The notes under the pieces are model-generated. The model worked only from the letters and a program-made list of their open reading frames with translations, searched no databases and had not been told where the DNA came from. Both the position numbers and the translations under genes were made by a program. Source: an uncultured Candidatus Saccharibacteria bacterium (GTDB taxonomy: Bacteria > Patescibacteriota > Minisyncoccia > Phycocordibacterales > CAYGLL01). Taken from it: a stretch of DNA of 64,000 bases. Positions 1 through 64,000 of this stretch are shown here, in pieces. The stretch lies in the NCBI GenBank assembly GCA_964350935.1, contig CAYGLL010000004.1, positions 9,267 through 73,266 on the forward strand, given 5' to 3'. Each line of letters opens with the position of its first letter. Positions within the stretch are counted from its first letter, which is position 1.

Positions 1-35
1 TGGGACAGCCGATCTGTGTAACTCGTTAAGTTGTA

Positions 36-70
36 AAAAGAAAAAACCCGGCAAGCAGCGCTTGCCGGGT
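36..70 (-). terminator. Rho-independent terminator downstream of response-regulator gene
   Basis: GC-rich inverted repeat aacccggcaagc..gcttgccgggtt, followed by T-run on minus strand. Confidence 0.55.
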
Positions 71-80
71 TATGCGGTAA

Positions 81-458
81 TTAAACCGCGAGATCGAGAC
101 GCATCTGTTCGGTGTGGGGAACAGGTCCAGGTGGATTGATCAGGTCGTGAAGTCGGCGCCCAAGTTCGTCCACGGTAGCCGCGGGTATTCCGAAGAGGTA
201 GTAGAGCTTCGAGCTTTCGGCACTGTGATGCGATACAACCGGAAGTAATTGAACTTCGGGTTTTGCACGTGCAGTCATTTCATCGACGGCGAGTTGCGAA
301 ACTGACTCGCTATCAAACACAATGAGGTCGATGCGGTCGCCTGACTGATCGAGGAATTCAATCGCTTCCACTTCGCTGGTGAAGAGAAACGCCTCAGCGC
401 CGGGAAGCTTTCTGTATCCTCGGATGAAGTTTCTGTTTCCGACAAAAACAATGTTCAT
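81..458 (-). CDS. CheY-like response regulator receiver domain protein
   Basis: MNIVFVGN...D-rich receiver-domain pattern; ATG start chosen internal to the 81..509 ORF. Confidence 0.6.
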   Translation of the reverse strand: MNIVFVGNRNFIRGYRKLPGAEAFLFTSEVEAIEFLDQSGDRIDLIVFDSESVSQLAVDEMTARAKPEVQLLPVVSHHSAESSKLYYLFGIPAATVDELGRRLHDLINPPGPVPHTEQMRLDLAV

Positions 459-615
459 GAGATTTGTTCGTGTAAAGAGTTGCGGTTGTTCTGGATAAAA
501 GCCTACCATACATTTTTAGAAAAATCAATGAATATGAAGGTGAGAGTGAAATGGCTTTGTAGAGCTGTTTTTCTCTTTAGATAAGAGATCTGCGCTTACA
601 GATTATGGTAGTCTA

Positions 616-1164
616 GTGGTTATGGGAAAAGTGCTGGATAAATCTTTTTTTAATCGTTCGACGCACGCAGTGGCGCGTGAGCTTATGGGAAAAATGCTGG
701 TCCGGCAGAAAGGTAAAAAGATAATACGGTCTAAAATTACTGAAGTTGAAGTATATGACGGATTTGCTGATCAAGCGTCACACGCATCACGAGGTAAGAC
801 AAAACGAAATATTCCAATGTTTAACAATGCCGGCCGGTGGTACGTTTATCTTGTCTATGGAATGCACTGGATGCTAAATATCGTTACGCGCGAAAAAGGG
901 TATCCTGCGGCGATTTTAATTCGAGGTGTCGAAGGGATTTTAGGGCCGGCACGGGTTACCAAAGCTCTGGGTGTCTCGAATATTTTCAATAATCGAAAAG
1001 CTGAAATTAAAACGGGGCTTTGGATTGAAGAGGGCGCAGTAACGGAAAAAATGAGAATTACCCGAACCGCGCGTATTGGAGTTGATTATGCTGGTCCGGT
1101 ATGGGCGAACAAAAAATGGCGATTAGCAGCTATTTCGCATAAAAAGAAAACACGTCGTATTTGA
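616..1164 (+). CDS. mpg: DNA-3-methyladenine glycosylase (Mpg/AAG family)
   Basis: ARELMGK...VEVYDG...ASHASRGKTKRN..MFNNAGRWYVY..GMHWMLNIV motifs typical of the MPG family. Confidence 0.75.
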   Translation: MVMGKVLDKSFFNRSTHAVARELMGKMLVRQKGKKIIRSKITEVEVYDGFADQASHASRGKTKRNIPMFNNAGRWYVYLVYGMHWMLNIVTREKGYPAAILIRGVEGILGPARVTKALGVSNIFNNRKAEIKTGLWIEEGAVTEKMRITRTARIGVDYAGPVWANKKWRLAAISHKKKTRRI

Positions 1165-1178
1165 CGACGTGTTTGTTA
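1150..1178 (+). terminator. hairpin terminator after mpg
   Basis: acacgtcgt-atttg-acgacgtgt stem-loop followed by T-rich tract. Confidence 0.5.
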
Positions 1179-1445
1179 GAAGAGCTCACCGGGGCGGGGT
1201 TTGTGGGCGGTCGGCTTTTCCTCTGGAAGCGGTGTGCGGGGATTTGCAGTGACGTCTTCTGCAAAGAGTTCTGAGCTGCGGCGTTTCGGTTTTTCCCCTC
1301 GAGCTTCAGCAAGAACTTTGGAGTAAAGTTCGGTGTGTCCGCGGAGGGTAAACCCGACGGCTTCATCGAAAGGTATTTCTTCCATCTCGGCTTTTTGGCG
1401 CGCGAGCCTGGCTAGCTCGAGAATGAGAATAGGGCTTTTCGGCAT
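1176..1445 (-). CDS. hypothetical small charged, Pro-rich protein
   Basis: 89-aa ORF only; no family recognised. Confidence 0.3.
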   Translation of the reverse strand: MPKSPILILELARLARQKAEMEEIPFDEAVGFTLRGHTELYSKVLAEARGEKPKRRSSELFAEDVTANPRTPLPEEKPTAHKPRPGELF

Positions 1446-1453
1446 ACCAGGTC

Positions 1454-1657
1454 TTATCGACGTTTATACGGACGCTCCCGGGCAATCATCTTGGCGATTA
1501 GTTGCTCGGGTTTGAACAGGGACGTATCAATCGGCTGAAGTGGCGGTGGGTTACCAGGTTCCGGTGCCTCGTCAACTGCTCTTTGCATGGCAGCAAACCA
1601 GTTGCGAGATTTCTCTAGTCTTCTGCGTTTCGGAGGTTTTTCAGTCAGTGTGTTCAT
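1454..1657 (-). CDS. hypothetical small basic protein (ATG start internal to TTG-initiated ORF)
   Basis: ORF only; the 1454..1720 ORF begins with TTG, first ATG at 1657. Confidence 0.25.
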   Translation of the reverse strand: MNTLTEKPPKRRRLEKSRNWFAAMQRAVDEAPEPGNPPPLQPIDTSLFKPEQLIAKMIARERPYKRR

Positions 1658-1776
1658 GACAATGTGTAAGAACGGTGCGTTTAAGGCGCAGGTTGGTTTT
1701 TCTAAACAGAAGAGTAACAAAAAAATACTGCTTTGTCAAATAAGGTTGCAGTGAAAAAAACAGTTTATGAAATTGT

Positions 1777-2226
1777 TTAGAAAAGGCTTTCTACGACAGC
1801 TTTTACGTCACCCCCGTCAGCCTTGCCTTTGAGTTCTTTCATGACTACCCCGACAAGTGCACCCAATTTTGTTTTATCTGTCATTCCCATCTCGGTTTTC
1901 TTCACTAGTGCAACTTTTTTTATATCGTCTTTGCTCATCATCTGCGGTAGATATGTTTCAATGATTTTTAGCTCAGCCTCTTCGCTTGCTACCAAATCCT
2001 CACGACCGGCAGTTTTAAACTGAGCAATCGAGTCCTTACGTTGTTTTGAGAGCCGCTTAACTATCGCGAGCGCGTCATCATCATTAAGTTCTTTGTCGGC
2101 ACTCTTTTTCGCAACCAATTCGTTCATAAATGCTGCAATAATGCTGCGCAACACACCAACGCGCAGGGCATCTTTTTTGAGCATTGATTCCTTTAAATTG
2201 CTTTGAATTGTTTGATGAAGTGACAT
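1777..2226 (-). CDS. yqeY: GatB/YqeY domain protein
   Basis: N-terminal LKESMLKKD..R...LR and C-terminal ...KG.ADG..V...V YqeY-like pattern. Confidence 0.65.
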   Translation of the reverse strand: MSLHQTIQSNLKESMLKKDALRVGVLRSIIAAFMNELVAKKSADKELNDDDALAIVKRLSKQRKDSIAQFKTAGREDLVASEEAELKIIETYLPQMMSKDDIKKVALVKKTEMGMTDKTKLGALVGVVMKELKGKADGGDVKAVVESLF

Positions 2227-2283
2227 GCAAAGAGTATACGGTATAACGATTCATTTACCAACAAGAGATGGTACAATAGTGCC

Positions 2284-3345
2284 ATGAATTCGAATGCTGT
2301 GCTTATTATTGTGGCGCTTCTTGTTGCGGTGAACGCTTTTTTGATCTGGAAAATAACGCGGAAAGCAGGGCAAGAAGAAACAAAGGCTGATGATATAGGA
2401 CTCAAGCTTATTCTCGAGCAGATGAATCAGATTTCACGCACCGTCGATCAGAAATTGGGCGAAAACACCAAAGAAGTTTCAAACGCACTTCGCCACCAGT
2501 TTAGCGAGTCCGCAAAGCTTATTAAGGATGTTACAGAAGGTCTTACGAAACTTGATGAAACCAACAAACAGGTTGTTTCGTTTGCCGACCAGCTCCAGTC
2601 TCTTCAGGATGTTTTGAAAAATCCCAAACAGCGCGGAATACTTGGTGAGTATTATCTGGAAACGCTGCTTAAAAATGTGTTGCCTCCGGGAAGTTACAAG
2701 ATGCAGTATCCGTTCAACGACGGTACCATCGTCGATGCGGCAGTTTTTGTAAAAGATAAAGTAATCCCGATCGATTCGAAGTTTTCACTCGAAAACTATA
2801 ATCGCCTGGTTGAAGAAAAGGATCCGGTTGAACGCGAACGGCTCGAAAAAACATTTAAAACTGATCTCAAAAACAGAATTGACGAAACGGCAAAATATGT
2901 AAAACCTTCCGAGGGAACCATGGACTTTGCGTTTATGTTCATTCCGCACGAGGCCATTTACTATGATTTGCTGGTAGCACAGGTTGGTGCGGTTAAAGTA
3001 AACACCCGTGATTTGATTGATTACGCCTTTAAAGAGAAGCGCGTCATTATTGTTTCGCCGACCTCATTTCTCGCATATTTGCAGACTGTTCTTCAGGGAC
3101 TGAAAGCGCTTCAGATTGAAGAAAAGGCAAAAGATATTATTCGTCATGTGGAAGAGCTGGGGAGACATCTAAAAAGTTATGACGAATATCATAAGAAACT
3201 GGGTAACGCACTTTCCACTACCGTAAACCATTTCAATACGTCTAATAAAGAGTTTAAAAAAATTGATAAAGATGTAATGCGTATTGCCGGCGCGGCGCCG
3301 GGAATTGAAGCCCTCGTTATTTCTCGACCCGAAAGCGAAGAATAG
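2284..3345 (+). CDS. rmuC: DNA recombination protein RmuC
   Basis: N-terminal TM helix, long coiled coil, KQRGILGEYYLE and FMFIPHEAIYYDLL motifs typical of RmuC. Confidence 0.7.
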   Translation: MNSNAVLIIVALLVAVNAFLIWKITRKAGQEETKADDIGLKLILEQMNQISRTVDQKLGENTKEVSNALRHQFSESAKLIKDVTEGLTKLDETNKQVVSFADQLQSLQDVLKNPKQRGILGEYYLETLLKNVLPPGSYKMQYPFNDGTIVDAAVFVKDKVIPIDSKFSLENYNRLVEEKDPVERERLEKTFKTDLKNRIDETAKYVKPSEGTMDFAFMFIPHEAIYYDLLVAQVGAVKVNTRDLIDYAFKEKRVIIVSPTSFLAYLQTVLQGLKALQIEEKAKDIIRHVEELGRHLKSYDEYHKKLGNALSTTVNHFNTSNKEFKKIDKDVMRIAGAAPGIEALVISRPESEE

Positions 3346-3350
3346 ACTCT

Positions 3351-3905
3351 ATGTCGTATAACGGAGTTGAAATAATTGCTGAGGTTAAGACGCAGTCACC
3401 GTTTGGTTTTAAGTCTGAAAAAACATGGGACGAACTTTTTCATCTTGCCGAGAGGGTAGGCGACACCCTCTCAATTCATACTGATCCACGATGGGGCGGG
3501 TCATTTGAACTTGTTAAAAAAGCCCGAGGACGTACACAAAAACCAATTCTCGCGAAAGGAATTCATACTTCAGATGACGATATACAAAGAGCGCTCGATG
3601 CCGGAGCAGATTTTGTTTTAGTAGTAGGACGAATTCCCCAGGAGTATCCGGAAAAATGTATCATAGAGCCATATACACTGGCTGAACTAAAAAAGATTCC
3701 GGAGGAATTGAAAGCGTTGTGGAACGCTCGAGATCTTTCAACAGGAAAAGTTAAAGCGGAAACCTTTTCTACGGCACGGCAAGTGTTTAAAGGTTGGCTT
3801 TGTCAGGCTAGTTTTTTGAAGAGTGTGGATGATATTTTGCCTGGTGCACACGCGGTTTTGGTAGGTGAACATGTTCTTGAGTTTGCCCAATCGGCAGGCC
3901 TGTAG
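3351..3905 (+). CDS. short indole-3-glycerol-phosphate synthase-like TIM-barrel protein
   Basis: IIAEVKTQSPFGF (compare IAEVKKASPSKG) and KGIHTSDDDIQRALDAGADFVLVV resemble TrpC; only 184 aa, so truncated or divergent. Confidence 0.4.
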   Translation: MSYNGVEIIAEVKTQSPFGFKSEKTWDELFHLAERVGDTLSIHTDPRWGGSFELVKKARGRTQKPILAKGIHTSDDDIQRALDAGADFVLVVGRIPQEYPEKCIIEPYTLAELKKIPEELKALWNARDLSTGKVKAETFSTARQVFKGWLCQASFLKSVDDILPGAHAVLVGEHVLEFAQSAGL

Positions 3906-4038
3906 TTTGCCTTTTTTAATAGAGTATGTAGAATAGTAACCCTATCCCAGTCGAATCAAACCCCAGTAGAAATTTGAAGATGCAAGAGTGGGTGGTTTAC
4001 GGGAAATTGAATCATTTTTTCAACTAAAATCAATTACT

Positions 4039-4383
4039 ATGGAAAGCAAAATTTCTAACGGGGTAAAGGAATTTTCAGTCATACAAACAGGCGGAAAACA
4101 GTATAAAGTTTCGGTTGGCGAGACCATCGCGATCGAGAAGCTTTCTGGTGTTCATAAAAAAGGAGATAGTATTACCTTTGATAAAGTGGTTATGTGGGAC
4201 AATGGAAAGGATACTACGATTGGTACTCCCTACATTAACGGTGCAAAAGTTACGGGTGAACTTACGGAAGAAGGACGAGGAAAGAAGGTACTTGTCGTCA
4301 AATACAAACAGAAAAGCCGCTATCTCAAGCGCAATGGACACCGTCAGCCGTTTATGAAGATCAAAATTACTTCTCTTAAATAG
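4039..4383 (+). CDS. rplU: 50S ribosomal protein L21
   Basis: FSVIQTGGKQYKVSVGETI..., KVVMW, K.LVVKYKQKSRY signature of L21; ATG at 4039 preferred over upstream GTG. Confidence 0.85.
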   Translation: MESKISNGVKEFSVIQTGGKQYKVSVGETIAIEKLSGVHKKGDSITFDKVVMWDNGKDTTIGTPYINGAKVTGELTEEGRGKKVLVVKYKQKSRYLKRNGHRQPFMKIKITSLK

Positions 4384-4389
4384 TTACTA

Positions 4390-4430
4390 AAAAAGCCCGG
4401 GACCATGATGGTCCCGGGCTTGCGGTTTTA
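4390..4430 (+). terminator. Rho-independent terminator after rplU
   Basis: gcccgggaccatgatggtcccgggc perfect hairpin followed by ttgcggtttt. Confidence 0.7.
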
Positions 4431-4630
4431 AAACCGCTGGTGTTATGGAACAGCAACCGCACGGAAGAATCGCTGAGGGCCACCGGAGAATATCTCCAGC
4501 GGCAGGAGGATTTGCCCAACCGGACTTTCCTGCGGGGTCATAATGACTGACGCCCAGGTGGAAAGGTCAGTTAAAGTTTTAATCCGATAGAACTGTCCCG
4601 GCAGTGTGTTAAACCGCTTGAGAGAGGTTT

Positions 4631-5476
4631 TTAGGCCTGAGACTCTGTCATCGGAGAAGCAGGTACCGATGGTTCTTGCAAGTTGAAGATAACGACAATG
4701 GTGGCAATAGCGGTAAAGAGAAACGGGATTTTTCCTCCCATCCCGGGAATGAGCATGAGTAAGAGGTCGATGATGAGCGGCAGAGTAATGGCGTGAAGAG
4801 CGACACGATAACTTTCTCCGTAGGTGAGTTCAATTTTTTTAACGTGTGCAATGAACATAACAATGAACGCAAATATCAGGAGGTAGAGAAGATAGAAGAG
4901 GTATGAGGAAAACAGCACTGCAAAAATGCCGACAATAGCGACGACGGGTATAAATTTAATAAAGGGACGAACGGCGCTTACAAAGGAAAGAATTTTATCG
5001 CGGTTCAGGGTAAAATCAGGAAACGTAGCAGTTGATTGGATCGTTGTTTTGGAAGTGCTCTTGGTAACAATCGCTGTTTTTGCTATCCAAATGGATGACT
5101 TAAACGTACCAAACGTCTCAAGACTAACAGGTGATGTGGTGTCGATTACAATGAAATGCTCTGCGCCTTGGTTAAGGTGCTGTGGTATATCGATGAAAAT
5201 AGGCTCCTTTCCGTTGGTAGTAAGCTCACCTTTTTTCATCGTAAGGGTGAGGTCTGCAGGAAAATAACCAATAACCCGGTTTATGTTCTCGTCGCTCAAG
5301 AGGGCTGTTAAAGGTGGAAGCATGACCACGCTAAAAAACACCGTCGCAACAAAACTAATGAGGAGGATAAGTTTAAAGAAGTATTTGAAAGACAACTTAA
5401 AAGACGATCCCCGTACCTTGTGGTAGAAGGGGGGATTGTAGACGCTTTCTTTAAGGGTGTCGATGAAATAGCTCAC
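4631..5476 (-). CDS. polytopic membrane protein (DUF1189-like architecture)
   Basis: N-terminal TM helix, extracytoplasmic segment, 3-4 C-terminal TM helices; no catalytic motif. Confidence 0.45.
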   Translation of the reverse strand: MSYFIDTLKESVYNPPFYHKVRGSSFKLSFKYFFKLILLISFVATVFFSVVMLPPLTALLSDENINRVIGYFPADLTLTMKKGELTTNGKEPIFIDIPQHLNQGAEHFIVIDTTSPVSLETFGTFKSSIWIAKTAIVTKSTSKTTIQSTATFPDFTLNRDKILSFVSAVRPFIKFIPVVAIVGIFAVLFSSYLFYLLYLLIFAFIVMFIAHVKKIELTYGESYRVALHAITLPLIIDLLLMLIPGMGGKIPFLFTAIATIVVIFNLQEPSVPASPMTESQA

Positions 5477-6093
5477 AGGTGTGAACGGTTTTTGATTGCA
5501 TGCTTAATTGTATCACCGTCTGAGTATTCGAGTTCAAGCCCTGTGGATAGACCCCTTCCGAGAGTTGAAATGGTAAAAGGAGTCTTCTGAAGTAATGGTT
5601 CGAGAAGGTGAGTCAGAAAATCTGCCGTGTTGTCACCTTCAGGTGTTGAGTTAAGTGCAATAATAATTTCAGTAGGTTGAGGAAGCTTCTCGTCGAGGAT
5701 CCGTTTCAGCAGTTCTCGACTGCGCACTTTGCGTTCCGGATTTTTCTCCAGAATTGGAATGGTGCCGCCAAGTACGAAGTAAAGTCCTCGATAAGAACCA
5801 CTGCGCTCAATGTTCTCAAGATCGATGTCTTTTGAAACGATCATTAATACGTTGTGATCGCGTCTCGTATCAGTACAGAAGGGGCATACCAGGGCATTTC
5901 CATTTGGTTCAAAAAAACGAAAACAGGCGTCGCATATTCGCATGTGCCGCTTAAGGAGTGAGAGTGAATGAGCAATATCCTGGAGTACTGCCGGAGAAGA
6001 TTTTAAAAGATGATACACAAAACGTTTTGCCTGGCGGGGGCCGATTCCCGGAAAGTGCTCAAAATGTTCCGTAAGTCGTTGAATTGGATCCAT
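5473..6093 (-). CDS. recR: recombination protein RecR
   Basis: HhH motif FPGIGPRQAKR, C4 zinc finger CDACFRF..CPFC, Toprim region VLMIVSKDIDLE. Confidence 0.9.
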   Translation of the reverse strand: MDPIQRLTEHFEHFPGIGPRQAKRFVYHLLKSSPAVLQDIAHSLSLLKRHMRICDACFRFFEPNGNALVCPFCTDTRRDHNVLMIVSKDIDLENIERSGSYRGLYFVLGGTIPILEKNPERKVRSRELLKRILDEKLPQPTEIIIALNSTPEGDNTADFLTHLLEPLLQKTPFTISTLGRGLSTGLELEYSDGDTIKHAIKNRSHL

Positions 6094-6096
6094 TGT

Positions 6097-7482
6097 TTAA
6101 AAATTATCTGCCTCCTGCTTGAAATTGCCGTAGGACGATTTGTCGATCGAGAGGAAGGTTGACTTGTCTGCGTCAAAGTGAAGTTCGATTTTTCCAGTAG
6201 GGCCATTGCGGTGTTTTTCGATAAGAATTTCAGCTAGTTCTTTTCGTCCACCACCGTCTTCGTTTTGCTCGCGATGAATAAACATAACCACGTCCGCGTC
6301 CTGTTCGATCGAGCCTGAATCGCGCAGGTCAGAAAGTCGGGGACGACCGCCACGTTGTTCAACGGCACGCGAAAGCTGTGAGAGAGCGAGGACCGGGACA
6401 TCAATCTCACGCGCAAGGTTTTTAAGTGATCGAGAAATTTCAGTTACTTGCTGGTAGAAGGAGTCGCTGCCGCTCTTCATGCCGCCGGTTGGTAGCATAA
6501 GCTGGAGATAATCTACAACAATAAGACCAAGTTTTTTGTCACTTTTAAGCCGGCGAGCAACTGAACGCATTTTGATAATGTTGTTTCCTGGCTGATCATC
6601 AATGTAAATGGGCGCGTTTGATAGACGGCCAAGCGAGTCACGGATTTTTGCAAATTCATCGTCAACCGAAAGCCGTCCGGTGCGCAGTTTCCACGCATCG
6701 ACGCGGCTTTCAGCCGCAAGCATACGATCCACCAATTGCTGAGAGCTCATTTCCAAAGAGAAGATGCCAACTGACACGCCGTGGTTCACGGCCGCCTGTC
6801 GAGCAATATCGAGAGCGAGTGAGGTTTTTCCCATTGAAGGACGTGCCGCTAAAATAATGAGATCAGATTTTTGAAGACCGGAAAGTTTGTTATCAAGCTC
6901 CTTGAAGCCTGTGGGAATACCACGCATCTCGTCCTTGGATTTCGAGAGCTTGTCGAGCCTTTCCCATGCCTCGGTCAATGCGTCTTTAAGCTCAATAAAT
7001 TTGTGCGTGCCTGAGTAGTTGGTTACTTTGAAGAGATGTTTTTCAGCATTGTCGAGAATTTCTTCAAGCTCAGCCGCCTCATCATAGCCGAGATTGTTGA
7101 TATGCTCTGAGGCATTGATGAGGGATCTCATCATGTACTTTTTGCGTACAATTTCTGCGTAGTGGCGAACATTTGAAGAGGAGGGAACAACGCTCACGAG
7201 TTCGGTGAGGTAGGCGCTGCCGCCAACCTGTTCGAGTTCGTTTTTTTCTTTGAGGCGGGACGAAACGGAGAGAAGATCGATAGGATTGGCTTTACTAAAA
7301 AGATCAAGAACGGTTCGCCATATGATGCGGTGTTTTTCCGCATAGAAAGAGTCAATGCTTATAACATCCATAACCTCGTGCATAGCATCACTTTGGAGCA
7401 TAACTGCGCCCAAGAGCGCCATCTCTGCCTCAAGGTTTTGTGGCGGAACTTTAAGATTCCTCGATGGTCTTTCATGTGCCAT
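6097..7482 (-). CDS. dnaB: replicative DNA helicase DnaB
   Basis: PQNLEAEMALLGAVM N-terminal motif; Walker A ARPSMGKTS; RecA-like C-terminal domain. Confidence 0.9.
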   Translation of the reverse strand: MAHERPSRNLKVPPQNLEAEMALLGAVMLQSDAMHEVMDVISIDSFYAEKHRIIWRTVLDLFSKANPIDLLSVSSRLKEKNELEQVGGSAYLTELVSVVPSSSNVRHYAEIVRKKYMMRSLINASEHINNLGYDEAAELEEILDNAEKHLFKVTNYSGTHKFIELKDALTEAWERLDKLSKSKDEMRGIPTGFKELDNKLSGLQKSDLIILAARPSMGKTSLALDIARQAAVNHGVSVGIFSLEMSSQQLVDRMLAAESRVDAWKLRTGRLSVDDEFAKIRDSLGRLSNAPIYIDDQPGNNIIKMRSVARRLKSDKKLGLIVVDYLQLMLPTGGMKSGSDSFYQQVTEISRSLKNLAREIDVPVLALSQLSRAVEQRGGRPRLSDLRDSGSIEQDADVVMFIHREQNEDGGGRKELAEILIEKHRNGPTGKIELHFDADKSTFLSIDKSSYGNFKQEADNF

Positions 7483-7567
7483 TCAAAAAGTTTATCACGC
7501 GAACCAGTAGAGGTAACCTTTATTTCCGTATAACCTGTGTGCTGGTTGGGGACAAGTTGAAAAAATG

Positions 7568-7600
7568 AAAAACCCGCTCGAAATGAGCGGGCCTCTAAAA
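7568..7600 (-). terminator. Rho-independent terminator downstream of the GC-rich ORF
   Basis: cccgctcgaaatgagcggg hairpin with flanking A/T runs. Confidence 0.6.
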
Positions 7601-7667
7601 AGAATTAAAGAACATGTTCTGCCGGAGGGAAACGCGCAAGCGTTTCCCTCCGGCCATCAATCACTCC

Positions 7668-8486
7668 TCAACTCGGAAGTCCAAGGAGGCCTCGAGGATC
7701 CGGATCTTCAAAGACATCAGATCTTGCCCAGACCCTTGTCGCGGACTCCTCTCGATACGCTTGTTCCGCCTCCCTCACTTGATCGAGACGATGATCTTCA
7801 GCCGCTTCAAGCCGCGCTTCCTCGCGTCTCTCGTCGTCTTGGTCGAGCAGGGCATCAAGGTCCGCTCGGTAGCTTCGCTCAACATCTTGCTCGAACTCGG
7901 TCTGAACCTCCTCCATCTCCTCTACGGTCATCAGAATGCGGCTCCAGTTCTTCCGAACCCATGCCGTAAACTTTTTGCCGTCAACGGTGTAGAAGAATGG
8001 TGTACCGGAGGGAGTTCTTTGGATACGTTTGCATCCCTGAAGCGACTTCCCGTAGAGCTTCTTGAGCCGTTTGTCATGAATCGCTCGTTCGATTTCGTAC
8101 GGCAACTGTGACAGAGCGTACATGGCGAGCACTCCAAGCCCAGAGGTCCACAGCGATCCATCGCGTTCAACCAGGCCGTTCCAATCGTGGGGTTCGTCCC
8201 GATAGATGTTAATCGGCAACTGTACCGCATTTGAGCGGCTGACGATGCCGATGATGAAACTGGCGGCGAAGGTCATTTCCTCGCCAGTCACCGTATTGAT
8301 GCCGTGAATGCAGGGGCTTCGATAGTTTTTGCCGTCGTTCACGCGGCCGTATTCGCGGGCCACCTGGGTGACTCTCACGGTATGCGGTCCGTTTTGTGCC
8401 GCTCTGCGCTCACTTCGGAACAGTACCGTAACTACGTCTCCCGTGCTCGCATGCATGTAGTCGGGTTTGATAGCTTTGTTTCTCAT
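7668..8486 (-). CDS. hypothetical protein in a roughly 60% GC islet, acidic coiled-coil C-terminus
   Basis: 272-aa ORF with strongly skewed composition relative to neighbours; overlapping plus-strand ORFs judged spurious; no family recognised. Confidence 0.45.
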   Translation of the reverse strand: MRNKAIKPDYMHASTGDVVTVLFRSERRAAQNGPHTVRVTQVAREYGRVNDGKNYRSPCIHGINTVTGEEMTFAASFIIGIVSRSNAVQLPINIYRDEPHDWNGLVERDGSLWTSGLGVLAMYALSQLPYEIERAIHDKRLKKLYGKSLQGCKRIQRTPSGTPFFYTVDGKKFTAWVRKNWSRILMTVEEMEEVQTEFEQDVERSYRADLDALLDQDDERREEARLEAAEDHRLDQVREAEQAYREESATRVWARSDVFEDPDPRGLLGLPS

Positions 8487-8605
8487 CTTGTTAGTCCTTT
8501 GTTGAGGTTGTGTCGATGTCCGCGGCCCAAGTAGGCCAAATTTCTGATCTAATTATAGCATTAAAAAAGCCACTTTGTCAATGTCCAACTATGGCTCTGT
8601 TGAGG

Positions 8606-8642
8606 GTCGAAATTAAAAAACTGAAGGCGGTCGGCCTTCAGT
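8606..8642 (-). terminator. hairpin terminator downstream of receiver-domain gene
   Basis: ctgaaggcggtcggccttcag inverted repeat with flanking T/A runs. Confidence 0.5.
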
Positions 8643-8655
8643 TTCTGAAAGGGAA

Positions 8656-9051
8656 CTATGTACAGGGTTGTTCAGTCTCGAAAGGTCTTTCGGTTTTAGT
8701 CACACGCCGAATTGCGAGAATCAGTTCATCGAGTGGAAAGACCTTGCTAATGTAAGCTTCTGCGCCTTTGCGCTGAGCTTCTTCCATTAAATCCTCGACA
8801 AATCCCAAACCAGTGAGGATGATGACGTGAACTTGAGGAAATCCGCTTTTGACCTGAGGAAGAAGTTTTAACCCGTCTTCCGCCCCAAGTGCGATCTCGG
8901 TGATGACCACGTCGATTGTTTCCTTGCGGAGGATTTCAAGGGCCAGAGCGGAAGTTTCGGCAACTGTGACGGTATAACCTTCTCGTGTGAGGTACGTGTG
9001 TAGCAGGTCTCGAATCTGCTGTTCGGGATCGACAACCAGAATATGTTTTCC
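8656..9051 (-). CDS. CheY-like response regulator receiver domain protein (stand-alone)
   Basis: KHILVVDPE...DVVITEIAL...GLKLL...K receiver-domain pattern. Confidence 0.65.
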   Translation of the reverse strand, partial: GKHILVVDPEQQIRDLLHTYLTREGYTVTVAETSALALEILRKETIDVVITEIALGAEDGLKLLPQVKSGFPQVHVIILTGLGFVEDLMEEAQRKGAEAYISKVFPLDELILAIRRVTKTERPFETEQPCT

Positions 9052-9197
9052 CATAGATAAGAACAATGTTTATACACTAAAATACTGATGAATGATATTT
9101 TGTCAACCGCCTATTAAAAAAAGCGGCACTTGCAAACTCGTCAACCTGGCAGGTTGACGAGGGTCAGGATGGGGTTTGATCTCGGCGTCGAGCGAGA

Positions 9198-10586
9198 TCA
9201 GACCAAATCGAGGTACGACCCCTCGGGCCCGTCTTTAACTAGAAAACCAAGCTCCTGGATTTTGTTTCGGATGAGGTCAGCCTCTTTCCACTTTTTTTCT
9301 GCGCGGGCCAGGTCGCGATCGCGGAGAAGTTCACGCACGCGCTCGGGTACAGCCTTCAATTTTTCCTGATGCTTTTTTATCTCGGTTTCAAGTGAAAGTC
9401 CTAACGCAGCGTCGCACTTGAGAATCGTTGCACGCCGGTCGGCTTCGCTCATGTTTAAATCTTTAGTGATTTCCCAGATCAGGGCGAGCGCGCGGGGTGT
9501 ATCGAGATCGTCGGAGACAAATGCCAGGAAACGTTTGTAATAATCAGCGTGTGCCATTCCGTTATCAAGCCAGGATGAAAGTTTGGCGATAAGGCCGCGG
9601 TGAGCATTGCGTGCGGCTTCAAGAGTTTCAAGACTGAAGGCGAGAGGTGAGCGGTAGTGCCCAGTCAGCAACCAGTAACGGTAAACCATTGGCTCGAACC
9701 CTTTTTCCTTTATTGATTTAAGCGTAAGAAAGTTTCCTTCAGATTTTGCCATCTTTCCGCTCGCAACGGTGATGAACTCGTTGTGCATCCAAATATTTGC
9801 GAGCGGCGTGTCATACGCACACTCAGACTGTGCGATTTCATTGTTGTGATGAATGGAGATGTGATCAATACCGCCGGTGTGAATATCAAAGGGTTGGCCC
9901 AGATATTTTCGTGCCATCGCCGAACATTCAATGTGCCAGCCGGGGAAGCCTTTGCCCCAGGGAGTGTCCCAGCCGAGCTCACGGTTGAACTTCCAGAGCG
10001 CGAAATCGCGCACACTTTTCTTTTCGTTATTTGTGCCGATTCGTGTCTCACCAGCCGTCTCTTCTTTCTGCCGATTGCCGAGTTTGCCATAGTCGGGATA
10101 TTTTGTTGTGTCAAAATAAATTCCATCACTTGTGGTATACATGAACCCTTTCTTCTCCAACCGCTCAATTATCTCGATGTCGTCGGCGATGTGTTCACTC
10201 GCTTTAGGCATTTCATTCGGAATCTTGATGTTCATGGCAGTCAGATCTTCTTTGAACTTTCCTGCATAGAAATTGGCAAGCGAAAGCATGGCCTCAAGCG
10301 TCAGGGGTTTACCTTCGCGCTTCAAGGCCTTAGTCATTTTATCTTCGCCGGTATCAACGTCACCTGAAAGATGGCCAACGTCGGTAATATTAATTACCTG
10401 TTTTATTTCGTAGTCGTGAGCCTCAAGCGTGCGGCGTAGAAGGTCAGCAAAAACATATGAGCGCAGGTTGCCAATATGTGCGTAATCGTAAACGGTGGGG
10501 CCACAGTGATACATTGAAACCGAACCTTTTTTGATTGGTTTGAATTCTTCTTTTTTACCCGAGAGTGTGTTAAATAATTTAATCAT
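9198..10586 (-). CDS. cysS: cysteinyl-tRNA synthetase
   Basis: class I HIGH motif (HIGN), KMAKS (KMSKS-like), Zn-binding Cys; typical CysS length. Confidence 0.9.
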   Translation of the reverse strand: MIKLFNTLSGKKEEFKPIKKGSVSMYHCGPTVYDYAHIGNLRSYVFADLLRRTLEAHDYEIKQVINITDVGHLSGDVDTGEDKMTKALKREGKPLTLEAMLSLANFYAGKFKEDLTAMNIKIPNEMPKASEHIADDIEIIERLEKKGFMYTTSDGIYFDTTKYPDYGKLGNRQKEETAGETRIGTNNEKKSVRDFALWKFNRELGWDTPWGKGFPGWHIECSAMARKYLGQPFDIHTGGIDHISIHHNNEIAQSECAYDTPLANIWMHNEFITVASGKMAKSEGNFLTLKSIKEKGFEPMVYRYWLLTGHYRSPLAFSLETLEAARNAHRGLIAKLSSWLDNGMAHADYYKRFLAFVSDDLDTPRALALIWEITKDLNMSEADRRATILKCDAALGLSLETEIKKHQEKLKAVPERVRELLRDRDLARAEKKWKEADLIRNKIQELGFLVKDGPEGSYLDLV

Positions 10587-10667
10587 AAGCTTCTAGGTTT
10601 TAGCTGTCAGCTGTTAGTTTACAAAGCCAGAAAGCTAAAAGCTAGCAGCTAAAAGCTGGAAGCTCTT

Positions 10668-11582
10668 TTACAGCCACTTGCGGAATTTTGAGTAGGCGTA
10701 CATGACAATCGCGATTGAAACAAGGACTACCAGCATAATCCAGAAATCATTTTCTTGGCCAACGATGGGTCGGGAAATGTTATCCACCTGGAAAAGTGAG
10801 ATAACGAGTGTGAGGGGGAGAGCGATAAAAGCGACAACCGTGAGGATTTTCATGGTCTCGTTTTGTTTGGTTGAGAGGAGCGCGTTGTTGGTTTCGCGTA
10901 GTTCTTTCATAAGCTCGATTTTACTTCGCACCGCGTTGTGCACTTTAAAATGTTCTGAAAGGATCATACTCGTTGAGTAAGCATAGCCTTCGCCGTAGAA
11001 TCTCTTTCCAACCTGATCATATGTTTTTAGAACATCGTGGTGAAGATCCATCGATTGTTTGAATTCGAGAAGTGTGCGACTGACATTTGAAAGTGAGAGC
11101 ACCATCTCACGTTCTTTGCCCTTAAAAACGCCGTCCTCAATAATTTTGAGTGATGTGCTGATTGAATCGAGTTCGTGCGAGAGTGCTTTGTAGAGGTGCG
11201 CAATCATGTAATAAAAAATAAAACCGGCGTGGTCTCCCATGTGGCCCTTATCGAGGATTGAATTAACCTCAAAAACTTTAGAGAAGTCGTGCAAAGGATC
11301 GATCATGTCATAGTGAGTCGTGATGATGAACTTGTGGCCGATTATAAAATCGATCTCTTGCTGTACTCCCTTCGAATGAGAGTGCCTAAATGCAGGAAAG
11401 TGCAGGATTAAGTAGATGAAATCTTGATAGAGCTCAACACGAGGTTTGGGAGTCGGTGTGTGAAGTTCTTTTCCGACAAGGGGATTGAGGTGAAATTGCT
11501 CGATCAGGGCTTTGACCTCAGCTTCGGTCGGGGATTCAAGATCGATCCAGACAATGTCGCGGTATTGGTAGCGATGGATCAT
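10668..11582 (-). CDS. CorA/MIT-family divalent cation transporter-like protein with non-canonical pore motif
   Basis: soluble N-terminal domain plus two C-terminal TM helices; MKILTVVAFIALPLTLVISLFQVDN aligns with CorA MK.LT..P.T.I.GIYGMNF but lacks GMN. Confidence 0.5.
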   Translation of the reverse strand: MIHRYQYRDIVWIDLESPTEAEVKALIEQFHLNPLVGKELHTPTPKPRVELYQDFIYLILHFPAFRHSHSKGVQQEIDFIIGHKFIITTHYDMIDPLHDFSKVFEVNSILDKGHMGDHAGFIFYYMIAHLYKALSHELDSISTSLKIIEDGVFKGKEREMVLSLSNVSRTLLEFKQSMDLHHDVLKTYDQVGKRFYGEGYAYSTSMILSEHFKVHNAVRSKIELMKELRETNNALLSTKQNETMKILTVVAFIALPLTLVISLFQVDNISRPIVGQENDFWIMLVVLVSIAIVMYAYSKFRKWL

Positions 11583-11716
11583 ATGAGTCTATTATAGCCC
11601 AGCATCTTCTTCTGTGTATGTCTTCATTGTGAACAGTGAGGCGCTTGTTGAGTCATATTTTAAACTTGTTGAGGGGATATGGACGAGCGGGATTTATTTT
11701 GAGATACTAAGCATTA

Positions 11717-13027
11717 ATGAATCGATCCGGAGTGAGTCGAATTATATTTGCAGTTGTCGTTGTTGCGCTGATCACCGGCGCTTTTTTTGCAGGATTTCAG
11801 CATGGAGTTGGCAGGAAAAGTGAACTCGAACGAGCCGCGCTACTAGATAATAAAGAGCTCGGAAAACCGTCGAATGTAGATTTTTCTGCCTTTTGGAAGG
11901 CATGGAATATCATCAATGATCGTTACGTTGCAACTAAACAATCAAGTACTACGCCTTCAACAACGGAAGAACGCGTATGGGGTGCCATCCAGGGAATGGC
12001 AGCCTCATTAAATGATCCTTACACCGTCTTTTTCAACCCAGAGGAGAATGAAATTTTCCAGAGTGCCATCAGTGGTACGTTTGACGGCGTCGGCATGGAG
12101 ATTGGTCTAAAGGATAAAATAATTACTGTCGTAGCACCCCTCAAAGATACCCCGGCATACCGCATGGGGATCAAGCCGGGAGATCAGATTTTAAAAATTG
12201 ATGATATTCCAACCACAGGCTTCACTGTAGAAAAGGCAGTTAAGCTGATCCGTGGTAAAAAAGGTACCGCTGTTCACCTTACGGTGATGCGTGAAGGGAA
12301 GAGCGAGCCGTTTGTGGTTGATGTAGTCCGCGATACGATCAAAATTCCCGCACTTGAGGTTGAGGGAAAAGATTCAACGGGAAAGACGGTCACCAAGGGT
12401 TCTGATGGTAATCCGATCGGCCTCCAGGAGAATGGTATTTTCGTAATTCGTCTCTATAATTTCTCAGCAGATTCTGCTCAACTTTTTCGCACCGCTCTTC
12501 GCCGCTTTGTTGAATCCGGTTCCCACAAACTTGTTCTTGATTTGCGCGGTAATCCGGGTGGCTATCTCGACGCGGCTGTTGATATGGCAAGCTGGTTCCT
12601 TCCGCCGGGCAAACTTGTGGTGACTGAAGCATATGGCGGTAAACGTGTTGATGATGAGTTCCGCAGTGTCGGGTACGGAAAGGATAAGTACGGTATTTTT
12701 GGAGATGATTTTAGAATGGTGATCCTGGTTGATAGTGGTTCAGCGTCGGCCTCTGAAATTCTTGCAGGTGCACTACGCGAACACGGCGTTGCCAAACTTG
12801 TCGGTGTTAAAACCTTCGGTAAGGGGTCGGTTCAGGAGCTGGTAAACATTACCTCGGATACGACGCTTAAAGTTACGATCGCGCGCTGGCTTACACCAAA
12901 CGGGACCTCAATTTCCGAAACGGGTATCGAACCTGACTTCGAGGTGAAAGTCACGGAGGAGGATATTAAAAACAAAAAAGATCCTCAAATGGAAAAGGCG
13001 GTGGAGATTTTGAACCTGGAGCCATAA
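11717..13027 (+). CDS. ctpA: carboxyl-terminal processing protease (S41) with PDZ domain
   Basis: N-terminal TM anchor; PDZ (GIKPGDQILKIDD); S41 motifs LVLDLRGNPGG and SASASEILAGAL. Confidence 0.85.
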   Translation: MNRSGVSRIIFAVVVVALITGAFFAGFQHGVGRKSELERAALLDNKELGKPSNVDFSAFWKAWNIINDRYVATKQSSTTPSTTEERVWGAIQGMAASLNDPYTVFFNPEENEIFQSAISGTFDGVGMEIGLKDKIITVVAPLKDTPAYRMGIKPGDQILKIDDIPTTGFTVEKAVKLIRGKKGTAVHLTVMREGKSEPFVVDVVRDTIKIPALEVEGKDSTGKTVTKGSDGNPIGLQENGIFVIRLYNFSADSAQLFRTALRRFVESGSHKLVLDLRGNPGGYLDAAVDMASWFLPPGKLVVTEAYGGKRVDDEFRSVGYGKDKYGIFGDDFRMVILVDSGSASASEILAGALREHGVAKLVGVKTFGKGSVQELVNITSDTTLKVTIARWLTPNGTSISETGIEPDFEVKVTEEDIKNKKDPQMEKAVEILNLEP

Positions 13028-13101
13028 CTCCGCTAGCGGAGCGCCATTGCACGTTTCCAATAGCGTGCTAGTATCGCACGTACTAACACAAGAACAATTT
13101 C

Positions 13102-13545
13102 ATGAAAGTTATTTTATTGAACGACATTCCTAAGCTTGGCCGAAAGTATGAGACAAAATCTGTCTCTGACGGCTTTGCGCAAAACAGTCTCATTCCACAG
13201 GGAAAAGCTATTGTTGCTACAGCTGCATCTGAAAAAAAGATTGAAGTCTTGCGTAAGCAGCATCAGGTTGAAGAAAAGATAAAACTCGATCTTTTGCTCA
13301 AGAATTTTTCTTCACTCGACGGTGTTTCAGTTGAAGTAATATCTTCAGCGAATGAGAAGGGGCATTTGTTTTCAGGTATTCACAAGAATGATCTCATCAA
13401 AGCGTTGCATGAGCAGAAACGAGTTGATGTTCCTGAGTCAGCTCTCGTACTCGAAAAACCGATCAAGGAGATTGGTGAACACAAAATCGAAGTTATAGTA
13501 GGGGAGAAAAAAGGAGTCTTTACTGTTGTTGTCAAAAGCAAGTAG
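13102..13545 (+). CDS. rplI: 50S ribosomal protein L9
   Basis: MKVILLNDIPKLGRKYE...V.DGFA.N.LIP.G.A N-terminal L9 signature. Confidence 0.85.
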   Translation: MKVILLNDIPKLGRKYETKSVSDGFAQNSLIPQGKAIVATAASEKKIEVLRKQHQVEEKIKLDLLLKNFSSLDGVSVEVISSANEKGHLFSGIHKNDLIKALHEQKRVDVPESALVLEKPIKEIGEHKIEVIVGEKKGVFTVVVKSK

Positions 13546-13556
13546 ATACTAACGGT

Positions 13557-13601
13557 ACAGTGTAAAAAAAACGACCCTCGCTTCTGCGGGGGTCGTTTTT
13601 T
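13557..13601. terminator. bidirectional terminator between rplI and rpmA
   Basis: aaaaaaaacgaccctcgcttctgcgggggtcgtttttttt hairpin flanked by A- and T-runs. Confidence 0.7.
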
Positions 13602-13874
13602 TTACTTAACGTTGACTGTTTTCTTGGTAACGGTATGTCCGTTGAAACGAGTTTTACGCTTTGATCCGTAGGTAACAATTCCGTCTTTAAGCGCAAACAA
13701 GGTGTGATCCTTTCCGGTACCAACATTCTTTCCGGCCTCGATTCGCGTGCCACGCTGTCGAACGATGATTGAACCTGTCTGTGCCTTTTCACCACCGTAC
13801 AATTTTATACCGAGATACTGTGGATTTACATCGGTAAGGTTTTTCGCTGAACCTCCAGCTTTTTTATGTGCCAT
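13602..13874 (-). CDS. rpmA: 50S ribosomal protein L27
   Basis: MAHKKAGGS...GRDSEAK-like L27 N-terminus; 90 aa. Confidence 0.9.
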
Positions 13875-13930
13875 TGTTTACTCCAAGCTCCCGGTGTAAT
13901 CCTGAAGCCTTCAAAATTATGTATAATTGA

Positions 13931-14266
13931 ATGGCCATGAGTATACGTGAAGTTTGGAATAAATGCAAATCCGAGAGGCTCTACGTGGCCCTGCTTATCA
14001 TTTTTGTTGGTTTGGGGTCTTTTGGTCTCGGACGACTATCGATTCTCAATAGCCGTGCAGAAGCTGTGCATATTGTTCCTACAGCACTTAACGGTTCGTC
14101 CGAGGCACATTCAGTGGTTGCTTCTAAAACAGGCAAAAAGTATTATCTTCCGTGGTGCGGGTCGGTTTCAAACATTTCCGAAGAAAATAAGGTCTGGTTC
14201 GAAAATGTGGAAATGGCGAAAGCCGCAGGCTATACTCCGGCTTCAAACTGTAAGGGACTAAATTAA
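13931..14266 (+). CDS. membrane-anchored small protein with Ada-like Cys-rich metal-binding motif
   Basis: N-terminal TM helix; C-terminal YYLPWCG...ISEENKVWFEN.EMAKAAGYTP..NC resembles the Ada N-terminal Zn-binding fold. Confidence 0.4.
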   Translation: MAMSIREVWNKCKSERLYVALLIIFVGLGSFGLGRLSILNSRAEAVHIVPTALNGSSEAHSVVASKTGKKYYLPWCGSVSNISEENKVWFENVEMAKAAGYTPASNCKGLN

Positions 14267-14336
14267 GTTTTTCCACTCTAAATAGGCAAGAAAAATGCCC
14301 TCGACTTTTCAGGCTGAAGGCAGTGGGAATCTCTGG

Positions 14337-14549
14337 TCACGGATCCCAGGTGTCTCTGTTTCGTAGAATGTAGAATAAACTAAAAACGAGTATGGCGATG
14401 AAGGTGGATAACCCGATCCAAATTCCATAACTCGTAATAATCTTTCGCGCTTCGTCTCCTAAAAACATATAACCAATCGAAAAGCAGACACCTTCAAGCG
14501 CGAGCAGTGTGATGCAGGTTGCAAGCGTACGTTCGAGGAAGGTTTTCAT
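14337..14549 (-). CDS. small two-TM membrane protein
   Basis: ATG at 14549 (MKTFLERT...) avoids overlap with the convergent exonuclease gene; hydrophobic. Confidence 0.35.
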   Translation of the reverse strand: MKTFLERTLATCITLLALEGVCFSIGYMFLGDEARKIITSYGIWIGLSTFIAILVFSLFYILRNRDTWDP

Positions 14550-14599
14550 GGGCGGTTTTCTGAGTTTTAGATTAACAAGAAAGGGCATATAATCAAGAT

Positions 14600-15190
14600 A
14601 TGATTGTTGTTGATGTAGAGGCCTCGGGCGTTGATCCTCAAAAGAATTCACTGCTTTCAATTGGAGCGGTTGAGTTCGAGCGCCCCGAGAATACTTTTTA
14701 TGCAGAGTGTCAGGTATGGAAGGGGGCACACATTGAACCCGCAGCTCTCGTTGTTAATGGTTTTTCAAAAGAGGCCGCAACTGACCCGAACAAAAAAACA
14801 GATCGTGAGATTATTGCGGAGTTTCTTGCATGGGCAAAAGAGTGTAACGAACGGACTTTGGTGGGGCAGAACCCATCATTTGACCGAGATTTTTTGATGC
14901 AGACGTCACATCGCTATCACATCGACTGGCCATTTGCTCAACGGACTGTTGATCTCCATTCCATCGGCTATTTTCACCTCCATCAGACAGGAAAAGCTAT
15001 TCCAGAGAAAAATGGACACTCGGATCTCAGTTTAGACGCTATTTTGATTTATGTTGGTATTCCGGTTGAGCCAAAACCTCACAATGGCCTTACCGGAGCT
15101 CTTCTCGAAGCTGAGGCACTCAGTCGATTACTAAACAACAAGTCTCTTTTTGATCAATGGCAGAAATACCCGATTCCGTGGCTTAAATAA
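14600..15190 (+). CDS. DnaQ-like 3'-5' exonuclease (DEDDh family), stand-alone
   Basis: Exo I VVDVEASG, Exo II NPSFDRDFL, Exo III H....DA (HNGLTGALLEAEA). Confidence 0.7.
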   Translation: MIVVDVEASGVDPQKNSLLSIGAVEFERPENTFYAECQVWKGAHIEPAALVVNGFSKEAATDPNKKTDREIIAEFLAWAKECNERTLVGQNPSFDRDFLMQTSHRYHIDWPFAQRTVDLHSIGYFHLHQTGKAIPEKNGHSDLSLDAILIYVGIPVEPKPHNGLTGALLEAEALSRLLNNKSLFDQWQKYPIPWLK

Positions 15191-15323
15191 GGGGTAGGGG
15201 CTTTAAAAGCCTTAGCCAGGGCCATAAAATAGAGCAGTTTTAGCGATGAGCGTAAATAGCAAATAATGGCTTTATTGAGCCATTAAATCTTTTTTGACAC
15301 CCACTTTTTTTCATTGCCAAATC

Positions 15324-15351
15324 TTGACAGATTTACTATTCATGCTAGAAT
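15324..15351 (+). promoter_or_regulatory. sigma70-like promoter (TTGACA-16-TAGAAT) upstream of transglycosylase-like gene
   Basis: ttgacagatttactattcatgctagaat. Confidence 0.4.
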
Positions 15352-15435
15352 CATACCAAACCTAGAAAACCTCTGGGTTTTAATTTGTCTCACTATTTGG
15401 GCCCTCATGGGACCCAAAGACAGGGCAATAACCAT

Positions 15436-15855
15436 ATGATTGATTTAGTAAGCAGTTTCATTATGCTCGCCTCGGTCTTTTACAGCCAGCCAGGGACCAC
15501 TGTTTCTCCAACACCACAAGCTCAAAATATGAAACAGAAAACAACTGAAGAGTTGGTCCGTGACTACTTCGCTGATACACCTATTTTAGTTGAGGTTGCC
15601 CGATGTGAATCCACATTCAGGCAAACAGACTCAACCGGGAAGGTCATTCGCGGAAGGGTGAATGAGTACGACGTTGGAGTAATGCAGATCAATGAACTCT
15701 ATCATGCTGATAAGGCGGAAGAACTCGGATACGATCTGCATACTATCGAAGGCAACATGGCGTATGCCAAGTGGCTCTACGAGAAAGAAAGTATCGTCCC
15801 GTGGAAATCGTCCTCTAGGTGCTGGAAAAATAGCAAAGAAATTACACGAGCATAA
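15436..15855 (+). CDS. secreted lysozyme-like / lytic transglycosylase-like small protein
   Basis: signal/TM segment then ARCESTFRQ...YDVGVMQINE..H, resembling the SLT catalytic E..GLMQI pattern; ATG start internal to TTG-initiated ORF. Confidence 0.45.
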   Translation: MIDLVSSFIMLASVFYSQPGTTVSPTPQAQNMKQKTTEELVRDYFADTPILVEVARCESTFRQTDSTGKVIRGRVNEYDVGVMQINELYHADKAEELGYDLHTIEGNMAYAKWLYEKESIVPWKSSSRCWKNSKEITRA

Positions 15856-15949
15856 CGTACAAAAAACTTCCGTGCCTTCGGCCGGAAGTTTTTTGTTTGA
15901 CAATTTATATTTTTAATGTATTGTAAATACAGATCTTCACAACACACGT

Positions 15950-16468
15950 ATGAAATTTCTCATCGGAATCGATCGAACGGTTCTCAAGTTCTACGAAGTT
16001 ATCTCACACGCGCTTCAGCGCCTTACCGGGTACAACAACTTCTGGTTGGCGTGGATCGCTCTCTGTTTCATCGCAGCAGTCAGTGCATGGCAGGTATCTC
16101 GAAGAATTTTGAAAATGGAGATAGGGTGGGCAGTTGTAGGCATCGCCAGTATTATGCTACTCGTGTTTATTGTGCCCCTGAACCTCAAAAGACTAGAGGG
16201 TTTAGTTTCGCGCGGTACTACAAGGTTCCGTAACATACTTGAGTCATCGAATATAATGATTACTGTGAGGCTCTGTATCCTGATTGCTCTTGTCCTGACA
16301 ATCTGTAACTATGTGATTGGTGTAAAAGATGTAACCATTCTCAGGCTTTTACATGGAGTCGCCGTAACTTCGATGTTTTACTTAATCTCTGTCACCCCGC
16401 TTCCACCCTGCGATGGAAAGGTTGGACAATGGCTGCTCTTGCTCTTAGGTAAACGCTCTCAGGCGTAA
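15950..16468 (+). CDS. hypothetical polytopic membrane protein
   Basis: 4-5 predicted TM helices; no family recognised. Confidence 0.4.
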   Translation: MKFLIGIDRTVLKFYEVISHALQRLTGYNNFWLAWIALCFIAAVSAWQVSRRILKMEIGWAVVGIASIMLLVFIVPLNLKRLEGLVSRGTTRFRNILESSNIMITVRLCILIALVLTICNYVIGVKDVTILRLLHGVAVTSMFYLISVTPLPPCDGKVGQWLLLLLGKRSQA

Positions 16469-16525
16469 ACCGACAACCGCTTGCTTTCGATGGCGAGCGG
16501 TTTTTCTTTTCGCTATACTCAGTGT

Positions 16526-16759
16526 ATGGAAACACCTGATAAAAACAAGAAAGAAGATATTAGGCAGCTGAATCTCGTTTCACTTGCGCTTGAACTTGGA
16601 TTTTCGATTGCAATCCCTATTGTCGGTCTTGCGCTTTTGGGGCGTTTTGCTGATCGATATTTCAATACGTCGCCTGTGCTGCTGCTGGTCGGCATTATAC
16701 TCTCGATGTTTGTTTCAGTGGCGCTCATCTACCGGAAAGTTCGTGATGTGCTAAAATAG
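16526..16759 (+). CDS. atpI: AtpZ/AtpI-like small membrane protein preceding atpB
   Basis: two TM helices, immediately upstream of atpB; ATG chosen internal to TTG-initiated ORF. Confidence 0.45.
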   Translation: METPDKNKKEDIRQLNLVSLALELGFSIAIPIVGLALLGRFADRYFNTSPVLLLVGIILSMFVSVALIYRKVRDVLK

Positions 16760-16765
16760 CGGCCA

Positions 16766-17530
16766 ATGGAAGAACATGCAGCCGTTCACGTCTCCATAAC
16801 CCCAGAGCATCTCACCACTTTTTTTGGTTTGCCGATTACTAACACACTCTTAACCGCATGGCTTATTGTAATCGCTCTTTGTCTGGTTGCGTGGTTTGCC
16901 TCGAAAAAAATAAAGGAGCGTCCCGGAAAGTTTCAGAATGCATTTGAAACAGTTGTTGAGAGTCTGTTTAACTTTATGGCAACGTTTGCCGGGGATCGTG
17001 CCACAGCACGAAAGTTTTTTCCGTTTTCAATTGTCATTTTTATTTTTGTACTTGCTTCAAATTGGGTCGGCATTCTGCCTGGGGTAGGGAGTATTGGCTT
17101 CCATGAGGTTCATGAGGGTACCGAGACTTTCGTTCCGTTGTTCCGCTCAGTGTATTCAGATCTTAATATGACACTTGCTCTCGCGTTAATTGTGGTGACG
17201 GTTGTTCATGTTGTCGGTATTGCGACTTTGGGAATTGGAAAGCATGCCGGAAAATTTTTTACCCTTCGTTCGTTCGGTGATGCATTTGCAGGTTTGCTTG
17301 AATTTATTGGCGAAGCAGCGAAGATTATTTCTTTTTCGTTCCGTCTTTTTGGTAACGTCTTTGCGGGCGAGGTGCTCCTGGTCGTCATTTCCTTTTTGGT
17401 TCCCTATATTGCACCGGTTCCGTTTTACGGACTTGAATTATTTGTCGGTTTTATCCAGGCGTTGATTTTCGCTGTCCTCGCGATGCTGTTCCTCTCCACC
17501 GCGACCCACGCGCACGCGGAAGTACATTAA
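16766..17530 (+). CDS. atpB: F0F1 ATP synthase subunit a
   Basis: conserved RLFGNVFAGEVLL (essential Arg) motif, 5 TM helices. Confidence 0.9.
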   Translation: MEEHAAVHVSITPEHLTTFFGLPITNTLLTAWLIVIALCLVAWFASKKIKERPGKFQNAFETVVESLFNFMATFAGDRATARKFFPFSIVIFIFVLASNWVGILPGVGSIGFHEVHEGTETFVPLFRSVYSDLNMTLALALIVVTVVHVVGIATLGIGKHAGKFFTLRSFGDAFAGLLEFIGEAAKIISFSFRLFGNVFAGEVLLVVISFLVPYIAPVPFYGLELFVGFIQALIFAVLAMLFLSTATHAHAEVH

Positions 17531-17532
17531 AA

Positions 17533-17568
17533 AACGCACAGGATTAGTCCTGTGCGTTCTCTCTCTGT
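17533..17568. terminator. bidirectional terminator after atpB and the convergent M16 peptidase gene
   Basis: acgcacagg-attagt-cctgtgcgt hairpin followed by tctctct. Confidence 0.6.
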
Positions 17569-17571
17569 GTG

Positions 17572-18858
17572 CTATCGTGCTTCGATTCGTGCTATGAGCG
17601 GTGCCTGAGACAGTAGTTGTTTTCTGAAATGATCAACCTTCTCAAATTCCAGGCCGTCAATCTCGGCGGCTGCTTCATGATATGAATATGGACGACCGAA
17701 CATCACAAGATCTGTAAGAATGCCCCCACTCGCGCAACATACGTCAACAGGGTCAGCGAAGTTCACCAGACGACTTTTTTGAACGTACTCGACCTCTGCA
17801 ACAACTGATTGCTCGGCAAGACTCTTTAATGACTCGCGAACTGTTCTTTCAGCGAGGCCGAAGTGCTCTGATGGGATTGGAATATTAACCATGAAGAGCG
17901 AGAAGTGGGGATTTCGGCTGAATCCAAGCAACCCACTCTCGTATACCAAGCCCTTTTCCAACCGGAGTACTTTCATGACTGGTGAAGTAAGAGATCGCCC
18001 GAGTGCATCAGCGATGATACAGAGCTCAGTGTGAGTTTCGGCGTATTCGCAAGGAATCGGCCAATACATCACAAGTCGATCCCGGCGATAATTTTTATCT
18101 TTCAACACCACTTCAGTTGCAAGGGGCGCTGGTAGATGTGGAGTTGTTGCTTTTGCCTGGTCGGTTTTCGGCAACTGTCCAAAAGTGCTTTCGAGGATCG
18201 GAATCAAGTTGGAACATTCAGAAAAGCTTCCGCCGCAGATTATCTCTACGTTTTGGGAGTGATAGAAACGTTGTCGAAACTCTACCAACTGTTCAGGCTT
18301 CATGGCAGCCACCGACTCTTTGGTTCCAATGACGCTCGAAGTGTGAGGATTCTCCCCGAAGAATGCTTTGCGGGCGTTAAGATACGCACGTTGAGATCCG
18401 TCACTAAAGAATCGAGTGAGTTCACTCTGAATAATACTCTTCTCTTTTTCAATATCCTCTTCACGCATGAGCGCCTTAAATGCGAGTTGGTATGCGACCT
18501 CAGCGGCCAAGGCGAACTTGGGTTGAGGTAACCGACAACGATAGGTTGTCCAATAGCGGCTTGTTGTTGCACCTATTGAACCCCCCTCATGCTCGACCGG
18601 ATCTCGTAATGCTCCGGCGGAAGGGAATCGCTCGGTGCCCCGAAATGGAACGTGTTCAAAAACATGCGCTCCGCCCGGGCTTTCGATGGGATCCTGTATG
18701 GATCCAACGCGGGAGAAGGTGACTACCACAGCACCCTCATCGTGAAGGGTGATCGGAGGGTTTTGAATCCACACCGGTACCCCATTCGAGAGGTTGTGTA
18801 GCCTAAATACTGAGGTATCGAATTTTCGACGTAGTCCGGAATATGGCGTATGCATCAA
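17572..18858 (-). CDS. M16-family (pitrilysin/insulinase-like) zinc peptidase
   Basis: inverted zinc motif HVFEH (HxxEH) near N-terminus, two-domain length (428 aa). Confidence 0.7.
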   Translation of the reverse strand: MMHTPYSGLRRKFDTSVFRLHNLSNGVPVWIQNPPITLHDEGAVVVTFSRVGSIQDPIESPGGAHVFEHVPFRGTERFPSAGALRDPVEHEGGSIGATTSRYWTTYRCRLPQPKFALAAEVAYQLAFKALMREEDIEKEKSIIQSELTRFFSDGSQRAYLNARKAFFGENPHTSSVIGTKESVAAMKPEQLVEFRQRFYHSQNVEIICGGSFSECSNLIPILESTFGQLPKTDQAKATTPHLPAPLATEVVLKDKNYRRDRLVMYWPIPCEYAETHTELCIIADALGRSLTSPVMKVLRLEKGLVYESGLLGFSRNPHFSLFMVNIPIPSEHFGLAERTVRESLKSLAEQSVVAEVEYVQKSRLVNFADPVDVCCASGGILTDLVMFGRPYSYHEAAAEIDGLEFEKVDHFRKQLLSQAPLIARIEAR

Positions 18859-18950
18859 TCAATGTTCTTTCTGTTGAATGTTTTGTCTTGCGTCAATATA
18901 TAGAAAAAGCCCCAGTAGTCAACTACGGCTTACGGCCTACAACTTGATGG

Positions 18951-20762
18951 CTAGACCTTTCCGTCGCGCTCGGCGCGGATGCGGTCATTTTTAGTGAGGA
19001 ATTTTTTACGCAAACGAACGGACTTGGGTGTAATTTCGAGATACTCATCTTCCTGCATGATCTCAAGACCGCGCTCAATGGTAAGTACGAGTGGCGGCAC
19101 GAGATCGATCGCCTCATCAGCTCCTTTAGAGCGAACGTTGCTTAATTGTTTTCCCTTCGTCGGGTTAACCTCCATGTCTTCGCCTTTAGTAACGTTACCG
19201 ATAACCATTCCTTCGTATATCTCAACTCCCGGGCCGATATAGAGAATACCGCGATCCTGAAGTCCCCAAAGAGAAAAGGCAACTGATTTTCCCGTAATCA
19301 TTGAGATCATGGCGCCAAAGCTATGTTTCTCAATATCTCCAGCGTGAGGACGAAACGCGACAAAGCGTGACGAAATAATTCCATCACCTTTAGTGTCAAT
19401 AACGAACTCCCCGCGGTAGCCCAAAAGACCGCGTGTAGGTATTTCAAAAATAAGACGCGTATTACCTTCGTGCTCCTTGAGATTCGTCATGACTCCGCGA
19501 CGGCGTTGAAGTTTTTCAATAACAGCGCTTGCGAGTTCATTTTTCACGTCAACGATCACTTCTTCAAAAGGTTCACAGAGCACGCCGTCAACTTCCTTAG
19601 TGATTACTTGCGGCTGAGAAACCTGAACTTCATATCCAGCGCGGCGCATATTTTCAAGAAGAATTGAAATGTGGAGTTCCCCGCGCCCGTACACTTTAAA
19701 GTAATCGTTTGCTGAAAAATCAATTTTAAGTCCGACGTTTACCTCGAGTTCTTTTTCAAGCCGCTCACGGATCTGGCGGCTCGTGACGAATTTACCCTCG
19801 CGGCCGGCGAAGGAGGAATTGTTAACGAGAAAGTTGAGCGAAATGGTGGGCTCGTCGATGGCGATCGTGGGCAGAAGTTCCTGATCTGCGCTATCACAAA
19901 TCGTATCGCCAATATAAACGTCAGGGAAACCGGCGATCATCACGATGTCTCCGGCAAGCGCCTCAGGAACTTCTTTTTTAGAGAGGCCCTCAAACGTTTG
20001 AAGTTTGGTAATACGTCCGGTTGATATTTTTCCGTCCGGTTTTTTAATTGTTAACGTTGAGCCGGCCTTAATTTTGCCTTCGTAAATACGAGCGACGGCC
20101 ATGCGTCCAAGAAAGTTGTCGTACGCAAGGTTAAAAGGTTGGGCGCGCAAGGGCAGATCTTCCTTTCCAGATGCGGGAGGAATATGTTCAAGGATGGTTT
20201 CAAGGAGGGGAACAAGGTTGGTTGAAGTGTCCGTCAGTTTTTTCTTCGCCATTCCTTCGCGACCTATTGCATAAAGGTACGGAAAGTCGAGTTGAGCATC
20301 GTTTGCGCCAAGTTCAATGAATAGCTCCAAAACCTCGTCATGAACTTCAGCGGGACGGGCAGCTTTTTTATCAATCTTATTGATAACTACAATTGGTTTC
20401 AGCCCCAGTTCGAGTGATTTTTTGAGTACAAAGCGTGTTTGAGGCATAGGGCCTTCCTGTGCATCAACTACTAAAATAACGGTATCGATTGAACGAAGAA
20501 CGCGCTCAACTTCTGATCCGAAATCGGCGTGCCCGGGCGTGTCGACAATGTTGATTTTGGTAGTCGGTTTTTCGGAGTCTTTCGCAGGGTAATAGAGCGA
20601 GGTGTTTTTTGCGTAGATCGTAATACCGCGTTCCCGTTCGAGGTCATTGGAATCCATACTCTCACCCTCGCTAAAAGAACCAAACTGACGCATGAGTGCG
20701 TCAGTGAGTGTCGTCTTGCCGTGGTCGACGTGTGCAATTATAGCGATGTTTCTAATTTCCAT
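18951..20762 (-). CDS. typA: translational GTPase TypA/BipA
   Basis: G1 [10 protein letters not shown]3 DTPGH, G4 NKID; EF-G-like domains; 603 aa. Confidence 0.9.
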
Positions 20763-21000
20763 TGAAGTTGATTAGATTGCACACGTCGATCGAAAGGGGT
20801 CGGGAAAACTGTAGTTTTCCCGTGCAGGAACGCAGCGAGTCTTCGAGCGTTGAGAATCGTGGGTGAGAAGCGAATACGTGGAGCTTCGCAAGACCTTGTG
20901 AGCTCGATTCCCAGAGAGCCACAAGGTATACCGAACCTGTAAGGTTCTCAAGAAGCGAAGCGACGACGGGTGCGATGATCGCAATATTACGGATTTCCAT
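20752..21000 (-). pseudogene. relic 5' fragment of a second typA-like gene (or uORF) abutting typA start
   Basis: 82-aa ORF begins [10 protein letters not shown], identical to the typA N-terminus but encoded with different synonymous codons; diverges after residue 10; its TAG stop overlaps the typA ATG (ATGGAAATTAG); locally higher GC. Confidence 0.4.
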
Positions 21001-21130
21001 TGAGATGACAATTGAAACATTTTGCCCTTATTTTGTCAAAACACTTTGAGAATAGGGCCTTTCCTGGTAAAATGCGCGTGTTGGTTTGGGGTAGAAAGGT
21101 CACCAGTATATTTTTAATACGTAAAAGTAA

Positions 21131-21355
<225 letters not shown>

Positions 21356-21376
21356 ATATAGAGACTCAGCCTAACG

Positions 21377-21883
21377 ATGTCTGAACTAATCACGAGTCTT
21401 GGGATTGAGTGGAAAATTTTGCTCGCGCAAATTGTTAACTTCGCGATTCTTTTTTTTGTGTTAAAACGCTTTGCAATTGGGCCGATTATGGCCATTCTTG
21501 AGCGGCGTGAGAAAAAGTTGTCAGAGCAGCACAATGCAGGAGAGGTGATTGAAAAAAAGCTTGCAGATATTGAACATCAGAAAAAAGAAATTCTCGACGC
21601 GGCGCGAATTCAGTCGACCTCGATAATTAAAGATGCTGAACTCGCGGCAACGTCTCTGGTTGCAGAAGCGCGCAAGGTAGGCGAGGCAGAAGCGGCATCC
21701 ATTATTCAGACGGGGAAGAAAGTCATACAAGATGAACGTACACTCGCCGAGTCGAGTCTTAAGAGTGAAATTGGAACTCTGGTTGCCGATGCTGTTGAGA
21801 AAGCGGTTGGTAAAGCGATAGATAAACGCGGTCACAGCGCTCTTGTTGAGGAGGCAAAAGAAATAATTATGTCTCAAAATTAA
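21377..21883 (+). CDS. atpF: F0F1 ATP synthase subunit b
   Basis: single N-terminal TM helix then long charged helix; position between atpE and atpH. Confidence 0.8.
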   Translation: MSELITSLGIEWKILLAQIVNFAILFFVLKRFAIGPIMAILERREKKLSEQHNAGEVIEKKLADIEHQKKEILDAARIQSTSIIKDAELAATSLVAEARKVGEAEAASIIQTGKKVIQDERTLAESSLKSEIGTLVADAVEKAVGKAIDKRGHSALVEEAKEIIMSQN

Positions 21884-21892
21884 ATACGTACG

Positions 21893-22264
21893 ATGAAAAC
21901 AACTCCCAAACACTATGCAGAGGCGCTGGACCACCTGCTTAACAAGAAGCTTGCTCTACGGGAAGTGTGCAAAGAGTTGGCGAACCTGTTGGTTTTACGA
22001 GGAGAGAGCGGAAAAGTGAATGATATCGAGCGTGCGTACGAAACGTTTCGTTCAAAGCGTAACAATGAAGTGATTGCGCAGGTTGTAGGCGGACAACCTC
22101 TCCCGGGACAGGTGTTTTCAAAAGAGTTTCAAGGAAAAAAAATTCGGGAAGAACACAGAATAGACGAAGCACAGATTGCCGGAGTGCGCATCAGAATCGG
22201 AGACTCTCTTATCGATAACACGATCGCACACAGACTCCGCGATCTAAAAAATGCGCTTAGATAG
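21893..22264 (+). CDS. atpH: F0F1 ATP synthase subunit delta (short form)
   Basis: C-terminal GVRIRIGDSLIDNTIAHRLRDL matches the delta/OSCP C-terminus; 123 aa is shorter than usual. Confidence 0.65.
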   Translation: MKTTPKHYAEALDHLLNKKLALREVCKELANLLVLRGESGKVNDIERAYETFRSKRNNEVIAQVVGGQPLPGQVFSKEFQGKKIREEHRIDEAQIAGVRIRIGDSLIDNTIAHRLRDLKNALR

Positions 22265-22281
22265 TTTTTTAATACACACTC

Positions 22282-23820
22282 ATGGACACCAAAAAAATTT
22301 TTGATGAATTACGAAACCAGATTGCGGGAGTAAAATCTGCTCCTGAGGTGCTTCATGTCGGCGTTGTAGCAAAGGTGTACGATGTCGTAGCGATTGTGCG
22401 CGGACTCTCGAAGGTTCGTTTTTCAGAAATCGTTGAGTTTGAAGTTCAAAATTCGAGTAAGAAAGTTTTTGGCGTTGCGCAGAATCTTGAAGAAGATTCA
22501 GTCGGTGTCATTATTCTTGGCGACGTGGGAATGGTTTCGGAAGGACAGAGCGTTAGAAGTACTGGTGAAATTCTCTCCATTCCCTGTGGGCCTGAGCTTG
22601 TGGGGCGGGTCGTAAATCCATTAGGCGAGCCAATTGATGGTGGTCCGCAATTTGCGCTTGAAAAAATGAAACGCTTTCCACTGGAGAAGGTTGCGCCGGG
22701 TGTCATTACACGTGAGTCAGTTAAAATTCCTCTTCACACCGGTCTCAAAGCAATTGACGGTATGATTCCGATTGGTCGCGGACAGCGCGAACTCATCATC
22801 GGTGACCGTCAGACGGGAAAGACGGCAATTGCTATCGATACCATTATCAATCAGAAGAACGAGACCAAAAATCCACGTCCTATTTGTATTTACGTTGCAA
22901 TTGGTCAGAAAGAATCAAAAATTGCGCAGATCGTCGAACGCCTTAAAAAAAGTGGCGCGATGGAATATACGATTGTCGTTGTTGCCGGTGCCGCATCAGG
23001 TTCAGCTCTTCAGTATCTCTCGCCGTATGCCGGTTGTGCGATCGGCGAATATTTCATGTCGGAAGGGAAGGATGCCCTCGTTATTTATGATGATCTTACC
23101 AAACACGCATGGGCCTACCGAGAAATTTCGCTCTTGCTTCGCCGTCCGCCCGGCCGAGAAGCATATCCGGGTGACATTTTTTATCTTCATTCAAAACTCC
23201 TGGAGCGCGCGGCAAAATTAAACAAAGAGTTTGGTGGGGGATCCTTAACAGCGCTTCCCATTATTGAAACGCAGCAGAATGATATCTCGGCCTACATTCC
23301 TACCAACGTCATTTCGATTACCGACGGTCAGATTTATCTTGAGTCGGAGCTTTTTTATCAAGGTATTAGGCCGGCTGTGAATGTTGGACTTTCAGTGTCA
23401 CGTGTTGGTTCTTCAGCTCAAACTAAAGCAATGAAAAAAGTTGCGGGTACGCTTCGTCTTGAGCTTGCACAGTTTCGCGAACTTGCCGCATTTGCACAGT
23501 TCGGACAGGACCTTGATGCAGAAACTAGGAAGAAGATTGATCGTGGCGAACGTCTCACTGAACTTTTGAAACAGGCTCAGTTTTCAACACTTCCATTTGA
23601 GGAAGAGTCTATTTCAATTTTCTCTGCGGTTAATGGTTTTCTGGATTCGGTTCCTGTTGATGCTGTTCAAAAATTTGAAAAAGAATTGTTGAAATTTATT
23701 CGCGAGCGTCACAAGAAACTGCTGGAAACGATTCGCACCTCAGGTGAATTTTCTGAAGAGAGTACCTCGATGCTCAGTGCCGCTATAAAAGATTTCGGTG
23801 ATAATTATTTCAAGCAATAG
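22282..23820 (+). CDS. atpA: F0F1 ATP synthase subunit alpha
   Basis: Walker A GDRQTGKT, typical alpha length and motifs. Confidence 0.95.
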
Positions 23821-23858
23821 TACCTTCCGACAAGTCTGACTTGTCGGATAATCAATGT

Positions 23859-26181
<2,323 letters not shown>

Positions 26182-26183
26182 CT

Positions 26184-26720
26184 ATGAAAGTTAAATCTGC
26201 ACTAAAGTGGGCAGTAGTATGGATCGCCATTTACGGCTCAGGCATTGTTGCTGCCCAAACGCTTATTGCAAAAATTTCCGATCATTCCTCGAGGTCATTA
26301 TTTGAGCACTTACTCAAGGCCGCTACTCCTCTTACTGGTTGTGAAAGCCCTGGTTGCATCTTTCTTATCCCGATTTATTTTTTTACTTTTGGATTAGTAG
26401 TATTTTCATTCTCCTACTTAGTCGATTATTTTTTTCTTCCACTCAAGGGGGAAGAAGGACAAGTCACTATTTCTCGTCGAGTTGTCGCGCGTTCTAAGTT
26501 TTTTGTTCTCTATGTTATCCCTATAGCTATATTTACCGTGTGGGCATTGAACTCAATTCAAACGCAAGAGGAAAATGCGGCAGATTTGGAGAGGTATCGC
26601 AATCGCGAGTGCCTGATGATTGCTAATGAAAATTTGAGAGACCAGTGCTATCTCGACGCGAAAATGTGTAAAGAAATTGTTAACCCGGTGCGTAAGAGTG
26701 ATTGTTTAAAATTATTATGA
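26184..26720 (+). CDS. hypothetical membrane protein inserted between atpD and atpC, Cys-rich C-terminus
   Basis: 3 predicted TM helices; C-terminal C..C....C motifs; 2-nt spacing from atpD and 4-nt from atpC imply co-transcription. Confidence 0.45.
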   Translation: MKVKSALKWAVVWIAIYGSGIVAAQTLIAKISDHSSRSLFEHLLKAATPLTGCESPGCIFLIPIYFFTFGLVVFSFSYLVDYFFLPLKGEEGQVTISRRVVARSKFFVLYVIPIAIFTVWALNSIQTQEENAADLERYRNRECLMIANENLRDQCYLDAKMCKEIVNPVRKSDCLKLL

Positions 26721-26724
26721 CCAT

Positions 26725-26964
26725 ATGAAAGTTTTTATTCATTCGCTCGATAAAACGTTGTTTGAGGGTGAGGCCTCAGTTGCCATACTTCCGGCCGAAA
26801 GTGGGGAAGTCAGTATCTTGAATAAGCACATTCCCCTTGTAACTTCATTAAAAAAGGGGACTATCAGGATTAAGGGTGCTGAAGCACAGATAAAAAATAT
26901 TTCTATTCTGAGTGGTTTTGCAGAAATAAATCCAGAGCGCATTACCGTATTGGTAAACCAATAA
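26725..26964 (+). CDS. atpC: F0F1 ATP synthase subunit epsilon (beta-sandwich domain only)
   Basis: MKVFIHSLDKTLFEGEASVAILPAESGEVSIL matches the epsilon N-domain; 79 aa lacks the C-terminal helical hairpin. Confidence 0.7.
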   Translation: MKVFIHSLDKTLFEGEASVAILPAESGEVSILNKHIPLVTSLKKGTIRIKGAEAQIKNISILSGFAEINPERITVLVNQ

Positions 26965-27280
26965 AATCGCGAGGGTGGGATCTAAAAAACCTACCTGTGG
27001 ATAACTGTCAAGGGAAGCGGCGCCTTAGAATATGGTAACGTCGCACAATATACCTTTTGCGACATAGATATTGCTTAAATCTGGACGGCTCTATATTTAG
27101 CTACCCCCTCTTTCCTTTTTTTAACAATCTTTACTAAAATGCATTAGTCGGGTTCTCATAACCATCGACACAAGCCTTGCCCGGCGGAGTCTAGTCACAG
27201 TTTTCTACAACTGTTTTCTCCGAGCAAGGCCCTTTATTTTTCTTTCACAAATGTCTTTCCCTTCTTTCTAAACTAGTACA

Positions 27281-27306
27281 AAAAGCCTGGCTACGGGCTT
27301 TTTGCT
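27281..27306. terminator. bidirectional hairpin terminator
   Basis: aaaaagcc-tggctacg-ggcttttt with T/A runs on both strands. Confidence 0.55.
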
Positions 27307-27340
27307 TAAATTTGACTTCCCCGAGCTTAATTTTAGGTCT

Positions 27341-27628
27341 TTAGGTCTGCGGTGCGAGGATGGTTGATGGGTCAACCGCAGGCTCGATTAAATTAATTTT
27401 CTCCAAAAGAGGTCGTAGCGCATGATCCCAAACCCACATGAGCCAGTACCAGATATAGTTTGTCCATAGATCTTTGATCCAGTTCCAGATAAATGCGCCT
27501 TTTTCTTTAAATTCAGGTGACGTGAGCACTTTTTTAATATCAAAACCCCAGTAAGCTAAAATGGCGAGAATGATAACAATAAGAATGATTGCTTTTATGA
27601 ATCCGTGCTCGCGCCCCGTTTTATTCAT
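27341..27628 (-). CDS. small Trp-rich two-TM membrane protein
   Basis: ORF with TM helices; ATG internal to GTG-initiated ORF. Confidence 0.35.
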   Translation of the reverse strand: MNKTGREHGFIKAIILIVIILAILAYWGFDIKKVLTSPEFKEKGAFIWNWIKDLWTNYIWYWLMWVWDHALRPLLEKINLIEPAVDPSTILAPQT

Positions 27629-27648
27629 GAGAAAATTATGCACTAAAA

Positions 27649-28944
27649 TTATGGCTTAGGCAAGTATTCCAGTGGATTAAGATAGGCATCTTTGGTGGCA
27701 ACCGGCATAGTTACATTCTTACAGAACTTCCCTTGCGCAAATTTTTCAACTTTGACTCCCTGAGTTGCGTACACGGTAAAGTGTAGGTGCGGACCTGTTG
27801 CATAGCCGGTTGAACCGCTGTATCCAATAATCTCACCAGTCGCGACGGGTTGTCCGACAGCAACACTGATAACCGAAAGATGGGCGTAGAGAGTGGAAAG
27901 ACCGTTGTCGTGTTTTATCAAAACCCATTTTCCGTATGAGTAACAGCCGCTCACCACATCAGTGTTCCCTGTTCCGGTAACGATTCCTGAAAGTGATGCT
28001 TTGAGTGGCGTACCGTTTGGTGCACGAAGATCAATTCCATTATGAGTTCCGGATACGTAAAGCCGCTTGGCATCCTGAGTTGCTCCGAAGTTTTGAGTAA
28101 TAAGAGGTTTATCAAGCGGCCAACTAAGCACCGTGCTGCCCTCTGTTGGAAGTTTGGACTTATCAATCTCAATTTTGAGTTGCGATTCAGCAGCAGCGAG
28201 CTCCTTTTCAAATTCCGCTTTTTTCTGCATTTTTTCCGCGAGCACTTTCTTGTAATTTTCCTGTTTGTCCTGTGTCTGTGTCAACAGCGTCGCTTTTTGC
28301 TGTTTGTTATATTCAGCAGCTTTGTTTTTATCTGAGAGCTCTGTTTTAAGTTCAGTAAGCTCAGCGCGGACTCCTTCCTGCTCGCGCTTATCACCCTCAA
28401 GATCAATCTTAATAAGCGTTAGTTCGTGTACGCGCGTATTCATGGAATTTTGAAGCTCAGCCCGTGTATCCTGTTCGCCCCATAAGACTGATAATCGGCT
28501 GAAGGCCAGGAGAGATTCTAAAAGCGAATGTGTGTCAGCTTCGTGCATTTTTCTAAACTGTTCTTTTATGGCGCGTTCCTGAAGTGAACGACTTTTTTCC
28601 TTTTCATTAATCTCAAAGCCAATTTTCTGAATGGTAAGCTCCGCAGAGGAAATTTTATTCTGAGTAACTTTAAGTTCTGCGCCCAGTTTTTTTTGTGTTG
28701 AATCCAGCGTTTTTATGGCACTCTGCAAATTCGTCGTCTCTTTGACAGTTGTCTTGATCTGTTCCTGGTAAATGCCAATTTCCTTGGTAAGTTCTTGAAT
28801 AGTTTTTGCGTGAGTATCAATTTTAGACTTAAGTTCCACAATAGCTTGGGACGAGTCGGTTGTCTGTGCAAAACCAAGTGGTGGCGTCATTAAAAGACCG
28901 CCCACGCTGATGGCTATAAGAAATAAAATAGTTCCGCGGTACAT
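27649..28944 (-). CDS. M23/LytM peptidase with N-terminal signal and long coiled coil (EnvC-like)
   Basis: signal peptide; roughly 250 aa coiled coil; C-terminal M23 motifs HNGIDL..G.P..A...G.V and HLHF. Confidence 0.75.
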   Translation of the reverse strand: MYRGTILFLIAISVGGLLMTPPLGFAQTTDSSQAIVELKSKIDTHAKTIQELTKEIGIYQEQIKTTVKETTNLQSAIKTLDSTQKKLGAELKVTQNKISSAELTIQKIGFEINEKEKSRSLQERAIKEQFRKMHEADTHSLLESLLAFSRLSVLWGEQDTRAELQNSMNTRVHELTLIKIDLEGDKREQEGVRAELTELKTELSDKNKAAEYNKQQKATLLTQTQDKQENYKKVLAEKMQKKAEFEKELAAAESQLKIEIDKSKLPTEGSTVLSWPLDKPLITQNFGATQDAKRLYVSGTHNGIDLRAPNGTPLKASLSGIVTGTGNTDVVSGCYSYGKWVLIKHDNGLSTLYAHLSVISVAVGQPVATGEIIGYSGSTGYATGPHLHFTVYATQGVKVEKFAQGKFCKNVTMPVATKDAYLNPLEYLPKP

Positions 28945-28952
28945 AGTTTAAT

Positions 28953-30308
28953 TTAAAGCTTAGAAACGGCTATATCAATTCGCCTGAGCACCTCTTCCTT
29001 TCCAAGAATTTCAGCAAGTACAAAAGGATCAGGCGATTTTTCTTTTCCCGAAAGGGCAACTCGCAACGGCCACAGGATCGAACCTCTTCCCTTTTCGGTT
29101 GCAAAAATCCAGAGTGCCTCTTTGACCTTTTCTTTTGTAAAAAAATCCTCAGGCAGTTGCTCTAATATTTTTTTGGTTTGAGTAAGGTGGTCTATTGTAG
29201 TGTTGAGGTCAGGATCTTCTCTCCATTTGAGAAGTTCAGCCTCGTACGCTGGTGCCGAGATAAAATACTCAAATTCACCATTTTGTGCCATATCCTCAAT
29301 CTCTTGTAGACGTACAATGCGCTCGAGTGTTACAGGCGCGAGACGTTTAAGAAGTTCAGCAGTGAGTTTCGGGCAAACTTCGTTGAGTTTCTTCTCGATT
29401 TCGCTTATCGAACCGCGTTTTAAGTGTTCTTTATTAATCCAGTCAAGTTTTTGGGTGTTGAAAACTGCGCCGCCTTTTTGAACTTTAGTGATATCGAAAT
29501 TTTTAATGAGTTCGTCGAGCGAAAATATTTCTTGCTCCGTTCCCGGATTCCAGCCAAGAAGCGCCAGATAGTTAAGGAGTGCGTTTGGAAGGTATCCGAG
29601 CTTGCGATACTCAAGCACTGAAACCGCTCCGTGACGTTTAGAGAGCTTTGAGCGGTCGGGTGCAAGTATGAGCGGAATGTGCGCGTAGATTGGTCGAGGC
29701 GCACCGATTGCCTCTTGAATTAAAATTTGCCGGGGTGTGTTTGAGATGTGATCTTCTCCACGCATAACATGTGTAATGCCCATCTCAAAATCATCTACAA
29801 CAACGGCAAGATGGTAGAGCGGTTCCTCCAAGCTTTTTGCAATGACAAAATCTTTTAACTCGGTTGTATCAAATTCGATGGTTCCGCGAACCATGTCCTC
29901 AAAAACAATTTTTTTATTCGGATTCTTAAAGCGTATGACCTCAGAGCGCCTGAGTCCCGAGTCTGTCGAGGGATTTCCCTCGGCGGATTCTTCTTTTGAA
30001 ACATAGGCTGCTCCGGAATCAACAAGCGCTTTGAGGTGGTCTTTGTAAATCGCCGTACGTTCGCTTTGTCGAACAGGTTCTCCGTCAAACTGCAGTCCGA
30101 GCCAGTTTAAACTTCCCTGAATATCATTCTCAAATTCTTTTTTCGAACGCTCCTTGTCAGTGTCTTCAAAGCGCAAAACAATTTTTCCACCCATTTGCCG
30201 CGCGAACAGATAGTTAAAAAGCGCAGTCCGTGCTCCGCCAATGTGCAAAAAACCCGTCGGAGACGGTGGAAAACGAACTACAACCTTAGGATCAGCCGTT
30301 TTGCTCAC
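28953..30308 (-). CDS. gltX: glutamyl-tRNA synthetase
   Basis: RFPPSPTGFLHIGGARTALFNYL HIGH region, KLSKR (KMSKS-like). Confidence 0.9.
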   Translation of the reverse strand: MSKTADPKVVVRFPPSPTGFLHIGGARTALFNYLFARQMGGKIVLRFEDTDKERSKKEFENDIQGSLNWLGLQFDGEPVRQSERTAIYKDHLKALVDSGAAYVSKEESAEGNPSTDSGLRRSEVIRFKNPNKKIVFEDMVRGTIEFDTTELKDFVIAKSLEEPLYHLAVVVDDFEMGITHVMRGEDHISNTPRQILIQEAIGAPRPIYAHIPLILAPDRSKLSKRHGAVSVLEYRKLGYLPNALLNYLALLGWNPGTEQEIFSLDELIKNFDITKVQKGGAVFNTQKLDWINKEHLKRGSISEIEKKLNEVCPKLTAELLKRLAPVTLERIVRLQEIEDMAQNGEFEYFISAPAYEAELLKWREDPDLNTTIDHLTQTKKILEQLPEDFFTKEKVKEALWIFATEKGRGSILWPLRVALSGKEKSPDPFVLAEILGKEEVLRRIDIAVSKL

Positions 30309-30437
30309 TTAATAATTATAGCATAGCTAAAAAACGGCTATAAATATTGATCTTACATCTATTGACAATTATGTATTTTATGATATTATGTCTACGAACT
30401 CGGTCTTCACAATTCACAAACTGAAACAATTCAAACT

Positions 30438-30710
30438 ATGATCAAACTGTTCATGCTTGATGTGCTGATGTACATTGTCAACGGCCTGGCCCTCAAATTT
30501 TTGTGGGGCTGGTTTATGGCCAAAAAATTCGAACTCCCGCAACTCTCAGTGCCGGAGGCAATCGGCATAATTTTGGTGGCTTCACTTCTGAGCCACCAGT
30601 TTATTCCGAAGAAAGTCGATAAGGAAACCATCACCGAACTTTACGGCTTCAACTTTGGGATGCCGTGTGTCGTATTTGTGTTCGGCTGGATCGCGCATTT
30701 CTTTATCTAG
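30438..30710 (+). CDS. small three-TM membrane protein
   Basis: ORF, hydrophobic; no family recognised. Confidence 0.35.
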   Translation: MIKLFMLDVLMYIVNGLALKFLWGWFMAKKFELPQLSVPEAIGIILVASLLSHQFIPKKVDKETITELYGFNFGMPCVVFVFGWIAHFFI

Positions 30711-30716
30711 GGGACC

Positions 30717-30772
30717 CATGTCTCCTACCCTCTCCCCTTCTGCTTCGGCAGATCGGGAGAGGTTTTTATTTT
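30717..30772. terminator. bidirectional terminator between small membrane protein gene and murG
   Basis: cctctcccc..ctgcttcggcag..gggagagg hairpin followed by tttttattttt. Confidence 0.6.
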
Positions 30773-30774
30773 TA

Positions 30775-31902
30775 CTACTGATGTGACAGTGCAATATCAA
30801 TCAAAACACGCGCAATTTTGTCAGCCGCATCATTTTTTCCAAATGAAAGTGCAGCTTCATGCATTTTTTCGTATCGTCCCGGCGTTTGGAGAATGGTGTA
30901 GAGTTCCGAAATGAGAATATGAGCACTCAGATTCGATTCCTCGATCACGGTACAAGCTCCCACCCGGTTATACGCAAAAGCATTTTTTCGCTGGTGGTCG
31001 CCGTTCGATTCACTGATGGGAATTAAAATTGAAGGAATGCCCCACACAGCTATTTCAGAAATTGCGGAAGCTCCCGCCCGGGAAATAATGAGTGAGGCGG
31101 CACCGACAGCGTTTCGCATGGTAAGGTCATCGAGATAATCAATTGGTTTATAACGATTTTTAAATTCGCTTTTTTCAAGTTCAACGCTTGCAGTTTGAGC
31201 AACGTAATCAATATTTGCTTTTCCAGTTTGGTGAATGATTTGAAAATTGTTGACGAGTTCCGGAAGCGCGTCGAGTACAACCTCATTAACAATTTGTGCA
31301 CCCTGCGATCCTCCGAGAACTAGAACGGTGGGTATATCGGATTTAAGGTCAAAAAATTCAAATGCACCAGACTTAACCGGTGTGAGAAGTTCCTTTCGAA
31401 TGGGTGTTCCGGTAAGCGCGATGTCTTTCTTTTTAAAATAGTCTGAGGTTTCTGGAAAAGTAATCGCAATCTTCGTGGCAAATCCGGCGGCCCACGCGTT
31501 TACTCTTCCCGGGACAGTATCTGATTCGTGAATAACAACTGGAATACGAAGAAGTCGTGCAGCGAAAACTGCCGGGAAACTCCCATAACCTCCCTTACAA
31601 AAGACCACGTCGGGATACATTTCAAAAAGCAGGAAGACTGCCTTGATACAACCGATGATAGTTTTGGGAATGTCGAACAGGTTTGATGAAGATGAATAAA
31701 GCCTGCGTTTCCCCGCGGGTGCTTTTTTAAAGCGAATGCCGTTATCGAAGAGCATGCGCTCATTGAATGGATTATCTGACATAAAGATAATCTCCGGATC
31801 GAGGAGTTTTTGAGTTTTGCAAATTTCGAAAATGCTCTGCGCAATCGCAATTATCGGGTAAAAGTGCCCGCCACTCCCACCGCCTGTTAAAAGAATCTTC
31901 AT
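30775..31902 (-). CDS. murG: undecaprenyldiphospho-muramoylpentapeptide beta-N-acetylglucosaminyltransferase
   Basis: MKILLTGGGSGGHFYP N-terminal G-loop and GT-B C-domain motifs. Confidence 0.9.
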   Translation of the reverse strand: MKILLTGGGSGGHFYPIIAIAQSIFEICKTQKLLDPEIIFMSDNPFNERMLFDNGIRFKKAPAGKRRLYSSSSNLFDIPKTIIGCIKAVFLLFEMYPDVVFCKGGYGSFPAVFAARLLRIPVVIHESDTVPGRVNAWAAGFATKIAITFPETSDYFKKKDIALTGTPIRKELLTPVKSGAFEFFDLKSDIPTVLVLGGSQGAQIVNEVVLDALPELVNNFQIIHQTGKANIDYVAQTASVELEKSEFKNRYKPIDYLDDLTMRNAVGAASLIISRAGASAISEIAVWGIPSILIPISESNGDHQRKNAFAYNRVGACTVIEESNLSAHILISELYTILQTPGRYEKMHEAALSFGKNDAADKIARVLIDIALSHQ

Positions 31903-31933
31903 GTTTAAAAATTATAGCACAGCGTTCGAGGGG

Positions 31934-33034
31934 CTATCGTGAGTGCTTAGAAACGCTCAAAATGAGTCCACACGAGGCTAGCGCAAAGAAAAGAGCAGTT
32001 CCACCATGGCTTACAAAAAGAAGCGGTGTGCCAGCAAGCGGAATGAGTCCGGTGAGAGCGGCAATGTTGGTGAAGGTTTCACTCATGATAAGAGCGATGA
32101 TTCCAATGACGAGATTACGTCCAAAGAGATTGTGTGTTTTTCGGGCAATAATAAGTCCCCGAAGGCCTAAGAGTGCAAAAATACTAATGAGCGCGGCAGA
32201 TCCTAAAAAACCGAATTCCTCGGCAGCGATAGCAAAGATTGAGTCTGTGGTTGGTTCGGGTAAATAGCCGAATTTTTGAACACTCTGACCAAAACCTTTT
32301 CCAAAGAAACCGCCCGAACCGATAGCAATAAGTGACTGTTCGATCTGGTAGCCCGCCCCCAACGAATCAGTGGTTTGAGGATGAAGAAATGTTTTTACGC
32401 GCTCCTTAAGGTAGGGGCGCGTGGTGACGAGTCCCGCAAACATGAGCGCCCCAATGGCTAGGACCAGGAGTAGGTGTTTCCACCTCCCTCCCGCTCCTAT
32501 AAACATAGCAAGGCCGGCAATCACGATATAGCCGTAGGTGTCAGTATCGGGTTCAGTAAGCAGAACCGCGCCCACAACACCGAGGACGAGAAGAAGTGGC
32601 ACAAAACCACGCCCGAGGGTCGAAACCTGCTCTTTGCCAGTCGAAAGCAGTGACGCCAGGTAAATAATTGTTGCGAGTTTTAAAAATTCTGACGGCTGGA
32701 ATGAAAATGATCCCAGGTAGAGCCAGCGATAGGCGCCACCTGATGCCGCACCAATTCCCGGAACAAAAACGAGAAGAGTGAGTCCGAGTGAAAAAAGAAA
32801 GATCCAAAGGCCGAATTTTTTTAGTAACTGATAGTTAATGAAATTGCATATGATGAGGGCGATAAAGCCACCGACAACGCCGAGAAAAAATTGATTGGAA
32901 ACGGCGGAAAGAAAATTACTTTCCCCTTTTGATGAAATCAGGTTAAACGATGCCGAAGTAAAAATAAAAAAACCGACGGCAGTTACTACGACGGTGAGTG
33001 TGAGAAAAAGCTTGTCTACGCGACGTGTTCTCAT
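31934..33034 (-). CDS. ftsW: SEDS-family peptidoglycan glycosyltransferase FtsW/RodA
   Basis: 10-TM SEDS pattern, conserved ...PEP.TDSIFA... loop; position between mraY and murG. Confidence 0.85.
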   Translation of the reverse strand: MRTRRVDKLFLTLTVVVTAVGFFIFTSASFNLISSKGESNFLSAVSNQFFLGVVGGFIALIICNFINYQLLKKFGLWIFLFSLGLTLLVFVPGIGAASGGAYRWLYLGSFSFQPSEFLKLATIIYLASLLSTGKEQVSTLGRGFVPLLLVLGVVGAVLLTEPDTDTYGYIVIAGLAMFIGAGGRWKHLLLVLAIGALMFAGLVTTRPYLKERVKTFLHPQTTDSLGAGYQIEQSLIAIGSGGFFGKGFGQSVQKFGYLPEPTTDSIFAIAAEEFGFLGSAALISIFALLGLRGLIIARKTHNLFGRNLVIGIIALIMSETFTNIAALTGLIPLAGTPLLFVSHGGTALFFALASCGLILSVSKHSR

Positions 33035-33041
33035 AGTGTAC

Positions 33042-34139
33042 TTATACCACCCTTCCCATAAATGCGATGATCATGCCGATAATGGCGACGACAACCGAAA
33101 TAATCCAATAACGCATAGTGACCTTGTATCCCGGCCAGCCAACGGCTTCAAAGTGGTGGTGGAGTGGTGCAACAATGAAAACTTTTTTGCCCGCGCGCAG
33201 TTTCTTTGAGAGGAGTTGAACAATAACCGAGAGTGTTGTTACGAGAAGCGGGAGCGCGATGATGGGAAGCACAATAACGCCGTGGCCGTCTCCCAAGGCG
33301 TCAGTCATAAACGCAACAGTCGCAAGAGTGACGGTGAGTGCCATTGAGCCAGTCTCTGACATATAGAAGCGCGCCGGTGGAATGTTAAACCAAAGGAATG
33401 CGAGAATTGCACCGACGAGTGTTGCACAAAAGGCAGCAAGGTTGATCTGCCCCTGATTAAATGCAATGGCAGTGTATGCACTGAAGATAATTGCAAAGAT
33501 TCCTCCGGCTAAGCCATCAAGCCCATCAATAATTCCGCCGGAATAGACCGCCACCGTCGTGATAACGAAAAGCGGAATAATGAGAGGTCCGATCCAGACT
33601 TGTCCGATGAACGGAATACCAATTGAAGTAACATCGAGTTTGGTATAAAACCAAAGGCCCGAGAGAAATGATATGACAGCAACAATACCAATGCGGTGCT
33701 TGAGTGAGAGTCCGCCAGACACATGATTCCCCGTTCCCCGAATATCGAAAAGGTCATCTATGAGTCCGACGAGAGCGCCTGAGAGAAGCGTGGCTAGGGG
33801 TATCCATGTTTGATTGCGAGACAGGAAGTCGATTTTTTGAAGAAACGGAATAGGAAAAATTTTTGCAAAGATCCACACTAAGAGAATAGTAATGGTTGTT
33901 GAAAGCCAAATAATGCTTCCTCCCAGTTTGGGAGTACCCACCTCTTTGTGTTCGTGAAGTTTGTTAAAGATGGGTGTTTCGGTGCCATCAGGTGCAACTT
34001 TCCCTGCTTTTTTCTTCCACATCTGACTCCGATAGAGAAAGTTTGAAATGGGAAAAGAAAGAAGTATTCCCAAGGCAAAAGCAACTGTCGACGGCAAAAA
34101 TACTTTAACGATGTTGTCGATCGCGTCCATTGTACTCAA
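33042..34139 (-). CDS. mraY: phospho-N-acetylmuramoyl-pentapeptide transferase
   Basis: GTPKLGG motif, DD..D motifs (IDDLFDIRG, IDGLDGLAGG), HHHFE. Confidence 0.9.
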   Translation of the reverse strand: MSTMDAIDNIVKVFLPSTVAFALGILLSFPISNFLYRSQMWKKKAGKVAPDGTETPIFNKLHEHKEVGTPKLGGSIIWLSTTITILLVWIFAKIFPIPFLQKIDFLSRNQTWIPLATLLSGALVGLIDDLFDIRGTGNHVSGGLSLKHRIGIVAVISFLSGLWFYTKLDVTSIGIPFIGQVWIGPLIIPLFVITTVAVYSGGIIDGLDGLAGGIFAIIFSAYTAIAFNQGQINLAAFCATLVGAILAFLWFNIPPARFYMSETGSMALTVTLATVAFMTDALGDGHGVIVLPIIALPLLVTTLSVIVQLLSKKLRAGKKVFIVAPLHHHFEAVGWPGYKVTMRYWIISVVVAIIGMIIAFMGRVV

Positions 34140-34152
34140 TTATACCCAATAC

Positions 34153-35130
34153 CTACTTCTTTAAAAGGTAGTCTTCAGTTGCTTGCGCAAGAGTTTCGGT
34201 GTCGGTAAAGCGTCCCTCAAGTGTGGAACCTAAAACGACGATAACGATAGGGTGCGGCTGTGCTCGGGGTCCATCGAAGGCGACGACAAGATTCCCCCCC
34301 GCGAGGTCAGTGTATCCTGTTTTAGAGGCAATAATATTTGGGATTTTGCTAATCGCCTCGTTGGTGTTACTCGCGTTGTGCGTGATAAGACTACCAGATT
34401 TTACTTCGATTTTTTCCTTCCGCGTCGCATCCACAATCTCCGGTCTAAATTTTAGAATATAGGTCATAAGTTTGGAAACATCAGATGCGGAACCGCGCGC
34501 GCCCGGAGTTGTCGCATCTATATCGAGGCCGCTCTCATTTTTAAAGTCAGTGAGCGTAAGGCCAATTTTTTTTGCCTTTTGATTCATAAGCGAAATGAAA
34601 TGCTCGCGCCCCGATTGAGAGTTTTGAGTTCCGGTTGCAAGTCCTATTCCCTGCCAGGCTCCGATTGCTGATGCGATCGCACGTGCTCCATCATTTGAAG
34701 AAACGGTGAGCGTAAAGTCCGACAGATCCTGAAGTTTCCATATTTCATTGGGGCGAAGACCGTTATCCCCTTCGGCACTTAGCGCATCTTTATCGAGGGT
34801 AATAAGCGAATAACCAGGAGCAATCTCCGCGGCAACAAGCGCTGTCATGAGCTTAGTGATTGAGGCCAAGGGAAGCGCAGTGTCAGTGTTTTTGGCAAAG
34901 AGTACGTTATTAGTTTGTGTGTCAAAGACAATTGCAGCAGAAGCTTTGATCGAAACTTCAGGAAATGATTTCGGCGGCGGTTCAGGAGTTGGTGTTGGAG
35001 TGGACACGGTCGCGACTGGAGCGCCCTCGCCCTGGTGGTAGTGGGCAATAATAAATAACATGCCCGTAATCAGGATTACGGGTACGCTAATCGTACTAAC
35101 GATGAGAATAAAATCTTTCTTTCGTTCCAT
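34153..35130 (-). CDS. dacA: D-alanyl-D-alanine carboxypeptidase (S11, PBP5/6-like)
   Basis: SITK (SxxK), SSND (SxN), KTGYT (KTG) active-site triad; N-terminal membrane anchor. Confidence 0.8.
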   Translation of the reverse strand: MERKKDFILIVSTISVPVILITGMLFIIAHYHQGEGAPVATVSTPTPTPEPPPKSFPEVSIKASAAIVFDTQTNNVLFAKNTDTALPLASITKLMTALVAAEIAPGYSLITLDKDALSAEGDNGLRPNEIWKLQDLSDFTLTVSSNDGARAIASAIGAWQGIGLATGTQNSQSGREHFISLMNQKAKKIGLTLTDFKNESGLDIDATTPGARGSASDVSKLMTYILKFRPEIVDATRKEKIEVKSGSLITHNASNTNEAISKIPNIIASKTGYTDLAGGNLVVAFDGPRAQPHPIVIVVLGSTLEGRFTDTETLAQATEDYLLKK

Positions 35131-35136
35131 TGTTTG

Positions 35137-35730
35137 TTAGGTTTGCAAACCTGTCTCGGGTGGAGTTGTTGGCAGAGTGGGCTCTGTTTTCTTTTCTTCA
35201 TTTTCAGCCTCGCGTTTCCAGAGTTCCAGGTCCTCCTGAACCTTACCAAAATCCGGCAGATCTTCAACCTTTGTGACGCCGAGGTATGAAAGAAGTTCAA
35301 ATGAGCTTCGATAGAGGTACATGCGCTCATCTTTAGGGTCAGTGAATTTTTCGATTAATCCGCGAATGAGGAGATTTCGCAAAATGAAGGTTGAGTTTAC
35401 ACCACGGATGAAATCAATTTCACTCCGGCGCAGCGGCCCTTTATAGAGAATAATCGAAAGCGTTTCGAGTGTAGCTTTAGACAGCTCACGGTTTAGTTCG
35501 TCTTTGGTCAGTTTTTCAATCGTTTCGCCCATCGAGGGGGCGGTTCCGAGTGTTACCTCTTCCCCGATACGCTGCAACACGATTCCCCTTTGAGTGAGGT
35601 TTTGCTCAAGAATCTTTAGCGCCGCATCAATTTCCTCCGGAGTCTTTTTGGTGAATTCCGAAAGACGCTTAAGCGTTACTGGTTCCCCTTTCCAAAACAA
35701 CAAGGCCTCGATTTGCTTATCCAGATCCAT
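35137..35730 (-). CDS. scpB: segregation and condensation protein B
   Basis: IEALLFWKGEPVTL N-terminal wHTH signature, tandem winged helices. Confidence 0.8.
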   Translation of the reverse strand: MDLDKQIEALLFWKGEPVTLKRLSEFTKKTPEEIDAALKILEQNLTQRGIVLQRIGEEVTLGTAPSMGETIEKLTKDELNRELSKATLETLSIILYKGPLRRSEIDFIRGVNSTFILRNLLIRGLIEKFTDPKDERMYLYRSSFELLSYLGVTKVEDLPDFGKVQEDLELWKREAENEEKKTEPTLPTTPPETGLQT

Positions 35731-35875
35731 ATCGAAGTATTATACAGCACAAAACGGCCTGAAATATGAGTATAATTAGTTGACAAAGTGGTATATACTG
35801 TGCTATAATGTATGTAGAAAATAACTAACGACGTTAACTTGGGATTTCGTCAATCCACAAAAATACTGAAATGAT

Positions 35876-36100
35876 ATGATCGCCAACTTTATTTCCGGTT
35901 TTGCTAAAGGTTTGCAAGGGCCGGCCCTCGGAATCCTCATCACCTTCGGTCTCGTTCTGCTGGCACTAATTCTGTGGGCGGTACACAGTTGTCTGCCCCA
36001 GAGCTGGAAGACAGAATTTAAGTTCAACCAGGAATCCTATGGTTTCGCAGCTGTGCTGCTACTCGTCATCTTCGCCCTCATCGTGTTCTTTGCTCCATAG
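35876..36100 (+). CDS. small two-TM membrane protein
   Basis: ORF, hydrophobic; followed by strong terminator. Confidence 0.35.
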   Translation: MIANFISGFAKGLQGPALGILITFGLVLLALILWAVHSCLPQSWKTEFKFNQESYGFAAVLLLVIFALIVFFAP

Positions 36101-36105
36101 GGCCA

Positions 36106-36146
36106 AACCCTGATACCCCCTTCGCGCTTCGGCCGGAGGGGGTTTT
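36106..36146. terminator. bidirectional terminator
   Basis: cccccttcgcgcttcggccggaggggg hairpin followed by ttttc. Confidence 0.6.
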
Positions 36147-36149
36147 CAA

Positions 36150-36881
36150 TTACTGACTGTAGTTTGGTATGCCGACCTGATCGGTCTCAATTTCGATATC
36201 ACCATGACGCTCGTGCTGAGCGACGTTTACAATTCCCTGTTTGACGAGTTCAAGCATGGCAAGAAAGCCGACAATAATATTTACTTTGTCTTCTTTTCCG
36301 ACACCGGCAAACTCTTTAAAACTCATTTTAAGAGATGACTGAACACGGGTTGTGAGGCGTTCGATCATTTCTTCAAGGCTGATTACTTTTTTGACGATGG
36401 TTTGCGGCAGTACCTCTTTGCGCGGAAGCGCCTGAAGTGCATTTTTGATTCCCTGCAAGAGGGTTTGTGTTGAGAGTGTGGGTCCGGGTGAAAACACCGG
36501 CATCGGTTCTACAAAGGAGCGGGGAAAAATAATATGTGTGCCAAACATGCTCTGAACGTTGACCGAAAGTTCCTTCATGCGCTTATAAATCTTCAGGCGC
36601 ATTTCAAGCTCCTCAATTGAGGTCTGCTCTTCTTCGGAGAGCGGGAGCGATGGCAGGAGTGAGCGTGACTTAATGAGAAGGAGTGTCGAGGCAATCAGAA
36701 TGAAGTCAGCTGAGTCTGCAATTGGGAAACTCTCGAACTGCTTAACATGGAAAATATAGTCGTCGGTTACACTCGCGAGCGTTATATCGCTAATGGAAAG
36801 TTTGCGTTTTTCGATGAGCGAAAGGAGAAGGTCCAACGGCCCCTGAAAAGCTTGTGTCTTTACTTGAAAGGTTGTTGCCAC
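36150..36881 (-). CDS. scpA: segregation and condensation protein A
   Basis: F.GPLDLLL..I....L.I.DI.L kleisin N-terminus; 4-nt spacing from aspS. Confidence 0.8.
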   Translation of the reverse strand: MATTFQVKTQAFQGPLDLLLSLIEKRKLSISDITLASVTDDYIFHVKQFESFPIADSADFILIASTLLLIKSRSLLPSLPLSEEEQTSIEELEMRLKIYKRMKELSVNVQSMFGTHIIFPRSFVEPMPVFSPGPTLSTQTLLQGIKNALQALPRKEVLPQTIVKKVISLEEMIERLTTRVQSSLKMSFKEFAGVGKEDKVNIIVGFLAMLELVKQGIVNVAQHERHGDIEIETDQVGIPNYSQ

Positions 36882-36887
36882 GGGAAG

Positions 36888-38219
36888 TTAGTTTGAGAGA
36901 AGGGTGTCGATACGATTGAGGTCGCGCGGGAAAAGCGTCGCTTCTTTGACGTTGTCGATACTGAGGAATTTCCCGGTAAGTCGCTCCAGTCCCATACCGA
37001 ATCCGCCGTGTGGTGGCAGGCCGTATTTGAAAGCTTGCAGATAAAACGCAAAGCGTTCCGGATCCAGTTTCTTTTCTTTCATGGAGGCGACGAGAGCGTC
37101 GTAGTCATGTATACGCTGAGCGCCTGTTGTTATCTCAACTCCCCTAAAGAGAAGGTCGAAGCCTTTTGTGTACGTCGGATCTTTTTCATCACGATAGGTG
37201 TAAAAAGGCCGCTTGCTTGTCGGGAAGTGCGTGACGAAGATAAAGTCCGAGTTCAACTGTTTATGAGCGTAATCACAAAGGAAGCGTTCGTGCTCAGGTT
37301 CGAGGTCGGGTTCTTCCGTGCAGTCCTTTCCGGTTTCTTTAGTAATAAGCACCTGGGCCTCACGGAGGGTCATCGCGGGGATCTCTTTCGGTACAACAGG
37401 TATTTCTGCCTTGAGTAGTGTAAATTCTTTAGCGCAGTTTTCACGCAGATTTTTTTCAAGGGCGATTAAAAACTGAGTTTCAATCTTCATCACGTCAGTG
37501 TGGTCTTCAATAAAACCCATCTCGATGTCGAGCGAGGTGTATTCATTCAAATGTCGGGTGGTCGAATGTTTTTCTGCGCGGTAGACGTTTCCGACAGCAA
37601 AGACACGCTCAAAGACGCCGACCATAATTTGTTTATAGAGTTGAGGGCTTTGTGCCAGATGTGCGGTGTGTTTGAAATACGTAACGTCAAATGAGTTCGC
37701 TCCCCCTTCGGCATCATCGCCGATAAGTTTGGGAGCCTGAAACTCAACGAAGCCTTCACTCGTGAAAAAGCCGCGGAACGTTTTAACGATTTCAGCCTGA
37801 ACTTTAAAAATTGCACGGTGTTTTTCGTCCCGAAGTGTCAGAGGAAGATTGTCTAAATAGGTATCAATATTGATCTCGGTGCCAAGTTCAAAAGGAAGCT
37901 CTTTGGCCGCAGCTAAAATGGTTATGTCCAAAATTTCGAGCTCAATCGTCCCGTTGTCCTCGTCCTTGTTAACCATTTTGTCCGGACGTTTGTTGACGTT
38001 TCCTTTTACGTTGATCACCCACTCAGGGCGAACAGTGCTCGCAAGAGCATGAGCCTCTTTGTGGTTTGGAAGTGCAACCATCTGTACTTTTCCTGACGCG
38101 TCACGCAGATCAATAAAAATAAGTTTGCCATGATCGCGACGAATATCCACCGAGCCTGCAATGGTAACTTCGGTGCCGATATGGTTTTTGAGATTGCCAA
38201 TATAGACGCGGTTTTTCAT
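36888..38219 (-). CDS. aspS: aspartyl-tRNA synthetase, archaeal/eukaryotic type (likely non-discriminating)
   Basis: N-terminal OB fold; class II motifs; GAQRIHDYDAL..FYLQAFKYGLPPHGGFGMGLERL closely matches archaeal-type AspRS; 443 aa. Confidence 0.8.
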   Translation of the reverse strand: MKNRVYIGNLKNHIGTEVTIAGSVDIRRDHGKLIFIDLRDASGKVQMVALPNHKEAHALASTVRPEWVINVKGNVNKRPDKMVNKDEDNGTIELEILDITILAAAKELPFELGTEINIDTYLDNLPLTLRDEKHRAIFKVQAEIVKTFRGFFTSEGFVEFQAPKLIGDDAEGGANSFDVTYFKHTAHLAQSPQLYKQIMVGVFERVFAVGNVYRAEKHSTTRHLNEYTSLDIEMGFIEDHTDVMKIETQFLIALEKNLRENCAKEFTLLKAEIPVVPKEIPAMTLREAQVLITKETGKDCTEEPDLEPEHERFLCDYAHKQLNSDFIFVTHFPTSKRPFYTYRDEKDPTYTKGFDLLFRGVEITTGAQRIHDYDALVASMKEKKLDPERFAFYLQAFKYGLPPHGGFGMGLERLTGKFLSIDNVKEATLFPRDLNRIDTLLSN

Positions 38220-38330
38220 AAGGAAAATACTAACAAAAAAGAGCCCTCCTGTATATTTATATTGAACGTGGTATTAAAAAACCGCCACACTAGGCAGCGG
38301 TTGAAGGCGGCGTAACAGTCGGGGTTTGGT

Positions 38331-38765
38331 CTACGCGCCATTTTGCTGGTGCTCGTTATCATATCGCCGATTAAGTTTAAGCCGGCGGTTTCGTTCGGCA
38401 GCAAGTATTGGCGTAACAGTCTCACGGATTTGTCGTGGTGTGTGACGAGCTGTGATGACAGCAACGAGGATCTTAGTGCTATAGCGACCCTCTTGTTGGT
38501 TATCGCGAAACCTGCGTGCCTCATGACGAGAACTTTTGAGCTGAAGAAGGATCCTGCCTACGTCAGTCAAAAATATAAGGTCAATCCCCCGCGACTCTTC
38601 TTTCTCGTTGGAGTGGCAGACTTCAGTTATCCAGGGTATCCGCTCTGGAAGTGGAAAGTCAGTTGTGTATGCATGTAGAACGCGCACCTCATTGTTCATA
38701 CCGACCTCGACGGTGGTTTGTCCAATGATCTGCAGGATTCGTCCAGGGTGTGAACGTCGTTTCAA
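38331..38765 (-). CDS. hypothetical basic protein in higher-GC segment
   Basis: 144-aa ORF only; opposite-strand ORF judged spurious; no family recognised. Confidence 0.25.
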   Translation of the reverse strand: MKRRSHPGRILQIIGQTTVEVGMNNEVRVLHAYTTDFPLPERIPWITEVCHSNEKEESRGIDLIFLTDVGRILLQLKSSRHEARRFRDNQQEGRYSTKILVAVITARHTPRQIRETVTPILAAERNRRLKLNRRYDNEHQQNGA

Positions 38766-38838
38766 GTGGCCTCCGGGTTAGGGGTCTTTCGCATATGTTA
38801 CACGAAAAAGCCACATCGTCAATGGCACGACCTGGGCT

Positions 38839-40689
38839 CTATTCGCGGAGGCCGATCTGAAGCTCGTAGAGACGGCGATACTCCCCGCCCTGAATTTTAA
38901 GGAGCTCGTCATGTTTCCCCTTTTCAATTACCCGCCCGTCTTTAAAGACAAGGATCACGTCGGCTTTACGGACCGTTGAAAGACGGTGCGCGATAATAAA
39001 GGTAGTTTTACCTTTCATAAGGCTCTCCAAAGACTTGGTGATGATCTGCTCTGATCCGGCATCGAGAGCCGAGGTAGGCTCATCGAGAATCAAAATTTTC
39101 GGATTGCGCAAAATCGCGCGGGCAATGGCGATGCGTTGTTTTTGTCCGACTGAAAGTTTGACGCCACGTTCCCCCACAATCTGTTTCCACTTTTCAGGAA
39201 ATTTTTCAATAAAATCATACGCGTGTGCGTTTTTGGCGGCCTCACGCGCCTGTTCCTCGGTTGCACTGAAGTTGCCGTAGCGGATATTGTGGAGAATAGT
39301 GTCGTTAAAAAGAACAACTTCCTGCGGGACGATGCCAATCTGCTGGCGCAGCGACGTGAGATCGAGCGTTTCAATCGGCGCTCCGTCAATCAGCACTTTC
39401 CCTTCGTTGGCAAAATGGTAGCCGGAAATAAGTTCGACGAGCGTTGATTTTCCAACACCTGACTCACCGACGAGTGCAACGACCTGTCCGGCTTTTACCT
39501 CAAAACTAATGTCCTGAAGAACGGGCTTCTTTGTTTCGTATCTGAATGAAACATTTTCAAGTTTAAGATTTCCCTTAATTTCCGTGTGTTTCGGTTCGCC
39601 GCTCGGATGATAATTTTCTGGTTTTTCATTGAGAATCGCCTCAGCCTCTTCGAGTTGGATAACGCCGTTTTGAATGGTCTGCCAGTTCCGCCCCACAACC
39701 ACAAAGGGACCGAACATCATCGAGGCGTAGGCATTGAATGCGAGTAGATCTCCAAGTGTCATCTCACCCTGGGAAATAAAGATGACGGAAGATATAAAAA
39801 TAACGAGCTGTGTGGCGAGAATAATGACACGCTGAGCCAGTGTCAGGTTGCTCCAGACTTTATTCATTTTGCTCCAGAGGTTGAGTACCGGACCTTTGAG
39901 GAGTGATGACATGCGATTTGCCTCGTATTCTTCCGCCGTTGCCTGTTTAATTGCATGTGCGTTTCCGACAAGATCAAAGCTGTCACCGAACGCGCGCCAG
40001 AGGTGTGTCTGGTACTCGCGTTGAATTTCAGCAATAGGAGAAACTGATCGCACCAAAACGATTGAATAGATCAAAACTCCGGCAAGGAGCGCAAGTGCAA
40101 GCAAAGGTTGAATGGTATAGCCGATAACGAGCGCAATCGCGATAGAAAGAAACTGCGGAGCAAGATCGATGACAATGCGTCCGATAATAGTCTCAAGTGA
40201 AAAAGCAGCGCGGTTTAGTTTCTCTCCGATTTCGCCGATTTTTTTTGTTTTATGAAAAGCCATCGGGAGCATCAGAAGATGCGCGATGCCTTTCCCCCAG
40301 TAGTCCACCCAGACGGCGTTTGAGAAGTTTTCACTCTTGATGTTGATCTGCCAGTCAACGAGATAGGTAATCACCTGGATGACTGCCCAGAATGAAAGCA
40401 GTGCTGCATAGAGCGGAACGGTGTATTCCCTGAACGTGTATATATCGGGTACGATAATTGAGTCAAAAAATCTTCCGGCAATGTAGGGTACCAGGCCGTT
40501 TCCAAATGCTGAGATAATACCGAAGGTTGAAAGTGCAATAGTTTCCTTCCGGTACTTTTTGAGGTATCTCAGAAGAACCTGAAAACTTTGTTTGAGCCCT
40601 TTTCTGGTTACTTTTTCAACGTCAGGCGTCGATGTTGTCTCAGGTGTCCCCACCTCTTCCTTTTTCTCTGGTTCCTGTTTGTCGCTCAT
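38839..40689 (-). CDS. ABC exporter, fused permease/ATPase (MsbA-like)
   Basis: 6-TM domain; Walker A GESGVGKST; LSVGQKQRIAIARA; Walker B ILILDEPTSALD. Confidence 0.85.
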   Translation of the reverse strand: MSDKQEPEKKEEVGTPETTSTPDVEKVTRKGLKQSFQVLLRYLKKYRKETIALSTFGIISAFGNGLVPYIAGRFFDSIIVPDIYTFREYTVPLYAALLSFWAVIQVITYLVDWQINIKSENFSNAVWVDYWGKGIAHLLMLPMAFHKTKKIGEIGEKLNRAAFSLETIIGRIVIDLAPQFLSIAIALVIGYTIQPLLALALLAGVLIYSIVLVRSVSPIAEIQREYQTHLWRAFGDSFDLVGNAHAIKQATAEEYEANRMSSLLKGPVLNLWSKMNKVWSNLTLAQRVIILATQLVIFISSVIFISQGEMTLGDLLAFNAYASMMFGPFVVVGRNWQTIQNGVIQLEEAEAILNEKPENYHPSGEPKHTEIKGNLKLENVSFRYETKKPVLQDISFEVKAGQVVALVGESGVGKSTLVELISGYHFANEGKVLIDGAPIETLDLTSLRQQIGIVPQEVVLFNDTILHNIRYGNFSATEEQAREAAKNAHAYDFIEKFPEKWKQIVGERGVKLSVGQKQRIAIARAILRNPKILILDEPTSALDAGSEQIITKSLESLMKGKTTFIIAHRLSTVRKADVILVFKDGRVIEKGKHDELLKIQGGEYRRLYELQIGLRE

Positions 40690-40845
40690 AGTTCATCCAT
40701 ACTATCAAAACTCTCATGAATGAACTATTAACGGTGACTTGACATTCTTCATAAAAAATGTAGTTTAAGTTTAGATGAATTTACACCAGTTCACCACATA
40801 CAAGGCCCTGCTTTAAGCGCGGCCACAACAAAGGAAACACGCTGA

Positions 40846-41754
40846 ATGAAAGATGAGAAACTAATTAAAGAGGCTCGCAAAATCGCGAGACCTTTCTGTA
40901 TTACGGACGGTAAGAAGTTTCGGCTCAAGTCGGTTTCGCCCAATTATGCTGATCGCTTTACCAAGGAGGATAAGAAGCGGGGCAAAGAACTTTTAGCCGA
41001 GTGTGTGTTGCACATCGGCGAGCTTCAGGAACAGCTTTTTGTGAACGGCCAGTTCGGCGTTCTTATCATGCTTCAGGGAATGGACGCCTGCGGAAAGGAC
41101 AGCATCATCCGCGCTGTTTTGGAGGCGGTAAATCCTCAGGGTTGCATCGTCCACTCATTTAAGGAACCCTCCCGTGAGGAACTTGCTCATAACTTCCAGT
41201 TTCGAATTGAAAGGTGCGCTCCCCGTCGTGGTTTTATCACGGTTCACAATCGTGGCATCAACGAGGAGGTTCTCGTGGTGCGGGTGCATCCGGAACTTTT
41301 GGTCAAACAAGGGATTCCCGAGCATCTGATCACTGATCGAATTTGGGACGATCGGTTTGAGGACATTCGAGCCTTTGAACGCCGTCAGGTGAAGAACGGT
41401 TTCGTTGTGCTGAAGTTCATGCCCCATGTTTCCAAAGCGAAACAGAAAGAACGTTTGCTTGAGCGCTTCTCAATGCCTGCCAAGTATTTCAAGGCATCGA
41501 TCCGCGATGTTCAAGAACGGAAGCTTTGGAAAGGTTACATGTGGGCGTACGAAGAGATGGTGCGCAATACGGCGACCAAACACGCGCCGTGGTACGTGGT
41601 TCCGGCCGACAGAAAGTGGTTTGCCAAGTTGGTGGTGGCCTGCGCCATTATCGAGAGGCTTTCCGGAATTGGTCTTTCGTACCCGAAAATGGATGCCAAG
41701 AGCAAGAAGCTGCTCGAGGCAACCCGACAGGTATTGATGAGAAAAGGTGCTTGA
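40846..41754 (+). CDS. ppk2: polyphosphate kinase 2 family nucleotide phosphotransferase
   Basis: Walker A QGMDACGKDS, FQFRIE, VHNRG, lid region typical of PPK2. Confidence 0.75.
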   Translation: MKDEKLIKEARKIARPFCITDGKKFRLKSVSPNYADRFTKEDKKRGKELLAECVLHIGELQEQLFVNGQFGVLIMLQGMDACGKDSIIRAVLEAVNPQGCIVHSFKEPSREELAHNFQFRIERCAPRRGFITVHNRGINEEVLVVRVHPELLVKQGIPEHLITDRIWDDRFEDIRAFERRQVKNGFVVLKFMPHVSKAKQKERLLERFSMPAKYFKASIRDVQERKLWKGYMWAYEEMVRNTATKHAPWYVVPADRKWFAKLVVACAIIERLSGIGLSYPKMDAKSKKLLEATRQVLMRKGA

Positions 41755-41894
41755 TCTTTGGTTCTCTCTACCGCACTCCAGAAATGGAGTGCGGTTTTTG
41801 TTTTCGTAGAAGACTATTGACAAAATTACTAAAAATAGTATTTTAGAATTAGTAATTTGATCCTTAACTAAAACACTCAACAGAAAGGCGATTT

Positions 41895-42269
41895 GTGAAG
41901 ATTCTTTTTCCTTTTGGTTTTTTGCTCGCGTTCCTGTTTTGCGGCTGCGATGGCGGCAAAACAGCTGCAGTTGATGCTGGGAATCCGAGTAATTCTCAGT
42001 ATCTAGCAAAAGATCCCGGAATCACGGGCGAAGAAATTAATTATGGTCAGGGCGTCTGGTACTTTCCTTCGACAGAAGCGAAGTTCGCAAATGCTCTCGC
42101 CAAGTTTCTCTCAAAAAACCAGCATCTTGAGGTCGTTGCCATGACGGGAAATGTAGTTCGTCGAAACGGGCCGAAAAATAAACCTCTCTCGGACAACAGT
42201 TTTGGCGCTGAAACTGAGTACGGTGCCGCAATAGGTTACTTTGTTGTTTTTCGGGAGAAGGTGAAGTGA
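41895..42269 (+). CDS. putative lipoprotein
   Basis: signal peptide with FLFCGC lipobox-like Cys; no family recognised. Confidence 0.4.
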   Translation: MKILFPFGFLLAFLFCGCDGGKTAAVDAGNPSNSQYLAKDPGITGEEINYGQGVWYFPSTEAKFANALAKFLSKNQHLEVVAMTGNVVRRNGPKNKPLSDNSFGAETEYGAAIGYFVVFREKVK

Positions 42270-42285
42270 CGGATATTTTCAGACA

Positions 42286-42316
42286 TCCGCTCGTGCAATG
42301 CACGAGCGGATTTTTT
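42286..42316 (+). terminator. Rho-independent terminator
   Basis: ccgctcgtgcaatgcacgagcgg hairpin followed by attttttatt. Confidence 0.65.
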
Positions 42317-42364
42317 ATTGACACAAATTAATTAATGTAGTAATTTCACTTTCGGAACGAAAGT

Positions 42365-42904
42365 TTGAAACGTATGAATACTAAGAACATCGTTGTCGGC
42401 TCAACGAGTCAGTTGAAACTCTCTGCGGTTAGAAAAGCAGTTCTCCAAAGTAAGTTTAGTGGCATCGAACCAATAGGTGTTTCGGCTCAGTCGGGACAGA
42501 ATGAGCAACCTGTTGGTTTTGACGAAACGTATGAAGGCGCACTCAAGCGAGCATGGCAGGCTCGCAGTGCTTACCCCGAAGCGCTCTGCATTGGTATCGA
42601 GAGTGGTCTTTGGGTTTCTAATAGCGCCCCCGGCAGGCAAGAAAAATTTTTTGATTTTGCGGTCATTGTACTCCTTACCCACGGTGGGTACGAGATTTCT
42701 ACGACTACGTCTGCAATTGAGCTTCCAAAAAAGTTCGTAGACATTGCTCAATCAATTGGGTTTGCAACAAAAACCGTTGGTTCAGTAATCGCCGAGAAAC
42801 TGGGAGGAGATCCCGCGGATCCTCACACCACTCTGACCAACCGTCAGATTACTCGTGAAGAAACTATCGTAGCGAGCCTAACATTTCTTCTCCGGCTCGC
42901 TTGA
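42365..42904 (+). CDS. yjjX: non-canonical purine NTP phosphatase (YjjX/inosine-xanthosine triphosphatase family)
   Basis: VGSTSQLKLSAVR...IGVSA.SG...QP.GF.ET..GA..RA and PEALCIGIESGL match the YjjX family. Confidence 0.6.
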   Translation: MKRMNTKNIVVGSTSQLKLSAVRKAVLQSKFSGIEPIGVSAQSGQNEQPVGFDETYEGALKRAWQARSAYPEALCIGIESGLWVSNSAPGRQEKFFDFAVIVLLTHGGYEISTTTSAIELPKKFVDIAQSIGFATKTVGSVIAEKLGGDPADPHTTLTNRQITREETIVASLTFLLRLA

Positions 42905-42955
42905 AATACGAGTCAATTTCCCCGATTGCACATCTGTTGTGTGATCGGGGTTTTT

Positions 42956-43615
42956 CTATTCAAACGACAAAAAAGGTGTTGGGTCAGGAAAACGAAGCGC
43001 GTCAATTTTTGTTTCGTCGGCGTGGCCATAGCCGTCGAGCTCGGCCCAGAGATTGTTCTCTTCTATCTCTTTGAAATATTGTTCGGTAATACATTGCACA
43101 TGGAGGTGCGGAAACCAGTTTCCGTTATACGGAGCGTTGCCGACTTTTGCCAGAATGTGATCCTTGAGGATTAGGTCACCGACTTTATTTTTTATTTCCC
43201 GGTCAAGGTGTGCGTAAATAAAATAAAATGGTTTGTTTGCATGTTTCAAAATGATTCGTGTTCCCCAGCCGCCATTCTCAGGATAATCATCGTCAATTTT
43301 TATTACTGTTGCATCAAATGAAGCCGCGATGAGTGTCCCAGCCGGAGCATTAATGTCAATTCCGAGGTGGATATACGTCTTCCACTGATCAAGATAGCTC
43401 CCCTTCCACAACGTGCTTCGATCTTCGAGCCAGCCACCATACGAAAAATCAACCCCAAGTTTTTTGTGAATTGTACGCACAAAAACATCGCAGGTTTCAG
43501 GATTGAGTAGCGGATTTACATCGTTACCGGTGCTGTTTTTCTTCAACCATTCGATTGCTTCAGTGTTGAGATTAACTATTGCTCCCCTCCTTCCTTCTAA
43601 TTCAGGAAAAATCAT
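42956..43615 (-). CDS. M23-family peptidase domain protein without signal peptide
   Basis: HLGIDINAPAGT..A...G.V and GWGTRIILKH...YAHL M23 motifs. Confidence 0.6.
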   Translation of the reverse strand: MIFPELEGRRGAIVNLNTEAIEWLKKNSTGNDVNPLLNPETCDVFVRTIHKKLGVDFSYGGWLEDRSTLWKGSYLDQWKTYIHLGIDINAPAGTLIAASFDATVIKIDDDYPENGGWGTRIILKHANKPFYFIYAHLDREIKNKVGDLILKDHILAKVGNAPYNGNWFPHLHVQCITEQYFKEIEENNLWAELDGYGHADETKIDALRFPDPTPFLSFE

Positions 43616-43629
43616 GTAAATAAAAATGT

Positions 43630-44226
43630 TTAAAGATTTTGTATGAGAGTGACGAGCTCGGGAAATTCTTCCTGAAGGAAGTGTCCGCGATTTTCGAAAA
43701 TTACCACCTCCGATTTAGGAAGCAGTTTACGGTATTTTTCATGGTTTATAAACGGAACAATAGGATCATCCTTGCTCTGAATGAGAAATATTTTCGAACC
43801 CTGGTTTTGAAGACCATTTAAATCACGCGGAATAATAAAATCCGCAAGTGATTCGGTGTCAGTAGAATCAAATGGTGGAGCAATAAGAAAAGTTGCTTTA
43901 ATTTTTTTTGGAAATTTGTTTTTAGTAAGGTATTTTGCGAGAAAGAGAGCACCGAGCGAATGGCCGACTAAAATCAATCCGTCGTTTAAAAAAGGAAAAA
44001 ATTTTTCAAACCAAATTTTCCATTCCATATACTTTGCATTCAAACTGCTGGGCATTCGCGGCTGTATGACTTCAAAACCATTTCCCAGTTTTTCCTGAAG
44101 CGAACTCTTCCACCCCTTTTTGGTAAAGTAATCTCTATCAAAGGTAAAATCAGTAAGAAATTTTAAGTATCCCTCATAAGTATCGAACGTGTCTCCGCCA
44201 TGTATGACGACAACCTGTGTTTTCAT
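43630..44226 (-). CDS. alpha/beta hydrolase, RBBP9/YdeN-like serine hydrolase
   Basis: VIHGG.. then GHSLG nucleophile elbow; roughly 200 aa typical of YdeN family. Confidence 0.55.
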   Translation of the reverse strand: MKTQVVVIHGGDTFDTYEGYLKFLTDFTFDRDYFTKKGWKSSLQEKLGNGFEVIQPRMPSSLNAKYMEWKIWFEKFFPFLNDGLILVGHSLGALFLAKYLTKNKFPKKIKATFLIAPPFDSTDTESLADFIIPRDLNGLQNQGSKIFLIQSKDDPIVPFINHEKYRKLLPKSEVVIFENRGHFLQEEFPELVTLIQNL

Positions 44227-44804
44227 AATTGAGATTTAGTTTCAATTTTTTGTTTTATACCTTCTTTTTTCTGCCACATCAAAATATCGTAGCCGGAAAG
44301 TACCCGGTCTTCAGGTTTAATTCCGAGTGTTTTAAAGAATTCAAAAAGCTCGGTTTGAATTTTTTCTGAGTCGCCTTTTTCGGTAAGTTTTTCCATTTCA
44401 ATAAACGCACCCAGCCCTTCAACATCATCAATACAAATTTCGTTGCCCTGATAATTGGTTATTACGCGAACCTTGTTTACGCGGATTGCTTCTTTGTACC
44501 CCATAAGTAAAATCGCCTGTTCCATTTCTTCTTTTGAGCTAATGGCGGTTTCATATTCAATCGCGTCGAGATCGTTACTCATGCGTTTCTTTATCGTAAA
44601 AAGATATTTAGGCCCATTCTTTTCGCGAATTCTAAGAAATACGTCATTGGTTCGAAAATCTTTAAGCGAAGCGACATTTCGGGCAAACACGACATCCTTC
44701 TGTGTTATTGGTTCGTCAAATACACATCCAAGCTCGGTGAGCTTTTTCATCACCGCCTCCCTGTCTTTAAGTTTTGCTTTTATCTCAACTTCTTTCATAC
44801 TCAA
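44223..44804 (-). CDS. CYTH domain protein (CyaB/ThTPase-like triphosphate tunnel metalloenzyme)
   Basis: N-terminal EVEIKAKL (ExExK) signature; 193 aa. Confidence 0.65.
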   Translation of the reverse strand: MSMKEVEIKAKLKDREAVMKKLTELGCVFDEPITQKDVVFARNVASLKDFRTNDVFLRIREKNGPKYLFTIKKRMSNDLDAIEYETAISSKEEMEQAILLMGYKEAIRVNKVRVITNYQGNEICIDDVEGLGAFIEMEKLTEKGDSEKIQTELFEFFKTLGIKPEDRVLSGYDILMWQKKEGIKQKIETKSQL

Positions 44805-45364
44805 AATTTATTTAATTCGTCTAGTATCTCAGGTAATTTCACATAGCCGTCATCCTCAGTAATATGCCCCGCATTTCGTAAAGACACAATTTTCGAACCA
44901 ATTTCAATGAATTTAAGTTTGTTCATCCCACCGGCGCCAAATGGATCATTATCGGAAATGATAAGCGTGGATTTCGGCAAAATCGTTCGAATTTTAGTCG
45001 CATCAATTGGAGTGATAATCCAGGGCTCGGCAATACGTTCAACCTCTTTGTCCTCAAGATTTTCAAGTTTAAACCAGCCAGCAACAAACACCGCACCACC
45101 CACCGGTTCAGAGAGCGTTTCGAGATAGCGCAAAATGGTCTGGCAACCAATGCTGTGCCCAACAAAAAAAGTATTCTCATCGGCTTTGACTACAACTTGA
45201 GCAAGATGCTCTACCCATTTTTCAATCACCGGAGTTTCAGTGTCCGGCATTTCTGGAACAAAAACATCGTGTCCGAGTTTTTCTAATTCTTTTTTTAGCC
45301 ACGGTCGCCAGTCATCATTCGGGCTCCCGCTCCATCGGTGAACAATAAAAATTCGTTTTTTCAT
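44801..45364 (-). CDS. alpha/beta hydrolase, RBBP9/YdeN-like serine hydrolase (paralog)
   Basis: IFIVHRWSGSP..W then GHSIGC nucleophile elbow; ATG start internal to TTG-initiated ORF. Confidence 0.55.
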   Translation of the reverse strand: MKKRIFIVHRWSGSPNDDWRPWLKKELEKLGHDVFVPEMPDTETPVIEKWVEHLAQVVVKADENTFFVGHSIGCQTILRYLETLSEPVGGAVFVAGWFKLENLEDKEVERIAEPWIITPIDATKIRTILPKSTLIISDNDPFGAGGMNKLKFIEIGSKIVSLRNAGHITEDDGYVKLPEILDELNKF

Positions 45365-45496
45365 AGGTAGTAACTTTCTTTGGTGTTTCAAAGTCTAACA
45401 GGATTTGGTTGTTACTGCATCTTTCGTGCGCACGGATACGTCGAGTTTTCTTCAATTAAAAACACACCCGCCCGTGAGGACCGGTGTGTTTTTTTG

Positions 45497-47311
45497 TTAG
45501 CTGATGGCCAAGTTCTGATCCTGAGCCAGCTGCCTGAATGTGGGCGAACATTCGTGGAGTTCCGGGAAGGTTGCGGCGCTTGCCTCAACCGAACCCTCTA
45601 CCATCACGACAATCTTATCGGCCGACTGGACTGTTGAAAGTCGATGCGCGATAACCAGCGTGCTAATACCAGACACGAGCTCGTTTAAACCCAGAAGTAC
45701 GGATTTCTCTGTTGTTGAGTCGAGGTGACTCGTGGCTTCGTCGATAAGCATGAGGCGTGGTTGTTTGATGACTGCTGCTCCGATTGCTAGGCGCTGAGCC
45801 TGGCCGCCTGAGAGCTGCACACCTTCACGTCCCACAACGATATCGAGCGGATTTTCATCTTCCGGCCTGCGACCAAAGTTGATCGCAAGCGTCGTCATGA
45901 GTTTCTGGAGCTTCTCATCGCTCCATGTTCCTCGATCAGCTTTCGGCAGTGCGTACAAGAGATTGTCTCGTACGGTTCCGTCGAATATCTGAGCTCGCTG
46001 TGGAATGTAGGCAACTGCCTTTCGCCATGAATTGAGTGTGATCTCGCGAATATCTCTGCCATTCGCCTCGATGATTCCCGCAATCGGATCCATGAAGCGC
46101 AGTGCCAGATATTGAAGCGTTGATTTCCCGGCACCTGAGGGGCCGACCAATGCTACGCGCTCGCCTTTCTTTACCGTGAACGAAACGTTGCTGATCGTCT
46201 CACTTTTCTCACCGGCCTGGTAGCGATAGCTCACACTGTTGAAGGTAAGCTCAATTGGCCCGGATGAATTCAGAGCGACTGCCTGTACCGAATCGCAAAC
46301 CGCAGCTTTCGTTTCAAGCGTTGCCATCATCACTTTGAGCGTTGGAAGATATCCCATAATGATGCGTTGAATTTTTCCCACGCGCCAGATGTTTGAGGTA
46401 ATGACACTCGTCCACGCGTACAAAGGATAAAGTGTGCTTACCGAAGTCCACTCTCCTCTCATAACGAGATGTGCGCCGTACGCAACCACTGCAAGCTGGA
46501 CGATGACATTTGCCATGTCGCGAACTGTTGTCTGACGAAGATGCCAGAGCCAGAAGCGTTTATCCCTAATGATGATTGTGTTCCAACGATCATCAAGCTC
46601 AGAGAGTTCGTCTTCCTCTTTAGCACTGATGACCACGCGCTCGGCGAATTTCCAGCGTGATGCCATGTAGCGTTCAAAAGCCGAAAACTCTTCTTCGATG
46701 TACGGACACTCCTTGGCAACACGATAGTTGAGGTAGAGGGTCCATGAGAAGTAGACAGCCATGAGAACGGTCATGAGAAGTCCGGCCGTAACGGAAAGAA
46801 ACCAGATGAAGGTGTACGAGACGAAGATGAGAAGTAGTACTTCAGTCGCTTCAGGTAAGTGGTCCATGTAAAAATCAAAAATTCGATTTTTACCCTTGAC
46901 CAGGCTTTCGTGGTTCAGACCCTTCAGCTCTTTGTGTTGATGAATCGATTTTTCCCAGAACTTCAGCGTAATGTTTCGGTGCAGTCTTTGGAAAACCGGT
47001 CCGAAGAGGTGTTCATGTGCTGACCAGATCCGGTTGACGCACAGACGTTCGATGATGAGGATAATTGCCAGAATAACAACTGCCGCTGTCACCTCGCTGG
47101 GATTATTTTTAATAACTCCGGCGAAGACGCGGCTGATGACGGCTGACTGAATAAGAACGAGAAGAATGAGTGTGGCCAAAGCGCCGTAGCGTACCCACAA
47201 CCAGCCTTTCATGTTGGGGTTTGCCATACGAATGGCCCAGCGACCAATCTTTCCTAAGCCCTTAAGCTCGCGGAGAAAGTCGCGCCAGTTTGATACTTTT
47301 TCTGTGTGCAT
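45497..47311 (-). CDS. ABC exporter, fused permease/ATPase
   Basis: TM domain; Walker A GPSGAGKST; LSGGQAQRLAIGAA; Walker B MLIDEATSHLD. Confidence 0.85.
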   Translation of the reverse strand: MHTEKVSNWRDFLRELKGLGKIGRWAIRMANPNMKGWLWVRYGALATLILLVLIQSAVISRVFAGVIKNNPSEVTAAVVILAIILIIERLCVNRIWSAHEHLFGPVFQRLHRNITLKFWEKSIHQHKELKGLNHESLVKGKNRIFDFYMDHLPEATEVLLLIFVSYTFIWFLSVTAGLLMTVLMAVYFSWTLYLNYRVAKECPYIEEEFSAFERYMASRWKFAERVVISAKEEDELSELDDRWNTIIIRDKRFWLWHLRQTTVRDMANVIVQLAVVAYGAHLVMRGEWTSVSTLYPLYAWTSVITSNIWRVGKIQRIIMGYLPTLKVMMATLETKAAVCDSVQAVALNSSGPIELTFNSVSYRYQAGEKSETISNVSFTVKKGERVALVGPSGAGKSTLQYLALRFMDPIAGIIEANGRDIREITLNSWRKAVAYIPQRAQIFDGTVRDNLLYALPKADRGTWSDEKLQKLMTTLAINFGRRPEDENPLDIVVGREGVQLSGGQAQRLAIGAAVIKQPRLMLIDEATSHLDSTTEKSVLLGLNELVSGISTLVIAHRLSTVQSADKIVVMVEGSVEASAATFPELHECSPTFRQLAQDQNLAIS

Positions 47312-47684
47312 GCGTTTCCTTTTCTGAGCATGTTATTGCTCGTGTTTGGTTAATAATGTTCGACCCAGGCCAGTTTTAAACAGGCCTAAAAACCGAAAGG
47401 AACTAAAATACCCTGCCGAAGACAGGGTATTTTAAGTACTCGAAGTAATAGTTAAATCAAGTAGTTATAATGCCCAGCCTTAGTGATGTAGTAGTTGAAG
47501 GAGCGTTATCCATGTATACGTATACGCCCAATGCATCGCGAGACGCTTCAAAAAGCGCCTGTGAATTTGAAATCTGATTATTTTTCATTGAAGTCATATT
47601 TTTCTCGCGATATGCGAGTTAAACTAAAGTACTCCAGTATGGCTCGGCTGTCAAGTTTATCCAATTTTGAATACAAAAACCGCT

Positions 47685-47722
47685 GACCTTTCCCTTTCGA
47701 GAAAAGCCAGCGGGTAATGAGG
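47685..47722 (-). terminator. Rho-independent terminator downstream of 71-aa ORF
   Basis: ccgctg..cagcgg hairpin followed on minus strand by tttttg. Confidence 0.5.
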
Positions 47723-47725
47723 AAA

Positions 47726-47941
47726 TTACTCCTCAATAGTTACGTACTCCGGAAACTCACGTAAGGAGCCTTCAGTTGCGCCAATCAGAGTTCCCTTGAG
47801 AACAAGCCACACAGCGTCGTGTCCACAGGGGTTAGCGATTCGCTCGATCTCATGACGCCCGGCCAGGATAGTTGTTTTTCGAGAACCCTTCTCCTTCGTA
47901 GCATCAAGGACATCCCAGTCTTGTTTAAGTACGAGAAACAT
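47726..47941 (-). CDS. hypothetical small protein
   Basis: ORF with downstream terminator; no family recognised. Confidence 0.3.
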   Translation of the reverse strand: MFLVLKQDWDVLDATKEKGSRKTTILAGRHEIERIANPCGHDAVWLVLKGTLIGATEGSLREFPEYVTIEE

Positions 47942-48076
47942 GTGTTTGCCTTTGGTTGAGGTTGACCGCTAGTATCTGCAAGTATTATTACATATATTAA
48001 TCAATATGTCAAATACTACGCAACCTAAAAAAGCCTTTATTTAAGGCTCTAAATTTAAGCTAAAATTCAATAACTC

Positions 48077-48358
48077 CTACGAATCTCCTTTAATCTCTTC
48101 TCCGACAATGTAAGTAGCTCCGTTTGGACCGACGGTTGCCGAGTGTATTTTTCCGACAGGAACATCGAATCGTTCGCCAGCTTTGACCTCCTTCTTTTCA
48201 CCTTCAAAATCAAACACGAGATTTCCTTCTGTTAGATAAAATGTCACCTTACCCTTGTGCGCGTGCGGTGGGTATGTCGTTCCCGGCTCATCACGCCAGT
48301 CGTAAACATGCGTAAATCCCTCGTCAGACAGTTTCCTTTTTAAGATTTTTTTATCCAT
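48077..48358 (-). CDS. cupin-domain protein
   Basis: PPHAHKGKVTFYLTEG.....GE then two-His site KIHSA typical of cupin_2 fold. Confidence 0.55.
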   Translation of the reverse strand: MDKKILKRKLSDEGFTHVYDWRDEPGTTYPPHAHKGKVTFYLTEGNLVFDFEGEKKEVKAGERFDVPVGKIHSATVGPNGATYIVGEEIKGDS

Positions 48359-48420
48359 AAAAACTAAAGTTGCCAAGTGGGACGTTATGGATTCAGGAGT
48401 TAAATAGATTGTTGCACCCG

Positions 48421-49047
48421 TTAGTACATTTTTTGTTCCCACTCAGGTTTCGGGGTATCTCCTCGCTGTTGAGGTGTCGACTCGCTCCGTAGTTCCCTAC
48501 TCTGCTCTTTAAAAAGTCCAAAATTGTCTTGGAGATAGGTAAAGTATTTTTCCCTTACTATGCGTAAAAGGTCGTCACGGTAATCAATTTTTTCTGCCTG
48601 GGCAGCCATTTCCTCGCGAGCTTCGTTCAGCACACGATGATGACTGTTTTCTCTGTGTCGAGCAATTATCGCACCCTTCTCAATAGCCTCGTCTAAACCA
48701 GGTATCTTGTTGGAGTCCGAAGCCGCGTGTCCCTTATAGATTTCCTTAGTAATTGCATCTGATGCGGCGATCCACATTTCATTGAGAATGTCCGGCGTGA
48801 GCTTTGTTTTTTCAGGATTAAATTTCTTGAACTTTTCCTTTCCAAGTTGTTCTGCAGTATGGTACATGCTGTTGGATATTTTTTTGGCAAGTTTGGAAAT
48901 GTAATCCGCCGTTGACCAGCCAGGATAAGAAAAAGGGACCACCGTGTATCGGTCCTTAATCTCGAGCATCTCATACACGGTTTCTCGGAGAAATCCCTCG
49001 ATAATTTCCTCATTCGCTATTTCGTTTACATAGAGTGCGTTATTCAT
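48421..49047 (-). CDS. hypothetical protein
   Basis: 208-aa ORF; no family recognised. Confidence 0.35.
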   Translation of the reverse strand: MNNALYVNEIANEEIIEGFLRETVYEMLEIKDRYTVVPFSYPGWSTADYISKLAKKISNSMYHTAEQLGKEKFKKFNPEKTKLTPDILNEMWIAASDAITKEIYKGHAASDSNKIPGLDEAIEKGAIIARHRENSHHRVLNEAREEMAAQAEKIDYRDDLLRIVREKYFTYLQDNFGLFKEQSRELRSESTPQQRGDTPKPEWEQKMY

Positions 49048-49126
49048 AGATAGTACTATTGTATCAATTTACACAAAACTCGTCCTTAAGCACGACTATC
49101 GGTTTAATTGATTCGGGATAATTCAT

Positions 49127-49567
49127 TTAGACCGAATTAGCTTCTACTATAGTGTCGGTTAGAAATTCCTGAATTGATTTAATAACAGAAGTTTTTTCTG
49201 CCGGATCACTTGCGGCGACATTTTTTGCGATAGTATATATCATGGTATTTGTGGCTTTAATCCACTTTCCATTTTGATCAAGAAAATAGAGAAGTGCCGT
49301 AACCGCAACGCGTTTATTGCCATTCTGAAAGGGGTGATTTTTTATCATCAAATAGAAAAGAATCGCCGATTTCTCGATTAGTCCTTTGTAGAGGCTTTTT
49401 CGCTGAAATGTTTGAAATGGAGTTGCTAAACAGCTTTCAAGAACCTGCGGAAATCGAGTATTAAATTCTGGAATGGGTTCATTCCACTCCATCAGTTCTT
49501 TAGCAAGCTGATGTGCTACATACTCAACTTCGACAATTTTGATCCTGTGTATGTTTCTCCGTCCCAT
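49127..49567 (-). CDS. doc: Doc (death-on-curing) Fic-family toxin
   Basis: Fic/Doc core motif HPFQNGNKRVAVTAL. Confidence 0.75.
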   Translation of the reverse strand: MGRRNIHRIKIVEVEYVAHQLAKELMEWNEPIPEFNTRFPQVLESCLATPFQTFQRKSLYKGLIEKSAILFYLMIKNHPFQNGNKRVAVTALLYFLDQNGKWIKATNTMIYTIAKNVAASDPAEKTSVIKSIQEFLTDTIVEANSV

Positions 49568-49568
49568 A

Positions 49569-49844
49569 TTATTCCTTACCTAATTTGCGCAATGCTTCTC
49601 CATACTGGCGAACAACCCTTCCTACAGCTTTATCTATCTTTTCTTTTTTGTTTTCGGTAAGAAAATGCCCGAGAATAGACTCAAGTTCTACTCGTGGAAT
49701 GATATAGTTGCGGCCAATTTTTTGAGCTTTAATTTTGCCAGACTTAATTTTCTTAAATATTGCAATGCGGCTTACACCCAGTAATTGTGCAAGTTCCGGG
49801 GTCGAAAAATACTGTTTATTAGAATTACCCATATTGTTAGTCAT
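49569..49844 (-). CDS. helix-turn-helix DNA-binding antitoxin partner of Doc
   Basis: N-terminal HTH (FSTPELAQLLGVSRIAIFKKIKSGKI); stop overlaps the doc start by 1 nt. Confidence 0.6.
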   Translation of the reverse strand: MTNNMGNSNKQYFSTPELAQLLGVSRIAIFKKIKSGKIKAQKIGRNYIIPRVELESILGHFLTENKKEKIDKAVGRVVRQYGEALRKLGKE

Positions 49845-49888
49845 TTTTACAGGTTAACACAGGTTAACCTGTAATTCAATCTGTGGAT

Positions 49889-50224
49889 TTAGAAAATAGA
49901 GTTGCCAAGAGAAACTTCGGTTTGAGTTGTGAGATAGATGGTTTCGCCTTTATCATTCTGGACACCAAGAATAAGAACTTCAGATTTTTCCGGGCCCATT
50001 TGTTTGATTCCAAGGTTTACGACGGCCACGACCTGTTTTCCGATTAAGTCCTCTTTTGTGTAGTTTCGATAAGCACCACACGATACTTTTATCCCGATTT
50101 CTGGCCCAAGATCAACCGTAATCCGGTACGTCGGTTTCTTGGTCGCTGCGTCCTCGACATTAACTATCCTTGCTACTCGAATATCGAGTGCGTCGAAATT
50201 TTTGAATTCAGCGAAAGGTTTCAT
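49889..50224 (-). CDS. csaA: tRNA-binding protein (CsaA/Trbp111-like, EMAP/Myf OB-fold), copy 1
   Basis: LDIRVARIV.VE.....KKPTYRITVDLGPE...KVSCG; 111 aa. Confidence 0.7.
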   Translation of the reverse strand: MKPFAEFKNFDALDIRVARIVNVEDAATKKPTYRITVDLGPEIGIKVSCGAYRNYTKEDLIGKQVVAVVNLGIKQMGPEKSEVLILGVQNDKGETIYLTTQTEVSLGNSIF

Positions 50225-50240
50225 GCTAAATATAAATTAC

Positions 50241-51023
50241 TCATTCATCTTTACCGAAATCCTCAAACCTTTCGTTAAACATGTCCATATAATCATCATA
50301 CCCATGACTAGTAGCGCGAGCGCTCTCGACAGAATTTTTAATTGAGTCTGTATAAGTGCGCAGAGCATAATTCTTGATATGCTCAATTACTGCATCCCTT
50401 TGGATTGTGAACTGGTCTCCTTCCTCTTCATCCAGAAATGGTTTGATTTTCTTCAACGCAAAAGCCCAGGCATCTCTTTCTGATAAGAGTTGTCTTGCAA
50501 GATGGTCCACTAACTGAGTTGAATGCTTCTCAGGACCAAACTCTGCCTCTCCTTTTGCTTGCTCAATAATGTGACCTCCTTCGTGGAATAAGCCAAGTAT
50601 GGTTTTAGGTGCGGCAAGTTTCCCAAAAAGCACTATTCGTTTGCTGTCCGGATACACAATGTCACTATGGTCTGCCGCGGTTGTGTCGAAATAAACATTA
50701 TAGTCAGGTGGCACTATATCAAATAATTGTACGGAGATATTTTTATCCCTTCGAGATAGCGTAAATGTTTTTAGTCTCATGAGCGTATCAGGAGTTGGCT
50801 CGTGTGGTTGAAAAGGTTTTTTATCTTCTTGAGTTAGTGGTTCATAGGAAATCTCCAATTCAAACGGAGGATTTTCAATCTTAACGTCGCCGCCTTCATT
50901 TTGGTACGTAATTTCGCCAAATGGCTTTGAAAGAATTTCTTTTGCAGCAAAAAATTCCTCATTTGAGGTTTCGTCTTTGGGAATATGCTTGTTTAGATAT
51001 TCACTTGGAGATTCAGGTCTCAT
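50241..51023 (-). CDS. hypothetical protein with HExxH zinc-metallopeptidase-like motif
   Basis: GLFHEGGHIIE (HExxH) in predicted helical context; no signal peptide; no family recognised. Confidence 0.35.
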   Translation of the reverse strand: MRPESPSEYLNKHIPKDETSNEEFFAAKEILSKPFGEITYQNEGGDVKIENPPFELEISYEPLTQEDKKPFQPHEPTPDTLMRLKTFTLSRRDKNISVQLFDIVPPDYNVYFDTTAADHSDIVYPDSKRIVLFGKLAAPKTILGLFHEGGHIIEQAKGEAEFGPEKHSTQLVDHLARQLLSERDAWAFALKKIKPFLDEEEGDQFTIQRDAVIEHIKNYALRTYTDSIKNSVESARATSHGYDDYMDMFNERFEDFGKDE

Positions 51024-51058
51024 GCTATTTACATTCAGCTTGGGGTTTCATGAGTAAA

Positions 51059-51943
51059 TTATATCAATTCAGTTGTTTCCGATCTATTTACTAGATACAC
51101 GCTTATTAAAACCAGTGCCCCTCCGATGAGTTCTCGAAGCAGTGGGGCTTCTTTAAAAAGAAAAACGGAATACAAAAGCGCGAATATTGTTTCCAGTGTA
51201 AGGATGTTTGCAGCCACAATTACTTTCAATCTCTGAAATCCATAATTGGTAAGGAAAAGATTGGCGACGTTAAAAATAGCTCCTGCAAAGAGCGCGAGCA
51301 ATATAAAAGGTGTAAATTGATCGAGCGTAGGGGTTGGTTCGCCTAGAACAAGCGAAGTGATAAAAAGGAAAATTGCTCCCGCAAAAAACATAAAGGTAGT
51401 ACTTTCTTTGTTGTTGAGGTAGTCACTGTGCCATTTACGTGCAATGTAACTAAAATCAAAGGCAAGCATTGAAAGTAGCGCCATAACTTCGCCGTACCCA
51501 ATCTTGAAAGTTGAAAAATTAACGAGAGAAATAAGGAGTACACCGACAAAACCAATACAGACATACAATACGGTCTTGGTTTTAAGTCGTTCCCCCAAAA
51601 GAAAATATCCCATGATAGGAAGTAGTGGCAATGCCGCGATGAACGATGCATTTCCGTACTTCGTGTTGAGTAGGGCCTCGGTAAACAAGGTAACTCCAAG
51701 GTAAAGTGTAATTGACCGAAATATCAAAACCCCAAGATCGTTTTTAGAAAGATTTTTATATTTACTCCAACTAATGTCTCTAGAGAAAACAACGCAGGCA
51801 AGAAGAAAAGCTAAACCAATTCTCAAATACGTCTGTTCAAATAGTTCGAAGCTTGTCGCAAGATACCTCGCAAAGATTCCCATTGTTGCGAAGACAAAGG
51901 CAAGTACTACTAGTGCGACTACCCCTTTTTTATTTTCAGACAT
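51059..51943 (-). CDS. EamA-family (DMT superfamily) transporter
   Basis: 10 predicted TM helices in two 5-TM repeats. Confidence 0.65.
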   Translation of the reverse strand: MSENKKGVVALVVLAFVFATMGIFARYLATSFELFEQTYLRIGLAFLLACVVFSRDISWSKYKNLSKNDLGVLIFRSITLYLGVTLFTEALLNTKYGNASFIAALPLLPIMGYFLLGERLKTKTVLYVCIGFVGVLLISLVNFSTFKIGYGEVMALLSMLAFDFSYIARKWHSDYLNNKESTTFMFFAGAIFLFITSLVLGEPTPTLDQFTPFILLALFAGAIFNVANLFLTNYGFQRLKVIVAANILTLETIFALLYSVFLFKEAPLLRELIGGALVLISVYLVNRSETTELI

Positions 51944-51945
51944 AA

Positions 51946-52281
51946 TTAGAAAATTGAATTTCCTAGCGGGACTTCGGTTTGTGGGGTGAGATAGATGGTT
52001 TCGTCTTTGTCGTTTTGGACGCCGAGAATAAGGACCTCGGACTTTTCCGGGCCCATTTGCTTGGTGCCAAGGTTAATGACACAAATGATCTGCTTTCCAA
52101 TGAGGTCTTCCTTTGCATAGTTTCGATACGCACCACAGGATACTTTTGTCCCGATCTCAGGGCCAAGATCAACGGTAATGCGATATGTTGGCTTTTTGGT
52201 CGCCGCATCCTCGACATTCACGATCTTCCCTACCCGAATATCGAGTGCGTCAAAGTTTTTAAATTCAGCAAGAGGTTTCAT
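51946..52281 (-). CDS. csaA: tRNA-binding protein (CsaA/Trbp111-like), copy 2
   Basis: roughly 90% aa identity to copy 1 (49889..50224); nucleotide identity roughly 85%. Confidence 0.7.
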   Translation of the reverse strand: MKPLAEFKNFDALDIRVGKIVNVEDAATKKPTYRITVDLGPEIGTKVSCGAYRNYAKEDLIGKQIICVINLGTKQMGPEKSEVLILGVQNDKDETIYLTPQTEVPLGNSIF

Positions 52282-52811
52282 TTATACTTATCTGGAATTT
52301 TAGCTTTTAAATATGGGGAGTAATATCGGCCATACTTCTGAAATATATCTGGTCGCTGCCAATCGCTTGGTGTAATGAGTTCTCGGCAAGCTCGTGATTT
52401 GCAATTGCATTTGAACGGATCGAAACATGTTTGACTAAATGCGTAATCCCAAGCAATTTCAACGTCAGGTTCTATATCTTCTATAGCAATGATTGTTATT
52501 GTGTCCCGGAATCCGGCGTTTGGATCGCACGCATGATTTATGGTTGCGGTGAGTTCAAGATCTTCTGGCGTTGGTGCCATTAAAAAATTTTCATCAATGT
52601 CGAGTGGTATATTGTCAACAACATAATCCATAAGTTTGTTGTATTTTTCAATGTCTGATTTCGGTACGACAACTCCACCGGTGACTCGAAGTATTTCCCC
52701 TTTTGAAATAAATTCCCTTGCAAAAAGACCCCTAGCACAAATACGAGATTTACGAACCTCAGTCTTAGGATTAAGCCATCTATGCTGCCAAATTTTGTGA
52801 AAATCCTCCAT
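52278..52811 (-). CDS. SET-domain protein (putative lysine methyltransferase) with post-SET Cys cluster
   Basis: ARGLFAREFISKGEIL (N-SET GxG region), INHACDPN (NHSCxPN signature), ..IEPDVEIAWDY (ELxxDY-like), post-SET CNCKSRAC. Confidence 0.7.
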   Translation of the reverse strand: MEDFHKIWQHRWLNPKTEVRKSRICARGLFAREFISKGEILRVTGGVVVPKSDIEKYNKLMDYVVDNIPLDIDENFLMAPTPEDLELTATINHACDPNAGFRDTITIIAIEDIEPDVEIAWDYAFSQTCFDPFKCNCKSRACRELITPSDWQRPDIFQKYGRYYSPYLKAKIPDKYK

Positions 52812-52812
52812 A

Positions 52813-53751
52813 TTAGTTCACCTTATATTCGTCTTTTCCTGTTTTGAGCAGATTGATGAGGGATTTAGTCGCGGCGTCGCTCGTGGTTTTGAGTTCGTTA
52901 AAAGTATTGAACGCGGTTGAGGTGTTCGAACAGTACCAGGTGCTTATCGGCAATTCTTTGGAGCTTGGGTCCGTGAGCGGATGATCCGACGCGGCACGTA
53001 GTCGGCCGCTTTTGAGTTCCTTAAGAAGCGCGTTCTCATCAGTAATAACGGCATTCACAAAAGTAACGAGAAGCGAGCCGTCTTTCATAAGAGCGAACTC
53101 TTTCGCGCCCAAAAGATTATCCGGAGCGTCCTTAGAAACGCAGAGGTATACGATATCGCTCTCTTTAAGCAGGTTTTCGAGTGTGGCATACGAAATGCCA
53201 AGTTCTTTTTCACGCTCCTCGTGTCGGTGTCGGCTGTAATACTGAATTTTTCCGGGGCGGAATGGCTGAAGCATTTTCGTGATTTGGCTACCAATCCTAC
53301 CCAGTCCGATTATGCCGATGTTTTGTCCCTCGATTCCTTTGGTCGTGAAGAATTTCTTTGTTCCGCTAGGGCCAAGATCGAACAGGTTTCTTTGCATGGC
53401 AAGCGTTGCAGCAAGAGCCCACTCCGATACGGCAAAGGTCGGTGCGTCGGGTGTGTTCGCGATGGCAATCCCCTTTTTGGTGACATACTCCCAATTCAAA
53501 ATATATTCTTTGTACCCAATGCCCGTAAAGACCATTGCTTTGAGCGCATCCGCCGCGTCGACAATCTTATTCGTGGTTTTCTCGATCCCACCGATGATAT
53601 AGCCGACTTTGCCTTTTATCGCTTCGATAAGCTGGTCCTCCGATGCCGTAGGTGTGTCGAGCCGTTCTATCTCGTAGCCAGCGTCCGTAAGCATCTTTTC
53701 ATGCTCTTTGAATATAAACAGCGAGTCCGTGATTAGAATTTTAGGTTTCAT
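52813..53751 (-). CDS. D-isomer-specific 2-hydroxyacid dehydrogenase family protein
   Basis: NAD-binding GIIGLGRIG Rossmann motif; two-domain length; catalytic region partially divergent. Confidence 0.65.
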   Translation of the reverse strand: MKPKILITDSLFIFKEHEKMLTDAGYEIERLDTPTASEDQLIEAIKGKVGYIIGGIEKTTNKIVDAADALKAMVFTGIGYKEYILNWEYVTKKGIAIANTPDAPTFAVSEWALAATLAMQRNLFDLGPSGTKKFFTTKGIEGQNIGIIGLGRIGSQITKMLQPFRPGKIQYYSRHRHEEREKELGISYATLENLLKESDIVYLCVSKDAPDNLLGAKEFALMKDGSLLVTFVNAVITDENALLKELKSGRLRAASDHPLTDPSSKELPISTWYCSNTSTAFNTFNELKTTSDAATKSLINLLKTGKDEYKVN

Positions 53752-53917
53752 TTGAAAACGGAGTTATTTCTCCACATTTGAGATTGTAACAGCGGATTAC
53801 TGTTTCAGCAGGAAGTGCTGTATATTTACCACGCGAATTTGTATCGCCGATCTTTACTTCCGCAGTAGTCTCTATTAAGGCATTATCACTTTTACATTTC
53901 GGACAAGTTGCTTTCAT
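53741..53917 (-). CDS. zinc-ribbon mini-protein (58 aa), translationally coupled to dehydrogenase gene
   Basis: hand translation MKATCPKCKSDN...IRCYNLKCGEITPFSNET with CPKC...C..LKC pairs; stop overlaps the downstream ATG; below the ORF-track length cutoff. Confidence 0.4.
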   Translation of the reverse strand: MKATCPKCKSDNALIETTAEVKIGDTNSRGKYTALPAETVIRCYNLKCGEITPFSNET

Positions 53918-53921
53918 ATTA

Positions 53922-54275
53922 TTATTTACATTGAATAAATTGTAGGATAAATGTCAGGGCCGAGATAATGATGGCAACCACAGAAAGCCAAAAAGCATTT
54001 TTTGAGTTCTGTCGCGCCTCCTTCAATTCATCGTAGTCTGTTACTTTTGAGACCAGGTCAAGTGGTGGAATCCATGAGCCGCCCCTTCCAGTTCGAGAGT
54101 AATTTCGTCCGGCTGGCGCTTGAAGCTCTTCCTCGATAAATTGGTTGAAATGACCCTCACTAATCGTGTAATTATTTTTTAGATAATTTTTCAGTTCTTC
54201 AAATTGAAATCCCTTTTCAGAGTTATCGACACAATAACGAGCTGCAGCAATTTGCCAAGGTTCTTTTTTTGACAT
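53922..54275 (-). CDS. hypothetical protein with C-terminal TM anchor
   Basis: ORF; no family recognised. Confidence 0.35.
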   Translation of the reverse strand: MSKKEPWQIAAARYCVDNSEKGFQFEELKNYLKNNYTISEGHFNQFIEEELQAPAGRNYSRTGRGGSWIPPLDLVSKVTDYDELKEARQNSKNAFWLSVVAIIISALTFILQFIQCK

Positions 54276-54283
54276 CGAATTAA

Positions 54284-54808
54284 CTACTTTATCTTCTTCT
54301 CAAGTAAAAAGTCTAAGTGTCTTTGCAATTTCAGGTACCAAAGAATAAAACCAGTGACTGACAAAAACAGGCCCGCAATAGACATCATCTCATAAAGTTT
54401 TATTTGCCCCTTTGCCCGATTGAGTATATCAATGAAGTAATCGTGAGAAATTTTTTCTGAGTCGATTTCCCTCGCCAACCCAGAAAGACGGTCTGTTTCA
54501 GACGAGATGAGTTCAAACTGGTTCGCAAGTAATTCTTCAAATTTATACAAGTCTAACTCGCTATTGTTTTTATAGGCGTCAATTTTAAGTTGAGAGATCT
54601 TAATCATAGCTTCTGCCTGAGCACTTTTTATTTCAGAAGCAGCCATGCTTCTCGCAAGTTGCACGTGAGCAGTTTCTACTTCAAAATGCTTGGTGAGGAT
54701 TTTGTCCAGAAGTATTTGGGGAAGAACAACAGATAGGGTGATTAAGAACAGTCCAGTTATGGCAATAAACTTATATAAATTATCAGTAGGAATTTTCAGC
54801 GCATCCAT
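54284..54808 (-). CDS. hypothetical two-TM membrane protein with coiled coil
   Basis: ORF; TM helices near N and C termini. Confidence 0.35.
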   Translation of the reverse strand: MDALKIPTDNLYKFIAITGLFLITLSVVLPQILLDKILTKHFEVETAHVQLARSMAASEIKSAQAEAMIKISQLKIDAYKNNSELDLYKFEELLANQFELISSETDRLSGLAREIDSEKISHDYFIDILNRAKGQIKLYEMMSIAGLFLSVTGFILWYLKLQRHLDFLLEKKIK

Positions 54809-54820
54809 AATAGGCTCTGA

Positions 54821-55810
54821 CTAATACAACTTCGTGCCGAGGCGGGCGTGGACAAGGGTCATTTTCTTTTCGGCGATAGCGCGGGCTTTTTCGCCGCCAG
54901 CTTTGAGGACATCGAGAACCGCGGCGCGGTTGTGCTCGAGTTCACTGCGGCGGTTACGAAGTGGAGTTACGAATTTAATGAGATCGGCGATAAGAGCCTC
55001 TTTGAGGTCTTTGTACTTTCCTCGTTTGTTGACATAGAGTTTCTCAAGTTCAGCTTCGGGACGGAACAGTTTGTGTATCTCGTAGACGTTGGTCGGTGTG
55101 TCTCCAGATGAGTCGGTAACGATCGACATGACGAGTTTCTTTATCTCCTCGTCGGTCGCAAACAGTGGGATTGTATTTTTGTAGCTCTTGGACATCTTCT
55201 GGCCATCAATTCCCGGAACAGTCGCAACATCGGCGAAGATCATCGGCGCGGGCAGGCGGAATGTCTCACCAAAAATACGATTGAATTTTTCGGCCGTGTC
55301 GCGAGCAATCTCAATATGTTGTTTTTGATCTTGCCCCACCGGCACGACATCGGCGTCATACAGCAAAATATCCGCCGCCATGAGCATTGGGTAGTTGAAC
55401 GTGCCCACCGAAAGCTCTTTGTTCTTGGCTTCGGCGTCTTTGAAGGCGTGGGCGCGCATGAGGTATGGCATGGTCGTGATGCAGTCGAATATCCATGCAA
55501 GTTCGGCATGTGAGGCGATGTCGGATTGTTTGAAAATAGTGACCTTGTTCGGGTCGAGGCCGATAGCGAGGTAATCGAGAGCAACGCCCATGATCATCTC
55601 ACTCATCTCCTCTTTGTTCTGGACGCTCGTGAGGGCGTGGAGGTCGGCAATAAATATGTAGCAATCATACTTCTCTTGAAGTTCAACAAACTGCCTCATC
55701 GCGCCGAAATAATTGCCAATATGAGGCCTACCCGTGGGTTTGATCCCCGAGAGCATAGTCTTCTTAGACTCTGATTCCGATTTTATTGATTTGTCCGTTT
55801 TTGACGGCAT
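54821..55810 (-). CDS. trpS: tryptophanyl-tRNA synthetase
   Basis: HIGNY (HIGH) and KMSKS motifs; start placed at MPSKTDKS (55810) because the longer ORF would run through the upstream terminator hairpin; MLSGIKPTG at 55756 is an alternative start. Confidence 0.85.
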   Translation of the reverse strand: MPSKTDKSIKSESESKKTMLSGIKPTGRPHIGNYFGAMRQFVELQEKYDCYIFIADLHALTSVQNKEEMSEMIMGVALDYLAIGLDPNKVTIFKQSDIASHAELAWIFDCITTMPYLMRAHAFKDAEAKNKELSVGTFNYPMLMAADILLYDADVVPVGQDQKQHIEIARDTAEKFNRIFGETFRLPAPMIFADVATVPGIDGQKMSKSYKNTIPLFATDEEIKKLVMSIVTDSSGDTPTNVYEIHKLFRPEAELEKLYVNKRGKYKDLKEALIADLIKFVTPLRNRRSELEHNRAAVLDVLKAGGEKARAIAEKKMTLVHARLGTKLY

Positions 55811-55845
55811 GGCGAAATCGTAGCACAAAAGTGGCTTAGGATAAA
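55677..55845 (-). repeat. direct-repeat copy A: native trpS promoter region and first roughly 45 codons
   Basis: roughly 80-85% identical to 61630..61795 (for example ttgccaatatgagg..cccgtgggtttga..agcatagtcttcttagac..gatttgtccgtttttgacggcatg). Confidence 0.6.
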
Positions 55846-55851
55846 GATTTA

Positions 55852-55885
55852 AAAACACCCCTCGCATGTGCGAGGGGTGTTGTAG
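55852..55885 (-). terminator. Rho-independent terminator after C39-domain gene, immediately upstream of trpS
   Basis: acacccctcgca-tgtg-cgaggggtgt hairpin followed on minus strand by T-run. Confidence 0.6.
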
Positions 55886-55893
55886 TGAAGCAA

Positions 55894-57453
55894 TTACTTT
55901 TTCAGAAACCCTTTCGCTTCCCGCTCAAATTGCGGCAGCGATTTGAGTAGATTGGTGCGAGCGGACTGATTTTTTCGGATAGCGAGAAGCCACGATCCAA
56001 TCGGAGTGGAAGAGAATCTCCTCATCTGTCCAGATGACCAGTTTTCCTGCTTTCTTGAAAGCGGATCACACACCACGAAACCGTGCTGATTGTAACCTGA
56101 AACCACAACCGCATGAAGCATACCGCACATGCCGGCAAGAATGACTAGGTAGTCATCGTTCAAAAGTGAAGTAATGAGTTCGGGTGTAATCGGCACACCA
56201 TTTCTCACAACGGCACATGGACCACAATTATCAATGAAGCCTTGATACTCTGCCATGAGTGCCGAAAATGTTTCAGGATCAAGATAAGCGTTGCCATTTT
56301 GGAACATGCCGCTTTCGGAATGAATCAGTTGAGTTTCAAGTCCGTGGCAGTCAGCATACTTCTGTAATCCGGAGAAATGCGTTCCGGGTATGAGTTTTGC
56401 CGCACTTGCCTCGTAAATGGCATGTTCTGTTTTTACTGAAAGTTCCGTCAGTTCCAAGTGGTGGAGAATCATAGTGAGGCTCGCCGCACCACAGGTGTAT
56501 GGAGTTGACTGTCGGAATGGAGTTACATTTTTGACCATAAGTTCCTTTCTATAAACGTGAAGTTTTTCTAATCCTTCGGCCACCTGATTATCGTCAAGAG
56601 CGTAGATCGCTCCTGTGTTCAGAATAATCTTCGTGTCGTTAAGTAGGGTCAGAACAGCCCGTCTCAGGACATACCCTGAAATCCCTACCAATGTAGTAAG
56701 CATGGAGTACTCGTCGGTATTGTCATAGGTAATTGTCCTGGCAAGGGCTGAGACGTACGGGCGTTCCATCGCAAAGTAAAAGTGCTCGACACGTTTCGCG
56801 ACGCTCCCCCGTGTCTTACTGATTCGCTCTCGGATAACCTTGGGCGAACTATTTCTGAAGGCACTCAAATTTGCAAGTCGTCCTTCAAAAATGAGTTTGT
56901 CACCCGCATGGTATTTCTGCAGAAGGTCCTCAGTTTTTTTGCGTTTGCGCCCAGCAAGAAACAGTTCCAGGTGATCGGCCATGTAGGTCGCCCAAAAAGA
57001 AGGAGTTGGTGGCGTCAGAAGAAGTGTTGCCTCTGCGTCACTCAACATCATTTTTTGTTGCAGCCAGCTGGTCCAATACTCGATGTGCTTTTTGATCGCG
57101 GCTGTGGGAATAAGTGTCGCCTGGTCGATTAAGGATGCGACAGCATACATTTTGCCAAGTTCCACGACGCGCTCCTCGGTTAGATCAAATACGGTGCGGG
57201 GCAGAAGATCATTCAGCGCAGGTTCAAGGAGTTCTTCAAAGAAAACATTGTGCCAGTTCCACCGGTTGACGAGTTCTTCATAAAATGTCACCGGATCTTT
57301 GCGGGCCTGTTCTTCAACTAAGTTCCGAAGTAAGGGGTTTGATTGTGCAAAGTAGCGATTCGCGCCCAACAGTTCTTTGGTCAGAATCTCATCGATACTG
57401 CCCTTCCAACCATCAGGAATAAGTACGGATTTACGGTTTTTGGGTGTATTCAT
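55894..57453 (-). CDS. protein with C-terminal C39-like papain-fold cysteine peptidase domain and uncharacterised N-terminal domain
   Basis: C-terminal Q..TCGAASLTMIL (Gln oxyanion/Cys), H (LHAVVVSG) and D (VVCDP) spacing typical of C39 double-glycine leader peptidases; N-terminal 300 aa unassigned. Confidence 0.55.
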   Translation of the reverse strand: MNTPKNRKSVLIPDGWKGSIDEILTKELLGANRYFAQSNPLLRNLVEEQARKDPVTFYEELVNRWNWHNVFFEELLEPALNDLLPRTVFDLTEERVVELGKMYAVASLIDQATLIPTAAIKKHIEYWTSWLQQKMMLSDAEATLLLTPPTPSFWATYMADHLELFLAGRKRKKTEDLLQKYHAGDKLIFEGRLANLSAFRNSSPKVIRERISKTRGSVAKRVEHFYFAMERPYVSALARTITYDNTDEYSMLTTLVGISGYVLRRAVLTLLNDTKIILNTGAIYALDDNQVAEGLEKLHVYRKELMVKNVTPFRQSTPYTCGAASLTMILHHLELTELSVKTEHAIYEASAAKLIPGTHFSGLQKYADCHGLETQLIHSESGMFQNGNAYLDPETFSALMAEYQGFIDNCGPCAVVRNGVPITPELITSLLNDDYLVILAGMCGMLHAVVVSGYNQHGFVVCDPLSRKQENWSSGQMRRFSSTPIGSWLLAIRKNQSARTNLLKSLPQFEREAKGFLKK

Positions 57454-57498
57454 GTTGTAAAGACCTTTTAAATGAGACTACTCCACGCCATCATTAAG

Positions 57499-58167
57499 TC
57501 AATGCTTTTTGAGAAACGCGATAGTTTTTTCAAGTAGTTCATCTTCGTCTTTTTCTCCCATGAGGGAATGGGATGAATTATTAAGAGTGTACATAGTTGC
57601 ATTAGACAGGATTTCAGCCAGACTCATTGAATTTTGAAGCGGAACAACGGTGTCCTTGCTGCCGTGCAGAATGCAAATGGGAATGCGCAACGAAGTAGCC
57701 CACGTCCGGTTAATTTCTATATCAAGCACATTGCGAACATTTTTAAGCTCAACCGAGCTCAGTTTACTTACGGTTTCCTCGCCGGAGGTTACTCCAATCG
57801 CCGGAGCCCAGAGTGTTAAAGCGCGTATCAGTGGGTTACGGTATGAAATTAAAAGTGTCGCTCCAAAACTTTTTCCAATAGCAGTAAATTGCTTGAACCC
57901 TTGTTGAGAAAAATAATTGAGAATAGCGTCAAGCTCTTGATGATAATAGTTGATAGTTGAGCGCTCTAGTTCGGACTGATTCTGCCACATGTCTACTCGA
58001 GCAAGCGGCATTCCCTCACGGGTAAAATAAGATTCTAGCCGGGCATATTTGTCTGTAGTGGCCACGCCGCTGATTCCTGCTATAAAAAGCACTAAGTTTT
58101 TTGCTTGATCAGTCTTTATGTCGTTTAGGGCAACAAGACTATTACTTATTTTGATTATATTTTGCAT
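57499..58167 (-). CDS. alpha/beta-fold hydrolase
   Basis: GKSFG nucleophile elbow (GxSxG), ...HGSKD... His region. Confidence 0.55.
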   Translation of the reverse strand: MQNIIKISNSLVALNDIKTDQAKNLVLFIAGISGVATTDKYARLESYFTREGMPLARVDMWQNQSELERSTINYYHQELDAILNYFSQQGFKQFTAIGKSFGATLLISYRNPLIRALTLWAPAIGVTSGEETVSKLSSVELKNVRNVLDIEINRTWATSLRIPICILHGSKDTVVPLQNSMSLAEILSNATMYTLNNSSHSLMGEKDEDELLEKTIAFLKKH

Positions 58168-58171
58168 ATCT

Positions 58172-59422
58172 TTATGGAAAAGGATGAGGAAGTTTTTGAG
58201 ACCTAGGCTTAATTCCTCTTCGAAGCGCCTGCCCCAGCTTTGGTAGTATGTGCGATTTATTTAAATCAATCATTCGAGGTATGACAACACGAGCAATTGT
58301 GAACCCGCTGTCCTTAAGGTCTGTCGAAGTTATGTCTTTATAATAGACCTCAAATTTTTTTTCCGAAAGTTTATTAAAAAGCGAACGTTGAGACAAAGTG
58401 GTTGCTTTATAAGGAATTTTTTTTACAATCTTAGTCCGTAAAAGATCGAAATTTTCACCCTGATAAAAAAGAAAGTGCTCAAACAGCGCGGTAATATCTT
58501 TCGGCCTATCCTTCCTGTATTCTAACAAATCCATTGAATAGAAATAGGTAAAGAGGGCCTCTATAAGAGCCTTTTCAACTGCTCGGTTTGAATCAAGATG
58601 CGAACACGAACCTATTCCAAAATGGTAGCCCTTCTTTCTACTTTTTGTCCATACGTATGCGCCGAAAGTTGGAACAGATACTGCCGCAGGAAGTATGAAT
58701 AGTTCGAGATTATAGTATTTTTGTATTTTTTTAATGAATTTTTTAAGTTTGAGGGGGAGTGTCTCAGTATCCACACTATCAAGTTCGGTATCTGAATAGT
58801 GCCGCATCATTTGTGCATCACGCTCGATTATTTCTAACGTTCCACCGAGAATTGAGTCAGCCAGTTTTTTTCCAGCCGCGATCCCCGTTGAAGTTGTTTC
58901 TGCTATTTTTTCAAGGTGAAATGGCAAGTAGACAAGTGCCGCCGGCCAGTACAGTTCTTTTTTTCTCTGCGCAGACTTTATTTTTACCCAGTGAATTAGA
59001 TCTGTTGTGGCATTTTTAAAATGAACAGGAGTTGTTGTGGGTCCGTATATATTCAAATCAATTTTTGAAGGCGCACAAGATGAGTCAAGATCTTTATGTT
59101 TTGACAAAAGAAGTTCTGGGCGAGAATAGAAAGACATCGCGTATCGTTCAAGTGATTCTCCAATGCATGCGAATAGTGCTGATTTTTTATTGGACGCAAC
59201 ACCTAACCCGCCCGAAGAAAGTTCCTCGGTTTGATTACTGTTAAGTACGGTTATTTTTGCTGTTAGTGATTGAAAAGAGTTTAGGCCGAATCGGCTAAGC
59301 ATGTCTCGTTCCAGGATTGCGTTTATGTGTCCGGTAAACTTGCTGATCAAGGGTTCAAGCTGTTTTCGCTCTCTCTTTGTCAGAAACCTCAATTTTTTTG
59401 TTGAAGTGTGAATATTATTCAT
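58172..59422 (-). CDS. YcaO-domain protein
   Basis: ALFACIGESLERY and GTLEIIERDA ATP/Mg-binding signatures of YcaO cyclodehydratase-type domain; ATG at 59422 (MNNIH) gives ATGAATAA start/stop coupling with the upstream ORF. Confidence 0.65.
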   Translation of the reverse strand: MNNIHTSTKKLRFLTKRERKQLEPLISKFTGHINAILERDMLSRFGLNSFQSLTAKITVLNSNQTEELSSGGLGVASNKKSALFACIGESLERYAMSFYSRPELLLSKHKDLDSSCAPSKIDLNIYGPTTTPVHFKNATTDLIHWVKIKSAQRKKELYWPAALVYLPFHLEKIAETTSTGIAAGKKLADSILGGTLEIIERDAQMMRHYSDTELDSVDTETLPLKLKKFIKKIQKYYNLELFILPAAVSVPTFGAYVWTKSRKKGYHFGIGSCSHLDSNRAVEKALIEALFTYFYSMDLLEYRKDRPKDITALFEHFLFYQGENFDLLRTKIVKKIPYKATTLSQRSLFNKLSEKKFEVYYKDITSTDLKDSGFTIARVVIPRMIDLNKSHILPKLGQALRRGIKPRSQKLPHPFP

Positions 59423-59834
59423 ACACCGGTAGTGGGCGTATCGTGTGCAGTTTGATGAGTTTTCCGGTATTTCCAAGTTCGAGCATGTACCTTTTTCCAA
59501 AGACTTGGACAAATTTTTTCCTGAGAATTTTTTGAAGTACCTGTGACCTGTTCGGATTTATGAGTTTTATTTTTTTTGAGTCAATAAACGAAGATGAAGA
59601 AATGCGTTTAAGGATAAGTTCAAAATCTGCTAAATTTTTAAGCGTTGGCCCAACTAAGTAAGAATGCGAAAAACGTGCAATAAAGATCGCCGGGACCGTT
59701 TCAGCTCCAGCATCCTTACCCCTTTTTCCTAGCCGGACTTGTTCTTTTGCCATTTTTCTTAACACAACATCACCATTGTGTGGTGATGTTGTGTTCTGCT
59801 TAGGCGGTGCAGAGGAGGTCAAACTTTTTAGCAA
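59415..59834 (-). CDS. hypothetical basic protein, translationally coupled to ycaO-like gene
   Basis: ORF (TTG at 59834; first ATG about 59753); no family recognised; stop overlaps the YcaO start. Confidence 0.35.
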   Translation of the reverse strand: MLKSLTSSAPPKQNTTSPHNGDVVLRKMAKEQVRLGKRGKDAGAETVPAIFIARFSHSYLVGPTLKNLADFELILKRISSSSFIDSKKIKLINPNRSQVLQKILRKKFVQVFGKRYMLELGNTGKLIKLHTIRPLPVYE

Positions 59835-60018
59835 ATTTTTTCATTGTGTATTTGCTTAGTCCGATTGATAATAAAGTTCGAAGCTAAGTATAAGTGTATC
59901 ACTGTTGAAATATGTTGCAAGTTAATAACAACATGAATTGATTATCAATATTTAAGTTATGTATGGCGGTGTGTTTCAGAATTAAGGTTAAAGCCTAGTG
60001 TACTCATTTCAGTTCTGT

Positions 60019-60552
60019 TTATCGGAAAAAAAATTTACTAATTAACTTCGGCAGATCCCCTTTTGCCCTATCACCTCCTTTTATCTTTTCCAAAAGTTCA
60101 CTGGGCAAAAGCCAGAAAAATTCAATAAAATCTCTTGTGTTGTAGCGCGGATCAGCATTCAAAGAAATCTCGTACACGTTCATAAAAGCAGACACACCGT
60201 GCTCGTGCGGTGTTAAGTGACCGAGCAATTTCCACGTTGTAGTTTCAGTGTCTACGTTTAGTTCTTCTGCCGTCTCGCGTTTAAATGCCTGGTCGTATGT
60301 TTCCCCGCTTTCTACGTGTCCACCCATACTCATATCAAGGCAGAGCGGAAATATTCGTTTGTCTACCGATCTGCGCGGAATCCACATTTTTCCTTCAGAG
60401 TTTACGACAAATGCGTTTACTACTCGGAAATTTGAAAGACCTTCGGCGTAAATTTCTTTTCGAGATTTTTTGCCAATCACCTTGTCATTTCGGTCCACAA
60501 GGTCGAGATATTCTTCTTGCACAGGTTGAATCTTGTTAGTTTCAGGTACCAT
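60019..60552 (-). CDS. Nudix hydrolase
   Basis: Nudix box GGHVESGETYDQAFKRETAEELNV (Gx5Ex7REuxEExGu). Confidence 0.75.
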   Translation of the reverse strand: MVPETNKIQPVQEEYLDLVDRNDKVIGKKSRKEIYAEGLSNFRVVNAFVVNSEGKMWIPRRSVDKRIFPLCLDMSMGGHVESGETYDQAFKRETAEELNVDTETTTWKLLGHLTPHEHGVSAFMNVYEISLNADPRYNTRDFIEFFWLLPSELLEKIKGGDRAKGDLPKLISKFFFR

Positions 60553-60692
60553 ATCTGAAATAATATCAAAAATCGGCCTTAAAATAAGGCTAATCCCTAT
60601 TACGTATACTTGACTTTATTTATTATTTATGTTAGGCTATTTTTTAGCAATTTTCAGTCCTTTAACATCAACCACAACCGCAGAAATCCTCT

Positions 60693-61037
60693 ATGAAAAC
60701 ACTCGAAATTAACGGAGAACTCTGGTTCTACCTCGGCGAGCCTTTTGCCGTACGGTGCGATGATCAATGTGGCCTGACCGCTGTCGGAAACATCAGGCGG
60801 GCCAAAGAAGGTAAGCCTCGCAAAGTTTGGATCCACAGTCTCGCGGATGCCTTTGCTTGCGCTGAAGAGTGGGCCGCTAATAACGACCACCTTTCGGGGT
60901 ATGTTTTGGACTTCGCCAATCGCACTGTTTACTACGACAACGATCGGGCACTCCGACAGTTGAAGAGGAAGATCTTCCCTCAACGTAACCTCGTCGGCTA
61001 CTTCACAACCTTTACCCAAAGGTCGTTCAAGAAGTAA
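60693..61037 (+). CDS. hypothetical protein (higher-GC segment)
   Basis: ORF; plus strand preferred because of strong downstream plus-strand terminator; no family recognised. Confidence 0.3.
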   Translation: MKTLEINGELWFYLGEPFAVRCDDQCGLTAVGNIRRAKEGKPRKVWIHSLADAFACAEEWAANNDHLSGYVLDFANRTVYYDNDRALRQLKRKIFPQRNLVGYFTTFTQRSFKK

Positions 61038-61070
61038 CCGAACAAAACACAGCCAACAGAAAGGTAATGG

Positions 61071-61490
61071 ATGAAAACAATTATGAAAGTCCCGCATCCT
61101 GCGGGCATCGCGATTAATAATCGCCCTCTCCTCGACGCCTTCATCGAGCTCTGTCTCAGGATCGATAACATGGGAACCCTCCGGGACGAGTTCAAAGGAA
61201 TCGATCAGATCGAAATCACCGGCGAGGAATCACAAAATTCCGAACCGGAGTGGGGTCAGGCGTTAGGCATCAGGTGCCATTTGAAGATCCCTGGGGTTGA
61301 ACCAGCGATTGGAAACGCGTTCCTCTCTGTCGGCACCTTCCTCTTTGTCACGAAGGGCCGAGCGCGTGCTTCTCATGCATGTGGGCCCACCATCGAAGGG
61401 CAAATCAAGGATGTTCTTGATCCCTTAGCCGCAAGCCTCGCCATGAGCTGTCTCGAGTTGGCTCAAAGGTTTGCACCCACAGCCACGTAG
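61071..61490 (+). CDS. hypothetical protein (higher-GC segment)
   Basis: ORF followed by strong terminator; no family recognised. Confidence 0.3.
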   Translation: MKTIMKVPHPAGIAINNRPLLDAFIELCLRIDNMGTLRDEFKGIDQIEITGEESQNSEPEWGQALGIRCHLKIPGVEPAIGNAFLSVGTFLFVTKGRARASHACGPTIEGQIKDVLDPLAASLAMSCLELAQRFAPTAT

Positions 61491-61504
61491 CGCACAACAG
61501 TCTC

Positions 61505-61537
61505 ACGAGACCCGATCAACCGATCGGGTCTCTTTTT
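61505..61537 (+). terminator. Rho-independent terminator
   Basis: gagacccgatc-aacc-gatcgggtctc perfect 11-bp hairpin followed by ttttttat. Confidence 0.75.
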
Positions 61538-61629
61538 TATGGGACATAGAGTGAAATAAACCCACTCGTCCATATCTCCGCAGCAAGCTGACGAGGTATA
61601 TCTAGAATTAATCTCCGCGAGGCTCAACC

Positions 61630-61795
61630 TCGCGGAGACATAAGCCTCATTGCTCCAAAATAGTTGCCAATATGAGGGCGGCCCGTGGGTTTGACCCCAC
61701 TAAGCATAGTCTTCTTAGACCATTCTATATGATTTGTCCGTTTTTGACGGCATGCGGGAATAGTAGCAAAAAAAGCCTAATTTGAAGTTCGGTGG
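61630..61795 (-). pseudogene. direct-repeat copy B: degraded duplicate of the trpS 5' end (MPSKTDKS... then frameshift/stop)
   Basis: encodes MPSKTDKSYRMV* and, out of frame, LSGVKPTGRPHIGNYFGAMR; lies immediately downstream of the tRNA-Trp terminator. Confidence 0.6.
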
Positions 61796-61796
61796 A

Positions 61797-61830
61797 TTTA
61801 AAAAAAGAAAACTCCCAGGTGGGAGTTTTA
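61797..61830 (-). terminator. Rho-independent terminator downstream of tRNA-Trp
   Basis: aaaactcccacctgggagtttt hairpin followed on minus strand by ctttttttt. Confidence 0.7.
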
Positions 61831-61834
61831 GGGT

Positions 61835-61908
61835 TGGCAGGCACGGAAGGAATCGAACCCTCGGTAAGGATTTTGGAGATCCCTGGTTTACCACTAACCG
61901 ACGTGCCC
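61835..61908 (-). tRNA. tRNA-Trp (anticodon CCA)
   Basis: hand fold of GGGCACGTCGGTTAGTGGTAAACCAGGGATCTCCAAAATCCTTACCGAGGGTTCGATTCCTTCCGTGCCTGCCA: 7-bp acceptor stem (G1-U72 wobble), D-arm GGTT/AACC, anticodon loop CTCCAAA (U33, C34C35A36, A37), T-arm GAGGG-TTCGATT-CCTTC, discriminator G73, encoded CCA. Confidence 0.8.
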
Positions 61909-61945
61909 CCAAAGGTGTTAGCTGTCTGTAGTGCAGACTAGCAGA

Positions 61946-62731
61946 TTACTTCTTCGAGTCAAGTCCACCAGGCATTTTTCGTGCGGCAAAGCCGAAGATA
62001 GATTCGTAGTTTGTACTACCAAAGATTACGGGATAAAAGTCATACACTGCCCTGATTTCTATTTTGTCTGAGGTGCGGGCGAAAATCTCCCCAGTTTTGA
62101 TCTGCTTAAAATTTTGGACATGCGGTTCAAGATGAGCTCCCGCCGGTTTAGCGACACTTTCAAAAACTTCATAGTATTCTGTTTGAAACCCAAAAGGCTT
62201 CACCGGCGAGATTAAACCGTAGTATGAAAAAATAAACTCAACCCCCTCAGTTGTTTTAATCACTGTTTTGCTATGAGTGTCTTTTCCCATTTCAAAAGCA
62301 ATGCCGATGCGGGCGCATGAAATAAGCGCCCTGTCTGGTTTCATGTTCATAAAAAGTACATTGCGCGGGGAAAGTTTTTGAAGTAGCTCTTTCGTAGCCG
62401 GATCTAGTTTGGTAACAATAACAGTATCTTCGAGCCCGCTTTTGGTTGAGTGAATATCGATAACGACATCATAGGCTGAAACAACTCGCACGAGTTCGAA
62501 AGCGCGTTTCTCCTCATATGTTCCGTCCGCTTTTCCCGGAAAAACCCGATTTAAGTCCTGATCAATATAGCGCTTTCCCTCTTGGTAGGCGCGTTCATTG
62601 GCGATCTGTACATCTACAGAGTCCCCGATAAGTTTTGGGTATTTTTTTAAAATTTCATCCTTAACCCTAACACCCACAAGCTCATCACCATGAGTCAGGA
62701 TATTGAGAAGTATTTTGAGCGCCATTTTCAC
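61946..62731 (-). CDS. succinylglutamate desuccinylase/aspartoacylase (AstE/AspA) family zinc hydrolase
   Basis: hallmark motifs LTHGDELVG (HG.E) and DLNRVFPG near N-terminus; 261 aa. Confidence 0.6.
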   Translation of the reverse strand: MKMALKILLNILTHGDELVGVRVKDEILKKYPKLIGDSVDVQIANERAYQEGKRYIDQDLNRVFPGKADGTYEEKRAFELVRVVSAYDVVIDIHSTKSGLEDTVIVTKLDPATKELLQKLSPRNVLFMNMKPDRALISCARIGIAFEMGKDTHSKTVIKTTEGVEFIFSYYGLISPVKPFGFQTEYYEVFESVAKPAGAHLEPHVQNFKQIKTGEIFARTSDKIEIRAVYDFYPVIFGSTNYESIFGFAARKMPGGLDSKK

Positions 62732-62779
62732 ATCATAACAAAAAACGGAGGGAAAATTAATTCCCTCCGTCTGAAGCGC

Positions 62780-63562
62780 CTATGCGCAAAGATCACGGCA
62801 CAGCGTCGCCCATTCAACGATTTGATCAAGCGAATCCGTAGCTCCAAACATCCGAAACTCGATTGTCCCGTGGACTGAGATGCGAATAAGTGTCCAGCAT
62901 CGGCGCGGGTCATCCGAAAAAGAATGCACCACTGATCGATCATAGAACTGGCTGAGGTCCTCGATTTTGTTCGGCATGTACTGTGTTGCCATAACCCGGT
63001 AGAGAGCCATCCGTTGCCCAGATGAATTGTCTCCGAGTGCGATCAGGCGCTCCGTGTGCTTGATAGCACAGTTGTAAGCGTTAATCGCCGCCGACAAGTT
63101 GGACATACCAACGTGAATGTGCGTTGCTGCCACACGACAGGCTGCCGAAAGAACTTCGTGCGGCATGTTTTTGGTAATCACTTGGTATCGTCCCGTTGGG
63201 TCAGGATAGATATCAAGGGGCATCGACTCGGAGGCTATTTCCAGGTTTACACGTCGTGCACCGACAACATGGTCGGCCCAATCGAGGGTTCTTTCGCTGT
63301 CAGAAAGTTTCGCATGTAGCTCGCCTATTTGGCATGGACCGATTTTTGACTCTAGCTGACATGCTGAGAGCTCGTACCCGAAATTCGAGTAATCCTGCGC
63401 AAGTCTCCCGCTTTCACGAAGACAATCAAGATATTTTTCTGCAAGCGGAGCAACCGCACCCGTTTTCGGGTCAATCGTAAACTGTTCCCGCTCAACACCA
63501 ACGCATCCGATTTTTTCCTGATCGAATTTGAATCGTTCAAAGAACTTTTCTTTTTCTGTCAT
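62780..63562 (-). CDS. GCS2-family carboxylate-amine ligase (YbdK/glutamate-cysteine ligase family 2-like), short form
   Basis: GVEREQF, GYELSACQLE, THIHVG and IEFRMFGATD align with GCS2 conserved blocks; 260 aa is shorter than typical YbdK. Confidence 0.5.
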   Translation of the reverse strand: MTEKEKFFERFKFDQEKIGCVGVEREQFTIDPKTGAVAPLAEKYLDCLRESGRLAQDYSNFGYELSACQLESKIGPCQIGELHAKLSDSERTLDWADHVVGARRVNLEIASESMPLDIYPDPTGRYQVITKNMPHEVLSAACRVAATHIHVGMSNLSAAINAYNCAIKHTERLIALGDNSSGQRMALYRVMATQYMPNKIEDLSQFYDRSVVHSFSDDPRRCWTLIRISVHGTIEFRMFGATDSLDQIVEWATLCRDLCA

Positions 63563-63862
63563 AGTTCGCCTTTCAGAGTTCGAGTCCTCTTCTCATAAGA
63601 AAACCCGTCCACAGCGCGCGTAACTTTTGTTACCTACGCTAAGGACGGATTTACCGTGGTGCCACCTTGTTTCGAGGGAGTATTCACCCTTCGCACTTTG
63701 CTATCTTTATGTCCATTAAGGACCAACAATAGCTTTCCTGATAACGGAGGAATCCGGATTTCCACTCATGCAGAAACCCTCTTGTCGTCGGCCTGTAGGA
63801 CAGACGACTACCATGACCCAGCCCCTTGTCCCTTAAGACAAAGGATCACGATATAGAGCTTC
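63563..63862 (-). promoter_or_regulatory. candidate T-box riboswitch leader (Trp-specific?) with promoter and intrinsic terminator upstream of GCS2-like gene
   Basis: minus strand: TTGACA-17-TATGCT promoter (plus coordinates 63867-63895); T-box-like core AAGGUGGCACCACGG (plus 63654-63668) against consensus AGGGUGGNACCGCGG; UGGC bulge complementary to GCCA of adjacent tRNA-Trp; terminator CCGUCC...GGACGG then GUUUUCUU just before the ATG; possible specifier UGG-A about plus 63762. Confidence 0.4.
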
Positions 63863-64000
63863 CAAAAGCATAGTACTGATGTAAAAATGTGTCAACTTGA
63901 TATTGCATCTTTGCGTGGTAGTTTGAAAACTGAAAGAGTTCGTTGTAATTATGATAACAAACAAATCCGTACCGATAACTGACCCGGCAGTAATAGCTAG

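What the first reader, a model, noticed from the sequence alone, without database searches (positions are those of the whole stretch)
52278..53917. SET-domain protein in an operon-like array with a zinc-ribbon mini-protein and a 2-hydroxyacid dehydrogenase
A canonical SET fold (NHxCxPN, post-SET CxCxxxxC) occurs in a bacterium with a small genome. Bacterial SET proteins are sporadic and often target host histones or nucleoid proteins. It is tightly packed (1-4 nt spacings) with a CxxC...CxxC 58-aa protein and a dehydrogenase. The mini-protein was missed by the ORF track and its stop overlaps the next ATG.
Basis: partly seen in the sequence, partly recalled or inferred. Interest (0 to 1): 0.6.

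Follow-up and report, generated by a model that had tools for sequence, protein, structure and literature searches.

The report
Stand-alone SET methyltransferase in a CPR bacterium
This is a genuine, catalytically intact-looking SET-domain methyltransferase gene in a small-genome (CPR, probably Saccharibacteria) bacterium, but it belongs to a widespread, already annotated bacterial family, and nothing beyond tight gene packing links it to its neighbours.

Summary

The operon reading does not hold. In 166 other loci carrying a family member, none has a homologue of the mini-protein. None has a close homologue of the dehydrogenase-like gene; one has a 26%-identical paralogue. Nine contexts of close (59-70%) homologues all differ. 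SET has the lowest GC3 of 69 window ORFs (0.30), while the dehydrogenase-like gene is among the highest (0.56).

The family occurs in at least 534 species genomes, mostly free-living Chloroflexota, Hyphomicrobium and Myxococcota. That argues against a host-histone effector.

The 58-aa ORF is real. It has three 60-61-aa homologues with four invariant Cys, in the pattern CxxC...CxxxxC rather than CxxC...CxxC. It is unlinked to SET or the dehydrogenase elsewhere.

The "2-hydroxyacid dehydrogenase" belongs to a divergent CPR family that lacks the canonical catalytic Arg and His.

Verdict: a new member of a known kind, substrate unknown, low to moderate interest.

The parts
52278..52811 (-). SET-domain protein gene (177 aa); the stop TGA overlaps the next ATG (ATGA)
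52518..52538 (-). NHxCxPN motif (N92 H93 A C95 D P97 N98): SAM contact and one Zn ligand
   Evidence: Sequence read. N92, H93, C95, P97 and N98 are invariant in 32 homologues. The motif aligns to MLL1 NHSCEPN.
52443..52460 (-). ExxxDY motif (E118 I A W121 D122 Y123): catalytic Tyr; W121 sits where MLL1 has its first Tyr of TYDY
   Evidence: E118 and D122 are invariant and Y123 is conserved in at least 90%. The motif aligns to MLL1 ELTYDY.
52386..52409 (-). post-SET CxCxxxxC (C135 N C137 KSRA C142)
   Evidence: C135, C137 and C142 are invariant. The motif aligns to MLL1 CNCGAKKC.
52281..52370 (-). family-specific C-terminal helical extension (aa 148-177; D150 W151 ... Y163 Y/F164 S P Y167 L168)
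   Evidence: W151 is invariant; D150, F164, Y167 and L168 are conserved in at least 90%. The model shows helices at 148-152, 154-163 and 166-169 with pLDDT about 95. PDB SET domains do not cover it: at most 141 of 177 residues align.
52813..53751 (-). 2-Hacid_dh-fold protein (312 aa), a divergent CPR family; neighbour only, not functionally linked
   Evidence: Pfam PF02826 and PF00389 match. NCBIfam scores are far below every equivalog cutoff. At least 552 homologues, the best-matching listed ones at 55-67% identity; those that carry a source name are CPR/Patescibacteria, with one stray label. The catalytic Arg position is N233 and the family has no conserved C-terminal His. GC3 is 0.559.
53741..53917 (-). 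58-aa four-Cys mini-protein (C5xxC8 ... C43xxxxC48); overlaps the next gene by 11 nt
   Evidence: ORF. Exhaustive HMMER finds three 60-61-aa homologues (E=7.6e-9 to 5e-5) with all four Cys invariant. No Pfam or NCBIfam family matches. The single-sequence AF2 model is all-beta but has pLDDT 54.
51946..52281 (-). tRNA_bind/CsaA-like gene immediately downstream, start overlapping the SET stop
   Evidence: Pfam tRNA_bind E=5e-17. NCBIfam CsaA and tRNA-binding models match. The same SET-to-tRNA_bind adjacency is seen in only one other genome, L009.

Best explanation
ORF 52278-52811 (-) encodes a stand-alone, catalytically competent SET-domain, SAM-dependent methyltransferase. It is most probably a protein-lysine N-methyltransferase.

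Mechanism, inferred from conserved residues and the model. SAM sits in the pocket made by the N-terminal RGLF / GG segments, N92-H93 and Y123. A Zn(Cys)4 cluster (C95 + C135/C137/C142) and a family-specific C-terminal helical extension (invariant W151) close the cofactor and substrate site. A substrate lysine enters the channel from the opposite face and receives the methyl group by SN2 transfer.

The gene is an accessory, horizontally mobile, single-gene unit. Its 1-nt spacing to a dehydrogenase-like gene, and its position after a small Cys4 protein, reflect the dense co-directional packing of a CPR genome and not a functional module. The target is most likely an endogenous cytoplasmic protein, such as a nucleoid or translation-associated protein, and not a host histone. 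The substrate is not identified.

Shown here: the domain, motifs, fold, family conservation and lack of conserved neighbours. Inferred: SAM and Zn binding, lysine specificity and an endogenous target.
For: Domain and fold:
- Pfam SET scores above the gathering threshold.
- The alignment to MLL1 covers all four motifs, including post-SET.
- The family profile against PDB gives E=3.9e-22.
- The AF2 model has pLDDT 88.7 and pTM 0.84.
- Foldseek's top hits are MLL1-4, ASH1L, NSD and SETD2 at probability 1.00.

Purifying selection on catalytic residues:
- N92, H93, C95, P97, N98, E118, D122, C135, C137, C142, R143 and W151 are invariant over 32 homologues down to 33% identity.

Stand-alone and accessory:
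- Of 166 other SET loci, none has a mini-protein homologue and one has a remote (26% identity) 2-Hacid_dh paralogue.
- No neighbour family is shared by more than 18 of 86 loci, which is lineage synteny within Anaerolineae.
- Nine contexts of 59-70%-identical homologues all differ.
- SET GC3 is 0.303, the lowest of 69 ORFs (mean 0.447, sd 0.071). The dehydrogenase-like gene has 0.559.

Endogenous target:
- At least 534 species genomes carry the family, mostly free-living Anaerolineae/Chloroflexota (including cultured Ornatilinea apprima), Hyphomicrobium and Myxococcota.
- Precedents for endogenous substrates are cpnSET acting on Hc1 and Go1-SET acting on MC1-alpha (PMC3980110).
Confidence: 0.7

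Rival explanations
1. The mini-protein, the dehydrogenase-like protein and SET form a functional operon. For example, they could form a small-molecule pathway in which a 2-oxo/2-hydroxy acid is reduced and then methylated, analogous to MTOB to MTHB to DMSHB in DMSP synthesis. Alternatively, the Zn-ribbon protein could be the SET substrate or a regulator.
For: The spacings are -11, 1 and -4 nt on one strand, and no promoter or terminator signal exceeds chance inside the array. The same arrangement recurs in two other assemblies of the same strain. A SET enzyme, BurB, does methylate a small molecule, and a 2-hydroxyacid intermediate exists in one DMSP pathway (PMC12542666).
Against: The linkage is found in no other genome. 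None of 166 SET loci has a mini-protein homologue, and only one has even a remote dehydrogenase paralogue. Dehydrogenase homologues sit in other contexts (GrpE/threonine dehydratase; NTPase). Mini-protein homologues also sit elsewhere. GC3 is sharply discordant between SET/mini (0.30/0.25) and the dehydrogenase-like gene (0.56). The tight packing extends over at least 10 unrelated genes. BurB itself is inactive on MTHB. The dehydrogenase-like protein lacks the canonical catalytic Arg and His.
Confidence: 0.05
2. The SET protein is a secreted effector that methylates proteins of the host cell on which the CPR bacterium lives. This would be analogous to the nucleomodulins NUE, RomA/LegAS4, BtSET and BaSET.
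Against: There is no N-terminal signal peptide or hydrophobic segment (the sequence begins MEDFHKIWQHRWLNPK...). The family is dominated by free-living bacteria with full-length 35-41%-identical homologues. The known hosts of Saccharibacteria are Actinobacteria, which have no histones (background knowledge). No secretion-system genes lie nearby.
Confidence: 0.1
3. The protein is a small-molecule methyltransferase like BurB (methionine S-methyltransferase), acting independently of its neighbours.
Confidence: 0.08
4. The SET protein is a decaying or catalytically dead remnant in a reduced genome.
For: It has the lowest GC3 in the window, and it is an accessory gene.
Against: The ORF is intact and full length relative to homologues. 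Every catalytic and Zn-binding residue is conserved across 32 homologues. The model is confident.
Confidence: 0.03

Closest known systems
Eukaryotic Trithorax-group SET domains (yeast Set1/COMPASS, human MLL1/KMT2A)
   Different: This protein is a 177-aa single-domain protein with no N-terminal chromatin modules and no WRAD partners. It carries a family-specific, conserved 30-aa C-terminal helical extension that these structures do not cover. It has Trp121 where MLL1 has the first Tyr of TYDY. The organism has no histones.
Prokaryotic SET proteins with endogenous chromatin-protein substrates (C. pneumoniae cpnSET acting on Hc1; Methanosarcina mazei Go1-SET acting on MC1-alpha)
   Same: These are small stand-alone prokaryotic SET enzymes reported to methylate the cell's own DNA-binding proteins (PMC3980110). 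This is the working model preferred here.
   Different: No sequence comparison with them was made here. No Hc1 or MC1 homologue was sought, and no substrate is known for this family.
Secreted bacterial SET nucleomodulins (Legionella RomA/LegAS4, Chlamydia NUE, Burkholderia BtSET, Bacillus BaSET)
   Different: Those proteins are secreted into eukaryotic cells and act on histones (PMC10117894). Here there is no secretion signal, the family is mostly in free-living bacteria, and there is no eukaryotic host.
BurB (Burkholderia thailandensis methionine S-methyltransferase, PDB 9L4T)
   Different: BurB methylates a small molecule within a bur gene cluster (PMC12542666). Here similarity is weaker than to lysine methyltransferases, and no such cluster is present.
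NCBI-annotated 'SET domain-containing protein-lysine N-methyltransferase' of Candidatus Saccharibacteria / Patescibacteria
   Same: These are direct homologues at 59-70% identity and the same length (P0006, P0013, P0023). This gene is simply another member.
   Different: There is no structural difference. The only particular feature is this strain's gene neighbourhood.

Membership tests
SET-domain methyltransferases (Pfam PF00856) | Profile match above the curated threshold | tested here: met
   46.5 bits against a gathering threshold of 22.4, E=5.6e-12, covering profile positions 2-104 of 105.
SET-domain methyltransferases (Pfam PF00856) | NHxCxPN motif (SAM binding / pseudoknot strand) | tested here: met
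   N92-H93-A-C95-D-P97-N98. N, H, C, P and N are invariant in 32 homologues.
SET-domain methyltransferases (Pfam PF00856) | ELxF/YDY motif with catalytic Tyr | tested here: met
   E118-I-A-W-D122-Y123. E and D are invariant and Y is conserved in at least 90%. The motif aligns to MLL1 ELTYDY.
SET-domain methyltransferases (Pfam PF00856) | N-terminal Gly-containing SAM-binding segment (xRGxG/RGLF) | tested here: met
   A26-R-G28-L-F30 aligns to MLL1 GRGLF. G28 and G45 are at least 90% conserved and G46 is invariant in A1.
SET-domain methyltransferases (Pfam PF00856) | post-SET CxCxxxxC, forming a Zn(Cys)4 site with the Cys of NHxCxPN | tested here: met
   At sequence level, C95, C135, C137 and C142 are all invariant. 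Actual zinc binding is not testable with these tools.
SET-domain methyltransferases (Pfam PF00856) | SET beta-fold with knot-like C-terminal threading | tested here: inconclusive
SET-domain methyltransferases (Pfam PF00856) | SAM-dependent methylation of protein lysine | not testable with these tools
   This needs an enzyme assay. The alternative small-molecule chemistry (BurB) remains formally possible.
Trithorax/COMPASS-type H3K4 methyltransferases | Activity within a WDR5-RbBP5-Ash2L-type complex on histone H3, with N-SET/Win flanking elements | tested here: not met
   The protein consists of the SET core plus a novel C-terminal extension only (177 aa). No flanking modules are present. The partner proteins were not searched for.
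Secreted SET nucleomodulins | Secretion signal or dedicated secretion system, and a eukaryotic host with histones | tested here: not met
   The N-terminus is hydrophilic (sequence). The neighbours are TrpRS, tRNA_bind, EamA and similar. The family is mainly in free-living bacteria. Secretion was not tested experimentally.
BurB-type methionine S-methyltransferases | Closer similarity to BurB than to lysine methyltransferases, and a bur-like gene cluster (decarboxylase, aminotransferase, aldehyde dehydrogenase) | tested here: not met
Conserved operon (mini-protein, dehydrogenase, SET) | Same-strand genes with short gaps or overlaps | tested here: met
   The gaps are 4, -11, 1 and -4 nt.
Conserved operon (mini-protein, dehydrogenase, SET) | Gene linkage conserved across genomes | tested here: not met
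   None of 166 SET loci has the mini-protein and one has a remote dehydrogenase paralogue. The contexts of dehydrogenase and mini-protein homologues lack SET.
D-isomer-specific 2-hydroxyacid dehydrogenases | Two-domain fold with a Rossmann GxGxxG | tested here: met
   PF02826 scores 98 bits and PF00389 46 bits. GIIGLGRIG is at residues 146-154.
D-isomer-specific 2-hydroxyacid dehydrogenases | Catalytic Arg (xxRGxxxD) and the His-Glu/Asp dyad | tested here: not met
   The Arg aligns to N233, and this position is H/A/G/T/N in 30 family members. The Glu position is Asp. There is no conserved His in residues 225-312, and PDB alignments end near residue 258. All NCBIfam equivalog scores are far below cutoff.
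Zinc-ribbon small proteins | Two Cys pairs on beta-hairpin knuckles that bind Zn | tested here: inconclusive
   C5xxC8 and C43xxxxC48 are invariant in 4 family members. The AF2 single-sequence model is all-beta but has pLDDT 54. No Pfam or NCBIfam family matches.

The most novel reading that the evidence does not exclude
In the Saccharibacteria clade, the SET enzyme may be an acquired regulator that methylates a component of the translation or tRNA-handling machinery. The candidate is the CsaA/tRNA_bind protein whose start codon overlaps the SET stop here; the same gene type also follows SET in one other Saccharibacteria genome (L009). Alternatively it may methylate a protein of the bacterial host. 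Either would be the first protein-methylation regulatory or effector system described in CPR bacteria. The evidence does not exclude this, but supports it only by one repeated adjacency.
Probability: 0.08. Interest if true: 0.6.

Novelty: new member of a known kind. Interest (0 to 1): 0.25.

Why it matters
What SET-domain methyltransferases do in bacteria that never meet histones is still an open question. Characterised cases are nearly all pathogen effectors. This gene shows that a compact, well-conserved SET family reaches into ultra-small CPR genomes as an accessory gene. The family has a distinctive C-terminal extension and spans Chloroflexota, Hyphomicrobium, Myxococcota, CPR and DPANN. 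A tractable 177-aa member could serve for substrate discovery. In itself the gene is an already annotated kind of protein, and the suggested operon is not real, so the finding is of modest importance.

Tried and rejected
1. Conserved-operon hypothesis, rejected. tblastn of the dehydrogenase-like protein, mini-protein, p117, p174, CsaA, EamA and p260 was run against 86 and then 175 fetched loci. All-vs-all clustering of 663 neighbouring ORFs was also done. No linkage appeared.
2. A metagenome-contig scan with the single SET protein was meant to collect more close relatives. It returned only homologues of 44% identity or less over the best-matching segment (35% or less for near-full-length matches), because only the NHACDPN pattern matched widely. 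It was useful only as extra negative loci.
3. phmmer of the window proteins against my own neighbour-ORF set returned nothing. My crude ORF filter had discarded short overlapped ORFs, so tblastn was used instead.
4. The mini-protein search through the word index found only the protein itself. The exhaustive search found 3 real homologues. It also found 3 giant repeat proteins whose scores are sums of weak repeats with no aligned Cys, and these were rejected as spurious.
5. The single-sequence AF2 model of the mini-protein had pLDDT 54 and was not used for fold search.
7. Anti-phage defence system: PADLOC gave no hit for SET, the dehydrogenase-like protein, the mini-protein, p117, p174 or p260. 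Only the nearby Fic protein hit candidate families.
8. Phage origin: the viral-contig scan gave only 11 distant hits at 42% identity or less.
9. Promoter and terminator scan: counts were at shuffle level and uninformative.
10. Rfam and tRNA scans found nothing in the region; the only hit is tRNA-Trp at 61835-61908.
11. Literature searches for SET with Saccharibacteria, Patescibacteria or CPR found no relevant paper.
Full report
**What is there.**
The region lies on the minus strand inside a long run of co-directional, tightly packed genes. The order, with gaps in nt, is:
- TrpRS (54821-55867), gap 12
- p174, a predicted membrane protein (54284-54808), gap 8
- p117 (53922-54275), gap 4
- the 58-aa mini-ORF (53741-53917), 11-nt overlap
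- the 2-Hacid_dh-fold ORF (52813-53751), gap 1
- SET (52278-52811), 4-nt ATGA overlap
- a tRNA_bind/CsaA-like gene (51946-52281), gap 2
- EamA transporter (51059-51943), gap 35
- p260 (50241-51023), gap 16
- a second tRNA_bind paralogue (49889-50224)

The packed array, however, is much longer than three genes. The closest named SET homologues come from Candidatus Saccharibacteria/Patescibacteria. The named homologues of the dehydrogenase-like gene are also CPR. The window is therefore from a CPR bacterium, probably Saccharibacteria. This taxonomy is inferred from the homologues and was not tested directly.

**The SET protein is real and looks active.**
- Pfam SET scores 46.5 bits against a threshold of 22.4 (E=5.6e-12).
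- The single sequence finds the MLL1/KMT2A SET domain in PDB at E=1.4e-7. The alignment pairs ARGLF with GRGLF, NHACDPN with NHSCEPN, EIAWDY with ELTYDY, and CNCKSRAC with CNCGAKKC.
- A 20-sequence family profile raises this to E=3.9e-22.
- In 32 homologues down to 33% identity, N92, H93, C95, P97, N98, E118, D122, C135, C137, C142, R143 and W151 are invariant, and Y123 is conserved in at least 90%.
- An AlphaFold2 model built on this alignment is confident (pLDDT 88.7, pTM 0.84).
- Foldseek's best PDB matches are MLL1-4, ASH1L, NSD1-3 and SETD2 at probability 1.00.
- A family-specific feature is a conserved 30-residue C-terminal helical extension (D150-W151 ... Y163-Y/F164-S-P-Y167-L168). It is modelled at pLDDT about 95 and is not covered by any PDB SET domain.
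- By the alignment, Trp121 occupies the position of the first Tyr of MLL1's TYDY. From background knowledge, that Tyr is MLL1's Phe/Tyr-switch residue. I draw no conclusion about product specificity.

**The operon reading fails.**
- I collected 166 independent loci carrying a family member: 6 metagenomic contigs, 80 GTDB species genomes and 80 further metagenome contigs.
- tblastn with the window's neighbours found no homologue of the mini-protein, p117 or p174. It found one remote (26% identity) 2-Hacid_dh paralogue (L151), and one tRNA_bind gene directly after SET (L009).
- All-vs-all clustering of neighbouring ORFs found no family shared by more than 18 of 86 loci. The shared ones are lineage synteny inside Anaerolineae or Hyphomicrobium.
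- Contexts of the close homologues (59-70% identity) all differ:
  - unknown/DEAD helicase
  - BipA/FUR
  - AAA_33/YecM
  - unknown/CHAP
  - unknown
  - Methyltransf_11
  - NmrA-like/tRNA_bind
  - PGA_cap/unknown
- Conversely, the nearest dehydrogenase homologues lie between GrpE and threonine dehydratase, or next to an NTPase.
- Mini-protein homologues lie beside a PNPOx-like gene, with RuvX and a tRNA_bind gene 0.6-1 kb further downstream.
- Only other assemblies of the same strain repeat the window's order.
- Composition agrees. SET has the lowest GC3 of 69 ORFs of at least 100 aa in the window (0.303; mean 0.447, sd 0.071) and the mini-ORF has 0.254. The dehydrogenase-like gene (0.559) and TrpRS (0.61) are at the high end.
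- The three genes are therefore a mosaic of different histories, pressed together by a compact genome.
- Promoter and terminator pattern counts are at shuffle level and neither support nor refute co-transcription.

**Distribution and what it implies.**
- The genome scan confirmed at least 534 species genomes with a relative.
- Only about four are 60-65% identical (Saccharibacteria/Patescibacteria, including one short contig binned as Verrucomicrobiia).
- At 47-48% identity come Zambryskibacteria, a Nanoarchaeota MAG and an alphaproteobacterial MAG. A Paceibacterota MAG is at 39%.
- Below that is a large body of full-length 34-41% homologues in Anaerolineae/Chloroflexota (including cultured Ornatilinea apprima and a MAG assigned to Anaerolinea thermophila), Hyphomicrobium and Myxococcota.
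- A family dominated by free-living bacteria, with an N-terminus that has no signal-peptide character, speaks against a host-histone effector of the NUE/RomA type (PMC10117894). It favours an endogenous substrate, as reported for cpnSET-Hc1 and Go1-SET-MC1-alpha (PMC3980110).
- NCBI already names members 'SET domain-containing protein-lysine N-methyltransferase'.
- I found no paper on SET proteins in Saccharibacteria, Patescibacteria or CPR.

**Rival chemistry.**
BurB is a 172-aa stand-alone SET enzyme that S-methylates free methionine (PMC12542666). A small-molecule substrate therefore cannot be dismissed on fold alone. Several points argue against it here:
- No bur-like genes are nearby.
- BurB does not act on the 2-hydroxy acid MTHB.

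I give this rival about 8%, and the version coupled to the neighbouring dehydrogenase about 5%.

**The mini-protein.**
- The word-indexed search found only the protein itself.
- The exhaustive HMMER search of 1.84 billion representatives found three 60-61-aa proteins at 40-44% identity (E=7.6e-9, 2.8e-8, 5.3e-5). M1, K2, C5, P6, K7, C8, C43, N45 and C48 are invariant.
- It is therefore a genuine, rare small protein with a CPKC...CxNxxC signature. The second pair is CxxxxC, not CxxC.
- Hits to three giant proteins are summed weak repeat matches with no aligned Cys and are spurious.
- It has no Shine-Dalgarno-like sequence.
- The single-sequence model is all-beta but unreliable (pLDDT 54). 'Zinc ribbon' therefore remains plausible but unproven.

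**The 'dehydrogenase'.**
- Both 2-Hacid_dh Pfam domains and the Rossmann GIIGLGRIG are present.
- Every NCBIfam equivalog score is far below its cutoff, for example 119 against 455.
- In alignments to P. horikoshii PGDH and glyoxylate reductase and to E. coli SerA, the catalytic Arg of xxRGxxxD pairs with N233 and the catalytic Glu pairs with Asp. The alignments stop near residue 258, before the His strand.
- In 30 family members (55-67% identity), the Arg position is H/A/G/T/N and no His is conserved in residues 225-312. E16-H17-E18, Y80-K81, R121, R252 and D256 are invariant.
- This is a large family (at least 552 homologues; those with a source name are CPR) of 2-HADH-fold proteins with a rearranged active site. 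Calling it a 2-hydroxyacid dehydrogenase is safe only at fold level.

**Verdict.**
The SET observation is correct and robust. The functional coupling to its neighbours is not supported. The most likely mechanism is a stand-alone, Zn-containing, SAM-dependent protein-lysine methyltransferase acting on an unidentified endogenous protein. It is carried as an accessory gene. This is a new member of a known, already annotated kind. The only lead toward something new is the SET-tRNA_bind adjacency, seen in the window and in one other Saccharibacteria genome. It is too thin to build on.

Noticed in passing
window 52813-53751 (-): The 2-Hacid_dh-fold protein belongs to a large family (at least 552 homologues; the listed best matches are 55-67% identical and the named ones are CPR). 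The family lacks the canonical catalytic Arg (N233 here; H/A/G/T/N across the family) and has no conserved C-terminal His. Instead, E16-H17-E18, Y80-K81, R121, R252 and D256 are invariant. It may be a rearranged active site or a non-dehydrogenase function.
   Followed up: partly
window 49889-50224 (-) and 51946-52281 (-): Two tRNA_bind/CsaA-like paralogues (111 aa each, about 88% aa and 80% nt identity, with similarity confined to the ORF) bracket an EamA transporter and a 260-aa protein that carries an HEGGH (HExxH-like) motif. This looks like an old tandem duplication kept under selection.
   Followed up: partly
window 52278-52281 and L009:5001-5891: A tRNA_bind gene directly follows SET in the window (ATGA overlap) and in one other Saccharibacteria genome (21-nt gap), although all other flanking genes differ. 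It is the only neighbour seen twice among the close homologues.
   Followed up: partly
window 49127-49844 (-): An HTH_17 (excisionase-like, 91 aa) gene and a Fic-domain (146 aa) gene form a pair just downstream of the array. The Fic protein matches PADLOC candidate-defence families PDC-S23/S05 (E=4.6e-21).
   Followed up: no
window 49800-54810: GC3 alternates strongly between adjacent genes: TrpRS 0.61, dehydrogenase-like 0.56 and CsaA_b 0.50, against SET 0.30, mini 0.25, p117 0.35, p260 0.34 and EamA 0.37. This suggests a mosaic of core and acquired genes within one co-directional string.
   Followed up: partly
window 53922-54808 (-): Two ORFs sit upstream of the mini-ORF: p117 (with a C-terminal hydrophobic segment) and p174. 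Neither has a Pfam or NCBIfam family above threshold, and neither has a homologue in any fetched locus.
   Followed up: no
window 55894-57453 (-): A 519-aa protein has a C-terminal papain-like Peptidase_C39-like domain (E about 1e-5) and a long unannotated N-terminal region.
   Followed up: no
L012 (Nanoarchaeota MAG), L011 (Zambryskibacteria), L032 (Alphaproteobacteria MAG): The nearest relatives of the Saccharibacteria SET clade outside it (47-48% identity) come from a DPANN archaeon, another CPR lineage and an alphaproteobacterial MAG. This hints at horizontal transfer among ultra-small symbionts.
   Followed up: no

Follow-up and report, generated by a model that had tools for sequence, protein, structure and literature searches.

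We analysed a window of 64,000 nucleotides of DNA from a Paceibacteria (CPR) genome. Read along the minus strand, the locus consists of tRNA-Trp, a terminator, a truncated copy of the trpS 5' end (copy B), a 5.8-kb stretch with other genes and a further copy of that 5' end (copy A) that opens trpS itself. The tRNA-Trp gene (CCA; 61908-61835, minus strand) was called by ARAGORN and scored 56.4 bits with the Rfam tRNA model; its discriminator is G73 and the CCA is encoded. An intrinsic terminator with a 9-bp stem and CTTTTTTT follows (61808-61829, minus strand; -11.9 kcal/mol, z -3.7). The trpS gene (55810-54821, minus strand) encodes 329 amino acids (PF00579, E 4e-64; TIGR00233, 291.7 bits), and the protein is 93% identical to P0048. 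Directly upstream of its promoter, 3' of a gene for a 519-aa protein, lies a terminator hairpin with a 12-bp stem and UUUUU (55850-55880, minus strand; -23.6 kcal/mol, z -6.9). The B junction was present in independent contigs from four samples, which differed by a single SNP, and the A junction in two of them. Because both junctions recur across independent assemblies, an assembly artefact was ruled out. The arrangement is fixed in the sampled population, and no presence/absence polymorphism of the block was seen across the samples examined.

Upstream of tRNA-Trp, an AstE/aspartoacylase-family protein of 259 aa is encoded at 61946-62725 on the minus strand (PF24827, 5e-19; NF002601 aspartoacylase, 1e-20, under the cut-off); its exact sequence was found on four further contigs. 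It is preceded by a YbdK/GCS2-like carboxylate-amine ligase of 260 aa (62780-63562, minus strand) with scores under the cut-offs for both NF010043 (1.9e-14) and TIGR02050 (2.7e-10). A T-box-like leader with a terminator (63638-63797, minus strand; RF00230, 41.9 bits against a gathering score of 93, E 1e-6) lies upstream of the transcription unit of ligase, AstE-like protein and tRNA-Trp. It has the motif AAGGUGGCACCACGG, a terminator CCGTCC...GGACGGGTTTTCTT and a fold z-score of -5.45, and is a candidate in which Stem I and the specifier were not resolved. Finally, a second gene for tryptophanyl-tRNA synthetase, trpS2, runs off the window, which includes its 5' end (63951-64000, plus strand; mapped from L163). 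The complete gene at L163:2639-4003 encodes 454 aa, exceeds the TIGR00233 cut-off of 176.75 with 262.6 bits, and its product is 38% identical to TrpS(A).

Copy A (55830-55693, minus strand) comprises the working trpS promoter and codons 1-39. The promoter, TGTGCTACGAT, is located about 9 nt upstream of the ATG, and the homology of the L175 and L081 orthologues likewise begins at 55830. Copy B (61773-61644, minus strand) comprises an extended -10 promoter, TGCTACTAT, an ATG at 61755 and codons 1-39, reads MPSKTDKSYRMV up to a stop codon and is cut off after ...GAMR; it is the same in the four samples except for one SNP at 61698. Alignment of 55693-55830 with 61644-61773 gave 80.4% identity over 138 columns with 3 gap openings (E 7e-28), including ungapped blocks of 77 nt at 84% and 44 nt at 89%. 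The pair is one of just two repeats in the 64-kb window. The clearly alignable part of about 130-138 bp extends from -20 of the ATG to codon 39. Weaker similarity may reach about 186 bp across the upstream terminator hairpins, with a common TTTTTAAATC tail and a stem core in which the changes are compensatory. Compared with the 45-nt N-terminal extension that the two closest orthologues, L175 and L081, share, copy A has 9 extra bases and stays in frame, while the frameshift of copy B stems from one extra base within codons 1-39. A perfect 11-bp hairpin, unique in the window (one match, 0 expected), abuts the inner end of copy B (61612-61638, minus strand; -25.5 kcal/mol, z -4.9). Past the B junction the sequence resembled no trpS 3' end and no region downstream of a trpS. 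Thus the accessory block between target-derived direct repeats described in an earlier note is present, with copy B as a dead fragment behind the tRNA-Trp terminator and copy A as the working trpS start. The earlier figures of 170 bp for the repeat and about 45 codons for copy B have to be shortened as given above, and the frameshift reported there is narrowed to a single base.

The differences between the copies bear on the age of the truncation. At 12 of 99 aligned coding bases A and B differ; 11 of these differences are synonymous, among them TCG>AGT for Ser and AGG>CGC for Arg, and the remaining one exchanges I and V. In simulations of neutral random substitution at most one amino-acid change occurred in 0 of 200,000 runs (P below 5e-6). 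All B-specific changes in codons 19-39 (8/8) are synonymous. This pattern, together with the one disabling base, indicates that copy B diverged inside a once-functional trpS, at a time when both copies belonged to working genes, and was truncated only recently relative to that divergence, few neutral changes having accumulated since. Consequently, a divergence of 15-20% does not imply the old event that had been deduced from it. The differences are unevenly distributed, with 0/36 in codons 1-8 and the 12 nt before M19 and 12/63 in codons 19-39. Compared with two outgroups, A has 9 and B 4 unique states in the upstream part, and A has 3 and B 8 in codons 19-39, a reciprocal mosaic that falls short of statistical significance (Fisher p = 0.10). 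A crossover with a central heteroduplex would predict such a mosaic. In addition, 8 sites are in a derived state common to A and B when L175 and L081 serve as reference (a sister grouping by 8 sites to 1), which requires a conversion tract or close kinship of both parental alleles.

The block carries the genes that the first reading had listed and, in addition, a 14-codon ORF and a gene for a 112-aa protein that it had missed. Five of the genes and ORFs, with a hairpin, make up a module that is conserved in Paceibacteria. The 14-codon ORF MKKFAKKFDLLCTA, closed by a stop codon (59800-59844, minus strand), is a candidate precursor peptide of the YcaO module. An ORF ending in ...DL[LA][CS][TS][AV] occupies the same position in 5/5 module loci with upstream DNA (the window, L173, L167, L169 with two copies, and L171); codon changes between loci are synonymous, and there was no match elsewhere in the related loci searched. 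Directly 3' of it lies a 15-bp perfect hairpin (59761-59795, minus strand; -22.9 kcal/mol, z -7.7), which has an equivalent in each locus. The 112-aa protein (59415-59753, minus strand) is unclassified and is always encoded directly upstream of the YcaO gene; it was also called in L163. Six aligned orthologues showed 22-27% identity with LIGP and KRxxSSSF motifs, and distant members have four Cys. The YcaO protein (58172-59422, minus strand; 416 aa from the ATG at 59422; PF02624, 3.7e-38) scored 165.9 bits with the SagD-type model TIGR03604, under the cut-off of 219. The module further comprises an alpha/beta hydrolase of 222 aa (57499-58167, minus strand; PF12146, 1.7e-9), kept in L173, L174 and L167, and the 519-aa protein (55894-57453, minus strand), in which an all-helical N-terminal domain (1-304) precedes a C-terminal C39 bacteriocin-leader-peptidase fold. 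The block also contains a Nudix hydrolase gene (60019-60552, minus strand; 177 aa; PF00293, 2.7e-12) with 67% nucleotide identity to Nudix genes of Nostoc/Trichormus plasmids, and two higher-GC ORFs with a terminator (60693-61532, plus strand). These ORFs of 114 aa (60693-61037) and 139 aa (61071-61490), followed by the terminator at 61507-61532, had no match in Pfam, PHROG or NCBIfam, and the 139-aa ORF is without homologue among 5.8 billion proteins.

As the first reading had stated, there is no integrase. Profile searches of all block ORFs (Pfam, PHROG, NCBIfam) detected no integrase, transposase or phage family, and no excisionase or other mobility gene exists within the 5.8 kb. Collections of phages, plasmids and viral contigs yielded no related sequence. 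In composition, for which the note had proposed a comparison with the rest of the contig, the block proved native, ranking 31st of 59 in tetranucleotide distance with a GC content of 43.6% versus 45.1% for the window, as would be expected of DNA from a close relative. No tRNA sequence lies within the repeats, and a search of the 64-kb window gave no further tRNA-Trp 3' fragment; the tRNA gene thus does not qualify as the recombination target. These results do not support a classical tRNA-targeting, integrase-driven island. With tRNA-associated islands of the tyrosine-recombinase type the locus shares the position of the block directly downstream of a tRNA gene and the direct repeats derived from the site, and in L169 the YcaO cargo sits beside tRNA-Asn. 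Yet the repeats here are 130-190 bp of a protein-gene promoter and 5' end at 80%, whereas those of the islands are near-identical 15-60-bp segments of the tRNA 3' end; integrase, excisionase, compositional signature and presence/absence polymorphism in samples are all lacking. Of the genomic island proposed earlier, the accessory block and the target-derived repeats stand, the tRNA target and the old age do not, and the block is not foreign in composition. Since its outer copy is what is left of a formerly working trpS, we read the structure as a recombination scar and not as a classical integrase-driven island.

An empty site with tRNA-Trp directly followed by trpS, the synteny that the earlier note had suggested looking for, was not found: tRNA-Trp was upstream in 0 of about 120 related trpS loci. 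Only copy B thus suggests that the two genes were once adjacent. In each of the three closest relatives, L175 (93% TrpS), L176 (88%) and L081 (76%), the genes next to trpS on its upstream side are different ones, and the DNA is unrelated from about 20 nt before the ATG. Across about 175 related loci there was neither an empty site nor a donor allele that matches codons 19-39 of B, and at the nucleotide level B was matched best at about 84% over about 52 nt. L161 equals the window through the block and the first 120 or so trpS codons and then switches allele, with 48 differences in 190 nt, mostly at third positions; the switch could be an assembly chimera. In L169 a tRNA-Asn gene immediately precedes the YcaO module, which is flanked by 43-nt direct repeats starting at the last base of the tRNA. 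This is a parallel case, with repeats that are unrelated to those of the window in sequence and length. Repeats that vary in this way fit insertion based on homology rather than on a core site. In five other contexts the module occurs with varying gene order and without a trpS fragment, so it is not a dedicated trpS-targeting cassette.

We favor the view, with a probability of about 0.5, that the block is an accessory-gene insertion made by homology-driven recombination at the trpS 5' end and not by a tRNA-targeting integrase. One parental arrangement would have been tRNA-Trp, terminator, promoter and trpS. The incoming DNA, from a related Paceibacteria lineage, would have brought about 5.6 kb of accessory genes with its own terminator, promoter and about 39 trpS codons. 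As a circular piece it may have undergone a Campbell-type single crossover with the resident trpS inside the homology of about 130-190 bp, giving two direct repeats. The outer one, B, would then retain the resident upstream flank, ending where the incoming homology ends as a promoter-bearing, truncated and frameshifted relic; the inner one, A, would be continuous with the rest of trpS as the working gene start. Campbell-type crossover and homology-facilitated illegitimate recombination leave direct repeats as long as the shared homology, one copy truncated and one complete; they need no dedicated recombinase, tolerate diverged partners and leave mosaic repeats. Most of what is known of both comes from laboratory constructs and from model bacteria with natural transformation, whereas here the bacterium is an uncultivated member of the CPR and sequence is our only basis for inferring the circular intermediate, the crossover and the identity of the resident flank. 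A single crossover of a circle and a linear replacement with one illegitimate end are indistinguishable at this locus.

A degenerate or trans-mobilised site-specific integrative element targeting the trpS 5' end, with the repeats as attL and attR, appears unlikely. Such an element would carry a replacement promoter and 5' coding segment, like SXT/R391 at prfC, and its crossover core would lie at the inner homology end (ATGAGGC), where a 7-nt identical stretch closes the homology. It would explain the displaced native 5' fragment at one junction and the working hybrid gene at the other and, with its own gene mimic, would also predict synonymous divergence. Furthermore, a 19-nt duplicate of the tRNA 3' end at the L169 tRNA-Asn site shows integrase-type activity there, and an integrase may act in trans from outside the 64-kb window. 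On the other hand, the 5.8 kb without recombinase, excisionase or mobility gene, the native composition, the empty viral, phage and plasmid searches, the module contexts without trpS fragment and the unrelated L169 repeats argue against it. SXT supplies a new 5' end to its target gene, and in both cases the insertion is into the 5' end of a translation gene that is essential and keeps its function. Yet SXT spans about 100 kb with Int, Xis, conjugation genes and nearly identical attP/attB, none of which were found here. Somewhat less probable still is xenologous replacement, in which a long linear fragment from a relative, comprising the block, an entire trpS(A) and DNA downstream of it, took the place of most of the resident trpS(B), by homology further downstream at one end and by homology-facilitated illegitimate recombination at codon 39 at the other, leaving the repeats as remnant and replacement. 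The abrupt change from B to unrelated DNA and the synonymous substitutions would be accounted for with no integrase necessary; the 14 kb downstream of trpS likewise lack synteny with L081 and L175, and no part of the window other than 47-55 kb is a compositional outlier. However, no second boundary was found, and codons 19-39 of A and the remainder of trpS are as similar to the closest relative, L175, as neighbouring genes are (85.5% nt, 93% aa). The ancestral-looking promoter and foreign-looking codons 19-39 of B are better explained by a crossover than by a simple remnant.

Two complete trpS genes of the same type, one after tRNA-Trp and one after the YcaO module, might also have arisen by duplication or acquisition and long remained functional until trpS(B) was deleted from codon 40 on, with no insertion between the repeats. 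We consider this quite improbable. It accounts for purifying selection on B and for the sister grouping of A and B, and the second, distant TrpRS shows that such redundancy is tolerated. But trpS similarity is missing past the B junction, long retention of two trpS genes of near-identical function is unlikely in a reduced CPR genome, and simple paralogue divergence would not be expected to give the 0/36 versus 12/63 mosaic. Hardly credible is an in-situ duplication of the trpS 5' region with neutral decay of B, the model implicit in the first reading, or an artefact. A frameshifted and truncated B would suit either, but neutral decay predicts mostly non-synonymous changes instead of the 11 synonymous to 1 conservative observed, and the two junctions were seen repeatedly, in independent assemblies of four samples.

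Homology-driven recombination at the trpS 5' end remains our preferred reading, and trpS is a recombination boundary in this clade, as the unrelated upstream DNA of L175, L176 and L081 and the allele switch of L161 indicate. The closest known system to the cargo are YcaO-dependent RiPP clusters (TOMM type: SagBCD, McbBCD; C39 peptidases PCAT, LahT, ComA). In contrast to these, the precursor candidate has just 14 aa and lacks a double-glycine site, the peptidase has no fused ABC transporter and bears a 300-aa helical domain without match, the partner is an unclassified 112-aa protein, and YcaO scores under the TOMM family cut-off. From family membership and gene context, a small modified peptide is the most likely product of the module, and the cargo appears to be a set of peptide-modification genes that has not been described before.

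The two copies of the trpS start described in the earlier note do align significantly. Self-comparison of the window paired the 5' end of the working gene (copy A, 55830..55693, minus strand) with a diverged counterpart (copy B, 61773..61644, minus strand) at 80.4% identity over 138 columns with an E-value of 7e-28, including ungapped blocks of 77 nt at 84% and 44 nt at 89% identity. A repeat-bounded block of genes between tRNA-Trp and trpS was confirmed as an observation. Because the terminators 5' of A and B have the tail TTTTTAAATC in common and also a stem core, CTCNCA..TGNGAG, in which the differences are compensatory, the duplicated unit may start right behind the tRNA and total about 186 bp, the extra part being very short. 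The only other repeat found by this comparison is an unrelated 336-bp duplication (49889-50224 and 51946-52281, minus strand, 80.7% identity) coding for two 111-aa paralogues, whose orthologue in L176, a contig with a closely related trpS, has a tRNA_bind domain.

On the minus strand an AstE/aspartoacylase-like gene (62725..61946) is followed by tRNA-Trp(CCA) at 61908..61835, its terminator at 61829..61808 and copy B. The latter retains an extended -10 promoter-like element, TGCTACTAT, the ATG at 61755 and trpS codons 1-39; its translation reads MPSKTDKSYRMV up to a stop codon, with homology to trpS ending after ...GAMR. A perfect 11-bp hairpin (61638..61612, minus strand) without a second occurrence in the window abuts copy B. 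Beyond it lie two ORFs without relatives together with their terminator (60693-61532, plus strand); a 139-aa ORF beside the B junction had zero homologues in the protein search. The remainder of the block is on the minus strand again, with a Nudix gene (60552..60019), a five-part YcaO module (59844..55894) and a terminator (55880..55850) 5' of copy A, which is continuous with the complete trpS (55810..54821).

The B side was present with one SNP in the contigs L163-L166, the A side in L161 and L162. Since both junctions recur in independent contigs from four samples, the two-copy arrangement is no assembly artefact. The block was present in all four population samples.

We compared A and B over 99 alignable coding bases, leaving out the variable-length N-terminal linker. 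Twelve bases differed; 11 of the differences were synonymous, with TCG>AGT (Ser) and AGG>CGC (Arg) among them as changes of several steps, and the twelfth exchanged Ile and Val. When 12 substitutions were placed at random in 200,000 simulations, whether or not a transition bias was applied, not one run produced at most one amino-acid change. The differences of copy B therefore arose inside a translated, selected trpS and not in a decaying fragment. Purifying selection on both repeat copies is what is expected of a Campbell-type insertion between alleles. All 8 B-specific changes in codons 19-39 were synonymous as well, so that there has been very little neutral change since the truncation. Measured against a 45-nt extension common to the related loci L175 and L081, one extra base breaks the frame of B, and A carries 9 additional in-frame bases. 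The 15-20% divergence, which the earlier note took as a sign of an old event, is contradicted in that role by the 11 synonymous differences out of 12; judged by these substitutions, it represents the distance between two alleles and not the age of the event.

The differences are unevenly distributed. Codons 1-8 and the 12 nt ahead of Met19 show no difference between A and B (0 of 36 positions), and codons 19-39 differ at 12 of 63. Outgroup comparison with L175 and L081 joined A with B at 8 sites, and 1 site contradicted this. In the promoter region A had 9 unique states vs 4 in B, while in codons 19-39 B had 8 vs 3 in A. Such a reciprocal pattern with an identical centre is the expected trace if an incoming allele recombined with the resident one by a reciprocal crossover that had a heteroduplex tract, yet with few sites (Fisher p = 0.10) the mosaic is only suggestive. 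A further hint comes from a switch in L161 (ENA ERZ27247828 k141_1151342), which matches the window exactly from 58983 to 55452, i.e. in the block and the first ~120 trpS codons. Past 55452 (window 55265-55451) there were 48 mismatches in 190 nt, mostly in third positions, with 6 amino-acid changes. Either natural recombination with a break-point inside trpS or chimeric assembly would account for this contig.

The earlier note had seen in the locus the architecture of a genomic island, with a block inserted at a tRNA gene. Its observation stood, and so did the part of the interpretation that places an accessory block between repeats; the integrase-type island did not, as neither a recombinase nor tRNA-derived repeats nor a distinct composition was found. 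Scans of all block ORFs against Pfam, PHROGs and NCBIfam were negative for tyrosine and serine recombinases, in agreement with the absence of an integrase noted before, and for other mobility families. The repeat begins after the tRNA and contains no tRNA sequence; the 3' 16-23 nt of tRNA-Trp occurred once in the window even when 2-3 mismatches were allowed, i.e. there was no duplicated fragment. The composition of the block was ordinary and not foreign, with a tetranucleotide distance of 0.127 vs a window mean of 0.130 ± 0.018 (rank 31 of 59) and a GC content of 43.6% vs 45.1% for the window. Viral, phage and plasmid collections (three IMG/VR scans and BLAST) yielded nothing related except for a match of the Nudix gene. 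It has 67% nucleotide identity to Nudix counterparts carried by large plasmids of Nostoc and Trichormus, which is unusually high for a pair of CPR bacterium and cyanobacterium.

A displaced 5' fragment next to an intact gene is expected for an insertion like that of SXT into prfC and was seen here as well, B being truncated and frameshifted and A continuous. However, such an insertion should also come with a recombinase and nearly identical att cores, and neither was found; the identity of A and B at the inner end is limited to 7 nt and the repeats overall are 80% identical. A second repeat-bounded locus bears on this point. In L169 the same module lies directly downstream of tRNA-Asn between 43-nt direct repeats, which are 91% identical with one compensatory pair. 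The repeats begin at the last base of tRNA-Asn, and the second copy follows 6 kb on, past the YcaO module (regions L169:5953-6148 and 12011-12052). On inspection this repeat was a duplicated terminator starting at the tRNA end. An exact 19-nt duplicate of the 3' end of tRNA-Asn is located 100 nt after the tRNA. A GIY-YIG ORF and tRNA-Asn of L169 are moreover bracketed by an inverted repeat of 41 nt that is rich in GC (5646-5686 and 6283-6323). Two of the four long module loci, the window and L169, thus adjoin a tRNA and are repeat-bounded, a parallel that keeps an island-like reading in play.

Scans anchored on TrpS placed the window in Patescibacteria/Paceibacteria; from GTDB genomes and JGI metagenomes they yielded 160 loci, with more from look-ups of the two closest TrpS. 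The nearest proteins are P0048 at 93% identity (contig J055_10000164, L175), P0049 at 88% (L176) and that of L081 at 76%. The comparison of synteny suggested in the earlier note revealed no empty site among the TrpS-anchored loci (GTDB, JGI and the closest-TrpS look-ups), and none of ~120 related loci scanned had tRNA-Trp upstream of trpS. Block DNA and block proteins were absent from all related trpS loci scanned. Relatives at ≤93% TrpS identity are without the block and without tRNA-Trp 5' of trpS. The genes on the 5' side of trpS differ in every relative, and in each of them homology to the window at the nucleotide level begins ~20 nt before the ATG, which marks the 5' boundary of trpS as a recurrent break-point. 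On the 3' side of trpS, collinearity of the window with L081 and L175 sets in at ~40.6 kb, and the intervening 14 kb differs. The only tetranucleotide outlier of the window (47000-55000, distance 0.18-0.19 vs a mean of 0.13, GC ~41%) falls into these 14 kb, which are non-syntenic with L081 or L175. In ~13 more distant Paceibacteria tRNA-Tyr is located directly 5' of trpS in the same orientation (L037, L039, L044, L046, L048, L050, L054, L056, L057, L058, L064, L065 and L121).

We conclude that recombination left a scar here that bounds an accessory block; the kind of event is known and the example is new. At about even odds (roughly 0.5) we favor an insertion of the Campbell type, driven by homology at the 5' end of trpS, in which the incoming DNA would have come from a related lineage. 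A search for the donor allele of copy B found none, the best nucleotide matches being 80-85% over 50-76 nt, and in other genomes neither the surroundings of trpS nor those of the module contained trpS remnants. A site-specific element, degenerate or mobilised in trans, is unlikely. The displaced 5' fragment and the tRNA-adjacent repeats of L169 would suit it; the repeats of the window and of L169 are unlike in both sequence and length, a finding more in line with insertion by carried homology than with a fixed core site.

Replacement by a long linear fragment, of which one end would have been joined by homology and the other illegitimately, is quite improbable in our view. We give little credence to two long-lived full-length copies of trpS that later suffered a deletion. 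They would have kept B under selection, but the DNA after the B junction is unlike any trpS 3' end or downstream region, and an internal deletion as the origin of the B end was rejected for the same reason. In-situ duplication with neutral decay is effectively excluded by the synonymous pattern, as is an artefact by the recurrence in independent contigs.

The 5' end of a second TrpRS gene (63951-64000, plus strand; full gene in L163:2639-4003, minus strand) is located 2 kb upstream of tRNA-Trp, so that two TrpRS genes, a trpS relic and tRNA-Trp are united in one locus. The encoded protein of 454 aa has a ~120-aa N-terminal extension, is 38% identical to TrpS and scores above the cut-off of TIGR00233. 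Its gene diverges from an operon in which a T-box-like leader (63797..63638, minus strand) precedes a YbdK-like ligase gene (63562..62780, minus strand), the aspartoacylase-like gene and tRNA-Trp. The leader scored 41.9 bits with RF00230 (E 1e-6) vs a gathering threshold of 93; it contains a T-box sequence, Stem II/IIAB and a terminator, and 85 Stem I model positions were unmatched. Its UGGC bulge suits any G73 tRNA, e.g. the adjacent tRNA-Trp, and specifier candidates are UGG in a 3' bulge and GAC before a K-turn-like GAG. Specificity of the T-box for Trp, if true, would link trpS with the upstream operon. The Rfam scan detected no riboswitch or leader in the block or the trpS leader, and in L081 the region 5' of trpS was likewise without one. 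An extended -10-like motif, TGnTAnnAT, lies ~9 nt 5' of the trpS ATG and a Shine-Dalgarno sequence is absent; the motif is kept in orthologues and intact in copy B (window 55811-55830 and 61756-61773; L175:9976-10000; L081:9976-10000). From this arrangement the trpS mRNA may be leaderless.

The YcaO protein of the module matched PF02624 with 132 bits (cut-off 25.7) and the narrower TIGR03604 with 165.9, below its cut-off of 219. The 519-aa protein has 46 full-length homologues, and its gene was linked to YcaO and a small gene of ~112 codons in every locus recovered, often with the alpha/beta hydrolase. The module occurs in at least 6 Paceibacteria genomes with varying gene orders and genomic contexts; in L167 it sits between trpS and tyrS. 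YcaO-type genes are recurrent near trpS in this clade, and L175 has a different one (a nitroreductase-YcaO fusion of 741 aa, L175:5556-7781) 2.2 kb upstream of its trpS. Comparison of folds assigned a papain-like fold with a Gln/Cys/His/Asp active site of the C39 type to the 519-aa protein; the C39 domain was recognised solely in this way, as the family profile gave no match to PDB sequences. A TOMM-type cluster would be expected to have an E1-like or RRE partner and an FMN dehydrogenase. The 112-aa partner had no family in Pfam, PHROGs or NCBIfam, and a dehydrogenase gene was not found in the window; nitroreductase-like and ThiF-like genes were present in L171 only.

An ORF of 14-17 codons was found directly 5' of the ~112-aa gene in all five loci with upstream DNA (window 59800-59844, minus strand; L173:344-388; L167:11708-11761; L169:8052-8096 and 8262-8306; L171:11725-11769). 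It encodes MKKFAKKFDLLCTA in the window, MKKMNQKTDLLCTA and MKKFNQKTDLACSV in the two copies of L169, and MKKFSKKLDLLCTA, MKFIKKFDKKYDLLCTA and MKKFDRKTDLLSTA in the other module loci. The ending DLLCTA, with the variants DLACSV and DLLSTA, is conserved at the peptide level in the five loci and codon differences among them are synonymous. A hairpin of 13-17 bp follows within a few bases 3' of each ORF, and the peptide pattern had no matches elsewhere in the retrieved loci. An adjacent precursor with a Cys/Ser/Thr core is expected for a YcaO (TOMM-type) RiPP cluster, and the candidate ORF fits. The substrates of C39 bacteriocin peptidases have a double-glycine site, whereas GG, GA or GS occurred in none of the 6 candidate peptides. 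The ORF is possibly an ultra-short RiPP precursor, alternatively a regulatory leader peptide. Going by gene content, the module most likely serves to make a very small YcaO-modified peptide. For such a cluster it is unusual in the missing double-glycine site and in the 112-aa partner of no known family. In L171 a promoter-like segment of ~57 nt (TTGACC, 17 nt, TACATT, small hairpin) is duplicated at 9913-9969 and 13441-13497, one copy 5' of the C39-like gene and one 5' of the 240-aa, nitroreductase-like and ThiF-like genes. The 35-57-nt repeat of L171 thus resembles a duplicated promoter rather than an att site, and the duplication suggests co-regulation of two operons in an extended YcaO cluster.

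A broader scenario is doubtful at present. The module and its co-travelling neighbours would form an integrase-less mobile cassette of Paceibacteria, which would spread among related genomes as excised circles with a slice of donor flank and re-insert by homologous recombination beside tRNA genes, here splitting a tRNA-Trp/trpS unit. The very small YcaO-modified peptide for which it codes, with a precursor of 14 aa and DLLCTA at the C-terminus, would represent a new class, and the nearby second TrpRS might relate to peptide function or immunity.

Little is documented on gene flow and genome plasticity in CPR/Patescibacteria, since to our knowledge this lineage has no cultivated member and few known mobile elements. 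Recombination between diverged lineages has left a dated trace here within an essential gene, and the locus is notable for a clear allele-vs-decay signature, its CPR host and an apparently undescribed cargo module. Repeat divergence is useless as a clock where the copies stem from different alleles; the pattern of synonymous substitutions separates a recombination scar from an old decaying duplication. The cargo, a compact five-part YcaO module with a conserved 14-codon peptide gene, is likely the more valuable lead. Our literature search on YcaO in CPR/Patescibacteria found no account of the module. As far as we know, the host organisms are nearly devoid of secondary metabolism, and the module is a candidate for a new small modified peptide from such organisms.

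Follow-up and report, generated by a model that had tools for sequence, protein, structure and literature searches.

The window, which is the whole 64-kb stretch of DNA analysed here, carries on its minus strand a compact gene cluster whose features are collected in Table 1. An initial annotation had described a YcaO-domain protein clustered with a C39-like protein, hydrolases, a Nudix protein and a small ORF, and these ORFs were confirmed on the minus strand at the coordinates of the table. Some details were revised. The YcaO protein, taken to be 446 aa, has a real length of 416 aa (58172-59422), in agreement with the public gene call P0001; the small ORF is translationally coupled as proposed, overlapping the YcaO start by 8 nt, but it encodes 112 aa and not 139; and in place of several hydrolases there is a single alpha/beta hydrolase.

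Table 1. Genes, domains, hairpins and repeats at the locus (positions within the window).
Feature	Position	Strand	Remarks
Nudix hydrolase, 177 aa	60019..60552	-	PF00293, E=2.7e-12; first gene of the apparent operon
Micro-ORF MKKFAKKFDLLCTA, 14 codons + stop	59800..59844	-	Candidate precursor; read directly from the sequence
Perfect 15-bp stem-loop	59761..59795	-	Inverted repeat I11, 100% complementary
112-aa protein, conserved ~111-aa family	59415..59753	-	Public gene call P0189
YcaO, 416 aa, putative azoline-forming type	58172..59422	-	ATG start; public gene call P0001; PF02624
Alpha/beta-fold serine hydrolase, 222 aa	57499..58167	-	Hydrolase_4, E=1.7e-9; directly 3' of the YcaO gene
519-aa two-domain protein	55894..57453	-	All-alpha N-domain + C39-type peptidase domain
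519-aa protein: all-alpha domain, residues 1-305	56539-57453	-	
519-aa protein: C39-type papain-like peptidase, residues about 306-519	55894-56538	-	
GC-rich hairpin followed by T-run, likely operon terminator	55851..55877	-	3' of the 519-aa gene
Left direct repeat	55693..55880	-	Repeat families D1 and D2, pairwise alignment
Right direct repeat, adjoins tRNA-Trp	61644..61835	-	Repeat search + pairwise alignment

The YcaO protein scored 132.1 bits against PF02624 (cut-off 25.7, E=3.7e-38), which confirms the family assignment and places it in the YcaO superfamily. It contains the motifs GESLER and EIIERD, and both ExxERD and a C-terminal PHPFP (the last five residues) were found in 120 of 120 YcaO homologues. 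PMC12338566 describes PxPxP as the canonical motif of azoline-forming YcaOs. The best NCBIfam model was the SagD-type cyclodehydratase TIGR03604, with 165.9 bits under a cut-off of 219.25; the E. coli-type model TIGR00702 (a kinase-domain model) gave 46.8 bits under a cut-off of 75.65, and the McrA-glycine thioamidation model TIGR03266 gave 70.5 bits, also under its cut-off of 365. When a profile of the clade was compared with the PDB, MusD (3.5e-24), TruD (1.6e-20) and LynD (3e-20) were matched, and the generically named YcaO chain 6ci7 came last among the six solved relatives (6.6e-6). The grouping with E. coli-type YcaO that the initial annotation had considered damaging to its proposal was not seen; the SagD-type model and MusD, TruD and LynD scored far better. 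Our best reading is that the protein is a YcaO of the putative azoline-forming type, though it lies under the curated SagD cut-off.

The reported absence of E1-like, TfuA and dehydrogenase partners was borne out by Pfam and NCBIfam scans of the locus, which detected no TfuA, FMN dehydrogenase or ThiF/E1 domain and no recognisable E1-like or Ocin-ThiF-like partner or domain with an RRE. The coupled small ORF is a member of a conserved ~111-aa family without known relatives. Its 112-aa product contains no known domain, and a fold search with the predicted model (moderate confidence) returned no match, so the RRE-like fold suggested for it was not found. The 112-aa protein is presumed to be a translationally coupled partner of the YcaO enzyme, a role argued from gene linkage because the moderate-confidence model matches no fold.

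The peptidase domain of the 519-aa protein is as first annotated: residues 309-465 scored 25.3 bits against PF03412 (cut-off 22) and 25.2 bits against PF13529 (cut-off 24), and the C39 fold with a Gln/Cys/His/Asp active site is present. The protein has no transporter domain and is not fused to an ABC exporter. The all-alpha N-domain of about 300 residues has no known relatives; a fold search produced no convincing match, the top matches all looking like matches of the peptidase domain. Its conserved core consists of W65, H68, K121, R192, Y226, D244, N245, E248 and R264. A diiron site (H68, E73, E77, H182, D185, D244, E248) was considered and rejected because stand-alone homologues do not conserve E73, E77 and H182. 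One stand-alone all-alpha homologue, at locus L054, has two neighbours, an MNIO gene (PF05114, E=1e-73) and an ORF of 22 aa whose product ends in MCGD; a metagenome scan with P0308 found no second case, and the MNIO link is that of a single locus.

No convincing precursor ORF had been reported in the flanks, where ORFs of 8-16 aa had been noted. This absence was refuted, as one of those ORFs (59800-59844) is a conserved candidate precursor, basic in its N-terminal part and ending in Cys-Thr-Ala. We collected 71 instances of homologous micro-ORFs at 70 loci, representing 30 distinct peptides 14-18 aa long. The tail reads CTA in 67 of the 71 and fits [C/S][T/S][A/V/G] in every one, so the nucleophiles are kept and every peptide ends in Ala, Val or Gly. 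The entropy at the three codon positions was 0.47, 0.32 and 1.16, with variation mostly at third positions, as is typical of coding sequence, and amino acids are conserved along the whole peptide across phyla with synonymous change. By comparing these sequences we show that the predicted 14-codon gene for MKKFAKKFDLLCTA is under protein-level selection. The closest relative locus, L060, has MKKFSKKLDLLCTA at the equivalent position. A GGAGG ribosome-binding site is present at the micro-ORF in other genomes; it is missing in the window, where only 7 of 53 genes have one. A degenerate DNA pattern for the micro-ORF, run on a metagenome collection, gave 26 matches, and all 26 adjoin the enzyme genes. 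The placement of the micro-ORF varies (5' of the peptidase gene, between the peptidase and 111-aa genes, or 5' of the 112-aa gene), and L012 holds two copies. Among the 30 distinct peptides, no Gly-Gly, Gly-Ala or Gly-Ser site was found, and the sole glycine is the last residue of one variant, CTG in L034. NCBIfam models did not match the peptide, and the Clo7bot leader model gave a sub-threshold match with an artificial two-copy query. The micro-ORF is a called gene in none of the locus gene tables. No regulatory codon runs occur in it.

The stem-loop between the micro-ORF and the 112-aa gene folds as RNA with -33.6 kcal/mol (z=-5.8). A hairpin 3' of the micro-ORF is kept in structure and not in sequence, with z<-2 in 37 of 45 distinct downstream 60-mers. 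At the other end of the cluster, the putative terminator 3' of the 519-aa gene reads CCCCTCGCA..TGCGAGGGG TGTTTTT. A terminator consensus scan did not flag this hairpin; in pairwise alignment, it is homologous to the one after tRNA-Trp, with compensatory stem changes. The hairpin and T-run are likely to be the operon terminator.

The same hairpin belongs to the diverged direct repeats of about 190 nt, D1 and D2 (84-89% identity), that bound a 5.9-kb segment and confirm the putative island of the initial annotation. Each repeat contains the hairpin and the upstream region of its trpS copy; to these the left one adds about 40 codons from the start of intact trpS, and the right one a frameshifted remnant of the 5' end of a second trpS allele. 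In our reading of the alignment, the two trpS copies share 25 comparable codons, of which eight differ synonymously and one replaces I by V; there is also an 8-nt deletion. The locus sits, as read from these repeats, in a 5.9-kb insertion at tRNA-Trp/trpS that was apparently acquired as one repeat-bounded block. The idea that trpS confers resistance to an aaRS-targeting product was down-weighted because the flanking aaRS differs by lineage and the 64-kb window holds three aaRS genes.

The alpha/beta hydrolase has a GKSxG nucleophile elbow, and its serine hydrolase triad of S100, D172 and H200 is invariant. A hydrolase of this kind is found at the equivalent position in L002, L060 and the Paceibacterota loci L006 and L013, and a match 3' of YcaO was also found in L075 and L080. 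The Nudix protein of the window scored under every NCBIfam equivalog cut-off. L035 has a Nudix gene inside the operon, and in L027, L003 and L031 one lies in or beside the cluster; the Nudix enzyme is a recurrent, non-universal accessory. Hydropathy analysis of the proteins revealed no membrane segment, the single hydrophobic peak falling in modelled beta-strands, and no exporter gene was found among the conserved neighbour clusters; the chemistry is therefore expected to be cytoplasmic. A defence-system origin was rejected, with no PADLOC match for the core proteins and only Nudix and generic radical-SAM similarities, as was a phage origin, with no PHROG match of note and no relative in viral contigs.

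Linkage of the genes is conserved. At all 34 genome loci that have a complete 519-aa homologue and enough flanking DNA, this homologue is followed by the ~111-aa gene overlapping the YcaO gene, and further metagenome loci show the same linkage, so the co-occurrence proposed earlier holds and the C39-like protein was not seen to occur independently of YcaO. Approached from the YcaO side, the 519-aa homologue, the 111-aa gene and YcaO co-occur in every sufficiently long contig. The association of micro-ORF and enzymes is exclusive in both directions. The four-part system was found in about 70 DNA stretches of small-genome bacteria from groundwater and animal guts. The carriers are candidate-phyla-radiation bacteria/Patescibacteria and small-genome gut Bacilli (roughly 1.2-1.5 Mb), some from human samples. 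The YcaO cluster lies among housekeeping genes in these small genomes, often with aaRS genes adjacent, and the recovered enzyme proteins are mostly without a functional name in the source collections. We found no description of the four-part system in the family libraries searched or in the literature on the micro-ORF motif, on YcaO in CPR, Patescibacteria or Tenericutes, or on YcaO with C39. Sharrar et al. (2020) reported other CPR YcaO clusters, mostly with a nitroreductase and an 84-aa precursor (PMC7298704).

The micro-ORF with its hairpin is found only beside three enzyme-like genes, namely those of the 111-aa protein, the overlapping YcaO and the all-alpha/C39 fusion. We consider it probable, judging from sequence, that the cluster forms a compact operon whose product is a ribosomally made peptide with post-translational modification, a minimal YcaO pathway with new partners. 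The best score with the SagD-type model and the conserved linkage support the non-canonical peptide-modification locus first proposed. In the proposed mechanism, the hairpin 3' of the micro-ORF would let the short precursor message exceed the enzyme message. YcaO and its 112-aa partner would spend ATP and activate the backbone amide before Cys12 and/or Thr13, and the side-chain thiol or hydroxyl would close a thiazoline and/or methyloxazoline ring. Ala14 would be a one-residue follower, so that the modified residue would not be C-terminal; followers are treated as a general point in PMC12338566. The C39 domain would then remove the basic N-terminal part of the peptide, which may be held by the all-alpha domain or by the partner, and the serine hydrolase and the Nudix enzyme may tailor the product or protect the producer. 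Some observations go against the azoline scheme: the three-residue core is near-invariant across phyla, unlike known azoline peptides, the YcaO lies under the SagD cut-off with no E1-like partner or recognisable RRE, and the peptide has no Gly-Gly site for a C39 peptidase.

The same precursor and enzymes could instead perform other chemistry on the tail (thioamidation, amidine formation or another C-terminal modification) or make a microcin C-like peptide-nucleotide conjugate, with the nucleotide-handling accessories as the most important enzymes; we regard both as rather unlikely. The missing dehydrogenase and E1-like partner would suit such chemistry, and PMC12338566 notes YcaOs that use amine nucleophiles and act at termini. 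The tiny precursor gene with its hairpin recalls mccA. Accessories recurring in other lineages (an ANT(2'')-like nucleotidyltransferase, E=1e-3, a MoaA-like radical SAM enzyme, Nudix, and NDK nearby) speak for the same explanation and hint at further chemistry beyond the azoline scheme there, but the window has neither the nucleotidyltransferase nor the radical SAM gene. The frequent adjacency of aaRS genes is weak evidence because three of them lie in the 64-kb window. On the other side, the PHPFP terminus and the nearest solved relatives favour azoline formation, TfuA is absent while the thioamide-type model reaches only 70.5 of the 365 bits needed, and there is no MccB-like or E1-like adenylating enzyme.

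It seems improbable that the micro-ORF is a regulatory leader (an attenuator with its hairpin) or a small structural subunit, with YcaO modifying a cellular protein encoded elsewhere. The micro-ORF and hairpin are laid out like an attenuator, the cluster has housekeeping genes around it in small genomes, and the conservation of the peptide is unusual for a modified-peptide core; E. coli YcaO is discussed in relation to ribosomal protein modifications in PMC7550191. However, across phyla the amino acids of the entire peptide are conserved while its codons change synonymously, it lacks regulatory codon runs, its tail retains Cys/Ser and Thr/Ser, and the micro-ORF shifts in position relative to the enzymes and is duplicated in L012. 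The association is also exclusive in both directions, and this YcaO differs from the E. coli type. A chance neighbourhood, in which a stand-alone housekeeping YcaO sits beside an unrelated peptidase and hydrolases, can be dismissed almost entirely: the initial annotation had itself named it as the refuting case, we found nothing that supports it, and it is already refuted by the linkage in 34 of 34 genome loci and further metagenome loci, the overlapping genes and the block acquisition between repeats.

Within the preferred reading, a modified-peptide operon, it is tentatively possible that the near-invariant Cys-Thr-Ala tail yields a small heterocycle cut from a basic scaffold of 11-15 residues, serving as a cofactor, metal binder or signal of reduced-genome bacteria and not as an arms-race antibiotic. 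The all-alpha domain would then be a new enzyme or recognition module for YcaO- and MNIO-type pathways, and the 111-aa protein a new YcaO partner replacing the E1-like protein. The peptide conservation resembles that of cofactor precursors, unlike antibiotic cores. If the preferred operon reading is true, a YcaO pathway would operate without E1-like partner and dehydrogenase, using two protein modules without known relatives instead. The carriers are hard to grow and poor in biosynthesis, and their dark-matter genes would become a defined, testable question. Genes of 14-18 codons are a blind spot, skipped by gene callers and genome-mining rules. If the operon reading is correct, the 14-aa peptide with its three-residue core would be, to our knowledge, the smallest YcaO precursor reported so far.

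Compared with TOMM systems (SagBCD, McbBCD and BalhCD, and the fused MusD, TruD and LynD), the locus shares the YcaO ATP/Mg motifs, the C-terminal PxPxP and a putative ribosomal substrate with adjoining Cys and Thr. It differs in lacking the E1-like (C) protein, the FMN dehydrogenase (B) and a recognisable RRE, in a precursor of only 14-18 aa with a three-residue, near-invariant core, and in two partner modules without known relatives, the 111-aa protein and the all-alpha domain. The usual context of C39 peptidases is fusion to an ABC exporter. Unlike the leader peptidases LahT150, ComA PEP and PCAT1, the 519-aa protein is an all-alpha fusion with no ABC transporter, is predicted to be cytoplasmic, and has a putative substrate without internal glycine.

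Bottromycin pathways use YcaOs without an E1-like partner and an accessory of the alpha/beta-hydrolase fold, and remove a follower once the heterocycle has formed. Our locus is similar in having no E1-like partner, an alpha/beta hydrolase in the operon, and a heterocyclisable Cys near the C-terminus with possible follower residues. It departs from these pathways in the basic N-terminus of its peptide, in a follower one or two residues long, in its partners and taxa, and in the lack of a P450, a methyltransferase and an aminopeptidase. In microcin C, mccA is a 7-codon gene with a downstream hairpin. Here too a very small precursor gene and a stem-loop stand ahead of the enzyme genes, and nucleotide-handling and hydrolase accessories occur in some lineages, but an MccB-type E1-like adenylyltransferase is missing, the peptide ends in Ala and not Asn, and the core enzyme is a YcaO. 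MNIO systems (MbnB/TglH/ChrH) share a tiny Cys-bearing peptide and, in L054, an all-alpha homologue beside the MNIO gene, although the window itself has no MNIO gene. The E. coli-type YcaO, an accessory factor of RimO acting on ribosomal protein S12, shares the Pfam YcaO domain with the window protein, which differs from it in its 416-aa length, its PHPFP terminus and its constant linkage to the peptide, the 111-aa protein and the peptidase.

Five minus-strand ORFs lie head to tail between 55894 and 60552, and the ORFs and family scans confirmed the one-strand cluster of YcaO, C39-like, hydrolase and Nudix genes reported in the initial annotation. The YcaO and small-ORF gene models were corrected from public gene calls and homologues; the small ORF keeps the coupling described earlier, overlapping the YcaO start by 8 nt, and its size was revised to 112 aa. 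Across all genes of the locus, family scans gave no hit to E1-like, TfuA, dehydrogenase or RRE/PqqD families, bearing out the earlier statement that the first three, as canonical partners, are absent. No operon protein has a membrane segment by hydropathy, the single hydrophobic peak falling in modelled beta-strands, and no exporter gene occurs among the conserved neighbour clusters.

Positions of the operon genes, the candidate precursor and neighbouring features in the window
Feature	Position	Strand	Remarks
111-aa paralogue	49889-50224		presumably CsaA-type tRNA-binding protein
111-aa paralogue	51946-52281		presumably CsaA-type tRNA-binding protein
177-aa ORF	52278-52811		presumably SET-domain protein
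Left direct repeat	55693-55880		terminator-like hairpin, trpS upstream region, first ~40-45 trpS codons
519-aa protein	55894-57453	-	weak C39 matches at residues 309-465 (PF03412, 25.3 bits; PF13529, 25.2 bits), each barely exceeding its own cut-off
Alpha/beta hydrolase	57499-58167	-	Hydrolase_4, E=1.7e-9
YcaO, 416 aa	58172-59422	-	PF02624, E=3.7e-38; length per public gene call P0001
Small ORF, 112 aa	59415-59753	-	length per public protein entry P0189; no match in family scans
Stem-loop	59761-59795		perfect 15-bp stem, between micro-ORF and next gene
Micro-ORF	59800-59844	-	MKKFAKKFDLLCTA; 46 nt upstream of 112-aa gene
Nudix hydrolase	60019-60552	-	PF00293, E=2.7e-12
114-aa ORF	60693-61037	+	
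139-aa ORF	61071-61490	+	
Intrinsic-terminator-like site	61507-61532		after the plus-strand ORFs
Right direct repeat	61644-61835		beside tRNA-Trp; hairpin, trpS upstream region, frameshifted trpS remnant

On contigs encoding YcaO homologues at 39-47% identity, the YcaO start is likewise overlapped by a ~111-aa gene, and a C39-like protein of ~520-540 aa is encoded nearby. A search of species-representative genomes with the 519-aa family gave 40 loci, from gut genome bins labelled 'uncultured Bacilli', 'Mycoplasma sp. CAG:472/776' and 'Tenericutes' (chromosomes of ~1.2-1.5 Mb) and from Paceibacterota, Woesebacteria and Blackburnbacteria. A YcaO homologue was found just downstream of the 519-aa homologue in 34/34 loci with a complete gene for the latter and sufficient flank, and the ~111-aa gene lay directly upstream of YcaO in 45 loci; therefore the alternative raised in the initial annotation, an unlinked YcaO and an independently occurring C39-like protein, fails. 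The exceptions are truncated contigs or decayed gene fragments (loci L048 and L049). In L048 (4512-5874, Blackburnbacteria) and the near-identical L049, labelled 'archaeon', only broken fragments of the 519-aa gene lie beside an alpha/beta-hydrolase-like ORF, so that the system seems to have decayed there. The gene order in the window and in loci L002, L060 and L012 is permuted: it begins with the small protein and YcaO and ends with the peptidase, and in all of these except L012 the hydrolase sits between YcaO and peptidase.

The initial annotation had found no convincing precursor ORF. By clustering every short ORF around loci of the system, we detected a conserved 14-codon candidate in the window with relatives in 70 loci (71 instances, 30 distinct peptides of 14-18 aa). 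In 35 loci, an 18-codon version with the consensus MRKLMKKFNRKYDMLCTA precedes the peptidase gene by ~100-150 nt, and the Paceibacterota version, MKFIKKFDKKYDLLCTA, is placed between the peptidase and 111-aa genes. The closest relative of the window peptide, MKKFSKKLDLLCTA, occupies the same place in L060, and L012 (4995-5249) has a tandem pair with differing tails, MKKMNQKTDLLCTA and MKKFNQKTDLACSV, upstream of the 111-aa gene. The L012 record carries a Gammaproteobacteria label. The tail is CTA in 67 and otherwise CTV, CTG, CSV or STV.

Codon-position entropies of 0.47/0.32/1.16 (positions 1-3) show that the third position varies most, and a GGAGG ribosome-binding site is present at nearly all gut loci; the window micro-ORF is without one, as are 46/53 window genes. 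A whole metagenome collection, searched with a degenerate DNA pattern encoding F-x-[K/R]-K-x-D-x-x-C-T-A-stop, gave 26 matches, against fewer than one expected by chance (a rough estimate). All 26 were the micro-ORF, and peptidase and/or YcaO genes were visible beside 25, the remaining match being at a contig end, so the association holds in both directions. Third-position variation, ribosome-binding sites and the reverse search thus support, at the sequence level, a translated, functional peptide. A purely regulatory leader is argued against by its varying position relative to the enzyme genes and by the two copies in L012. We consider the peptide very probably the substrate of the enzyme set.

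The stem-loop region after the window micro-ORF folds at -33.6 kcal/mol (z=-5.8). Among the 60-nt stretches downstream of the micro-ORF, 37 of 45 distinct ones form significantly more stable folds than shuffled sequences (median z=-4.3), with stems of unrelated sequence across loci. The hairpin may stabilise the transcript or partially terminate transcription, and thereby increase precursor message relative to enzyme message; comparable arrangements exist in other modified-peptide operons.

ExxERD is present and the C-terminus is PHPFP in 120/120 YcaO homologues, and YcaO cyclodehydratases that form azolines are described as canonically ending in PxPxP (PMC12338566). The best NCBIfam model was SagD-type (165.9 bits, under the 219.25 cut-off); scores for the thioamide-type and E. 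coli-type models were far lower. Against solved structures, the clade profile matched the azoline-forming heterocyclases MusD (3.5e-24), TruD (1.6e-20) and LynD (3e-20), followed by MJ1094 (2e-14), McbD (6e-8) and a chain named YcaO (6ci7, 7e-6). In the serine hydrolase, whose gene comes after YcaO in window-type and Paceibacterota loci, the triad (GKSxG, Asp and His) is invariant. The peptidase domain of the 519-aa protein is a structural C39 member. The all-alpha domain preceding it gave no convincing PDB match and no Pfam family, and has just 115 representatives among 1.8 billion proteins. Because many of its polar residues are invariant and a core (W65, H68, K121, R192, Y226, D244, N245, E248 and R264) is retained in distant stand-alone homologues, this conservation suggests a catalytic or specific binding site.

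Two loci hold the all-alpha domain in other settings. In L054 (4223-6975), a stand-alone homologue (P0308) is encoded beside an MNIO (MbnB/TglH/ChrH) gene (PF05114, E=1e-73), a 262-aa protein gene and a 22-codon ORF, MEFTIQEVLTTEVETKEKMCGD, ending in MCGD, and MetRS is encoded two genes further upstream; these genes may constitute another pathway for tiny peptides that employs this domain. A metagenome scan with P0308 gave no second case of the all-alpha/MNIO pairing. In L057 (2114-3638), two overlapping but separate genes encode the domain (321 aa) and a C39-like protein (189 aa), with no YcaO among the called genes of the 5.7-kb contig and no convincing micro-ORF nearby. If these single loci hold up, the domain would be a module common to different pathways acting on tiny Cys-bearing peptides.

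Conserved linkage, the micro-ORF and the YcaO type support the earlier reading as a peptide-modification locus, and the system is a new, widely distributed form of YcaO-dependent peptide modification in which two partner modules are uncharacterised. From what is established (a conserved gene set, a protein-coding micro-ORF, conserved active sites and the YcaO type), we propose that YcaO and the 112-aa protein would use ATP to activate the amide before Cys12 and/or Thr13, whose side chain would close a thiazoline and/or methyloxazoline ring, leaving Ala14 as a one-residue follower. The tail variants Cys->Ser and Thr->Ser retain nucleophiles, as azoline chemistry requires. YcaO action on a C-terminal residue had no characterised case before recent daptide work (PMC12338566). 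The C39 domain would cut away the basic N-terminal part, and the serine hydrolase and Nudix enzyme may serve in product tailoring or self-protection. The whole scheme, from azoline formation to C39 cleavage and accessory tailoring, is moderately probable; weighing on it are the lack of a recognised leader-binding element or Gly-Gly site and a YcaO score below the family cut-off.

Accessory genes vary among lineages. In gut Bacilli, the hydrolase position is occupied by a protein of ~320 aa that weakly matches ANT(2'')-like nucleotidyltransferases, often followed by a MoaA-like radical SAM gene and a ~125-aa protein gene; the fullest set is in L079. Nudix genes occur in the window, within the operon of L035 and near L027, L003 and L031, and NDK near L003 and L009. 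These nucleotide-related accessories keep open a more elaborate product. In different lineages an aminoacyl-tRNA synthetase gene is often found a few kb or less from the cluster, TrpRS in L013, L027, L060 and L080 and MetRS in L009, L034 and L054. This proximity may simply reflect the gene density of small genomes, or it may be meaningful should such a synthetase be the target of the product.

The operon lies within a 5.9-kb segment bounded by diverged ~190-nt direct repeats, in agreement with the putative island annotated earlier. Over 25 comparable codons, our reading of the alignment gave 8 synonymous changes and 1 Ile-to-Val between the trpS remnant and intact trpS. Because the differences are nearly all synonymous, the remnant derives from a second, once-functional trpS allele, a sign that the segment arrived through recombination with DNA that was related but foreign. 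Within the segment no integrase was found, and viral contigs contained no relative of the system. In L060, we take the cluster to lie directly after the trpS 3' end, from a C-terminal fragment recognised by eye. The insertion also holds two opposite-strand ORFs of 114 and 139 aa, in a region (60693-61490) of ~47% GC compared with ~39-42% over the operon (2-kb windows); they had no Pfam, NCBIfam or PADLOC match and, among PHROGs, a single weak match (E=0.007) whose function is unknown. Housekeeping genes make up the rest of the window (DnaB, CysRS, TypA, ATP synthase, archaeal-type AspRS and two ABC exporters). A Shine-Dalgarno-like 4-mer precedes just 7/53 genes and three aminoacyl-tRNA synthetase genes (CysRS, archaeal-type AspRS and TrpRS) fall in 64 kb, which is suggestive of a small genome. 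Two 111-aa paralogues, ~88% identical by eye and presumably CsaA-type, flank what we take by eye to be a membrane-transporter gene and a 260-aa ORF, which suggests local duplication. A nearby ORF is presumed by eye, from an NHACDPN-type motif, to encode a SET-domain protein.

A literature search of openly available papers found no description of this system, and NCBIfam, Pfam, PADLOC and PHROGs hold no model for the micro-ORF peptide, the 111-aa protein or the all-alpha domain. In most YcaO clusters reported earlier from CPR bacteria, the precursor is long and a nitroreductase is present (PMC7298704). A hairpin following a tiny gene is reminiscent of microcin C, whose defining MccB enzyme is absent here. 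Unlike the usual C39 peptidases, this one is not fused to a transporter, and its putative substrate lacks a double-glycine site. Linear azoline peptide pathways are the most similar in working; in contrast to that family as commonly defined, the locus departs in two defining features, having no E1-like partner and a YcaO under the curated model cut-off, and its precursor is 14-18 aa long with a near-invariant three-residue core.
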